Source of the DNA: Xylella taiwanensis
GTDB lineage: Bacteria; Pseudomonadota; Gammaproteobacteria; Xanthomonadales; Xanthomonadaceae
Assembly: GCF_013177435.1 (NCBI RefSeq)
Contig: NZ_CP053627.1
Location: 2,610,001-2,642,000 of the forward strand
DNA length: 32,000 bases
Direction: 5' to 3'
In this document: one piece after another, positions 1-32,000 of the stretch
How positions within the stretch are numbered: the stretch's first letter is position 1
Layout: every line of letters starts with the position of its first letter
Translations under genes and position numbers: made by a program
The notes under the pieces: generated by a model
The model's database searches: none
Told to the model about the DNA's origin: nothing
What the model saw: only the letters and a program-made list of their open reading frames with translations

Positions 1-234
1 AGCGATGTCGGGGTTTAAGCGGATCAGTGCTTCACGTACCCACGGTTCCACCAGCACCTCCTGAAGCTGACGCGGCACCGCCGCCGCCGCGACGTAGCGC
101 CAACCGATGCCTTTGGGGCGGGAGCCAGCGCTGGCTTGGGGTTCTTGAATGGTGTGAGCGGAGGTTGCGTTGATCGGGCCGGCGAGCAGGTCGCGGATAT
201 AGGCTTCGATGGTGTTGGATTCGTTAAATGACAC
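1..234 (-). CDS. hsdR: Type I restriction enzyme R subunit (HsdR), N-terminal 78 codons; gene continues past the window start
   Basis: Not in the ORF track because it is partial. Reverse-strand translation from GTG at 234 gives MSFNESNTIEAYIRDLLAGPINATSAH...LQEVLVEPWVREALIRLNPDIA, which reads like a typical HsdR N-terminus. It starts 2 nt after the hsdS stop, in the expected operon position. Confidence 0.6.
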   Translation of the reverse strand, partial: MSFNESNTIEAYIRDLLAGPINATSAHTIQEPQASAGSRPKGIGWRYVAAAAVPRQLQEVLVEPWVREALIRLNPDIA

Positions 235-236
235 AG

Positions 237-1391
237 CTATACCCTTGAGACTCCAGTAAATACCGCCAACTTCATTTGGCTCAACTGCTGTAGCCTGAAG
301 TTGGTGACCTCTTTGATTTTTCTGATTTGCTTGATCAGAGAGCAGATTTCCCTCTGCTTTGTCAGTGGCAATATCGGAACACGAATCCTGCCAACATCAT
401 TCGCTGATGCTCGCTGCCGTCCGGTTGAACCAGACATTATTCCGGCAGCTTGAGAATGGAAAACGCGCGACGTAATTAGGTGATAGAGATACTGTTGATC
501 CGTTCCCTCTTTCGCTCTGAAAACGATGAATTCTGTCGATCCACCAGATTTCTCGATTGAAACAGGAACCTGCGCAATCTTCCCGTTTTCAAGGCAAGGC
601 GTAATTCTTGCCATCAGAATATCTCCACCTTGGGCTCTGATACCGCCTCTTTTACCTTTCTTTTCGATTTTGGATGGATTGATCTTTTGGGTCCAAGGAT
701 CAACTGCCTCCATCGGGATAAATGGATCTTCTTCGGAAAGCGAGGAAACCTTTGGGTTAATCTCAGCAATCTGACTTATCGGTTGTTGAATTAAAGACGC
801 ATCACTCCACACGTAATGCTGGAAAATCGCTTCTATCAGCAACGAAGACCTTCCTTCAAGAGAGATCAAATCGTCAGAATTACGTTCAATCTCCAGGAAT
901 AAGCCTACTATCCGCCGTTGCTCCTCCATCGGCGGCAGCGCGAACTCGAACTTCGCCAAGCTCGTCCAGTGCGTGCGTGGGCTTAACGAGCCAGCGGAGG
1001 TACTCACCGCGTGATCAAAAAAGGCGTCGGTCTGGCAAATGAAGGGCAACAACTCCGGCAGCAGCACCTGGGCGTCCTTGGATTCCAATACGTAGATGTC
1101 ACCAGAACACACCCCCGCGAAATCCGCCACGGCCACTTTGCGCTGATAGGCGCGGCGCTTACCGAATAACACCTGCCCGGGCTGAAACACGCTGGTAAAG
1201 GTGACGCCGTCAGCGACATGGCCCCAACGGCGAATACGCACATCCTCTGGTTGGAGATGTTCCAGACCGACGTAACGTTCCAAGCCATCGGCCAACGGAT
1301 CTTGGCTGCGTCCCTTGGAGAGGCGCACCACATCGCCAAATCTCACCCGACGCCAACCAGGCTTCAAAGGGGTGCTGTGCTGATCAAACAC
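237..1391 (-). CDS. hsdS: Type I R-M specificity subunit (HsdS), two target-recognition domains
   Basis: 384-aa ORF. Two TRD halves are each followed by the conserved HsdS helix motif (ALPPMEEQRRIVGLFLEIE and ILPLTKQREICSLIKQIRKI). GTG start overlaps the upstream hsdM stop by 8 nt. Confidence 0.9.
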   Translation of the reverse strand: MFDQHSTPLKPGWRRVRFGDVVRLSKGRSQDPLADGLERYVGLEHLQPEDVRIRRWGHVADGVTFTSVFQPGQVLFGKRRAYQRKVAVADFAGVCSGDIYVLESKDAQVLLPELLPFICQTDAFFDHAVSTSAGSLSPRTHWTSLAKFEFALPPMEEQRRIVGLFLEIERNSDDLISLEGRSSLLIEAIFQHYVWSDASLIQQPISQIAEINPKVSSLSEEDPFIPMEAVDPWTQKINPSKIEKKGKRGGIRAQGGDILMARITPCLENGKIAQVPVSIEKSGGSTEFIVFRAKEGTDQQYLYHLITSRVFHSQAAGIMSGSTGRQRASANDVGRIRVPILPLTKQREICSLIKQIRKIKEVTNFRLQQLSQMKLAVFTGVSRV

Positions 1392-2910
1392 GCGTGTTGT
1401 CCTCGGCGATCAATCCATCCAGCGTCTCCACCAACGCATCCATCTGTTGCCAGAAGGCGCAGGCGTCGCTTTGCCATTGGTCCCACGTCGCGCGCCATGT
1501 CATGGCATCGCCATTGCTTGATGTGGCCGGGGCAGCAGTCAACCGTTTGACATACAGCGGGATCGACAGGTTGCCCGCATTGGCAGCGATGTCGGCCAGG
1601 GTGGCGACCTTGGCGAAGCCGGGGACATCGGCACAGGTGGTGTACGCGGTGAGGATGCGCTGTTGGTGTTCGGGGGTGAGGAAGCTCTGCGTGCGCTCGC
1701 GGGTGACCTCGTTGACCGCGTCGATGAAGATGACGTTGCCCTGACGCGCGGCGGCTTTGTTGCGGTTGCAGATGAGGATGCAGGATTCCATCGGGGAGTT
1801 GTAGAACAGGTTGGGGCCCAGGCCGATGACGGCTTCGACCCAGTCTTGGGCGACCATCTTGGCGCGCATGGATTGTTCTTCGTTACGGAATAAGACGCCA
1901 TGTGGCCAGAGCACGGCACAGCGGCCCTGGGGGCTGAGGCTGCTGAGGATGTGTTGCTGAAAGGCGTAATCGGCGCGGCCCTGGGGCGGGGTCCCCAGGG
2001 CATTGCGGCCCCAGATGTCGGTGCTCCAGGCTTGGCGGTTCCACTGTTTGATGGAATACGGGGGGTTGGCCAGGATGACGTCGAATTGGCGGAGGCGGTC
2101 GCCGGCAATGTGCTTGGGGTCGGCGAGGGTGTCGCCCCGGATGATGTCGAAGTCTTCGACGCCGTGCAGGAATAAGTTCATGCGGGCAATGGAGGAGGTG
2201 ATGAGGTTGCGCTCTTGTCCGTAGAGGGTGAGGGTGCGGTGTTCGCCGCCGGAGCGTTTCACTTGGTCCAGGGCGGAGATGAGCATGCCGCCGGTGCCGC
2301 AGGTGGGGTCATAGATGGATTCGCCGGGCTGCGGTGCGAGTAGTTGGGTCATCAGGTGGACGACGGTGCGGTTGGTGTAGAACTCGGCGGCGGTGTGGCC
2401 GGAGTCGTCAGCAAATTTTTTGATGAGGTATTCGTAGGCGTTGCCGAGTTCGTCTTCGGGGACGTTGGCCAGGGACAGGGTTTGGGTGGAGAAGTGTTCG
2501 ATCAGGTTCTTTAGGGTGGCGTCGGGGAGGCGCTCGTGGTTGGTCCAGGGGGCATCGCCGAAGATGCCATCGAGGCGCTCTGGGTTGGCTGTTTCGATGG
2601 CGCGCATGGCTTTTTGGATGACGGCGCCGACATGTTTCGGGGTCTGGCGTAGGTCGTTCCAATGGGCGCCGGGGGGAATTTGGAAGCGATGGTGTTCGGC
2701 GAATTGGGCATAGGAGAGGTCACCCTTGGAGTGACGCAGTGCGGCTTGGTATTCCTCGTCCCAGACATCCGAGAGGCGTTTGTAGAACAGCAGCGGGAAG
2801 ATGAATTGTTTGTAGTCGCCGGCGTCGATCAGGCCACGCAGTAGGACGGCGGCACCCCAGAGGTAGCTTTGCAGCGCTTGCGGGGTGAGGCGTGTGCTGG
2901 GGTGGTTCAT
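1384..2910 (-). CDS. hsdM: Type I R-M N6-adenine DNA methyltransferase subunit, second (diverged) paralog
   Basis: ORF 1384..2919. Has HsdM_N-like N-terminus (LWGAAVLLRG...FIFPLLFYKRLSDVWDEE), AdoMet motif DPTCGTGGML and catalytic NPPY. The second ATG at 2910 is preferred: AGGAGG lies 9 nt upstream and it forms an ATGA overlap with the upstream hsdM stop. The first ATG at 2919 abuts the SD. Confidence 0.88.
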   Translation of the reverse strand: MNHPSTRLTPQALQSYLWGAAVLLRGLIDAGDYKQFIFPLLFYKRLSDVWDEEYQAALRHSKGDLSYAQFAEHHRFQIPPGAHWNDLRQTPKHVGAVIQKAMRAIETANPERLDGIFGDAPWTNHERLPDATLKNLIEHFSTQTLSLANVPEDELGNAYEYLIKKFADDSGHTAAEFYTNRTVVHLMTQLLAPQPGESIYDPTCGTGGMLISALDQVKRSGGEHRTLTLYGQERNLITSSIARMNLFLHGVEDFDIIRGDTLADPKHIAGDRLRQFDVILANPPYSIKQWNRQAWSTDIWGRNALGTPPQGRADYAFQQHILSSLSPQGRCAVLWPHGVLFRNEEQSMRAKMVAQDWVEAVIGLGPNLFYNSPMESCILICNRNKAAARQGNVIFIDAVNEVTRERTQSFLTPEHQQRILTAYTTCADVPGFAKVATLADIAANAGNLSIPLYVKRLTAAPATSSNGDAMTWRATWDQWQSDACAFWQQMDALVETLDGLIAEDNTRV

Positions 2911-4409
2911 GGCAACCATCCTCCTTGGGTCATGATCTGGGTGAGGCGCGCTTCGGCGTCGCGGCAGCGGGTGAGCGCGTCCTTAAAGGCGGCAATGGCG
3001 TCGGGCAGCGGGGGGATGTCTTCTTGGAGGGGCGGCAGGACATAGCGGGAAATATTCAGGGTCCAATCTGCGGCTTTGATCTCATTGAGGCTAACCACGC
3101 GCACCGCGTCCTGTACCTCGGCATAGCCGCGATACCAGCGGAGGATCTCGGCGGCGTGTGCGGGCTCTAGATAGTTCTGAGCGCGCCCGCGGCGGAATAG
3201 CCGTGATGCATCGGCAATCAATACTTTGTTTTTATGCTTGGCCGGTTTGCGCTTGCGCAGTACCAGGATGCAGGCGGCCAGACCGGTGCCGTAGAACAGA
3301 TTGGGGGCCAGGCCAATCACCGCTTCAATCAGATCCATGTGCAACAGGGTCTGGCGGATGCGGCCTTCGACGCCTTTGCGAAACAGGGTCCCCTGGGGCA
3401 GGACCACGGCCATGCGGCCGCTGACGTCGGCCATTGAGGTGACCATGTGTTGCACCCAGGCGAAGTCGCCGCTGCTGGAGGGGGGCAGGCCGGCGAAATG
3501 GCGGCCAAAGGGGTCGTGCAACCACAGCTCTTCGCCCCACTTTTTGAGGGAGAACGGCGGATTGGCAATGACGCAATCGAAGGTGGCCAGGCGGTCGCCT
3601 TCGAAGAAGGCCGGGGCGCGCAGGGTGTCGCCGCGGACAATGTGGAAGTCTTCGATGCCATGCAGAAACAGGTTCATCCGTGCAATGGATGAGGTGGTGA
3701 GGTTCTTTTCTTGCCCGTAGAGTTTTCCCCAGAGTCTTTTTACATCGCCCTGCTGTTGTTGGACGTGCTGCATGGCCGCCAGGAGCATGCCGCCGGTACC
3801 GCAAGCCGGGTCGTAAATGGTGTCGGTGTCCTTGGGATCAAGGATATCGATCATCAACCGCACGACGCTGCGGGGGGTATAGAACTCACCGGCCTTTTTA
3901 TTGGTGGCGTCGGCAAATTTTTTGATGAGGTATTCATAGGCATCGCCAAGCAGGTCGGAATGGATGTTGTTGTTGCCAAACGACAACGTGGAGAAATGCT
4001 CGATCAGGTCTTTGAGGAGTGCATCGGAAAGGCGCTCTTTGTTTGACCATTGGGCATCGCCGAAAACGCCATACAGGGTTTCCGGGTTGGCCTTTTCGAT
4101 TTCGCGCATGGCGCGCTGTAGTGCGGTACCGACATCGGTGGCCTTGGTGCGCACGTCGTTCCAGTGGCAGTCGTCCGGAATCTGGAAGCGGTGCGACTCT
4201 GGGAACCAGGACAGTTGTTCATCGCCGGTCTCATCGATGATCTCTTGGTACTCCTCGTCCCAGACATCGCAGATGCGCTTGAAGAACAGCAACGGGAAGA
4301 TGTAGGTCTTGAAGTCTGCTGCATCCACCGGGCCGCGCAGGATGTTGGCGGATTCCCAAAGGTGACTTTCTAGCTGGCTCAGGGTGATGTGCTGGTCGCT
4401 CACCGGCAT
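2907..4409 (-). CDS. hsdM: Type I R-M N6-adenine DNA methyltransferase subunit, first paralog
   Basis: 500-aa ORF with LWESANILRG...YIFPLLFFKRICDVWDEE, GEFYTPRSVV, DPACGTGGML and NPPFSLKKW. GAGGA SD lies 5 nt before the ATG. Confidence 0.92.
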   Translation of the reverse strand: MPVSDQHITLSQLESHLWESANILRGPVDAADFKTYIFPLLFFKRICDVWDEEYQEIIDETGDEQLSWFPESHRFQIPDDCHWNDVRTKATDVGTALQRAMREIEKANPETLYGVFGDAQWSNKERLSDALLKDLIEHFSTLSFGNNNIHSDLLGDAYEYLIKKFADATNKKAGEFYTPRSVVRLMIDILDPKDTDTIYDPACGTGGMLLAAMQHVQQQQGDVKRLWGKLYGQEKNLTTSSIARMNLFLHGIEDFHIVRGDTLRAPAFFEGDRLATFDCVIANPPFSLKKWGEELWLHDPFGRHFAGLPPSSSGDFAWVQHMVTSMADVSGRMAVVLPQGTLFRKGVEGRIRQTLLHMDLIEAVIGLAPNLFYGTGLAACILVLRKRKPAKHKNKVLIADASRLFRRGRAQNYLEPAHAAEILRWYRGYAEVQDAVRVVSLNEIKAADWTLNISRYVLPPLQEDIPPLPDAIAAFKDALTRCRDAEARLTQIMTQGGWLP

Positions 4410-4477
4410 GGTGGTCCTCTAGCAATGCCGGCGTACGGCGGCATCTGGGTGTGTTTGGTCTGCATCGGTGACTCGAA

Positions 4478-4825
4478 TCACCGCTGTTGTTTGACGATGT
4501 CGCGCACCGGCTGCTTTGGGTTTCCCAATACGCCTGCGGCGGCCAGGGGCTGCAACCATACCTTGGCCTGGACGTTTGAGACGTTCCGTGCGGCGGCTAC
4601 GTCGAGGTTTTGCAGCAGCGCCAGCAAGCGTTACTGAATGGCGGCACGCAGCGCTGCAAATCATACGTCAGCCGGGGATGATCCTAGCTGTAGCGACGCG
4701 GTGATCTGGTGTGGGGGGTGGCGCCGCTTCTGGTATAGCTGGCGACGATGCCAACGGGACAATTGATTCCGGACGCGAGCGCTTGGGTAGCGACACGTTG
4801 ATGGTATTGCATGGCCAAAATCGCC
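4478..4825 (-). pseudogene. Decayed small HTH (XRE-like) gene upstream of the hsd operon
   Basis: One reverse frame stays protein-like for about 115 codons: ...ARVRNQLSRWHRRQLYQKRRHPPHQITASLQLGSSPADV*FAALRAAIQ*RLLALLQNLDVAAARNVSNVQAKVWLQPLAAAGVLGNPKQPVRDIVKQQR*. It has no start codon and two in-frame stops (4661-4663 TGA, 4631-4633 TAA). QLSRW..R...P.....L...LG.S..D resembles helix 3 and the flank of XRE-type HTH domains. Confidence 0.3.
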
Positions 4826-5190
4826 TCATTAAGATGCGACACGCATCACATTACTCCACACCATGAAATTGCTTGCTGCATCGGTCGTAATGAGGCGCTT
4901 GGCTGTGGTGCATCGTGGCAAGGACACATTTTGCAGAAAGGGAGGTCTTCGCATGAAACCAGGCTTACTGCTGACAACACAGACCCGGGTGTGCTGCGCG
5001 GTGCATCGTGATTGCGCCGTGCCTGGAAGCGGCGCGGCAACAACGCATGGTTGTCCAGAGAAACCAGCCCGCTTTGATGGTGTTGTATTTTCAAGATCAC
5101 CGCATCGCCGGGCGCATCATCGGCGGCAAGCGGCGAATCTTTTTGAGGTTTCGAGGCAAATATCCCAAACATGTGATTCACATCGTTTAC

Positions 5191-5252
5191 GTTGTTTCTG
5201 AGTCGAAATGCCGATGTGTTGCATCCCATCAGGTTTTAAATGGAATTTAAAA
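5191..5252 (+). repeat. Conserved leader, copy A (precedes paralog 1)
   Basis: gttgtttctgagtcgaaatgcc...cccatcaggttttaaatggaatttaaaa-ATG. It shares the GTTGTTTC.ACGTC.AAA block and the CA.CA.G.TTTAAATGGAG.TCAA-ATGAAAAGAGTCTGGACATTATT block with copies at 7256 and 9038, and partly with the copy at 6225. Confidence 0.8.
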
Positions 5253-6143
5253 ATGAAAAGAGTCTGGACATTATTCATGGTGTCTGTGTTGTTTATGGCT
5301 CAATCCGTCTCTGCGGTGGCGCCGGAGTCAGAAGAGGATCGGTTTTATACCACAGCCATAGAAGTGCCCTGCCCCGGAGAGGATTTTGCAGCGTTTCTTG
5401 AAAAGTTCTCCAATGATGCAAGCATCCAGCGGGAATTCACCGAATACCCGCTGAAAAAACAGGCACTGGATCTGTCCGCCGCGCCAGAGGTGAGGAAAAT
5501 CATAAAATACTTGGAAAGCAATCAAATTCAGCACCCCGTATTGCCTTTGCGTGCCGAACGGGAGAAGAAATCGCTGAATATTACCAAGATTCGTCCAAGA
5601 TATTTAAATGAAACCAGGAGAGCGATCTTAACCAAACCTGGCAAGGATGATTTAATGGTGTACGAATTTGTTAAGAATGGTTGCTGGCATTTGTCGTCCA
5701 TTGATGATCGCTCGCTCACGGGCGGAAATCCAAAGCTGCATTGGGCGGATCATATTTTCCCAGCGATGGATGATTGCACCCCATATCATTTTTATTTCGA
5801 TGAAAAATCCAAGCGTTCCAGCAATGGCGTATTGGAACGTAAGGGGTATTCTCCTTATAAAGTTGATGCATCTTTTGCACGATATAAAGTGCATGAAAAA
5901 TTTATGGGCCTGGATGCCACGGAGATTGCGATCCCATCCAACAGCAACACACACGCTATGTATATGGTGGCGGTGCCGGTCAGCGTACAACGTCTTGCGG
6001 CGGCGGTGGAAACAAGCACCGGGCATCGCTTGGCGATTGCCCCACCAACATTCGAATCCCCATCCGGAGTGGCTTACCTTGTAGAGGCAGGGGAACACAC
6101 ATCGAGTGTTGTTTGCAGAGTTAATGATCAAGGAGGATTTTAA
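5253..6143 (+). CDS. Secreted two-domain protein, long form of the local paralog family (NTF2-like N-domain guess plus unknown C-domain)
   Basis: Track ORF 5208..6143. ATG 5253 is preferred because all four paralogs begin MKRV(W/L)TLF at that point. Sec signal MKRVWTLFMVSVLFMAQSVSA|VAP. Shared module CPGEDFAAFLEKFSNDASIQREFTEYPL...VKNGCWHLSSID. Extra C-terminal domain of about 150 aa ends DQGGF. Confidence 0.75.
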   Translation: MKRVWTLFMVSVLFMAQSVSAVAPESEEDRFYTTAIEVPCPGEDFAAFLEKFSNDASIQREFTEYPLKKQALDLSAAPEVRKIIKYLESNQIQHPVLPLRAEREKKSLNITKIRPRYLNETRRAILTKPGKDDLMVYEFVKNGCWHLSSIDDRSLTGGNPKLHWADHIFPAMDDCTPYHFYFDEKSKRSSNGVLERKGYSPYKVDASFARYKVHEKFMGLDATEIAIPSNSNTHAMYMVAVPVSVQRLAAAVETSTGHRLAIAPPTFESPSGVAYLVEAGEHTSSVVCRVNDQGGF

Positions 6144-6145
6144 TC

Positions 6146-6286
6146 ATGCTCATTCCCCACCCTAGCCCCGATGTCCGCTCTGGCTCTGGCGCCAGGGAGC
6201 GGCCAACGCAAGGCGCTTCCACTGGTTTGCAATGCTCACGTCTCTGCGTTTTATCGCACCAAGCTTTAAATGGAGCTCGAACATGA
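6146..6286 (+). pseudogene. Short ORF or 5' stub resembling the N-terminus of an M23 peptidase gene
   Basis: ATG lies 2 nt after the paralog-1 stop, with AAGGAGGA 8 nt upstream. MLIPHPSPDVRSGSGARERPTQGASTGLQC... Homologous to the stub at 7156, with many differences silent. G.G..RERP aligns with TGNYRETRPGKPPHGGID of the M23-RTX protein. Ends in an ATGA overlap with the paralog-2 start. Confidence 0.3.
6225..6282 (+). repeat. Conserved leader, copy B (more diverged; precedes paralog 2)
   Basis: gtttgcaatgctcacgtctctgcgttttatcgcaccaagctttaaatggagctcgaac-ATG. The 3' half matches the other leaders. Confidence 0.6.
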
Positions 6287-7153
6287 AAAGAGTCTGGACA
6301 TTATTCGTAGTGTCTGTGTTGTTTCTGGCGCACCCCGTCGCTGCGGTAGGGCCTGCTCCACAAGCACATCAAATGCACGCCGCAGCCGTGCCGAGTGTGT
6401 CCTGTCCTGGAGAAGATTTTTCATCGTTTTTCAAGAAATTCTCCGATGATGAAAACATCCAACGGGCTTTCACCCAGTCTCTGCTGAGAATAAAGGAATT
6501 GGATCTGTCTGCGGCACCAGAAGTAAAGAAAGTGGTCAAACACTTAAGACACGATCAAATCCAGTTCCCCGTGTTTCCTTTGCGCGCCGAACGGGAAAAG
6601 AAATCATTGGAGATTATCAGTAGAAATTTAAATGAAAGAATATTAATTCAGCCAGGAAAGGATTATTTAATGGCGTACAAATTTGTTAAGAATGGCTGTT
6701 GGTATTTGTCGTCTATCGATAATCAATCGTTCACTGGTGGCCATCCCACACTACATATGGGTGGATAATATTTTCCCATCCATGGAGGATTGTATGCCAA
6801 ATGATTTTTATTGGGACCCGCAATCTAAGCGCACCAGCAATGGTGTTTTAGAACGCAAAGGATATTCTCCTTATAAGATCGAGGAATATCTTGCAAGGTA
6901 CAAAGTACATGAAAAGTTTATGGGCTTGGATGCCACGGAAATCGCGATTCCATCCAACACATATCCAATTTATATGGTCACGACACCAGTGAGTGCAAAG
7001 CGTCTTGCCGCTGCGATTAAAAAAAGAACCGGCTATCAGTTGGCCATTGCCACCCCAACGTTCAAATCTCAATCCGGGGTAGCCTACCTTGTAGAGGAAG
7101 GGAAAAACAAATCGAGTGTTGTGTGCATTACTGACGAAGAAGGAGGATTTTAA
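6283..7153 (+). pseudogene. Long-form paralog 2, interrupted by a 1-nt frameshift near 6755-6757
   Basis: Track ORFs 6232..6768 and 6683..7153 together align end to end with the 5253..6143 protein. The intact copy reads GGNPKLHWADHIFPAMDD. This copy reads GGHPTLHMGG* in frame 1 and ..HYIWVDNIFPSMED in the next frame. Removing one base from ctacatAtgggtg restores LHWVDNIFP. Confidence 0.8.
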
Positions 7154-7155
7154 TC

Positions 7156-7230
7156 ATGCCTATTTACAACCCCGGCCCTGATTTTCGCCCAGGCTCTGGT
7201 TATGGTTCTAGGGAGAGGCCTATTCAATGA
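7156..7230 (+). pseudogene. Second 5' stub resembling an M23 peptidase N-terminus
   Basis: Same geometry as 6146: AAGGAGGA, 8 nt, then ATG 2 nt after the stop. MPIYNPGPDFRPGSGYGSRERPIQ*. The TGA sits where the 6146 copy has GGC, and homology continues after it (VSRCLQC versus ASTGLQC). Confidence 0.3.
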
Positions 7231-7255
7231 GTTTCCAGATGTTTGCAATGTTGCT

Positions 7256-7316
7256 GTTGTTTCTACGTCGAAACGTTAATACGTTTTATCCCATCAGGTT
7301 TTAAATGGAGTTCAAC
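7256..7316 (+). repeat. Conserved leader, copy C (precedes paralog 3)
   Basis: gttgtttctacgtcgaaacgttaatacgttttatcccatcaggttttaaatggagttcaac-ATG. Confidence 0.8.
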
Positions 7317-7781
7317 ATGAAAAGAGTCTTGACATTATTGATGGTGTCTGTGTTGTTTATGGCTCACACCGTTTATGCGGTGGCACCTGGCGCACAGGAA
7401 AACCAATTGCACACTTCAGCGACACCGAGTGTGCCCTGTCCCGGAAAGGATTTTGCATCGTTTCTTGAAAAATTCTCTAATGACGAAAATATCCAGCGGG
7501 CTTTTACCAAGTATCCACTTACAGAATATCAAGTTGATGTTACTGCTGAGCCAGAACCAAAACAATTCAAGCGAATACTGCAACGCTGGCAAATTCAATT
7601 CCCCGTCATGCCACTGCGCCAGGAGCGCAGCAAGGTCCCCTTAAACATTGAAGTACTTACACTCACCTCAAACAAAGCACACATTCGTTTAGTCAAGCAA
7701 GACACGGATTATCAAATTTCCTATTTCTTCAGAAAAAAAGGCCGTTGGAAACTTGTCAAGATTGACAATGAATCACTTTAA
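7317..7781 (+). CDS. Secreted short-form paralog 3 (shared N-domain only)
   Basis: Track ORF 7305..7781. MKRV start at 7317 with GGAG 6 nt upstream. Signal MKRVLTLLMVSVLFMAHTVYA|VAP. CPGKDFASFLEKFSNDENIQRAFTKYPL...YFFRKKGRWKLVKIDNESL. Roughly 80% identical to the 9100..9564 protein by my hand alignment. Confidence 0.8.
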   Translation: MKRVLTLLMVSVLFMAHTVYAVAPGAQENQLHTSATPSVPCPGKDFASFLEKFSNDENIQRAFTKYPLTEYQVDVTAEPEPKQFKRILQRWQIQFPVMPLRQERSKVPLNIEVLTLTSNKAHIRLVKQDTDYQISYFFRKKGRWKLVKIDNESL

Positions 7782-7887
7782 ATACATCAGGCGCTCTTAA
7801 GGGAGATGGAAACATGGTCCTTATAGAGCACACCATTCATGGCGAAAATAAAAGTCACGCTGTAAAAACAAATCAATTGGAGTATTC

Positions 7888-8363
7888 ATGATGTTAACAA
7901 GCGCGTTTCATCCCCGTATGGCTGTGCTGCTGGCGGTGATTGCTTTTGGAGTTTTTTCGAGCGTCCATGCAGGTCATCCACACACCCCACCGATCAAGGG
8001 TTCACACATGATAGCCGACGAAAACAGAGAATATGCCGAACAGATGTTTAAGGAATATCCCAAGCTTTTCCCAAAAGAAAGGCGGTCATCGATATTACAT
8101 GGGATTATATTAATAGGGATGACGCCTTTTGAAGCAAAATTAGCCGGAGGTGCTTTTTTTATAAGGTGAGTGCCGACAGAACCCGATGGCCGGAACATAG
8201 CGACCCGATGGATGTGATGTGGGGGCAATCGATAAAACCAGATCATAGTGAAATCTGGATGACGTTTAAAAACGCGTATCAGTTCCCTGATGAAGGCGAG
8301 GTGCCATTTCGGGTGTATTTCAAGCAAGGGCACGCGGTCAAGATAGAGAAGCTGGAGCCGTAA
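7888..8363 (+). pseudogene. Small exported protein (BamE/SmpA-OmlA-like guess) split at a T7 homopolymer
   Basis: ORF 7888..8169 has the signal MAVLLAVIAFGVFSSVHA|GHP and ends AFFIR* right after T7 (8154-8160). ORF 8166..8363 (GTG, no signal) continues in the +1 frame. T8 or T5 would give one protein of about 158 aa: ...IGMTPFEAKLAGGAFFYKVSADRTRWPE...EIWMTF...VPFRVYFKQGHAVKIEKLEP. Confidence 0.55.
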
Positions 8364-8364
8364 T

Positions 8365-8943
8365 ATGTCAAGGAAAATAGTCAAGCGTTGTATCTTGTTT
8401 CTCCTGGGCACGTTATTCCTGGGGGTTGTCGTCTTGTTGATTTACTGGTTTGGTCCTGATTTTAGGGGCAATGACCCAAGTGAACCACGCATTACATTAG
8501 CTTTTGACCCTAAAAAAGTGGGAGAAACGTATTCATTCGACGTGAATCTCCTCGAGCCAGTGACTTGCGATTTGAGTCTAAGATTTTACATTGTCGCTCT
8601 AAATAAATGGTCTTATCTTCTTGATAAATACCCAGGCCCTCAAGAAGAAGACCGTTTTTATAAAATCGTGGGGAACAAGGAACTGAATAATGATAATGAG
8701 CCAAGAATGCCTGTAAAGTTGCGGGTGCAAATTATACAACAGGCAGACAACAAAATACTTCTGGATGAAGTGGTGGCTTATCCCGAAAGTTCATCGGCAT
8801 ACATGGGAAGAAATGCCACTTTGTTCGACAAAACGCTCCAGGCTGGAAGATATACCATCCGCATCGACTATCTGGAAGGCGCGCCTGAACTCGCACCGTT
8901 CCCCGCTGAAATATGGTTTAGCCGAGCCTACACTGGAAAATAA
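8365..8943 (+). CDS. N-terminally membrane-anchored protein of unknown function
   Basis: 192-aa ORF whose ATG lies 1 nt after the preceding stop. One hydrophobic helix (CILFLLGTLFLGVVVLLIYWF) is followed by a beta-rich soluble part. No motif I can name. Confidence 0.7.
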   Translation: MSRKIVKRCILFLLGTLFLGVVVLLIYWFGPDFRGNDPSEPRITLAFDPKKVGETYSFDVNLLEPVTCDLSLRFYIVALNKWSYLLDKYPGPQEEDRFYKIVGNKELNNDNEPRMPVKLRVQIIQQADNKILLDEVVAYPESSSAYMGRNATLFDKTLQAGRYTIRIDYLEGAPELAPFPAEIWFSRAYTGK

Positions 8944-8952
8944 GGAGATTAC

Positions 8953-9027
8953 ATGTATACCGTAACGATTAATATTGCTGCCCCAGGAACAAGGCTTAAT
9001 AATGCTGGTGATGGCACCCTTGATTAG
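8953..9027 (+). other. 24-codon ORF with a strong Shine-Dalgarno; status unknown
   Basis: AAGGAG, 6 nt, ATG. MYTVTINIAAPGTRLNNAGDGTLD*. It occupies the same kind of slot as the stubs at 6146 and 7156 (after a cassette gene, before the next leader) but is not obviously homologous to them. Confidence 0.2.
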
Positions 9028-9037
9028 CACTATTGAT

Positions 9038-9099
9038 GTTGTTTCCACGTCCAAATATCTATGTATTTAATCTCACCAAGTTTTAAATGGAGTTCAAAA
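9038..9099 (+). repeat. Conserved leader, copy D (precedes paralog 4)
   Basis: gttgtttccacgtccaaatatctatgtatttaatctcaccaagttttaaatggagttcaaaa-ATG. Confidence 0.8.
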
Positions 9100-9564
9100 A
9101 TGAAAAGAGTCTGGACATTATTCACAATATCTTTGTTTTTCACGGCTCAAACCGTCTATGCGGTACCACCTGATGCACAGGCAAATCAATTGCATCACTC
9201 AGCCGTACCAAATGTGCCCTGTCCCGGAAAGGATTTTGTATCGTTTCTTGAAAAATTCTCCAATGACGAAAATATCCAGCGAGCTTTCACCACATATCCG
9301 CTGATACAAGATGAATATGATACTACTGCTGAGCCCGAACCAAAAGAATTCCGGCGAATTCTGCAGCGTGAACAGATTCAATTCCCCGTCATGCCACTGA
9401 GCCAAGAGCGCAGCAAGGTACCCTTAAACATTGAAGTCCTTAAACTCACCTCAAACAAAGCACACATTCGTTTATTCAAGGAAGACACTGATTATCAAAT
9501 TTCCTATTTCTTCAGAAAAAAGGGCTGTTGGAAACTTGTCAAAATTCACAATCAATCACTTTAG
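9100..9564 (+). CDS. Secreted short-form paralog 4, immediately upstream of the M23-RTX gene
   Basis: Track ORF 9061..9564, with the MKRV start at 9100. Signal MKRVWTLFTISLFFTAQTVYA|VPP. CPGKDFVSFLEKFSNDENIQRAFTTYPL...FFRKKGCWKLVKIHNQSL. Stop lies 20 nt before the ATG at 9585. Confidence 0.8.
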   Translation: MKRVWTLFTISLFFTAQTVYAVPPDAQANQLHHSAVPNVPCPGKDFVSFLEKFSNDENIQRAFTTYPLIQDEYDTTAEPEPKEFRRILQREQIQFPVMPLSQERSKVPLNIEVLKLTSNKAHIRLFKEDTDYQISYFFRKKGCWKLVKIHNQSL

Positions 9565-9584
9565 ATAAACTAAGGACACATTAA

Positions 9585-12500
9585 ATGAACTTTAATGACG
9601 TAATGAACAGGATGCTTCCACCACAAGACGGAACACCACCTCATGTGACCGGAAATTATCGAGAAACCAGACCCGGGAAACCACCGCATGGCGGCATTGA
9701 TTTTAATTATCAGGGGGGACAAACCGGTATTAATCTGACTCATCCAACAATCTACTCACCGATCAGCGGTACGGTGACATTCGTTGGCGGACAATTTGCA
9801 ACGATCAAAATTCGAGATGCAGATGGCAACAGTCATGAAATTCTCCATACACATTCTCAAGCGGTCACGGTGGGGCAACAGATCAATGCTGGGGACCCCA
9901 TAGGCACCATGGGGGGCCGTGGGCCAAACGGTATCAATGAATTCGCCCAGCACGTGCATTACCAAATGAAAGACCCACAAGGGCGCCGTATTAATCCACA
10001 AGATTGGTGGGACAACGGAGGTAGTGGTATTCGTGGTAGCGACAGCGCTGGCCACTCAAACCACGGGACAGGCGCGGCGGGCGGCCCCGGGGCGGGCGGC
10101 GCCAGTGTCAGCAAACGGAATACGTACCTGGCGCCCCGCGATCCGCTGGCGTTGGATTTGGACGGTGACGGCATCGAAACCACTAGTACGCAAGATGGCA
10201 CGCAGAATGGCCGCGTCATCCTGTTTGACCACGATGGTGATGGCGTCAAGACGGGCACTGGCTGGGTGAAGCCCGATGATGGCTGGCTGGTGCTGGACCG
10301 CGATGGCAACGGGACGATTGATTCCGGGCGCGAGCTCTTCGGTATCGACACGCTGAAACGCAACGGGCAACGAGCCACGGACGGTTTTGATGCGTTGCGC
10401 GATGAGGATAGCAACCAGGATGGCACGATCGACGCGGCCGACAGTGTGTTTGCGCATCTGCGGATTTGGCGTGATCTGAATCAAGACGGCGTCAGCCAGG
10501 CTAACGAACTCAGTACGCTGGCGGATAACAAGATCATTTCGATTGGGGTCAATGCGACAGCAGGGCGTATTGATCTAGGTCACGGCAATGTACAAACGGC
10601 GACGGGGACGTTTACCCGCTCTAACGGCACCACGGGTACCGCCAACCCCAGCAATGGCACCGCCGCCAATCTGGATGTGCTAGCCGATACGTTTTACCGG
10701 GATTTCACGCAACGGGTGGCGCTGACGGATCAAGCCAAGGCGCTTCCCTTTTTGCGCGGGTCTGGGCGGGTCCGCGACTTGGACGAGGCGATCAGTCTGT
10801 CTAGCGATCTGGGCAACTGGGTGCAGGCTTACAGTGAGCAAACCACGCGGCAAGCGCAGCTTGAGCGGTTGGATGGTTTGATGGAGCGATGGGTCAACAC
10901 CTCTGACATGAAGTCTCTGCAGGCGCAAGCCGATGCACTGAAACGCAATGGCGTTACGCTGACTTACGTGCTGTCTGGATTAGCGCCGGGAACAGCGGCC
11001 TATGAGGATTTTTTGCGCAAGCTGGGCATTGTGGAGCGCTTGATGGGCTTCACGTATGGCGGTCGTCAGGGGGAGGCGCGTTTTACGCCATTGGATGCGG
11101 CGTCCGGCAAGATGACGGTGACGTTGTCGGATGCGCAGGTGACTAACATTGCATTGGCGTATGAGCGCTTCAAAACAGATATTTATGAATCGCTGTTGCT
11201 GACAACCAGGCTGGCGCCCATCTACACCCTGGCGGAGATGAATTTTGTCAATGGCGCATGGGTCACGGACTGGAGTGGCGTAGAACAGGCGCTCAAACAG
11301 GGGATTCAACGCAATCCACGTGAGGGAATACTGGATGCCATTGAGTTTGTCAGTGCACTGGGATACAAGACCGCCGCAGAGATGGGCTGGGATGGGATCG
11401 GCTTCCTCACCGACCAACTCAATGCGACCCCGGAGTTGGGAGCGTTCATTAAGGAATCAAGCAGTTGGACGGTGATCTTTGCCGCCGCCAACGAACATTA
11501 CCTTCCTGGCACCTTGGGCTCGGATTTGCTGGTGGGCACATCAGGTGATGACAGCATCATAGGAGAGCAAGGCAACGACGTATTTATTGGTAAAGGCGGG
11601 AACGATACCTTCGACGGCGGCAGCGGGAACGACACCTACGAGTTCGCCATTGGTTCCGGCGTGGATCGCATCTACGAGCAAGACTCCACCGCAGGCAACA
11701 CGGATGTGGTGAGGTTTGCCGATGTTGCGTCCACCGCGCTCACCGCGCTGGAGCGCAAGGGGAATGATCTGGTGATCAAGTACGGCGCCAACGATCAATT
11801 AACCATAAACAACTACTTCATTGCTCCAGACTATAAGGTCGAGCAATTCAAATTCAGTGATGGGGTGACCTGGGATGACGTCGCGATCAAAATGCACGCC
11901 ATCACCAAGGGCGACGCCAGCAACAACTTCATCCTCGGCTACAACGACGGCAGCAACCGCATCTACGGCCTGGAGGGTGACGACATCATCTACGGTGGCG
12001 CACTGGCCGACACTTTGGACGGGGGGACCGGCAATGACACCCTCAACGGCGGTGCCGGTAACGATATCTATCAGTTCGCCATCGGTTCCGGCGTGGATCG
12101 CATCGAAGACTACGGAGGCAACACGGACGTGGTGAGGTTTGCCGATGTCGCCTCCACCGCGCTGACCGCGCTGGAACGTAAGGACAATGACCTGGTGATT
12201 AAGTACGGCGCCAGCGACCAACTGACAGTCAGCGGTTATTTCTACCCCGGGGACTCGGGCGCCAAGATCGAGCAGTTTAAATTCAGCGATGGCGTCACCT
12301 GGGATGAAACCGCGATCAAAGCGCGTGTCATCACCAAGGGCGACGCCAACAACAACACGATATTAGGCTACAACGACGGCAGCAACCGTATCTATGGCTG
12401 GGACGGCAACGACGCCATCTACGGTGGCGCACTGGCCGACACGCTGTACGGCGGCGCAGGCAACGACATGCTCAGCGGCAACAGCGGTGCGGACCTCCTG

Positions 12501-14066
12501 GATGGCGGGACCGGTAACGACGTGCTCAATGGCGGCAGCGGTAACGATATCTATCAGTTCGCCATCGGTGCCGGCGTGGATCGCATTGAAGACTGCGACA
12601 GCACCGCAAGCAACACGGACGTGGTGAGGTTTGCCGATGTCGCCTCTACCGCGCTGACTGCGCTGGAGCGCAAGGGGAATGACCTGGTGATCAGGTACGG
12701 CAGCAGCGACCAACTGACCGTAAGCGAGTATTTCAACCCCAACACTTCAAGCTATAAGGTCGAGCAGTTCGCGTTCAGCGATGGTGTGACCTGGGATGAC
12801 GCCGCGATCAAAGCGCGCGTCATCACCAACGGCGATGCCTACAACAATTACATCGTCGGTTACAACGACGGCAACAACCGTATCTATGGCCTGGATGGTA
12901 ACGACGAGATCTACGGCGGCACCCTCGCCGATACGCTGTACGGCGGCGATGGGTTTGACACGTTGATCGGCAATGGGGGGGATGACACCTTGCTTGGCGG
13001 TGCCGGCAATGACGTGCTCGGCGGCAACAGCGGTGCGGACCTGCTGGACGGCGGGACCGGTAATGACACGCTATACGGTGACGCAGGCAATGACATCTTG
13101 GATGGCGGCACCGGTAACGATGTGCTCGACGGCGGCAGCGGCAACGATACCTACAGGTTCGCCAGCGGTTCCGGGGTGGATCGCATCGAAGACTACGACA
13201 CCACCGCAGGCAACAGCGACGTGGTGAGGTTTGCCGATGTCGCCTCCACCGCGCTGACTGCGCTGGAGCGCAAGGGGAATGACCTGGTGATCAGGTACGG
13301 CAGCAGCGACCAACTGACTGTGAGCAATTATTTCAACCCCTACACCTCAGGCTACAAGGTCGAGCAGTTCATGTTCAGCGATGGTGTGACCTGGGATGAC
13401 GCCGCGATCAAAGCACGTGTTATCACCAAGGGCGATGTCAACAACAACTATATCGTCGGCTATAACGACGGCAACAACCGTATCTATGGCCTGGACGGCA
13501 ACGATGAGATCTACGGTGGTGCATTGGCCGATACGCTGTACGGCGGCAATGGTAATGATGTGCTCAGCGGTGGCAGTGGTGCGGACCTGCTGGACGGCGG
13601 GACCGGCAATGACACGCTACACGGTGACGCAGGTAATGACATCTTGGATGGCGGCACCGGCAATGATGTGCTCGACGGTGGCAGCGGCAACGATACCTAC
13701 AGGTTCGCCAGCGGTGCCGGGGTGGATCGCATCTACGATTACGACACTACTGCGGGCAATACCGATGTGGTTTGCATCGGCCCAGGGGTGACAACCGATC
13801 AGCTTTGGTTCCGGCATGTTGGTGCCGATCTGGAAGTCAGCATCATGGGTACGAGCGATCAGATCACGATCAGCAATTGGTACTCCGATGCTGCATATCA
13901 TGTCGAGCAGTTCAAGACATCCGATGGCAAGGTGTTGCTTGATGGTGAAGTCAATGCGCTGGTCTCAGCGATGGCGGCCTTTGCGCCGCCAGCACTTGGA
14001 CACATGTCGTTGTCTGTCGATGAACAGAAGGCGTTACATCCGGTGATTGCTGCGCACTGGAAGTAA
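9585..14066 (+). CDS. Large RTX (T1SS-substrate-type) calcium-binding protein with N-terminal M23/LytM peptidase domain; bacteriocin-like
   Basis: 1493-aa ORF with AAGGA 9 nt upstream. M23 ligand motifs appear in order: TGNYRETRPGKPPH35GGID39F, LHTHS, QH123VH125YQ. Then a Gly-rich linker, PLALDLDGDGIET..FDHDGDG..LDRDGNGTIDSGRELFG, and a helical region. Five modules of GGxGxD nonapeptides follow, alternating with HCBP-related segments (VVRFADVASTALTALERKGNDLVI.YG..DQLT..NYF...YKVEQF.FSDGVTWD). No N-terminal signal peptide. Confidence 0.95.
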   Translation: MNFNDVMNRMLPPQDGTPPHVTGNYRETRPGKPPHGGIDFNYQGGQTGINLTHPTIYSPISGTVTFVGGQFATIKIRDADGNSHEILHTHSQAVTVGQQINAGDPIGTMGGRGPNGINEFAQHVHYQMKDPQGRRINPQDWWDNGGSGIRGSDSAGHSNHGTGAAGGPGAGGASVSKRNTYLAPRDPLALDLDGDGIETTSTQDGTQNGRVILFDHDGDGVKTGTGWVKPDDGWLVLDRDGNGTIDSGRELFGIDTLKRNGQRATDGFDALRDEDSNQDGTIDAADSVFAHLRIWRDLNQDGVSQANELSTLADNKIISIGVNATAGRIDLGHGNVQTATGTFTRSNGTTGTANPSNGTAANLDVLADTFYRDFTQRVALTDQAKALPFLRGSGRVRDLDEAISLSSDLGNWVQAYSEQTTRQAQLERLDGLMERWVNTSDMKSLQAQADALKRNGVTLTYVLSGLAPGTAAYEDFLRKLGIVERLMGFTYGGRQGEARFTPLDAASGKMTVTLSDAQVTNIALAYERFKTDIYESLLLTTRLAPIYTLAEMNFVNGAWVTDWSGVEQALKQGIQRNPREGILDAIEFVSALGYKTAAEMGWDGIGFLTDQLNATPELGAFIKESSSWTVIFAAANEHYLPGTLGSDLLVGTSGDDSIIGEQGNDVFIGKGGNDTFDGGSGNDTYEFAIGSGVDRIYEQDSTAGNTDVVRFADVASTALTALERKGNDLVIKYGANDQLTINNYFIAPDYKVEQFKFSDGVTWDDVAIKMHAITKGDASNNFILGYNDGSNRIYGLEGDDIIYGGALADTLDGGTGNDTLNGGAGNDIYQFAIGSGVDRIEDYGGNTDVVRFADVASTALTALERKDNDLVIKYGASDQLTVSGYFYPGDSGAKIEQFKFSDGVTWDETAIKARVITKGDANNNTILGYNDGSNRIYGWDGNDAIYGGALADTLYGGAGNDMLSGNSGADLLDGGTGNDVLNGGSGNDIYQFAIGAGVDRIEDCDSTASNTDVVRFADVASTALTALERKGNDLVIRYGSSDQLTVSEYFNPNTSSYKVEQFAFSDGVTWDDAAIKARVITNGDAYNNYIVGYNDGNNRIYGLDGNDEIYGGTLADTLYGGDGFDTLIGNGGDDTLLGGAGNDVLGGNSGADLLDGGTGNDTLYGDAGNDILDGGTGNDVLDGGSGNDTYRFASGSGVDRIEDYDTTAGNSDVVRFADVASTALTALERKGNDLVIRYGSSDQLTVSNYFNPYTSGYKVEQFMFSDGVTWDDAAIKARVITKGDVNNNYIVGYNDGNNRIYGLDGNDEIYGGALADTLYGGNGNDVLSGGSGADLLDGGTGNDTLHGDAGNDILDGGTGNDVLDGGSGNDTYRFASGAGVDRIYDYDTTAGNTDVVCIGPGVTTDQLWFRHVGADLEVSIMGTSDQITISNWYSDAAYHVEQFKTSDGKVLLDGEVNALVSAMAAFAPPALGHMSLSVDEQKALHPVIAAHWK
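11706..13765 (+). repeat. Intragenic tandem coding repeats of the RTX gene (periods about 423, 492, 600, 545 nt)
   Basis: gtggtgaggtttgccgatgt recurs at 11706, 12129, 12621 and 13221, with a diverged fifth unit from 13766. Units 3 and 4 are over 90% identical at DNA level by eye. Length differences come from added or lost GGxGxD nonapeptides. Confidence 0.9.
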
Positions 14067-14086
14067 GCATCCTGGATTTAGTCGCT

Positions 14087-14121
14087 GCACCCCGCTCAGA
14101 AACGCTTTCTGGATGGGGTGC
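14087..14121 (+). terminator. Stem-loop 20 nt after the RTX stop (terminator-like, no T-tract)
   Basis: GCACCCC-gct-CAGAAA-cgc-TTTCTG-gat-GGGGTGC. It has 7-bp outer and 6-bp inner stems and is followed by gggagggttc rather than a U-run. Confidence 0.4.
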
Positions 14122-14329
14122 GGGAGGGTTCATATTGATGCAGGGAACAACAGGCACACCCCTCACAACGGCAGGATTGATCCGGATGTGATGGGTGTGG
14201 CGTCTTCATCCATGGCCAGAAGCGGACCGTTTCACAAGGAAGGTTGACGCTGGTCTGACCCGTTGAGTGGTGATGGGCTGTTTGCAACGATGTGTTGCAC
14301 GACGATGCAGCAGCATTGTTGATGACATG

Positions 14330-15460
14330 GGGCAAAGATGGTGCGAACGGAACGATGGCCGTATGAGGTGCGTTCTTCCTTGCCGGGCTGTCGTTAAGGC
14401 GTTTCCACCGGGTCAACGGCACGGGTGATCATATGGATGTTGCTGAGTTTTGCTGCGCTGGAATTGGTGTGGGCGGTGTTCGGTGATGTCAATGTCTTAG
14501 TCATTGTCCAGACCAGGTGATAGCAACGGCTACATCAAGCACATCCAGCCTTTTGAAATAGCCGCGGTCCAATGTGCGCTTATCAGCGGCAGGCACCTGA
14601 GAGGTGTTGTTTGGGCTCAACAAGGTCGCGCCTTACGCCGGAAAAGATTGTGATGCACATGAGCTGAGCTGCGGTTCGTCATGGTCTGCGATCAAGCGAT
14701 GCTTGTCGCTATCGGCACAGGGGGTGTACCCAAGGGGCACTGCCAGAGCAGGTGAGGGACATGCAGTGTGTGGAAGCGAGACGCGCAGGGTACTGGCAGG
14801 ATCAGGAATGTAATCACTTCTCTGAACCAAGACGCAGCCATGCTGAGGTGACGAGGCGAAACGCTGCATTGTGTTTCACGCTGGAGCTAGTGTGAACACT
14901 GCAACAGACCATGCCGATTGCTCAACAGCAAACCAAAGATTTCAAGCCTCTGGTCACTCGACACGTGATATCCGGGTATGGTGCTTTGAAGCGGGAACAC
15001 GCGTGCATCGGATCACCAGCGAACAATGATCCGAAGGAAAGAGAAGCCACATTTCATGAAGCGCAGCCCGGGAGCAACGCTAGGCACTCAGGACCAAGAC
15101 GTGCCAGGTAACGCTCGACCGCATCGGCAATGGCTCGCAACAGCAGGCAAGGCTGGAGCAGGAGGATGTGAAGGTCAATGCGCCAGGCAAGTGGATGCGC
15201 TTGGGTTCAATGGTCTATGGGACTGTGGCACAGATGGTCGTGTATACGATTGGCGGCGTGGCCATATCCATCAGCGTTGACGATGATTGCTCCAAGCGGC
15301 ACGCCGCTCAGTTGCAGTCATCATCCTCTCCACCCAGCAACCCCAATGTGGTGCAAAGCAGGCATGGTTTAGGTGTATTTCCACATAGAAACAGAATAGA
15401 AAAGGCGCCATCCCGATCCAAAGGCATCCAGATCATGGATGACCATAAGTTACGTTGAGA
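14330..15460 (+). pseudogene. Decayed HlyD-family T1SS membrane-fusion protein gene
   Basis: Fragments in shifting frames follow HlyD order. 14434: WMLLSFAALELVWAVFGDVNVLV (TM helix plus G.V...). 14516: GDSNGYIKHIQPFEIAAVQ (K.IQP.E...V). About 14930: FKPLVTRHVIS. 15216: YGTVAQMVVYTIGGVAIS (G.V..l.V.T.GGVv) then ISVDDD. 15355: AGMV*V.F.IETE (GM.v...I.TG). There are several stops and frameshifts and an apparent internal deletion. Confidence 0.5.
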
Positions 15461-16148
15461 TCGGGTTGGCCGTTGCCGCTATGGTGTTACGCGGCGAGCC
15501 GAGCATCGATACAGCGATGTTCTAAAAGTCACGGGCTAAGCCTTCGGGAAGCAACGCTCCACTGCTGACGCAGCTGCAGAACGTCCAAGAAGAATAACCG
15601 CTATCACTCATTGTCACTCTGAGACGGCGTCATGGGTATCACCAAGAAAAGCATATTGTCCTCGGTACGACGCGCCAGGCTTGCGCATTAAGGAAACGTA
15701 TGACACAACGCAAAGCTGCAAGCAGTGACGCGCTTGCCGAGTGTCTGCGGGCTGCGATGAACCACCATCAGCCCTGCAGCTTGGAGGCATATGCTGTACT
15801 TGCGGAAGGTCAAAGATCACTCGCACGTGTCCTGCATCATCATGGGGTCGCGTCCTCACGAGCACATGGATCGTCAAACATTACAAGCCCATGCACATCA
15901 TATGGAAAACGTCAGCGACACATGCAAACGGCGCGGTATGGGTTCTGTATAACGGCTGCTGATCGCTGCGCCGCTCTATTTACACGGGCAAAAGATATTG
16001 GGAAATGACTCTGAAAGACGCTAAGGGAATATCAGATAGCTTTGACGCAGTCTTCAATCAATGCTGCTTGGGTTTCCGCGAGTCAGTATCCCTAATCGAC
16101 GGTTGGGGGCCAAGCACGCAGTGTACCGACCCCCACCACCACAGGACC

Positions 16149-16910
16149 TCAGTTGCGGGACTGAAGGTTGGACAGCAAACGCAAGCATTCAAGGTACAAC
16201 CACACCAACGTGACCATCAGGCCGAATGCACCATACCACTCCATGTACTTTGGTGCTCCGCGCTCGACACCGCTCTCAATGAAGTCAAAATCCAACACTA
16301 AGTTCAATGCGGCGATCACAACCACAAACAGGCTGAACACGATACCGAAAGTACTCGCTTCATGGAGCATTGGTATGCGTATCCCAAAGAAGCTTAATCC
16401 GAATGAGATCAGATAGAGTAAAGCGATACCACCTGTGGCAGCCGCGACGCCGAGCTTGAAATTCTCTGTAACCTTGATGAAACCACTACGATACGCCAGC
16501 AACATTGCTAGTAATACACTGAAGGTGAGTAGCACCGCTTGGAATACGATTCCACCAAGACGCGCTTCGTACACTGCTGAGATTGCACCGAGGAAAAATC
16601 CCTCTACAAGTGCGTACAGCGGTGCGGTGATGGGTGACCACTCTTTTTTGAAAACAGTGATCAGCGCTAGCACCAAACCACCGATCGCTCCAGCAATCAT
16701 ATAGCCACGCGCCGCTAGCACTGGTATGCCATCGACCCCAAGCGACTGATTCCAAGCAAAGACGGAAGTGACCAGCGCTAACAGCAGCAGTGCTCCAGTC
16801 TTGTTGACGGTGCCGTTTAAAGTCATCGCGTTACCGTCGCGGACGACAACCGAGCCAGTACCCAGATCAAGGAAGGTGGACTCCTTAAGAGCAGGATTTC
16901 CGCTACGCAT
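16149..16910 (-). CDS. Bax inhibitor-1/YccA family integral membrane protein
   Basis: 253-aa ORF with N-terminus MRSGNPALKESTF and about 7 hydrophobic helices. Matches my memory of BaxI_1-type (PF12811-like) proteins. Confidence 0.8.
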   Translation of the reverse strand: MRSGNPALKESTFLDLGTGSVVVRDGNAMTLNGTVNKTGALLLLALVTSVFAWNQSLGVDGIPVLAARGYMIAGAIGGLVLALITVFKKEWSPITAPLYALVEGFFLGAISAVYEARLGGIVFQAVLLTFSVLLAMLLAYRSGFIKVTENFKLGVAAATGGIALLYLISFGLSFFGIRIPMLHEASTFGIVFSLFVVVIAALNLVLDFDFIESGVERGAPKYMEWYGAFGLMVTLVWLYLECLRLLSNLQSRN

Positions 16911-17007
16911 CTTTGTTCTCCTTAAATTAAATAGTCTCTAACATGCATCCGTCGCTATCGTGACGACGCCCTGTAAGCATAGCGGATGCAGCGAACACAA
17001 TGGCGCG

Positions 17008-17037
17008 TTGACAGCAAACGAATCACTTCATGATAAT
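17008..17037 (+). promoter_or_regulatory. Sigma70-type promoter for the tRNA cluster
   Basis: TTGACA (17008-17013), 18-nt spacer, GATAAT (17032-17037). About 47 nt upstream of tRNA-Pro. Confidence 0.55.
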
Positions 17038-17083
17038 GTTCGGGATATTAAGCCCTCTTTGGTGAATCAAAGGGTCATTTTAC

Positions 17084-17160
17084 CGGGGTATAGCGCAGTC
17101 TGGCAGCGCACCTGCTTTGGGAGCAGGGTGTCGGGGGTTCAAATCCCTCTACCCCGACCA
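17084..17160 (+). tRNA. tRNA-Pro (anticodon TGG)
   Basis: Hand-folded cloverleaf: acceptor CGGGGTA/TACCCCG, anticodon stem CCTGC/GCAGG with loop TTTGGGA, T-arm GGGGG-TTCAAAT-CCCTC, encoded CCA. 77 nt. Confidence 0.9.
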
Positions 17161-17234
17161 TGTTGCTTAGCTATGTATGGTTGGTATGCATGGTGGGTAA
17201 ATGTGGGTAAGTAAGGTGGGGGCTCCAGTTCCAA

Positions 17235-17313
17235 GCGCCCGTAGCTCAATCGGAATTAGAGCACCGGCCTTCTAAGCCGGCGGTTACAGGTTCGAGTCCT
17301 GTCGGGTGCGCCA
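17235..17313 (+). tRNA. tRNA-Arg (anticodon TCT)
   Basis: Acceptor GCGCCCG/CGGGTGC, anticodon stem CCGGC/GCCGG with loop CTTCTAA, T-arm ACAGG-TTCGAGT-CCTGT, encoded CCA. 79 nt with a long D-loop. Confidence 0.88.
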
Positions 17314-17351
17314 TAGAAGCGCGAACGTGGCAGGTAGATAGCAGTTTCAAT

Positions 17352-17429
17352 GGTGGCTGTAGCTCAGTTGGTTAGAGTACTGGATTGTGATTCCAGTTGT
17401 CGGGGGTTCGAATCCCCTCAGCCACCCCA
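17352..17429 (+). tRNA. tRNA-His (anticodon GTG)
   Basis: Extra G-1 opposite discriminator C. Acceptor GTGGCTG/CAGCCAC, anticodon stem CTGGA/TCCAG with loop TTGTGAT, T-arm GGGGG-TTCGAAT-CCCCT, encoded CCA. Confidence 0.9.
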
Positions 17430-17530
17430 CTGAACGCATTGAACCGAAACATCAGCGTTGGGTTTGCTTCTCAGTCTGTTGCATCAGCAACAAAGTATAC
17501 TATCATGGTGTAGCATCTTGATCGATTTTC

Positions 17531-17606
17531 GGGCCGTTAGCTCAGTTGGTAGAGCAGTTGACTCTTAATCAATAGGTCCAAGGTTCGAATCCTTGACGGC
17601 CCACCA
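17531..17606 (+). tRNA. tRNA-Lys (anticodon CTT)
   Basis: Acceptor GGGCCGT/ACGGCCC, anticodon stem GTTGA/TCAAT with loop CTCTTAA, T-arm CAAGG-TTCGAAT-CCTTG, encoded CCA. 76 nt. Confidence 0.9.
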
Positions 17607-17979
17607 CTTTCAAAGTGGTAAAATTTTAAAGAAAATCATGAAATTAGGCGAGAAATCAAGTCCCTTTGATTTTTTGCAAGAATTTGGTGCTCCAGAAAAT
17701 TCAACAGACATCTTCTCGCCGGCGGGCATGTTGTGGTCGTAAATTTTGAGCGTCGACTTCTGCTTGCGGCCGATAGCATCGGCCCCTATTTTGTGGCGCA
17801 TGTCACACAATCTGGAACCTCTTGGTAAGGGTGTGGAGCATGCTATTGCCGACAATATGGTGGCTGTCTCTGGATGAGTCGCATCTCTTGGCGCGGACCG
17901 GCTACAGGTTCATCCCGTCTTTAACCTTTTAAGACTGATTTTGAGATTATCGTGAAACGCGGGTGTGCTGCACTTGTTG

Positions 17980-18590
17980 ATGAGTGATAGACCCAATAAC
18001 GGGACGCCTGATTTCGGTGGACGTATTTCAACCGGCGATCAAAGCGTGGTAATCCAGATCGAAGCACTCAGTAAGGCTGAATGTCATCGCGTTTTTACTG
18101 AGGTGCTCAACAGCAAGAAAACGGAAAGGTCAGTATTACAGTAATTAGAAAATACGCGGCATATCTGCATTCCGGTAACACCTTGATGTAGCCTGGGAAA
18201 CTGACCAGCTTGGCAGGTCAATGTCCCGTTTAGTACATGACATCGAAGCCCTACGTGATCGGGGATGTTCTTCGGTAACCTTGATGTACAAACAGAGATA
18301 CCACCTTCACTCGCCGAAAATTGGTATTCAACTTGCAAGCCGGTTTTGGTGTCGGTTAAGACTCAGGAGTGCAACGGTGGCCGCCGCCCAATGATGATCA
18401 ATGCGAAACCAAATAAGGTAATAAAACCGATCGACAAGAAATGAACTGCCGCCACTCTCAAGGCCGCAAAGACCGCCGTATACGCCGCTCTCACGACGGC
18501 CAGCAATCGACATGGTGACCGCACCGACTTTCTCAGAATCAACGTCGAATCGAAATGTACCTGAAGCCGACACGTGCGGATTGTGTCCTT
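17980..18590 (+). pseudogene. Decayed serine recombinase (resolvase/invertase family) gene
   Basis: 17980: MSDRPNNGTPDFGGRISTGDQSVVIQIEALSKAECHRVFTEVLNSKKTERSVLQ* fits RVST.DQ...Q..AL...C.RIF....SG....RP.L. In the next frame, about 18170: HLDVAWETDQLGRSMSRLVHDIEALRDRG fits LVVWKLDRLGRS...L...I..L...G, preceded by an in-frame TAA. Later parts appear only as frame-hopping fragments. Confidence 0.55.
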
Positions 18591-18609
18591 CAAAGCAACC
18601 ACTTCAGGA

Positions 18610-18980
18610 TCAGTGCAGGGTAGGCTGGTACATCACGCTAAACTGCTTTGCCAAGGCGCACAGCCGCTGATCCAACGTCCACAATTGGACTCCCGGTGTC
18701 ATCAACGTGGAGGCAAGCATTAACAGATCTACAAAACCACAGCCCAAGCCAAACAGGCATTCGCGGTCGATCAAGTCCATCGCTTCCCGAATGCCGGCGT
18801 GTTGAGTCTGATGCAAACTGCTTAGATCGGACAGCGTTTGAATCCGATTGGGCGGTGTTCCACACGCGATTTCTCAACAATCAACAGATGCATCATCACC
18901 AGATCCAGCTCAAGCAAATCAACAAACACATCATTGTGTTTTCCGAAATGATCGACAAAAAAGATGCTTTGCAATGTCAA
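18610..18980 (-). pseudogene. vapC: Decayed PIN-domain toxin (VapC family)
   Basis: Two reverse frames join into ..LTLQSIFFVDHFGKHNDVFVDLLELDLVMMHLLIVE / EIACGTPPNRIQTLSDLSSLHQTQHAGIREAMDLIDRECLFGLGCGFVDLLMLASTLMTPGVQLWTLDQRLCALAKQF. This fits the VapC pattern LLDTS.WIDH.R...HP.V.GE.ACG...NR...L..L......E...LI....L.G.G.G.VD..LLAS......LWT.D.RL. The frameshift is at the AAA run near 18870. The first PIN Asp position reads LQS rather than LDT. Confidence 0.55.
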
Positions 18981-18999
18981 TGTACTGGCCACCGCTCCC

Positions 19000-19200
19000 T
19001 TAGCTTTACTCCCTGACATCGCTGGAAAAGGATGAGGCCCGACACAGTGGAAGGCTTGCCGGCCTTCGTACTCCAGGCAAGTACACTCATTGCATCCAGG
19101 ATTGAGTGCGCTATCCGACTGAAACTTTCGTATCGGTAGGTAAAGAGATTGCATCGCAGAGTGGCAATGAAACTGCCCACTTTTATTCCAATGGGATCGT
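19000..19200 (-). pseudogene. Possible decayed AbrB/MazE-type antitoxin (VapB) upstream of vapC
   Basis: Reverse-frame fragments ANDPIGIKVGS then KWAVSLPLCDAISLPTDTKVSVG* resemble the G.S.AV.LP.....L....D.V.V swapped-hairpin motif. They are split over at least two frames. Confidence 0.3.
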
Positions 19201-19210
19201 TAGCCACTTG

Positions 19211-19672
19211 TCATGTGCCGGTTCGACCCTGATCGCTATCTGGTATGACGATCCGTATCGGGCGAGTTCCGATCTTTGCACCCGTAACCTCATCCACAGC
19301 AACCGCTTTTATTTCTGTACCCGTTTGGGCATCCAGAAAACGCACCCACTTACCTCCACCACAGTGATGACGTCCCCACGCGCCAATCACGAAAAGAATT
19401 GGCAAAAAGTCGTGTCCGGCGACAGTCAATAGATACTCATCGCGAGGTGGGTGCTCCAAGTAGCGCCGCTTTTCTAGCAGTCCTCCTTGCGTCAACGCTG
19501 CCAATCGTCGGGTCAGGATCGTGGGAGCAATACCTAAGCTTTTCCGAAATTGGTCGAAACGGGTGAGGCCGGCATGGGCATCCCGCAGGATCAGCATGCT
19601 CCAAGCATCGCCGACTAGAGCAAGACTGCGTGCAATTGGACAAGGGTCATCAAAGACGCTCCGATTATTCAT
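19211..19672 (-). CDS. HxlR-family winged-helix transcriptional regulator
   Basis: 153-aa ORF: CPIARSLALVGDAWSMLILRDAHAGLTRFDQFRKSLGIAPTILTRRLAALTQGGLLEKRRYLEHPPRDEYLLTVAG is the HxlR signature. It is divergent from an SDR gene, a common pairing. Confidence 0.9.
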   Translation of the reverse strand: MNNRSVFDDPCPIARSLALVGDAWSMLILRDAHAGLTRFDQFRKSLGIAPTILTRRLAALTQGGLLEKRRYLEHPPRDEYLLTVAGHDFLPILFVIGAWGRHHCGGGKWVRFLDAQTGTEIKAVAVDEVTGAKIGTRPIRIVIPDSDQGRTGT

Positions 19673-19680
19673 ACTCTTTC

Positions 19681-19733
19681 GATAGTGACTTTTGTGTTTG
19701 GAGATATTAATATTACTATCGAAATGATAGTAA
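19681..19733. promoter_or_regulatory. Candidate operator in the HxlR/SDR divergent intergenic region
   Basis: Perfect inverted repeat TTACTATC-gaaat-GATAGTAA (19713-19733), plus a third half-site GATAGTGA (19681-19688) 9 nt from the regulator start codon. Confidence 0.4.
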
Positions 19734-19776
19734 CAGCATAGTCTCTCCCAAGTTTATCCTCAAGGAAACCACATCT

Positions 19777-20598
19777 ATGAACAAAAACAACACAAATGTA
19801 GCTCTCATCACAGGCGCTTCTTCTGGTATTGGTCAGGTGACAGCGTTGGCCCTTAAGCATGCCGGTTTTCGCGTGTTCGGGACTAGCCGCAAGGAAGTTC
19901 CCACAGATTGTGACAACATCACCATGCTCAAGTGCGACGTCACCGACGAAGCATCCGTACAGCAGACCGTCGCAGAGGTGCTGCAGCAAACAGGCCGTAT
20001 CGACCTACTCGTCAACAATGCCGGCATCGGTTTACTCGGCGCGACGGAGGAGTCTTCTGCCACTCAAGCACAGGCGCTATTTGATGTGAATGTGTTCGGC
20101 ATACATCGCGTCACCAACGCCGTATTGCCAGTCATGCGCCGTCAGAAGAAGGGAAGGATCATCAACATCAGTTCCGTACTTGGCCTGATCCCTGCTCCCT
20201 ACAACGCACTGTACTCATCGACGAAACATGCGATAGAAGGTTATTCCGAATCACTCGACCACGAATTGCGTACGTTCGGCATTCGAGTCGTTCTCGTCGA
20301 ACCAGGCGCTACACGTACATCATTTGAGGAAAATATCACCCGGCCTGACAGGCCGCTTCCCTGCTACGACGTAGAACGTTCGCGAATGGAAGCCGTCATG
20401 CGGAAGATGGTGCACATGGGCGATTCTGCCGAAGTGGTCGCCGCAACAGTGGTGAAAGCAGCATTGGCAACCACTCCCAAACGTCGCTATCACGCTGGCC
20501 AGCAGGCTAGCCAAGTACGCACCCTGCGCCGCTTCCTTCCAGAGTCGCTATTTGACAGGAGCTTGCGAAAGATCAATGGACTCCCAGCATGTCCGTGA
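19777..20598 (+). CDS. Short-chain dehydrogenase/reductase (SDR) family oxidoreductase
   Basis: 273-aa ORF with TGASSGIGQ (TGxxxGxG), NNAG and YSSTKHA (YxxxK). Confidence 0.92.
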   Translation: MNKNNTNVALITGASSGIGQVTALALKHAGFRVFGTSRKEVPTDCDNITMLKCDVTDEASVQQTVAEVLQQTGRIDLLVNNAGIGLLGATEESSATQAQALFDVNVFGIHRVTNAVLPVMRRQKKGRIINISSVLGLIPAPYNALYSSTKHAIEGYSESLDHELRTFGIRVVLVEPGATRTSFEENITRPDRPLPCYDVERSRMEAVMRKMVHMGDSAEVVAATVVKAALATTPKRRYHAGQQASQVRTLRRFLPESLFDRSLRKINGLPACP

Positions 20599-21125
20599 GT
20601 AGATACACTCTATAGAGGCTAACGCATCCGATCACCCTCAATGCGTAGCTGCTATTCCTTCGTCACGGGCATTGGGGAAACGACCTCATCTGACACAAAT
20701 ACGATGGGCGTCCGAGGATGTTTCTTTGGGGACATTGAAAAAACTTAAGCTGCTGATAGGCAAGAAAATGGCATCGACTCTTCATCAAGAGCCGAGTGAG
20801 ATTCAATGTTCAAACCCTTGACTGACCACCACCATCAGGCCGCGAACCAACTTAAATTGAAAAAATCGTGTTCCCTCAATGTACAACGGCAATACGTGCT
20901 GCTTAGCCTGCCTACATCAGCATTCGCTATTTTCCTGCTCACCACAGACAGCGTGGCATCCGTTGGAGACCCTCTGTTACCGATTTCATTAACACTGACC
21001 TGAATTCAGCGTCAGGTATCAGCACGGGAAATTTCAGAAATGCTCAATACAGCCGGACCTATCCAGATCGGGGCTGCTTGTCATTCGAGGACGCGCATCA
21101 TTTCCCAGCAGAAATATCCGCTCTT

Positions 21126-21157
21126 CCGGTGAATGGAGAATATTCTCCATTCACCGG
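21126..21157. repeat. Perfect 32-bp palindrome in a gene-free stretch
   Basis: CCGGTGAATGGAGAAT|ATTCTCCATTCACCGG, checked base by base. Confidence 0.9.
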
Positions 21158-21792
21158 CGAGTTGTATCCAGTCCGCAGCCACCTCATGCTAAAACTAATA
21201 TTTTGCCTGCACACACCACTGCCCTATTGCGGATACCACGCACTGGCTCTCTTCCAGCACATCGCCCCGATATAGCACCCGATACGATCAGCAGACATGA
21301 CGTGTTGAAGCACATATGGGCGCAAAGCCTCTCCCTGCACACACTGCGGGGGTTCCAACCAGTCACGCACATCAACCGTAAAAACAGCGCTTTCTCAAGC
21401 CTCTAGCCCAAGCATTGCTGAACCTGAAAACTTTTATAAATTCAGCCAACCGAGAAAAGAGACAGAACTGATCACGTGTGTCATCGCTGATCGTCGACAA
21501 TACGGTCATCCGCAATATCCCGCAGCATCACCGTGATTGTTCGGTGGCACTCGTCCAATGTGTCTTCATCAAAGTTTTCGAAGGAAATACCAATGTTATA
21601 GAACAATCGCCAACGCACTCAGGAAAGACACCAGCAATATTTCATGCTTTCGTTTCATGAAACACCCTGACCACTCTCTAATCCAAGCGGGCACAACGTG
21701 AGGTGACTTCGGCTCACGCACATCGCCTTTACAATGCACCAGCAGCATATTAAAGCTGCTTAAAGTCGCATCGGCATGCCCCTCCCTTCATT

Positions 21793-24363
21793 TCATCCGA
21801 CAGCGACAGCCAGCCTATCTGGATCAAGTAAGAGACGGCAGGTACTCACCACATCCGCCAGTTTTTGAGCGCTATGCCTCCAGGAAGCAATACGCACACG
21901 GTCGGGCGTGGGTCTGTTTGGCGCGTGAAGCCATTGCACCACTGTCGCCGGCCAAGTATCCGGAGCAGTGCCATCAAAGTAATGTGGATAATCAGCCATG
22001 ATTTCCAGGAACACAGGCAGTGGCCTGGCTAAAATTGGCAACCCGAAATGCGCTGCCTCCAACAACGGCAAGCCGTAACCTTCACCGTCGGAAAGTGCTA
22101 AGAGGACAGTGGCATGGATGTAAAGTGCGGACAGCTCCACGTCGGTGGCATCACTGAGCCAGAATAGCCGACGACCTGCCTCAAGGTGCCGGGTCAGCCG
22201 CATGACCAACGCTTGCTCGGACCACCCACGCTGGCCCACCACCACCAAATTCACGTCCTCACCATCCTCCCAGAGTTGCTCACAAATCCGTAGCGCGTGC
22301 GCATGACCTTTGCGTGGCTCCAAGGTACCGACGCTCAATAGGGTAGGACGCATCGCCAGTGCTGCACGCAGCTCCTCACGGATCGCCAGCTGCGACGTGG
22401 ACACTTCGGGAAAGCTGACGCCGAGTGGAAAATGCATCACCTGCGGCCGTACACCGAACTGGTAGTTAATCATGGTGTACTGCAACCACGTGGACAGTTC
22501 ATCGGCAGTGGTGGCCGAAATGCAGGCGATCCCATCGGCCAGATGAGCCACCGTATGCAGCCATTCCTCGAACAGCTTGCGCGAATACGGGTGGAAGCAG
22601 TCAGGTAACGTCATCGGCAGCAGGTCATAAACTACAAAACAGGTCGCCACTCCAGCCCGGCGCCAGTCTTGCAAGCGTGCACGCGCGGCGTTGATCGCCT
22701 CCGGTGCCCAATCCAGACCAACGAATACGTCGCCGGGATACACCATCACGATTCCTTCTTGCGGCATGTCTGACACGACACCAAGTAACTGTGCAGCGAA
22801 ACGCCGTGCATAGTGATACTGACCGTCGCGTAAGCACACTGGAACGATGCAGACCCCCGGCGGCGGTGTGTTCAACCATTCACGCAGGATGCTGCGGGTG
22901 ACACGGTACGTTCCGGTGCCGATGTCAGTTTGGGCAATGTTGCTGACGTCGACCAACCATTGTGGCGGCTGTGGTGCAACGCGCATTGAACAAATTGAGA
23001 ACGCCGCTTGAGCCAGATCGTTACGTTCCGGGTGACCGGGCAATGCCGCCAGATCGGCCACCAATTGCCTCTCAGCAGTCGGTGACGTCTCGGCTACCGC
23101 TGTGTCGCTCTGTGTACCACTGACACGGCGAGACGGCATTCCGGAAGATCGCACTTGTAATCGTGCCAAGCCCTCCAATGCACGCTGCGCCACACGATCC
23201 CAAGTGAATGTAGCCGCACGGCGCAGACCATAGTCACGCAGTGACTGCAACCACGCTGGATCATCAAGCACCTGGCGCATGCGTGCACTCAAGGCAACAT
23301 GGTTATCAGGCGGAAACAGGATGTCCTGGCGACCCGCCACCTCTGGCAAGCTCGTCGCATCACTGCACAATGTGGGCGCACCACAGGCCATCGCCTCCAG
23401 CACAGGAAGCCCGAAACCTTCCAAACGCGATGGGAACACGAACAAGGCACACTGCCCATAGAGCGCAACCAAATCGATATCGCTGACACGTCCGGTGAAC
23501 ACCACCTCCTGCTGATGCAACCCCAGCTGCCGGCACAACGCAACCATCGACCGGCGGACTTCACGATCGTCACCGAGTATGACCAGCTGGTGGCGTTGAC
23601 GTAACGCGATTGGTAGCAGCACAAAAGCACGCAGCAAAGCAGGAACATTCTTACGCTGGTCCAAGCCACCGTTGTATAGCACGTAAGGACGGGTGATCGA
23701 GAAACGCTCAAGCAGCCCGCCACGCTGCTCAGCATCGAATCCAAGCGGACGGAAACTTGAGTCAACACCACCACCGATCACGACAAGACGTTCCGGATCA
23801 AGATGCAGCCGCCGTACTGCCTCTTGCGCCGTCCATTCGGAAAGGCAGAACAGCATGTCGCAACTGGACAGAAAAGCACTGCGCCGCGCATACCACGCCT
23901 TGGGCAGCGGTCCTTGCAAGAATGCTTCCGGATCCTGCAACGGAATCAGATCGTAGAGAGTGGCGACGCGGTACGTCCCAGGCAGTGGCGCATCTGGCAG
24001 CACCGCATCCTCGTCGTACCCCTCAAACACACTGCTGTGCCAAACCGCGTCTGCGTCCAACCAGCTGAGACCATAGCGGCTCAAACGTGAGGCAGCATAA
24101 CGACGCCAGGCGTTGCCAGTCAGATGTTCAGACGTACGGTGCGGGAGGCGTAGCAGGTGGATGCGTGCACGTGGCACCACGGCGCCAAACTCGGCAATTA
24201 ATGCATCAATGGTCTGTTCCAGTGGCGCGTTCAGCACGAGGTGAATGTCGTGCGCCTCGCTGGCTTGGCGCAGCAGTGCCTTCGTCAGCTCACGGGTATA
24301 ACGGCCGATACCGCGCAGATGGCTGCGCGTCTGCGCACCAAGCAAATCGATGACCAACTTCAC
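21793..24363 (-). CDS. Two-module GT4 (group 1) glycosyltransferase, WbdA/WxcA-like architecture
   Basis: 856-aa ORF with GTG start. Two separate GT-B C-terminal signatures: PSRLEGFGLPVLEAMACGAPTLCSDATSLPEV and LSDGEGYGLPLLEAAHFGLPILARPLPVFLEI. Confidence 0.88.
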   Translation of the reverse strand: MKLVIDLLGAQTRSHLRGIGRYTRELTKALLRQASEAHDIHLVLNAPLEQTIDALIAEFGAVVPRARIHLLRLPHRTSEHLTGNAWRRYAASRLSRYGLSWLDADAVWHSSVFEGYDEDAVLPDAPLPGTYRVATLYDLIPLQDPEAFLQGPLPKAWYARRSAFLSSCDMLFCLSEWTAQEAVRRLHLDPERLVVIGGGVDSSFRPLGFDAEQRGGLLERFSITRPYVLYNGGLDQRKNVPALLRAFVLLPIALRQRHQLVILGDDREVRRSMVALCRQLGLHQQEVVFTGRVSDIDLVALYGQCALFVFPSRLEGFGLPVLEAMACGAPTLCSDATSLPEVAGRQDILFPPDNHVALSARMRQVLDDPAWLQSLRDYGLRRAATFTWDRVAQRALEGLARLQVRSSGMPSRRVSGTQSDTAVAETSPTAERQLVADLAALPGHPERNDLAQAAFSICSMRVAPQPPQWLVDVSNIAQTDIGTGTYRVTRSILREWLNTPPPGVCIVPVCLRDGQYHYARRFAAQLLGVVSDMPQEGIVMVYPGDVFVGLDWAPEAINAARARLQDWRRAGVATCFVVYDLLPMTLPDCFHPYSRKLFEEWLHTVAHLADGIACISATTADELSTWLQYTMINYQFGVRPQVMHFPLGVSFPEVSTSQLAIREELRAALAMRPTLLSVGTLEPRKGHAHALRICEQLWEDGEDVNLVVVGQRGWSEQALVMRLTRHLEAGRRLFWLSDATDVELSALYIHATVLLALSDGEGYGLPLLEAAHFGLPILARPLPVFLEIMADYPHYFDGTAPDTWPATVVQWLHAPNRPTPDRVRIASWRHSAQKLADVVSTCRLLLDPDRLAVAVG

Positions 24364-24590
24364 GGACGGTCGTCCTTCCCTGTTGCAATGAGCAACTGAC
24401 GGTAGATCGATACAGCCACCTCCGGCACATCGGCCTCACCGATGTCGAGCAACGCACGACGATACGTGCGAGCATGCACTCGATGTCTGAGCCAGACATC
24501 CACAGGCGGAACGAAGGAGAGCAAGCGCACGATCAGACGCTTGAGACGACCGTTGCGAGCAAGCCACGCATTGATCCGTAACAGTGACAT
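24360..24590 (-). CDS. Small basic hypothetical protein between the two glycosyltransferase genes
   Basis: 76-aa ORF whose TGA overlaps the GTG of the downstream GT (GTGA). Arg-rich, no recognisable motif, poor SD. It could be spurious. Confidence 0.35.
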   Translation of the reverse strand: MSLLRINAWLARNGRLKRLIVRLLSFVPPVDVWLRHRVHARTYRRALLDIGEADVPEVAVSIYRQLLIATGKDDRP

Positions 24591-24611
24591 AAATAATTCT
24601 GGCCTGATCCT

Positions 24612-25940
24612 TCAATGGGGAAGCATGACTGCCAATGCAGCGCGCGCACTGCTCAGCGAGAAGTGCTGCTTGATGATCCGTTGGCCGTTGTCTGACAGGC
24701 GTTGCCACAACTCCGGATCTTCGTGAGCACACACCGCATCCATGGCCAAACCTTCCGCGTTGCACCTGATCAACACATCTATACCAGAACGCAGATACAT
24801 GCCTTCAGCACCGCTAGGTGTCGTTACAACAGGTAAGCCGTATGCCAACGCCTCACTGACCTTACCCTTAACACCGGCACCAAAGCGCAGTGGAGCGAGG
24901 CTGACCCGGCATGCATGAAGCAAAGGAGCTATCTGTGGCACATGGCCGTGGAAGTTGACTCCAGGACATACTGGCTCGTGACTCCGTATCGCTTCGGCCA
25001 GCCCGGCACCAACCAAGTGCAACTGTGCGTCAGGCAGAAGCTCGCGGATGCGTGGGAAGATTTCGCGCAGCAACCAGCGAACTGCATCGATATTCGGTGG
25101 ATGACGGCTACCGCCGACAAACAGGAAACCGTTTCGGGACATGAACGGAGGGATATTCTCAACCATGTCGTGGATGCTCGGTACCACCTCGATACGCGCC
25201 TCTGGCAACGACATGGCTAAGTATTCGCGTTCGGTCGGACTGACCACCCAAACCAGATCAGCATGACTCATCGCATGCAACTCCCGACGGCGCGTGATGG
25301 CTGCGGCAGCACGCAGACCAGCAAGATTACGCAACTCGGCTTCGCGTTGCTCACGCAGGTGATGTAAATCAACTGTATCCAAGATGCACAGACTGTGAGG
25401 CAATAGTGCACGTAGTAACGGCAGCCAAAACAGACCAAGGTGGTAGCGGCAGACGACAACGGCACAATAACGTTCCGGGTTGGTGACCAGCCAGGAGGGG
25501 AAGCCACCGGCGACAGGGGTGGTTTCGATACCAATCGCACGTAATTCCGTGACCTCAGCGGCGCTGGGCAGGCGTTCCTCGCAATGCAACACCAGCGTGT
25601 AGCCGAGGGACACCATCAAACGCATCAAATGGTGGCAGCGCAATGAGCCTGCGTCGCAATCTGGGCGCGGCGGCACCGTATCAATGATCAGAATATAGCG
25701 GTCATTGGAGCCCTGCGTTGCACTGACAGGCACTACAGGAGTGACACTAGCCGGTGCTGACTGGTCGGCAGAAATATCAGCGCGCCGTCGGATCAACGGC
25801 CCAAGACGGCGGGAATACAGTGCGATACGGACGCGATGTAACCTGGCGCACTGACGTCGCCATTGAAACGGTAGGTAAACGCCGAGAAAACGCGTAAACG
25901 GAATCCGATCATGCTTACGTGAGACAGTGTCAACAGACAT
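24612..25940 (-). CDS. Glycosyltransferase (group 1-like C-terminal half)
   Basis: 442-aa ORF: FLFVGGSRHPPNIDAVRWLLREIFPRI...LHLVGAG...APLRFGAGVKGKVSEALAYGLPVVTTPSGAEGM. The true start is uncertain, since the first 90 aa are low-complexity and basic. Confidence 0.8.
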   Translation of the reverse strand: MSVDTVSRKHDRIPFTRFLGVYLPFQWRRQCARLHRVRIALYSRRLGPLIRRRADISADQSAPASVTPVVPVSATQGSNDRYILIIDTVPPRPDCDAGSLRCHHLMRLMVSLGYTLVLHCEERLPSAAEVTELRAIGIETTPVAGGFPSWLVTNPERYCAVVVCRYHLGLFWLPLLRALLPHSLCILDTVDLHHLREQREAELRNLAGLRAAAAITRRRELHAMSHADLVWVVSPTEREYLAMSLPEARIEVVPSIHDMVENIPPFMSRNGFLFVGGSRHPPNIDAVRWLLREIFPRIRELLPDAQLHLVGAGLAEAIRSHEPVCPGVNFHGHVPQIAPLLHACRVSLAPLRFGAGVKGKVSEALAYGLPVVTTPSGAEGMYLRSGIDVLIRCNAEGLAMDAVCAHEDPELWQRLSDNGQRIIKQHFSLSSARAALAVMLPH

Positions 25941-25986
25941 GTGGGTGTTGAGCTAGACTCCCTGGAATTCTCATTCTCACATACCC

Positions 25987-28413
25987 GTGGCATACCACGC
26001 AGAAGATGATTTCAACGAAGCGGCAAATGGCGACATGCAGGGGGATTCCCCCTGGTGGGGCTGGCTGATCGCTTGTGGCTTGGCAGGCTTGGCGCTTGCC
26101 CTGGGCTTCCTGATCCCTTACACGCTTTACCTTAATCAGCAGGTGACCGCACGCTTTGGCGAGCTGCGCTGGCAGATCCCGACCCGGGTCTATGCGCGGC
26201 CCTTGGTGCTGCAACCGGGCATAGCATTAGATGCACCCACGCTGAAGATCGAACTGGATGCAGCCTCCTATCGTGACGACAACCGTGGTGAGTTGCCAGG
26301 CACTTATCAACAACAGAATGGCCGCTTCACTGTCTCCAGCCGTGGCTACGTTGACGTGGATGGTGAGATACCAGCACGCCGTCTGATGATCACGCTGAGT
26401 AACGGCCAAGTCTCCGCACTGCGGAACCCAGATACACGTAAACCCATCAAGCGTGGGCGGCTGGACCCAGCACGGATTGCCACACTGTACGGCCAGAAGC
26501 AGGAAGAACGCCGTTTGGTCAGGTTACAAGAGGTTCCGCAACTGCTCGTCACCGGCTTACAGGTGGTGGAAGACCGTGATTTCCAACATCACCACGGCAT
26601 CGACGTCAGCAGTATTGTGCGCGCACTCTGGGTGATGTTGCGTTCCGGTGGTGGCGTTCGCCAAGGTGCCAGCACCCTGACGCAACAGCTGGCACGTAGC
26701 GGCCTGCTTGGTATTGGCAAAGAACAGACTTTGCGGCGCAAGTGTAATGAAATCTTGTATGCGCTGATCCTAGAGGCACGCTATTCCAAGCGCGTTATCC
26801 TGGAATCCTATCTCAACCAAGTCTACCTTGGTCAACGTGGCAGCCAAGCCGTGCATGGTGTCGCCACCGGCGCGGAGTTCTGGTTCGGACGTGAGCTCGG
26901 CTCGCTGACCACTGAGCAGGTGGCGTTGTTGATCGGACTCGTGAAAGGGCCGTCGTACTACGATCCACGCCGTTTCCCTGATCGCGCGCTGTCGCGGCGC
27001 AATTTCGTGCTTGGCAAGCTGCATCAAAGCAAGCTGATCGACGATGCTGAATACATGCGTGCACAGGCATCACCCCTCGGTGTACCAAAGGAACCTGGGC
27101 TGGTTGCAGCCAACCGCTTCCTGGCGTACCTCGACCTGGTGCGCCGCCAGCTCGCCCACGACTATCCCGAGAACGTGCTGCGTGGAGCTGGCATGACCGT
27201 CCTCACTGGCATGTCACCCGCGGCGCAGACCTACGCTGAAAACGGGGTGCGAAATACCCTTAATGGACTGGAGAGGGTGAAGGGCATGAAGCGTCCACCG
27301 CTGCAAGCCGGACTGGTACTGACCGACGTGCATAACGGTGACGTACTGGCCGTGGTCGGCAGTCGCGACGCAACTCAGTCAGGCTTTAACCGCGCACTCG
27401 AAGCCCAACGCCCAGTAGGTTCGCTGCTCAAACCGTTCGTCTACCTGCTGGCACTGGCCTCACCGGATCGTTGGTCCTTATCCAGCTGGGTGGAAGACAC
27501 ACCCGTCAGTGTGCCACTGGCGCATGGGCGTATTTGGTCACCAAGCAACTCGGACAACATCAGCCACGGGACGGTGCGCTTGATCGATGCATTGGCACAC
27601 TCGTACAACCAAGCAACCGTACGCATCGGCATGCAAGTCGGCCCAGAACGTGTGGCTCAACTGATTAACGTTCTGGCCGGATTAAAGGCCGACGCCAATC
27701 CATCGCTTATCCTTGGCGCAACCGACCAGAGTCCTTATGCGATGACGCAGCTCTATCAGTTCCTAGCCTCAGGGGGTGAAATCCAACCGTTGCACGCCGT
27801 ACGCGGTGTCCTTGATCCGCAGAACAAACTGCTCAAGCGCTATGACAATACACCGGCACCCGCACAGCCCGGTGACTCCGTCGCCGCCAACGTGATCAGC
27901 GTCGCCCTACAGGAAGTGGTCAACAGCGGTACCGCTCGACAACTGCTCAGCGACGGCTTGGGCCGGCTGTCGCCTGCCGGCAAGACCGGGACTTCTAACG
28001 ATGGCCGCGACAGCTGGTACGCGGGTTACACCGGGAACCACTTGGCTGTCATTTGGGTCGGTAACGACCAAAACGAGCAAACTGGCCTATACGGTGCCAC
28101 TGGTGCAATGCGCGTCTGGTCGAACATCTTCTCGCAACTGCCAAGCACAAGATTACAGGTCAACGGCAAAGGGCTGGATTGGCAGTCGGTCGAGCCCATG
28201 GGGATTGGCAGCACAGACGCAAACTGCCCAGGTGCGCGTCGGTTTCCGTTCGTGGCCGGCTTCGCTCCGGCTTATGCACCGTGTTCTGGTGCTGGTGGAA
28301 CATCTGAGGCCGGGCATAATGTCGGCTGGCGCAACTGGTTCGGGCTGGATAAGCAGAAGGGGGACCCAGCACCGCCCCCCACAACGCCTCCTCCTGAGCA
28401 ATCAACAGAATGA
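25987..28413 (+). CDS. mrcB: Penicillin-binding protein 1B (bifunctional glycosyltransferase/transpeptidase)
   Basis: 808-aa ORF with GTG start. Has an N-terminal TM helix and a UB2H-like insert before the GT51 domain. GT51 motifs EDRDFQHHHGID, GASTLTQQL, RKCNEILYALILE, ILESYLNQVYLG. Transpeptidase motifs SLLKP (SxxK) and KTGTSND. Confidence 0.93.
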   Translation: MAYHAEDDFNEAANGDMQGDSPWWGWLIACGLAGLALALGFLIPYTLYLNQQVTARFGELRWQIPTRVYARPLVLQPGIALDAPTLKIELDAASYRDDNRGELPGTYQQQNGRFTVSSRGYVDVDGEIPARRLMITLSNGQVSALRNPDTRKPIKRGRLDPARIATLYGQKQEERRLVRLQEVPQLLVTGLQVVEDRDFQHHHGIDVSSIVRALWVMLRSGGGVRQGASTLTQQLARSGLLGIGKEQTLRRKCNEILYALILEARYSKRVILESYLNQVYLGQRGSQAVHGVATGAEFWFGRELGSLTTEQVALLIGLVKGPSYYDPRRFPDRALSRRNFVLGKLHQSKLIDDAEYMRAQASPLGVPKEPGLVAANRFLAYLDLVRRQLAHDYPENVLRGAGMTVLTGMSPAAQTYAENGVRNTLNGLERVKGMKRPPLQAGLVLTDVHNGDVLAVVGSRDATQSGFNRALEAQRPVGSLLKPFVYLLALASPDRWSLSSWVEDTPVSVPLAHGRIWSPSNSDNISHGTVRLIDALAHSYNQATVRIGMQVGPERVAQLINVLAGLKADANPSLILGATDQSPYAMTQLYQFLASGGEIQPLHAVRGVLDPQNKLLKRYDNTPAPAQPGDSVAANVISVALQEVVNSGTARQLLSDGLGRLSPAGKTGTSNDGRDSWYAGYTGNHLAVIWVGNDQNEQTGLYGATGAMRVWSNIFSQLPSTRLQVNGKGLDWQSVEPMGIGSTDANCPGARRFPFVAGFAPAYAPCSGAGGTSEAGHNVGWRNWFGLDKQKGDPAPPPTTPPPEQSTE

Positions 28414-28961
28414 AAAGATCGTATGTTCGGTTCCGCACCTGGCTCATTATCATCATCATGACTGTGGCTCTTGCTGCTTGTATCAGCACACCACCACCGT
28501 CGATACCACCAGCCGCGACACCGACACCTGCGGACACCACAACTCCAGCGCAGCGTTTGGCTGCAGTCACCAAAATTGCGAGCGTTGACGACACCGAGTT
28601 GTTGGTGCAGCCGCTCCATGACCTGCAAATTGACGACCTGCGTAAGGCTGCAAAAGTCAAACGCGAGGCCGGCAATTTGGCTGCAGCCGCTGCTGAGCTT
28701 GACCACGCACTGGCACTCGTCGCCAACGATCCGGCAATGCTGCAGGAACGTGCCGAGATCGCCCTGCTGCAAGGTGACTGGGCGGGTGCCGAACACTACG
28801 CCGAGCGTGCGATCCGACTCGGCTCGAAGACCGGTCCGCTCTGCCGCCGCCACTGGGCCACGATCGAGCAAGCACGACTGGCGCGTGGCGAGACAGAGAA
28901 TGCATCCTCGGCATACGCACAGATTGAACGCTGCACTGTGCCAGGTATCAAACGTTACTGA
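28410..28961 (+). CDS. Outer-membrane lipoprotein with disordered Pro/Thr linker and TPR-like C-domain; LpoP-like candidate PBP1B activator
   Basis: 183-aa ORF with an ATGA overlap with the mrcB stop. Lipobox VALAAC at Cys24 with Ile at +2. Linker STPPPSIPPAATPTPADTTTPAQ. Helical repeat region AGNLAAAAAELDHALALVANDPAMLQERAEIALLQGDWAGAEHYAERAIRL. Confidence 0.7.
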   Translation: MKRSYVRFRTWLIIIIMTVALAACISTPPPSIPPAATPTPADTTTPAQRLAAVTKIASVDDTELLVQPLHDLQIDDLRKAAKVKREAGNLAAAAAELDHALALVANDPAMLQERAEIALLQGDWAGAEHYAERAIRLGSKTGPLCRRHWATIEQARLARGETENASSAYAQIERCTVPGIKRY

Positions 28962-29080
28962 ACCGTACCAACAGATAGGTACGCTTGGTCTACCATGGTG
29001 TTCCCGGACGTTGATGCGACTCCCCTGTCCTCCGCCACAATGTCGCTCTCCCGCGTATTTCCTGATCCTGTGCCGTAGCG

Positions 29081-31084
29081 ATGTCCCTGCTTGCCCAAAC
29101 TAGCATTGAGGCACTCAGCGATGGTGGTGTGCTGGCACGCCAGATCGATACATTTGTTCCGCGTCTGGGGCAACAACGTCTGACCGCAGCGATCGGCGAG
29201 GTATTTGAGCAACGCAACATACTGCTGGCTGAAGCAGGCACCGGCACTGGCAAGACCTTTGCTTACCTGGTACCGACGTTGCTATCAGGACTGAAGACCA
29301 TCATTTCCACCGGCACCCGCGCGCTACAGGAACAACTCTACTATCGCGATCTGCCACGGGTACGCGCTGCGCTCGGTGTTGACCTACGCAGTGCATTGCT
29401 TAAGGGCCGCACCAATTATTTGTGTAAATACCGTCTACAGCAGGCCTGCGGTGAGCCCCACCTGGGCACAGCAGAGCAGGCCGCTCAATTCCAGCACATC
29501 GTCGCCTGGAGCGACCACACGCTGTTCGGCGATATCGCCGAGTTGGACGTGTTGCCAGACGATTCACCGCTATTACCGCTGGTCACCTCCACGATTGACA
29601 ACTGTCTGGGCACGGACTGCCCATTCTGGGACGAATGTTTTGTCGTACAAGCGCGTCAGCGCGCCCAGGTTGCAGACGTGGTCGTGGTCAACCATCACCT
29701 GTTGCTGGCCGATTTAGCGCTCAAACAGGAGGGTTTTGGTGAGATATTGCCCGGCGCACAAGCATTTATCATTGACGAGGCGCACCAACTGCCAGGACTG
29801 GCTGCCAACTTCTTTGGCGAGAGTTTCGGCATGCGCCCGTTACAAGAACTGGTACGCGACTGCATGGTCGAAGCACGGTCGGTCGCTGGTGCCCAAGCCA
29901 CATTGCAAGATTCCGTCTGGCGCCTGGAACACACATTGCGCACGCTACGTGGGGCGATGGAAGGCTTACCATCACGCGGCACACAATGGCGCCTACTCGC
30001 TAACCCAGAGGTGCGCCACGGATTCGAGGCCGTTGTCACTGCACTGACATGTCTGCAATCCATGCTGGTCCCGCTGCGCACAGCCACACCCGGCTTGGAT
30101 GCCTGCGCCGCACGTGCCCAGGAGGGACTGTCCCGACTGTCACGTTGGCTTGGTGAGACTGTGGAAATCACGGCGTCTGAACCACCTACCTCCCCCAACA
30201 ACGACGTACTCTGGTATGAACTGACCCCACGTAGCTTTCGCTGTCAGCGCACCCCTCTGGATGTGTCAGCGCAATTGCAGGCACACCGTCAAGCATCAAT
30301 GGCCGCCTGGGTGTTCACCTCAGCAACATTGGCAGTGGATGGCACATTCGAACATATCGCACGACGCCTGGGCCTGAGCCACCCCATGACCCTGCTGCAA
30401 CCCAGTCCATTCGATTGGGCGCGGCAAGCATTATGCTATCTGCCTCCAGGGTTGCCTAATCCAGCGGCGTGCGGTTTCGGAATTGCTTTGATCACAACAT
30501 TAACTCCGGTGTTGGAAGCCTCCGCCGGACGTGCCTTTTTACTGTTCGCCTCACATCGCGCTTTGCGCGAGGCCGCCGCAGCGCTACGTGGCGGGCCGTG
30601 GCCGTTGTTCGTGCAGGGAGAGGCTCCGCGCGCCATACTCCTGGACCGCTTCCGGGTCTCCGGCAATGGGATATTGCTCGGTTCAGCAAGCTTCCGCGAA
30701 GGCGTGGATGTGGCAGGCGAAGCGTTGAGCGTGGTAGTGATTGACAAGTTACCGTTTACCGCACCGGACGACCCTGTATTCGAAGCGCGGCTGGAAGCCA
30801 TTCGCCACGAAGGTGGCAACCCATTCTTCGATGAACAATTGCCGCAGGCGGTCATCGCACTGAAGCAAGGTGTCGGCCGCCTCATTCGTAGCGAGTCCGA
30901 CCGCGGCGTGCTGGTGCTATGTGACCCGAGACTGCTGTCCAAAGGCTACGGACGGATATTTCTCGATTCGCTGCCATCGTTTCCGCATACCCGTGACATT
31001 GCTGCGGTACGCGCGTTTTTCAACGGCAGCGATACCGCCCTCACGGAATCACCGCACGACACCTCAACTCCACAGAGCCGATAA
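29081..31084 (+). CDS. DinG/YoaA-family (Rad3-like, Fe-S) ATP-dependent DNA helicase
   Basis: 667-aa ORF with Walker A AEAGTGTGKTFAYL, DEAH box IIDEAHQL, and a Cys cluster (NYLCKYRL ... DNCLGTDCPFWDEC). Its length is closer to YoaA than to DinG. Confidence 0.9.
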   Translation: MSLLAQTSIEALSDGGVLARQIDTFVPRLGQQRLTAAIGEVFEQRNILLAEAGTGTGKTFAYLVPTLLSGLKTIISTGTRALQEQLYYRDLPRVRAALGVDLRSALLKGRTNYLCKYRLQQACGEPHLGTAEQAAQFQHIVAWSDHTLFGDIAELDVLPDDSPLLPLVTSTIDNCLGTDCPFWDECFVVQARQRAQVADVVVVNHHLLLADLALKQEGFGEILPGAQAFIIDEAHQLPGLAANFFGESFGMRPLQELVRDCMVEARSVAGAQATLQDSVWRLEHTLRTLRGAMEGLPSRGTQWRLLANPEVRHGFEAVVTALTCLQSMLVPLRTATPGLDACAARAQEGLSRLSRWLGETVEITASEPPTSPNNDVLWYELTPRSFRCQRTPLDVSAQLQAHRQASMAAWVFTSATLAVDGTFEHIARRLGLSHPMTLLQPSPFDWARQALCYLPPGLPNPAACGFGIALITTLTPVLEASAGRAFLLFASHRALREAAAALRGGPWPLFVQGEAPRAILLDRFRVSGNGILLGSASFREGVDVAGEALSVVVIDKLPFTAPDDPVFEARLEAIRHEGGNPFFDEQLPQAVIALKQGVGRLIRSESDRGVLVLCDPRLLSKGYGRIFLDSLPSFPHTRDIAAVRAFFNGSDTALTESPHDTSTPQSR

Positions 31085-31103
31085 GCGATACAGGGTTGAA
31101 TAC

Positions 31104-31895
31104 TCAACCCGCACGCCAGCGCCAATGCCAAGGCTCATAGACAATCCCATGTGGATTGTTGCGAGGGAAGCTAAGGTGGAAGCCGAATGTCCTCGCGTGT
31201 CTCTGCAACCAAGCAAAAGCGGTAGTACGTTCAAAGCTTTCGTCGACAGGGGGCTCCCCAGGCATGCCAATATCGAGAGCCTCACCACTATGGTGTTCGC
31301 TGAAGCCAGGGGCTGCGTTAACAGTGAGGATCTGTGCCAGCGTTTGCCCTTGTGCAAGCTTGTGCTCAAAAATATCTAATTGATAAGCGTAGCTGCGGTA
31401 GCCGGAGATCGCATCAAGGAGGATACCATCGCGTACAGCGGCTTGGCACATCGTATGCCAAGCACGGGCTGCATTGATGGTGAGGCATAACGGACGTTTG
31501 TAGCGGTCACGGCCAGCATAGGTAAGCGCGGCTGGTTCTGACTCGATTGATAAACCAGTCGTGCGAGCGTATCTATCCGCATTGATGCCAAGCTTTAACA
31601 ACCTGGTTTTCAATTCGCTCAGCGATAGCGGGGGATCGTCCCTGAGCTGTGCACATGGGGACAGGGTGTCAGACTCATTCAGTGTGTCGCCGTTGGCGCT
31701 GGATGCATTCATAAGTAGTGATGCTACTTGCTGCATACCACGAACACCATCACTACCCAGCGAACTTGCTGATACCACAAGAAAAGCAATGGTCAAAGCG
31801 ACGATCAGTGCAATGTCGTACAACAAAGCCTTCCGTTTCCCTGATGGTTTTGGAACATTCTTGTGAGGAAGGCGAGGAGAGATCACCATCAGCAT
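31104..31895 (-). CDS. M15B (VanY-like) D-alanyl-D-alanine carboxypeptidase family protein
   Basis: Track ORF 31104..31991. Motifs SGYRSYAYQ, FSEHHSGEALDI, YEPWHWRW. ATG 31895 is preferred (MLMVISPRLP..., followed by TM helix LLYDIALIVALTIAFLVV). The start remains uncertain. Confidence 0.85.
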   Translation of the reverse strand: MLMVISPRLPHKNVPKPSGKRKALLYDIALIVALTIAFLVVSASSLGSDGVRGMQQVASLLMNASSANGDTLNESDTLSPCAQLRDDPPLSLSELKTRLLKLGINADRYARTTGLSIESEPAALTYAGRDRYKRPLCLTINAARAWHTMCQAAVRDGILLDAISGYRSYAYQLDIFEHKLAQGQTLAQILTVNAAPGFSEHHSGEALDIGMPGEPPVDESFERTTAFAWLQRHARTFGFHLSFPRNNPHGIVYEPWHWRWRAG

Positions 31896-32000
31896 GAATC
31901 TAAAGATGCTGCTACCAGTCACTCGATACGGTGTAGCACCTGAACACTGATTCAGGGTGTATTGATACAATATACGCACGCGACAACGCAAACCACCTTC

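Follow-up and report, generated by a model that had tools for sequence, protein, structure and literature searches.

The window, a 32,000-nt stretch of Xylella taiwanensis DNA (contig NZ_CP053627.1, positions 2,610,001 to 2,642,000), carries on its plus strand an array of small paralogous genes leading up to a large RTX protein with an N-terminal M23 head. Two of these genes, the long paralogs, are each followed by a mini-ORF, which we call stub 1 and stub 2. The features are listed below; M23-S and M23-L denote two M23 subtypes that are about 25% identical.

5173..5252, plus strand: leader of long paralog 1, from DNA alignment with the other paralog leaders
5253..6143, plus strand: long paralog 1, 296 aa, intact (ORF list)
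6130..6137, plus strand: AAGGAGGA, putative Shine-Dalgarno (SD) sequence of a former M23-L gene, within the last codons (QGGF) of long paralog 1
6146..6286, plus strand: stub-1 ORF, 46 aa, MLIPHPSPDVRSGSGARERPTQGASTGLQCSRLCVLSHQALNGART; ATG at 6146
6146..6223, plus strand: M23-L-derived part of stub 1, codons 1-26, equivalent to codons 1-28 of M23-L with 2 codons deleted
6224..6286, plus strand: rest of the stub-1 ORF, an in-frame readthrough into leader DNA of long paralog 2
6283..7153, plus strand: long paralog 2, a pseudogene split by a 1-nt insertion at about 6755-6758 into 6283-6768 and 6683-7153
7140..7147, plus strand: AAGGAGGA, putative SD sequence of a former M23-L gene, within the last codons (EEGGF) of long paralog 2
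7156..7239, plus strand: stub 2; ORF 7156-7230, 24 aa, MPIYNPGPDFRPGSGYGSRERPIQ, with M23-L-derived DNA continuing past the TGA to about 7239
7240..7316, plus strand: leader of short paralog 3, from DNA alignment
7317..7781, plus strand: short paralog 3, 154 aa, N-domain only; an orphan copy, 79% identical in amino acids to short paralog 4
7795..7848, plus strand: third M23-L relic, internal fragment GDGNMVLIEHTIHGE, matching GYGNTIVIEHTINGE (Hib4 codons ~61-77)
7888..8363, plus strand: frameshifted homolog of a 169-aa ORF of X. fastidiosa, split into 7888-8169 and 8166-8363 (sequences compared around 8150)
8365..8943, plus strand: DUF5625 protein (PF18539, E = 2e-9), syntenic in X. fastidiosa
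9100..9564, plus strand: short paralog 4, ending 20 nt before the ATG of the resident toxin
9585..14066, plus strand: resident, full-length M23-S-RTX protein, 1493 aa, with the M23 head at its N-terminus and a body made up of RTX and HCBP_related repeats

The resident protein matches the Pfam families PF01551 (E = 3e-12) and PF00353 (E = 6e-69, in 17 stretches of tandem GGxGxD nonapeptide repeats) and appears in databases as a calcium-binding protein or a peptidoglycan DD-metalloendopeptidase family protein of X. taiwanensis. No genes for type I export (ABC transporter, HlyD or TolC) were found within the 32-kb window. The locus is bordered by type I R-M genes and the BaxI gene. Long and short paralogs alike begin with a signal-peptide-like N-terminus, which in long paralog 1 is followed by an N-domain common to the short paralogs and then by a C-domain; homologs of this gene are almost confined to Xylella. 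Pfam assigned no family to the paralogs and returned sub-threshold noise only (BACOVA_00961-like and NYN, E ~0.04-0.07). An AlphaFold2 model of long paralog 1, built on a 9-sequence alignment, was mediocre (pLDDT 69, pTM 0.46); its weak Foldseek matches in the PDB to NTF2-like, cystatin-like and DUF4348 structures (E ~0.01, TM 0.25-0.5) are suggestive of small binding-type domains. We regard long paralog 1 as a putative periplasmic immunity protein and short paralog 4 as a candidate for the immunity gene cognate to the resident toxin. Long paralog 2 and its X. fastidiosa namesake are orthologs (the C-domain of the window copy is 82% identical in nucleotides to that gene and 74% to X. fastidiosa long paralog 1), and the split of the window copy recurs in an independent assembly (L010). 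With frameshifts in long paralog 2 as well as in the 7888-8363 ORF, gene decay is evident near the stubs.

Every paralog is preceded by a leader element of ~80-95 nt that ends in ...ttttaaatGGAGtt..ATG. An Rfam scan of positions 4400-9700 gave no match at E ≤ 1, and a scan of the plus strand across the array for sigma-70 promoters and terminators found none. At both stub sites, the sequence and the ORF list confirm the preliminary description: an ATG lies 2 nt past the stop codon of a long paralog (TAA at 6141-6143 and ATG at 6146; stop at 7151-7153 and ATG at 7156), with AAGGAGGA 8 nt upstream of it. Stub 1 ends in a TGA (6284-6286) that shares two letters with the start codon of long paralog 2 (6283-6285), the two together reading ATGA at 6283-6286. 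The two stub peptides are homologous, as had been proposed (Smith-Waterman score 58; 5000 shuffles averaged 18.9, sd 4.2, and none scored as high), and their alignment, which places a two-codon gap in stub 1, contains the synonymous pairs noted earlier (ccc/cct, ggc/ggt, cgg/agg and cca/cct) as well as the TGA of stub 2 opposite a GGC in stub 1. The whole ~1030-bp unit of paralog, stub and leader, non-coding parts included, is a tandem repeat with ~75% identity, and the likeness between the stubs is therefore uninformative beyond duplication.

The coding-like pattern of substitution is weak (P = 0.03 under random placement of the 19 differences between the stubs), and since an antisense frame shows equal amino-acid identity (17/29), this signal is not frame-specific. 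Between stub 1 and stub 2, pN/pS is ~0.35, resembling the flanking genes, with all stub estimates (about 0.2-0.35) resting on just 22-28 codons. Codons 1-17 of stub 2 are identical to X. fastidiosa M23-L at 47 of 51 nt (92%), the adjoining 3' end of the paralog being less conserved (~77% identical, counted by eye). SD and ATG are intact in all stubs examined, which comprise the pair in the window and two X. fastidiosa junction types. Taken together, the intact start signals, the 5' conservation of stub 2 and the pN/pS of ~0.35 indicate that some constraint or recent gene conversion is possible.

Probable M23-L parentage of the stubs and their deletion junctions

The stub segment GSGYGSRERP had been aligned with TGNYRETRPGKPPHGGID of the window's own M23-RTX protein. 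This alignment did not stand up to shuffled controls (stub 1, z = 0.4 with 1576 of 5000 shuffles as good; stub 2, z = -1.4), and in Smith-Waterman comparisons with shuffles stub 1, stub 2 and the relic at 7795-7848 all scored at chance level against the resident M23-S (z ~0). The more general claim, that the stubs resemble M23 N-termini beyond shuffled controls, fails for the window's M23-RTX protein but holds for M23-L: by tblastn and Smith-Waterman comparison, stub 2 shares 18 of 22 residues with the M23-L N-terminus (P0015; z = 16.5) and stub 1 shares 14 of 28 (z = 6.9), with 0 of 5000 shuffles reaching either score. The M23-L N-terminal consensus reads M(A/P)IYNPGSDFRPGSG(Y/D)GPRK. For the relic at 7795-7848, whose DNA aligns closely to M23-L of X. 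fastidiosa Hib4 and of a second X. fastidiosa contig (L005), tblastn gave E = 0.006-0.008 in a small database and Smith-Waterman gave z = 9.1 (0/5000 shuffles).

The zinc-ligand motifs HxxxD and HxH of the ~100-aa PF01551 domain are absent from the stubs, which stop at or before the residue preceding HxxxD (in M23-L, ...GGST-N-HRGQD); stub 1 continues into leader DNA and stub 2 ends at its TGA. The earlier statement that the ligand positions of stub 1 read STGLQ was a misreading, the DNA from ~6224 onward being the leader of the next paralog (gtttgcaatg...). To judge from their sequence, then, the stubs are relics and not peptidases, and the term "decapitated", applied to them at first, reverses the situation: the genes retained their heads and lost their bodies.

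The DNA homology of the window stubs to M23-L ceases at about codon 28, at the start of the leader common to all paralogs. Because the end of homology coincides with the leader start, we interpret this point as a deletion junction rather than as a domain with mutated zinc ligands. In X. fastidiosa, the break in the stubs (MPIYNPGSDFRPGSGYGPKK..., 35 aa; MPIYNPGSDFRPGYGPKNI, 19 aa) comes at about codon 19 and the join is to a different leader position; the stub ORFs accordingly vary in where they end, at 46, 24, 35 and 19 aa. Stub 1 and stub 2 share one junction, X. fastidiosa uses another, and the divergence between long paralog 1 and long paralog 2 predates the split from X. fastidiosa. Given this shared junction and the older divergence of the two genes, neither one deletion followed by duplication nor two deletions fits without gene conversion; our best guess is that gene conversion templated by an older junction lies behind the junction shared by the two stubs.

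Full-length M23-L genes and paired small genes in other genomes

A search of relatives for a full-length M23 gene at the stub position, the check proposed at the outset, found one in two X. fastidiosa genomes. In Hib4 (L001), an ATG at 11839, 2 nt past long paralog 2, opens an M23 ORF that runs for ~780 codons into an RTX body; the gene starts with MAIYNPGSDFRPGSGDGPRK, its M23-L domain matches PF01551 at E = 3e-23, and it is itself frameshifted past about codon 780. The L005 contig (subsp. fastidiosa) has a Hib4-like layout with an M23-L gene that starts with MPIYNPGSDFRPGSGYGPRK and reaches the contig end. GGAGGA precedes the full-length M23-L gene in both.

Across 9 Xylella loci, the paralogs pair with toxin heads in a type-specific manner: a long paralog is followed by M23-L or its stub and a short paralog by M23-S or its stub. 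A 136/170-aa ORF is paired with the DUF6973 head, which occurs in some X. fastidiosa strains. The gaps between small gene and paired head measure 2 to 20 nt, or there is a 4-nt overlap. The domain analysis suggests that the long paralog may be a fusion of two immunity modules, with the N-domain acting against M23-S and the C-domain against M23-L. The heads are polymorphic on a conserved body. The M23-L-RTX protein of Hib4 and a DUF6973-RTX protein (L007) have bodies that are 93% identical from SNSHGTGAAGGPGAGG onward and unrelated heads, and the RTX bodies beneath M23-S, M23-L and DUF6973 heads are 67-93% identical. At this locus the toxin forms the N-terminal head of the protein, with its candidate immunity gene upstream, unlike the canonical layout of a toxin at the extreme C-terminus with downstream immunity; the locus therefore represents a variant of polymorphic toxin-immunity loci and not a plain member.

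The pairing extends beyond Xylella. In a Methylotenera MAG, a homolog of the long-paralog C-domain (45% identity, E = 4e-26) is followed after 3 nt by M23-L, and in a Logan contig (L017) a 176-aa protein that matches only the long-paralog C-domain (52% identity, E = 8e-42) precedes M23-L by 11 nt (Pfam E = 1e-25). Judged by these matches, the pair of long-paralog C-domain and M23-L recurs outside Xylella, in two contigs. M23-L also occurs in Methyloversatilis, in the order HlyD (Pfam), a 200-aa ORF and M23-L fused to an ORF of >2144 aa with 19 GGxGxD motifs, and in Nannocystis, where it follows VgrG. One JGI contig carries a 165-aa homolog with a long gene 2 nt further on.

Probable toxin-head displacement and alternative readings of the stubs

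We consider it highly probable that the stubs are scars left where toxin heads were displaced, next to orphaned immunity genes, at a Xylella RTX-bacteriocin locus. The mini-ORFs would then be non-functional 5' remnants of RTX bacteriocin genes with an N-terminal M23-L peptidoglycan-endopeptidase head, and the window stubs would represent the first 24-28 codons of an M23-L toxin gene whose body was deleted. According to this explanation, a conserved RTX body, probably exported via type I secretion, carries exchangeable N-terminal heads, of which three are seen (M23-S, M23-L and DUF6973), and the small gene 5' of each head would encode a periplasmic immunity protein. Upon replacement or deletion of a head, the break would fall inside the old toxin gene and the upstream immunity gene would survive; the toxin RBS, ATG and first 19-28 codons would be retained and joined to the ~80-95-nt leader that belongs to the following immunity gene. 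In this way, orphan immunity genes would come to form an array upstream, every one of them with a toxin stub behind it. As a route, we suggest illegitimate recombination facilitated by homology, its right-hand crossover falling within the RTX body. The M23 heads would presumably be toxic through peptidoglycan, and the stub peptides themselves would have no function. The initial idea, that an immunity gene was once paired with an M23 gene at these sites and the toxin body was then lost, gains support from the full M23-L gene at the same ATG in X. fastidiosa, and so does the proposed link between the paralog family and M23 toxins, although it runs via the M23-L subtype and not via that of the window's M23-RTX protein.

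Could the stubs instead be maintained elements of head swapping, their RBS, ATG and ~20 conserved codons acting with the leader either as recombination handles, by which naturally competent Xylella would re-install or swap M23-L heads at one fixed site, or as translated coupling ORFs for the expression of orphan immunity genes? Either role, if true, would make the locus a programmed system of 5'-polar cassettes for T1SS bacteriocins, but we think it unlikely. In the coupling version, for which we see only a slim chance, the stubs are upstream mini-ORFs that derive from the toxin 5' end and are maintained as functional elements, and their translation, driven by the strong SD, governs expression of the downstream paralog through coupling. 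This would fit the intact AAGGAGGA/GGAGGA and ATG of every stub, the ATGA overlap of stub 1 with long paralog 2, the coding-like divergence (pN/pS 0.35, permutation P = 0.03) and the 92% nucleotide identity of stub 2 codons 1-17 to X. fastidiosa. However, ORF lengths and C-termini vary, only stub 1 overlaps the next ATG, and the stop of stub 2 falls 86 nt short of the next start. Moreover, long paralog 2, the gene coupled to stub 1, is a pseudogene, X. fastidiosa has no stub and no SD between long paralog 1 and long paralog 2, and two stubs carry in-frame 2-codon deletions. The SD sits inside the paralog's own last codons, an antisense frame is as conserved as the sense frame, and the leader of each downstream paralog has its own GGAG RBS. 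The leader-peptide reading of the stubs is therefore disfavoured.

Still less probable, in our estimation, is that stubs and leader persist as homology handles through which an M23-L head and body are re-installed by recombination after natural transformation. Some X. fastidiosa strains do have the full gene at the exact position where close relatives have stubs, and the 5' 51 nt of stub 2 are unusually conserved between species; the arrangement would parallel orphan CDI/Rhs modules, which are able to recombine into the main gene, and natural competence of X. fastidiosa is reported in the title of PMC12700405. Against this, 57-84 nt is short for such a handle, and the stubs would be retained just as well if selection removed deletions extending into the immunity gene, which lies 2 nt upstream. 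That the stubs are intergenic DNA carried over in a tandem duplication, unrelated to any M23 gene, was suggested by the repetition of the ~1030-bp unit down to its non-coding leader and by the chance-level alignment to the window's own M23 protein. This reading is refuted by the highly significant M23-L matches and by other Xylella genomes in which a full-length M23-L gene begins at that ATG, and we give it almost no weight.

Comparison with known toxin-immunity systems

Antibacterial M23 endopeptidases encoded beside a self-protection gene are familiar from lysostaphin/Lif and zoocin A/Zif, where Gram-positive bacteria are protected by FemABX-like enzymes that change their cross-bridge. The Xylella candidates, instead, are small secreted proteins, nearer to the binding-type immunity of Gram-negative periplasmic effectors. 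As large RTX-repeat proteins, the resident 1493-aa protein and its homologs in X. fastidiosa resemble the RTX bacteriocins of plant-associated bacteria, among which rhizobiocin RzcA and X. fastidiosa XF2407 and XF2759 are listed (Linhartova et al. 2010, PMC3034196). That paper describes the mode of action of RTX bacteriocins as uncharacterised and mentions neither M23 or DUF6973 heads nor immunity genes or head swapping, and our literature search for head swapping, immunity pairing or stubs at the Xylella RTX locus found none. The Xylella RTX "bacteriocins" have been listed for 25 years without a known mechanism (PMC3034196), for which the locus gives a testable model: an exchangeable killing head, an M23 peptidoglycan endopeptidase in two of the three variants seen, with the upstream signal-peptide paralogs as immunity. 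Strains would differ in their armed head and in their retained immunities. If true, the model would predict mutual exclusion among Xylella strains in xylem or insect vectors, which is relevant to mixed infections and biocontrol strains. Min-Wnt lipocone toxins likewise combine an N-terminal toxin with RTX beta-roll repeats, read as T1SS export (Burroughs et al. 2025, PMC12419801). Their architecture is alike and their toxin domain different; orphan arrays or stubs are not described in the passages of that paper drawn on here.

In Rhs/CDI systems (cdiA-CT/cdiI), the polymorphic toxin domain sits on a conserved delivery body, next to its cognate immunity gene, and displaced modules accumulate alongside. 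The polarity at the Xylella locus is reversed: orphans in Rhs/CDI are downstream 3' tips without a start, whereas those in Xylella are upstream 5' heads without a body. Being start-codon-bearing, such stubs will be listed by gene callers as tiny ORFs. For C-terminal displacement and orphan toxin-tip/immunity modules in Rhs/CDI, Jackson 2009 and Koskiniemi 2014 are cited in PMC5361080. The same paper describes how, in the T6SS of Vibrio cholerae, an incoming module displaces the toxin and the old immunity gene stays, giving rise to orphan arrays, sometimes with effector remnants, for which Kirchberger et al. 2017 propose homology-facilitated illegitimate recombination (PMC5361080). Unlike these arrays, the variable toxin part in Xylella is N-terminal and the immunity genes lie upstream; therefore, the array grows at its 5' side and the scars are 5' heads with RBS and ATG. 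The carrier, too, differs from T6SS effectors in being an RTX protein, presumably a T1SS substrate. The logic of displacement and orphan immunity known from Rhs, CDI and T6SS thus appears to be mirrored at the 5' end of a probably C-terminally targeted, T1SS-type toxin.

Array layout and mini-ORFs

The window comes from Xylella taiwanensis; in exact-sequence clusters, its M23-RTX, glycosyltransferase and BaxI proteins group with entries named X. taiwanensis. Flanked on one side by a type I restriction-modification cluster (237-4409, minus) and on the other by a BaxI gene (16149-16910, minus), the plus-strand array contains four related putative immunity genes, of which the short ones comprise an N-domain only and the long ones an N-domain and a C-domain.

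Features of the array in the window
5253-6143, plus, long paralog 1
6146-6286, plus, mini-ORF 1 (stub1)
6283-7153, plus, long paralog 2, frameshifted near 6755
7156-7230, plus, mini-ORF 2 (stub2)
7317-7781, plus, short paralog 3
7888-8363, plus, frameshifted ORF, homolog of an X. fastidiosa 169-aa ORF
8365-8943, plus, DUF5625 gene
9100-9564, plus, short paralog 4
9585-14066, plus, 1493-aa protein, M23 peptidase domain at the N-terminus, then RTX/HCBP repeats

By inspection, a segment resembling a signal peptide (MKRVWTLF..A.A) opens every paralog. Single-nucleotide frameshifts interrupt long paralog 2 (near 6755-6758) and the 7888-8363 ORF (near 8150); L010, an independent Logan assembly, shows the former split as well, which rules out a sequencing error in the window as its cause. 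In the flanking cluster, tandem HsdM-type N6-methylase genes (1384-2919 and 2907-4409, minus; 511 and 500 aa) adjoin one HsdS gene, as opposed to the single HsdM of the syntenic X. fastidiosa loci.

Upstream of every paralog, in both Xylella species, lies an 80-95-nt leader of the pattern gtgatttgcaatg...cgtcgaaa...atcccatcaggttttaaatGGAGtt, which ends in its own GGAG ribosome-binding site (window 5173-5252, 6224-6282, 7240-7316 and ~9010-9099; 8960-9049 in L002, from X. fastidiosa subsp. multiplex). It is more conserved than synonymous sites and showed neither an Rfam match nor a σ70 consensus; it may act as a promoter, a regulator or a recombination site.

Sequence reading and the ORF list bore out the preliminary description of the mini-ORFs: an ATG lies 2 nt past each paralog stop, with AAGGAGGA 8 nt before it, and the synonymous differences and the TGA replacing GGC in stub2 are all present. 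The proposed homology of the two peptides also held (score 58 versus 18.9 ± 4.2 for shuffles, 0/5000), but only to the degree that tandem duplication would give: the complete unit of ~1030 bp recurs in tandem at about 75% identity, so the resemblance adds nothing beyond duplication. The substitutions look only weakly coding-like (P = 0.03), and codon-based inference is undermined by an antisense frame that is conserved equally with the sense frame (17/29 identical residues in both). TTG-initiated antisense ORFs (MQTSG..., 30 and 32 aa), probably a by-product, open at 6140-6232 and 7150-7248 (minus).

Origin of the stubs

The alignment originally proposed for the stubs, with the window's own full-length M23-RTX protein, proved to be at chance level (z = 0.4 and -1.4). 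The match lies instead with a second head subtype, M23-L, which shares only about 25% identity with the head seen in the window, M23-S. Homologs of the long paralogs occur almost only in X. fastidiosa, at the syntenic locus, and it was there that the anticipated full M23 gene at the stub position was found, in strain Hib4 (L001) and in a subsp. fastidiosa contig (L005). In Hib4, long paralog 2 is followed 2 nt later by an ATG, again with GGAGGA in front of it, and the ORF starting there begins MAIYNPGSDFRPGSGDGPRKPPTPGGSDYHRGQD, carries an M23 domain (Pfam E = 3e-23) and runs into an RTX body for ~780 codons until a frameshift; L005 repeats this layout with the N-terminus MPIYNPGSDFRPGSGYGPRKSPTPGGSTNHRGQD. 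The Hib4 frameshift (L001 ~14180) falls within the RTX repeats and points to either a pseudogene or misassembly of the repeats; downstream of the gene come GCGGTGAT octamer repeats in a row (L001 15935-16055).

Stub2 is identical to M23-L at 18/22 positions (z = 16.5, 0/5000 shuffles), and stub1 at 14/28 with a two-codon deletion (z = 6.9, 0/5000 shuffles). DNA homology extends from the Shine-Dalgarno sequence (SD) through about codon 28 and then switches abruptly to the leader common to all paralogs (gtttgcaatg...). The reading of STGLQ as decayed zinc ligands is thereby refuted: they, like the remainder of mini-ORF 1, come from in-frame reading of leader DNA. Other X. fastidiosa strains carry stubs at the same position, with a break at codon ~19, a different leader join point and ORFs of 35 and 19 aa. 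A third M23-L relic, GDGNMVLIEHTIHGE (7795-7848; Smith-Waterman z = 9.1), is an internal fragment covering ~codons 61-77 of the Hib4 enzyme. It directly follows short paralog 3, a place occupied by an M23-S stub in X. fastidiosa, indicating at least one rearrangement beyond those recorded by the two stubs.

Pairing of heads and putative immunity paralogs

Across nine Xylella loci besides the window (L001-L005, L007-L010), a long paralog is without exception followed by M23-L or its stub and a short paralog by M23-S or its stub (in X. fastidiosa, for example, MTFNDIMNRVLPPQD... and MSFNDIMNKILPPQEGTASHVTGNYGETRPRKP). The active RTX gene of many X. fastidiosa strains has a third, unrelated head, DUF6973, with an ORF of 136/170 aa, likewise unrelated, in front of it. 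From SNSHGTGAAGGPGAGG onward the body of this gene matches that of Hib4 at 93% identity; the heads are thus interchangeable cassettes carried by a conserved RTX body.

Two further arrangements were observed. The X. fastidiosa 169-aa ORF (L007 11486-11995; also L002 11449- and L008 11506-) is chimeric: it opens with the first ~15-20 codons of M23-S (MTFNDIMNRVLPPQD), continues with a hydrophobic, unrelated segment, and appears to have captured the dead toxin's ribosome-binding site and start codon. In L002, an extra module (12548-12760) directly upstream of the DUF6973 immunity/toxin pair joins the final 29 codons of a short paralog to a 33-codon M23-S stub, a further displacement scar; searches of L007 and L008 did not pick up this module.

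Four contexts were found outside Xylella. In a Methylotenera MAG, a homolog of the long-paralog C-domain (45% identity, E = 4e-26; L011 1-366, cut by the contig end) is followed after 3 nt by a stand-alone M23-L. On a Logan contig (L017 339-869), a 176-aa protein matching only the C-domain (52% identity, E = 8e-42) starts, by inspection, with a hydrophobic, signal-like segment and has M23-L 11 nt downstream. In Methyloversatilis, HlyD comes first, then a 200-aa ORF with weak C-domain similarity, then M23-L fused to an RTX ORF of >2144 aa; Nannocystis has VgrG followed by M23-L. The long paralog (5253-6143) looks like a fusion of a short-paralog-like, M23-S-paired N-domain with an M23-L-paired C-domain, and may be a dual-specificity immunity protein.

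Because M23-L recurs outside Xylella, the M(A/P)xYNPG N-terminus is part of the enzyme and does not derive from an earlier mini-ORF. Taken alone, the stubs are unremarkable pseudogene fragments. They could conceivably still act in translational coupling or serve as recombination handles, as SD and ATG are intact in all of them and 47/51 nt of stub2 codons 1-17 are identical to X. fastidiosa; against this, stub ORF ends vary, the gene downstream of stub1, long paralog 2, is a pseudogene, and X. fastidiosa long paralog 1 has no stub. Stub1 and stub2 share one junction and X. fastidiosa uses another, although the divergence of the long paralogs predates the split from X. fastidiosa; the two would be compatible given either gene conversion with the older junction as template or a secondary X. 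fastidiosa deletion.

Displacement model and related systems

Domain identity, pairing and location lead us to infer that the product of the locus would be an RTX bacteriocin with a peptidoglycan-attacking N-terminal head, and that the upstream paralogs with signal-like N-termini would be periplasmic immunity proteins. Head-plus-immunity cassettes would be swapped through recombination, with the right-hand crossover in the conserved body and an illegitimate left-hand break within the old toxin gene. A break farther upstream would ruin the immunity gene, which lies 2 nt away, so that survivors keep the toxin ribosome-binding site, ATG and first 19-28 codons. Old immunity genes would be left as orphans, intact (long paralog 1, short paralog 3) or decaying (long paralog 2).

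We found no literature account of a head-swapping toxin-immunity system or of 5' stubs at this Xylella locus. Among the closest known systems is the RTX bacteriocin class, whose mechanism has been described as uncharacterised (PMC3034196); N-terminal toxin domains on RTX repeats are noted for another toxin family (PMC12419801). The others are the orphan immunity arrays of the V. cholerae T6SS, for which the same recombination route has been proposed (PMC5361080), and Rhs/CDI C-terminal displacement. The Xylella stubs reveal displacement in mirror image in a plant pathogen of importance.

Follow-up and report, generated by a model that had tools for sequence, protein, structure and literature searches.

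What is a peptidoglycan peptidase domain doing at the front of an RTX protein in Xylella taiwanensis? In the window, the whole stretch of 32,000 nt that was analysed, the RTX gene occupies 9585-14066 on the forward strand and encodes 1493 aa from an ATG start, exactly as first delimited. The original prediction read its product as an M23 peptidase at the N-terminus of a T1SS-type RTX/HCBP protein, and profile searches bore this out, with matches to the Peptidase_M23, HemolysinCabind and HCBP_related models. More than a plain fusion, the protein has the look of an interchangeable weapon against bacteria: we think it probable that the locus encodes a type-I-secreted, FrpC-like RTX carrier with an exchangeable N-terminal antibacterial toxin, accompanied by immunity genes. 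The closest characterised relative is FrpC, and no link to RzcA-like bacteriocins need be invoked. The idea of a type I N-terminal polymorphic effector was partly anticipated by a 2019 hypothesis on FrpC/FrpD (PMC6759196) and by the NCBI annotation, which already includes the M23 identity in the protein's name.

The M23 peptidoglycan endopeptidase cargo (aa 1-145; 9585-10019, forward strand) matches Peptidase_M23 (PF01551) over aa 34-138 and profile positions 2-96 of 96 (E=3.3e-12), scoring 46.9 bits where the gathering score is 28.7 bits. The ligands H35-x3-D39 and H123-x-H125 are present and had been numbered correctly; across 25 members of the M23 subfamily, four of the five catalytic residues (H35, D39, H88 and H123) never vary, while H125 reaches at least 90% conservation. 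The ‘LHTHS’ motif supplies H88 as its first His, which falls on the conserved central His in the solved structure of the M23 enzyme 9gy1. An AlphaFold model of the domain has a pLDDT of 96.6, and the PDB structures that match it best are without exception M23 peptidases (EnpA, StM23, ShyA, LytM and lysostaphin). With all five catalytic residues present and an M23 fold predicted, the domain is catalytically intact. The same subfamily precedes XVIPCD proteins (type IV effectors), Tox-PAAR-like and VgrG proteins (both type VI) and SPM-RTX proteins, a distribution that marks it as an inter-bacterial toxin module. A profile search of the 1493-aa protein found neither XVIPCD nor PG_binding_1.

The cargo is followed by a Gly-rich linker (aa 146-185; 10020-10139, forward strand; GC3 0.683), by Asp186-Pro187 (10140-10145), a predicted Ca2+-dependent autocleavage site aligned on FrpC D414-P415, and by an FrpC-type self-processing module, or SPM (aa 187-352; 10143-10640; PDB 6sjw/6sjx, E=4e-43). 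What had been taken for generic D-x-D-G-D-G calcium loops is the start of this module. The protein agrees with the family at every SPM position that reaches at least 90% conservation, and in the alignment it keeps all four Ca2+ sites as well as the Trp227/Trp295 pair (residue roles from PMC7078468). At the equivalent of FrpC D478 stands Ile254, the family-majority state, with Asp255 adjacent; an equivalent of the essential FrpC D579 can be placed only tentatively, at D364, within the FrpC-like middle region (aa 353-640; 10641-11504) that shares 77% DNA identity with the X. fastidiosa scaffold. The invariance of D-P in the 97 aligned SPM sequences is by construction, as they were selected by this motif. 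Unrelated cargos all finish at the same ...RRD-P junction, as would be expected only of a junction in use, and all SPM homologues tested were cleaved (PMC12538545). Since Asp186-Pro187 coincides exactly with the bond that FrpC cuts, extracellular Ca2+ most likely triggers release of the M23 enzyme, and the protein is probably not the stable M23-RTX fusion first envisaged.

Downstream, RTX nonapeptide blocks alternate with HCBP_related modules (11505-13784, forward strand; Pfam/NCBIfam profile matches). HemolysinCabind matches 17 stretches and HCBP_related five, the number of modules originally counted: four near-identical ones starting at aa 705, 846, 1010 and 1210, and a divergent fifth at aa 1392. 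The C-terminal tail (13785-14066), presumed to hold the uncleaved signal for type I secretion, is shared in conserved form by the 2767-aa homologue L002. The absence of a Sec signal also held up, no 15-residue stretch among the first 60 aa having a mean Kyte-Doolittle value above -0.29. Because the RTX_C match of the tail is weak (E=0.004), and no ABC transporter, membrane-fusion or TolC genes were found in the window or beside L002, type I secretion is here proposed from homology. In Neisseria meningitidis, type I secretion genes unlinked to those of FrpC-type proteins are normal. The N-terminal position of the warhead had been set against that in most polymorphic toxins; the order of enzyme, RTX repeats and C-terminal signal is the usual one among substrates of type I secretion, serralysins and lipases included (PMC3034196, PMC7777525), whereas a polymorphic N-terminal part is indeed unusual.

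A candidate cognate immunity gene lies immediately upstream on the forward strand (9061-9564; GC3 0.399), its stop 20 nt before the M23 start codon. From its annotated start M14 (nt 9100) it encodes 154 aa with the Sec signal peptide MKRVWTLFTISLFFTAQTVYA. An AlphaFold model (core pLDDT >90) is NTF2-like/cystatin-like and closest in the PDB to the DUF4348 protein 4mjf; the family has no significant Pfam match. Of 63 M23 genome loci, 60 have a homologue upstream of the M23 gene in the same orientation, and in 32 of those 60 it ends at most 60 nt from the M23 start. Many of the homologues have a lipobox, a feature also described for X-Tfi immunity proteins (PMC6536674). Among full-length relatives the closest is L002, which shows the same order of immunity gene, M23, linker, RRD-P SPM and RTX. 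This synteny with the M23 gene makes it likely that the 9061-9564 product is the cognate periplasmic immunity protein, and the bacteriocin-like antibacterial role suggested earlier, itself plausible, now has the support of a conserved upstream immunity-like gene.

Also upstream of the RTX gene, and absent from the original prediction, is an array of immunity genes and toxin-start scars spanning 5208-9564, all on the forward strand. Four paralogues of the 9061-type protein occur in the window. A 311-aa secreted paralogue (5208-6143; GC3 0.487), a candidate orphan immunity gene of a 29x-aa type, is 46% identical to the 9061 protein in its N-half and has an extra C-terminal domain (blastp). It is 56-64% identical to X. 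fastidiosa g8047, g9001, g13353 and g14304, and in that species a gene of this type lies directly upstream of a classical-M23 RTX gene. A second, frameshifted copy follows at 6232-7153, its ORFs 6232-6768 and 6683-7153 matching the N-half (59% identity) and C-half (65%) of the 5208 protein, respectively. Directly 3' of it, at 7156-7224, is a scar of the first 23 codons of a classical-M23 cargo, MPIYNPGPDFRPGSGYGSRERPI (tblastn with the N-terminus of X. fastidiosa g15191; 78% identity, E=2.6e-7). The 154-aa immunity-like protein has a second copy, encoded at 7305-7781, which shares 79% identity with the 9061 product and is labelled ‘DUF4348 domain-containing’ in UniRef (P0222). At 7888-8357 lies a frameshifted orthologue of the secreted X. 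fastidiosa protein g10486 (tblastn matches 7915-8166 and 8127-8357, in two frames), whose X. fastidiosa gene, with a product starting MTFNDIMNRVLPAQDKSSSH, opens with a 20-codon scar of the X-Tfe-type M23. A DUF5625 protein with an N-terminal hydrophobic segment (8365-8943; PF18539, E=1.9e-9) is a candidate immunity protein for another cargo type; immediately after its gene, at 8953-9012, comes the scar of its candidate cargo, the first 20 codons MYTVTINIAAPGTRLNNAGD of a family carried by the SPM-RTX proteins P0175 and X. fastidiosa g11597 (tblastn; 80% identity, E=5.7e-6). Such scars come after immunity genes in both species.

Several observations point to exchange of the cargo. Among 93 SPM proteins there are about 55 unrelated types of N-terminal cargo, and X. 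fastidiosa carries near-identical linker-SPM-RTX scaffolds with either classical M23 or DUF6973 cargo; in X. fastidiosa subsp. fastidiosa the scaffold gene is syntenic, in the same position beside the BaxI gene. DNA homology with the X. fastidiosa scaffold starts at about nt 10039-10061 (codon ~152; blastn), within the linker, which is nearly identical in X. fastidiosa g15191 and g12325 and in P0043 and would be the recombination junction. At this breakpoint GC3 rises from 0.455 to 0.68: immunity genes and the M23 part have 0.40-0.49, the scaffold 0.67-0.74 and neighbouring housekeeping genes 0.575-0.64, a step partly expected from the Gly/Asp-rich RTX composition, a concern that the use of GC3 lessens without removing. 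Toxin and immunity gene may thus form a mobile cassette, grafted at the Gly-rich linker onto a resident linker-SPM-RTX scaffold. Earlier cassettes would have been pushed upstream, leaving orphan immunity genes and 20-codon toxin-start scars in mirror-image order to CDI and Rhs toxins, whose orphan modules lie on the downstream side.

For the 1493-aa protein we infer secretion, cleavage, lysis and immunity as follows. The unfolded protein would be exported C-terminus first via an unlinked ABC/MFP/TolC system, and extracellular Ca2+ would fold the RTX blocks and the SPM. Cleavage at Asp186-Pro187, as in FrpC biochemistry, would free a ~20 kDa M23 zinc endopeptidase ending in a reactive aspartyl anhydride, which could be hydrolysed or cross-link to a nearby amine. 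The enzyme, judging by its catalytic residues and fold, may then cut the peptide cross-links of rivals' peptidoglycan; the NTF2-like secreted product of 9061/9100-9564 would be the cognate immunity protein, acting in the periplasm. Two difficulties attend this scheme: the 20 kDa enzyme would have to cross a Gram-negative outer membrane, and periplasmic immunity would be needed though the toxin bypasses the producer's periplasm.

It is unlikely that the M23 enzyme works permanently tethered, with RTX serving to target or attach it and the Asp-Pro site unused. The confirmed M23 and RTX domains, the non-conserved FrpC D478 and the fact that cleavage of the Xylella proteins is a prediction would suit such a stable fusion; the retained Asp-Pro, Ca2+ sites, Trp pair and family-invariant SPM positions, the cleavage of every homologue tested and the shared junction argue against it. 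M23 enzymes are not confined to peptidoglycan: some cleave Gly-Gly bonds in other substrates, and LasA cuts elastin. The protein could likewise be a virulence protease directed at host or vector, cutting Gly-rich proteins such as xylem-wall glycine-rich proteins. TolC type I secretion is required for Xylella pathogenicity (PMC4517913), and an FrpC-family SPM adds to the virulence of Actinobacillus pleuropneumoniae (PMC7078468). We nevertheless find this reading doubtful, given the signal-peptide partner conserved upstream, the occurrence of the same M23 subfamily in type VI PAAR-like and VgrG fusions as well as in type IV effectors that kill bacteria and bear peptidoglycan-binding domains, and the orphan immunity arrays typical of inter-bacterial conflict.

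Pseudogenised neighbours (the split 29x-aa gene, the frameshifted g10486 orthologue and the scars) and the lack of a nearby transporter gene might indicate that the RTX gene or its export is non-functional in X. taiwanensis, and that the region persists chiefly as an island of immunity to the M23 toxins of rivals. This too seems improbable: the ORF is intact and lacks none of the catalytic and SPM residues, the protein is conserved at 1473-1493 aa in nine X. taiwanensis database entries (partial records aside), and unlinked export genes are normal for FrpC-type proteins. Most implausible is a housekeeping cell-wall factor, be it an autolysin or an amidase activator of the catalytically inactive LytM type, such as EnvC or NlpD. 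The M23 part has weak NCBIfam matches to ActS and EnvC (E=0.002-0.04), far under those models' cut-offs; unlike in EnvC and NlpD, its zinc-binding and catalytic residues are all intact, the lack of a signal peptide makes the cell's own periplasm unreachable by Sec, and the domain is fused to SPM-RTX and belongs to a probable horizontally moving toxin/immunity cassette.

The FrpC-like carrier with an exchangeable toxin resembles several known systems. The clip-and-link RTX proteins FrpC and FrpA of N. meningitidis and ApxIVA of A. pleuropneumoniae (SPM, Pfam PF26745) share its order of N-terminal domain, Asp-Pro, SPM, middle region, RTX blocks and C-terminal tail, the likeness to FrpC extending to all Ca2+-site residues. 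FrpC likewise has a co-directional upstream gene for a secreted partner, FrpD, which binds its N-terminal domain with a Kd of ~0.2 nM (PMC5233953). However, that 414-aa domain is without known activity, where X. taiwanensis has a 145-aa M23 domain and Gly-rich linker, and the NTF2-like partner is sequence-unrelated to FrpD, with a signal peptidase I type signal instead of a lipobox. The X-Tfe/X-Tfi pairs of the bacteria-killing Xanthomonadales T4SS (M23-PGB-XVIPCD) have the same M23 subfamily (53-67% identity) and the same upstream immunity-like gene family; X-Tfi genes are ‘usually found upstream’, with signal peptides (PMC6536674). Lacking XVIPCD and PG_binding_1, and delivered by SPM-RTX, presumably through type I secretion, the X. 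taiwanensis protein is not an X-Tfe.

Bayer-Santos et al. (2019) described Smlt3024/Smlt3025 of Stenotrophomonas maltophilia and hypothesised FrpC/FrpD to be a type I antibacterial effector/immunity pair (PMC6759196). There, too, a toxin domain is common to type IV effectors and RTX N-termini, with the immunity gene upstream, but it is a different domain without known mechanism, whereas a muralytic mechanism is readable from the X. taiwanensis sequence; the SPM as release device, cassette exchange and scars are not discussed in that paper. The polymorphic toxins surveyed by Zhang et al. (2012) (PMC3482391), such as CDI (CdiA-CT/CdiI) and Rhs, similarly vary the toxin tip on a conserved delivery scaffold, with a shift in composition where the two meet, and have the cognate immunity gene next to the toxin along with arrays of toxin fragments and orphan immunity genes. 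The polarity is reversed in X. taiwanensis, with an N-terminal toxin and immunity genes and orphans upstream, and release is predicted to occur by a Ca2+-triggered Asp-Pro self-cleaving module in place of HINT, caspase-like, PrsW or papain-like domains; the survey mentions type I secretion for large RTX toxins only. Within the genus, X. fastidiosa genes for ‘hemolysin-type calcium-binding proteins’ or RTX bacteriocins, a group to which Table 3 of PMC3034196 assigns XF2407 and XF2759, have the same scaffold at ~77% DNA identity, with classical M23 or DUF6973 cargo where X. taiwanensis has an X-Tfe-type M23. Serralysin, lipase and other classical type I enzymes differ in that the hydrolase stays on its RTX domain, without an SPM and not as a polymorphic cassette, and in having unrelated inhibitors (Inh in the case of serralysins).

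The 1493-residue product of the ORF at 9585-14066 (+) begins with a Peptidase_M23 domain (PF01551) that matches at residues 34-138 (E=3.3e-12), scores 46.9 bits against a Pfam gathering score of 28.7 and covers positions 2-96 of the 96-position profile, as the original prediction of an M23 domain in this ORF had anticipated. The metal ligands it had named were also correct: the zinc and catalytic motifs comprise HxxxD (H35/D39) and HxH (H123/H125), together with a central catalytic histidine, H88. When 25 proteins of the subfamily are aligned, H35, D39, H88 and H123 never vary and H125 reaches at least 90% conservation; H88 and the HxH motif are also in register with 9gy1, a solved M23 hydrolase. 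The same 25-member alignment gave an AlphaFold model with a pLDDT of 96.6, whose best PDB matches by Foldseek are all M23 peptidases, namely EnpA, StM23, ShyA, LytM and lysostaphin (probability 1.0, TM 0.6-0.75). Judged by its sequence, the domain would have peptidoglycan-cutting (muralytic) activity. Some LytM proteins, such as EnvC and NlpD, exist in a degenerate, non-catalytic state and act as activators; this reading is ruled out for the window protein because its catalytic residues are intact. The N-terminus has no hydrophobic signal segment, in keeping with the predicted lack of a Sec signal. The protein is deposited as WP_114867199.1 under the name 'peptidoglycan DD-metalloendopeptidase family protein / calcium-binding protein', and its M23 identity is therefore already public annotation.

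The segment RD-PLALDLDGDGIET... that follows the Gly-rich linker had been read as generic D-x-D-G-D-G calcium loops, and is instead a self-processing module (SPM) of the FrpC type. It matches the solved FrpC SPM (6sjw, E=3.8e-43; 6sjx, E=9.7e-43), and Asp186-Pro187, at the N-terminal edge of the module, aligns exactly on the FrpC scissile bond Asp414-Pro415. All positions that are at least 90% conserved in a 97-sequence SPM alignment are matched as well. Membership was tested against the PDB sequence and this alignment, the Pfam SPM family (PF26745) having been seen only in precomputed annotations; there, X. fastidiosa relatives are already listed with Peptidase_M23, SPM, HemolysinCabind and HCBP_related. 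By the residue roles described for FrpC (PMC7078468), the window module has an incomplete EF-hand Ca2+ site (D191/D193/D195/G196 with D232), three EF-hand-like Ca2+ sites (D238...E250; D275/N277/D279; D297/N299/D301/E308) and, as Trp227/Trp295, the tryptophan pair W451/W519. Two further aspartates, D478 and D579, are structural in FrpC, where D579A abolishes cleavage and D579N is tolerated (PMC7078468). The D478 column holds Ile254 in the window protein, the V/I state of the family majority, with Asp255 adjacent. The equivalent of D579 is probably D364, a tentative assignment outside the region aligned to the FrpC structure, in a column with D in 59 and N in 13 of the 97 SPM sequences. Binding of Ca2+ triggers autocatalytic Asp-Pro cleavage in FrpC, and the new C-terminal Asp can join a lysine in a reaction termed 'clip-and-link' (PMC3034196, PMC7078468). 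Since FrpC is cleaved in this manner, we infer that the M23 domain is a clipped-off cargo: by analogy, extracellular calcium would trigger cleavage at Asp186-Pro187 and cut the M23 domain off its RTX carrier.

The remainder of the protein carries GGxGxD nonapeptide repeats (HemolysinCabind, E=6e-69, in 17 stretches by Pfam; 20 regular-expression matches) and five HCBP_related modules, the number originally predicted. All three Pfam profiles that had been proposed as a check (Peptidase_M23, HemolysinCabind and HCBP_related) are thereby matched, and by profile, motif and residue matches the protein belongs with the M23, FrpC-type SPM and RTX families. A C-terminal RTX_C match is weak (E=0.004, below its cut-off); the last ~90 residues are conserved with a 2767-residue homologue (L002) from a proteobacterial MAG. 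No gene for a type I ABC transporter or membrane-fusion protein turned up, either across the 32 kb window or in the sequence flanking the L002 gene. Linkage to transporter genes is not obligatory for the FrpC-type family, and the window protein would be exported by an unlinked type I system.

The nearest protein-database relatives of residues 1-150 are short or truncated; in an entry from Verminephrobacter eiseniae, M23 is followed by a Gly linker and then by RRDPLVLDLDGDG. A genome search with an alignment of eight close sequences placed the M23 subfamily at 63 loci, mostly in Luteibacter, Dyella, Lysobacter, Stenotrophomonas and Pseudomonas, and Pfam analysis of representatives gave their architectures. 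These include M23 + PG_binding_1 + X-Tfes_XVIPCD, the effectors (X-Tfe) of the bacteria-killing Xanthomonadales type IV system; SLT + M23 + PG_binding_1; M23 with Tox-PAAR-like (L011 6871-8073, a Pelobacter MAG); M23 on the N-terminus of a VgrG spike protein (L053 3423-5954, a Desulfomicrobium MAG); large Pseudomonas proteins; and M23 with HCBP/RTX in the L002 homologue. The M23 part of the latter is 78% identical to that of the window protein, and it shares the Gly linker and the start of the SPM (RRD235-P). One M23 subfamily is thus joined to several delivery domains (XVIPCD, Tox-PAAR-like, VgrG and SPM-RTX). The X-Tfe delivery domain XVIPCD (PF20410) is present in the relatives at L003, L049 and L058 and absent from the window protein, which is therefore not an X-Tfe. 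The N-terminal position of a toxin on VgrG is unusual, and both the VgrG and the Tox-PAAR-like locus have an immunity-like gene upstream.

A homologue of the ORF at 9061-9564 lies upstream of M23 on the same strand at 60 of the 63 loci, upstream sequence being missing at two of the other three, and ends at most 60 nt ahead of the M23 start at 32 loci. The M23 cargo would be a toxin module that moves between carriers, accompanied by one constant partner gene. Many of the partner homologues carry lipoprotein signals. Their position and signals match the published description of the X-Tfi immunity genes as 'usually found upstream', co-transcribed and furnished with a signal peptide and lipobox (PMC6536674). 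The Xylella 9061 protein itself has a signal peptide of the signal peptidase I type; its database form comprises 154 residues and starts at M14, and an exact database look-up of the 167-residue form returned no match. AlphaFold predicts an NTF2-like/cystatin-like core closest to DUF4348 structures, and it is this predicted structure that points to DUF4348, for a Pfam search with the immunity candidates yielded no significant family (DUF4348 and BACOVA_00961-like only at E=0.04-0.9). From synteny, the 9061-9564 product is likely to be the cognate periplasmic immunity protein, which would neutralize the M23 toxin. A promoter and terminator scan of 4400-16200 returned fewer sites than shuffled sequence and none on the + strand, and is uninformative on operon structure.

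The window locus reads as an archive of exchanged cassettes. Upstream of the candidate cognate gene lie immunity-like paralogues at 7305-7781 (79% identical to the 9061-9564 protein), 6232-6768 (52%) and 5208-6143 (46%, N-terminal half only). Since 6683-7153 matches the C-terminal half of the 5208 protein, 6232-7153 represents a split second copy of this longer form. The 29x-residue paralogues (C-terminal half of 5208-6143; 6683-7153) have an extra C-terminal domain of ~140 residues, for which a Pfam match was not found. Two scars, codons left over from toxin starts, were located by tblastn: the first 23 residues of a classical M23 at 7156-7224, directly after the split 29x-residue gene, and the first 20 residues of another cargo family at 8953-9012, directly after a DUF5625 gene. 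DUF5625 proteins occur in both Xylella species (window 8365-8943; X. fastidiosa locus L065 10997-11581), and because the X. taiwanensis copy directly precedes the 20-codon start of a non-M23 cargo, they are suggested to be immunity proteins for that cargo family.

At the syntenic locus of X. fastidiosa subsp. fastidiosa, next to the BaxI gene, a similar array ends in a 999-residue M23 + SPM + RTX gene whose M23 belongs to a different, classical subfamily (HRGQDF...GPHLHFE); its linker (HGTGAAGGPGAGGASVSKR..PRD-PLALDLDGDG) and scaffold barely differ from those of the window gene. The 29x-residue immunity-like form stands directly upstream of this classical-M23 RTX gene, and the X. fastidiosa gene that follows the orthologue of the 9061 protein starts with MTFNDIMNRVLPAQD..., which corresponds to residues 1-20 of the M23 type found in X. 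taiwanensis. X. fastidiosa, too, has orphan immunity genes and toxin fragments (genes g10486 and g12325). Each species would thus keep immunity genes against the toxin type of the other. X. fastidiosa also has DUF6973 as a third cargo joined to this linker: in subsp. fastidiosa as a cut-off orphan of 265 residues with cargo, linker and SPM start (L065 12325-13122), and in subsp. multiplex as the head of full-length SPM-RTX proteins of 1154-1642 residues, so that the cargo differs between subspecies (DUF6973-cargo proteins P0043, P0230, P0232 and P0236). By blastn, DNA homology to the X. fastidiosa scaffold begins at window nt 10039-10061, about codon 152. Third-position GC (GC3) is 0.40-0.49 in the immunity genes, 0.455 in the M23 part, 0.67-0.74 in linker, SPM and RTX, and 0.575-0.64 in the neighbouring housekeeping genes. 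Three cargos, X-Tfe-type M23, classical M23 and DUF6973, stand on near-identical linkers, with a GC3 step at the codon ~152 junction. CDI and Rhs loci display the same pattern of orphan immunity genes and toxin fragments, but the polarity at the Xylella locus is reversed.

A full HMMER search with the SPM matched 2,135 representative proteins at E<=1e-30, a number that rises to 22,111 at the looser cut-off of E<=0.001. Cargos were surveyed among the best 150 SPM matches, 93 of which have a recognizable Asp-Pro site preceded by at least 60 residues. With the linker trimmed and low complexity filtered, the N-terminal parts of these 93 proteins fall into about 55 unrelated clusters; untrimmed, they give 48, partly chained via the Gly-rich linker. 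Apart from RTX and TSP_3 repeats, Pfam recognized nothing beyond Peptidase_M23 in 33 cluster representatives. X-Tfe-type M23 occurs in three representatives among the 93 cargos, one of them from a Magnetococcales MAG, and classical M23 in two, so SPM-RTX carriers have acquired M23 on at least two occasions. Many cargos (N-terminal parts of P0043-P0192) are Gly/Ala-rich and hydrophobic with no Pfam match, and their glycine-zipper likeness suggests membrane-active toxins.

FrpC-type RTX proteins, or 'RTX bacteriocins', have been known for decades, and we know of no agreed function or mechanism for them. The general idea behind our finding has published precedent in the work of Bayer-Santos et al., who in 2019 described similarity between the type IV effector Smlt3024 and the N-termini of 221 RTX proteins, as well as between its immunity protein and FrpD, and who proposed FrpC/FrpD as a type I antibacterial effector/immunity pair (PMC6759196). 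A survey of polymorphic toxins from 2012 connected type I secretion only with large RTX toxins (PMC3482391). Searches of open-access papers and preprints turned up nothing on an SPM that serves to release a toxin; beyond PMC6759196, they turned up nothing on M23-SPM-RTX proteins either, nor on immunity arrays and toxin-start scars upstream of RTX genes, although such absence is weak evidence. The window cargo offers a readable predicted activity (cell-wall cutting), a candidate immunity protein and a release predicted to the exact bond, and simple experiments can therefore test the 2019 FrpC hypothesis.

It is conceivable, though we consider it improbable when taken as a whole, that the SPM-RTX class, including FrpC, FrpA and ApxIVA, constitutes a very large, N-terminally polymorphic platform for type I toxin delivery. 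Extracellular Ca2+ would then arm the weapon twice, by clipping and by creating a reactive aspartyl anhydride on the toxin, and the anhydride would anchor the toxin covalently to an amine of the target envelope, for instance a lysine of an outer-membrane protein or a free amine on a stem peptide of peptidoglycan. In genomes, the class would be recognizable by immunity arrays and toxin-start scars on the upstream side, and its loci would form a mirror image of CDI and Rhs loci. Covalent anchoring would explain a short-range action of a freely secreted enzyme.

Type I export would take the M23 toxin past the producer's own periplasm, where the immunity protein is predicted to reside, and to act on Gram-negative rivals the released enzyme would have to get to their peptidoglycan. 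Its targets may instead be Gram-positive bacteria, the RTX part may have a receptor or translocation role before clipping, the toxin may be anchored covalently through the aspartyl anhydride, or the immunity gene may be retained mainly against M23 toxins injected by rivals.

To our knowledge, Xylella has no type VI secretion. X. fastidiosa is also devoid of type III secretion (PMC4517913), and type I clip-off toxins may therefore be a main means of competing with other bacteria of the xylem and insect foregut. Strain exclusion and biocontrol could be shaped by the cargos in which X. taiwanensis and the subspecies of X. fastidiosa differ, giving a finding with a clear testable mechanism relevance to a major group of plant pathogens. 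With some 55 cargo types in only 93 proteins, nearly all new to Pfam, the class points to a large untapped pool of candidate toxins, and the junctions between cargo and SPM that occur in nature are of interest for NeissLock protein ligation.

Around the island, about 3 kb downstream of the RTX gene and beyond BaxI, four tRNA genes (Pro-TGG, Arg-TCT, His-GTG, Lys-CTT) cluster at 17084-17606 (+); the cluster is possibly an integration hotspot, and an Rfam scan found nothing but these four tRNAs. A stretch of ~1.5 kb behind the RTX gene (14521-16032) is without a blastn counterpart in X. fastidiosa, where the locus is otherwise collinear, and contains no ORF of at least 120 residues. A weak match to the SPM, 'DANGTIDSGRERLGSDTL' at 4747-4800 (+; tblastn E=0.007), precedes the immunity array and may be left over from an older SPM gene or have arisen by chance. 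Directly adjoining the low-GC island is a type I restriction-modification unit at 237-4409 (-), with an HsdS gene (237-1391) and tandem HsdM methylase genes (1384-2919 and 2907-4409) by Pfam; the same side in X. fastidiosa carries Wadjet-like genes instead (SbcC_Walker_B, DUF3322 and JetD_C).
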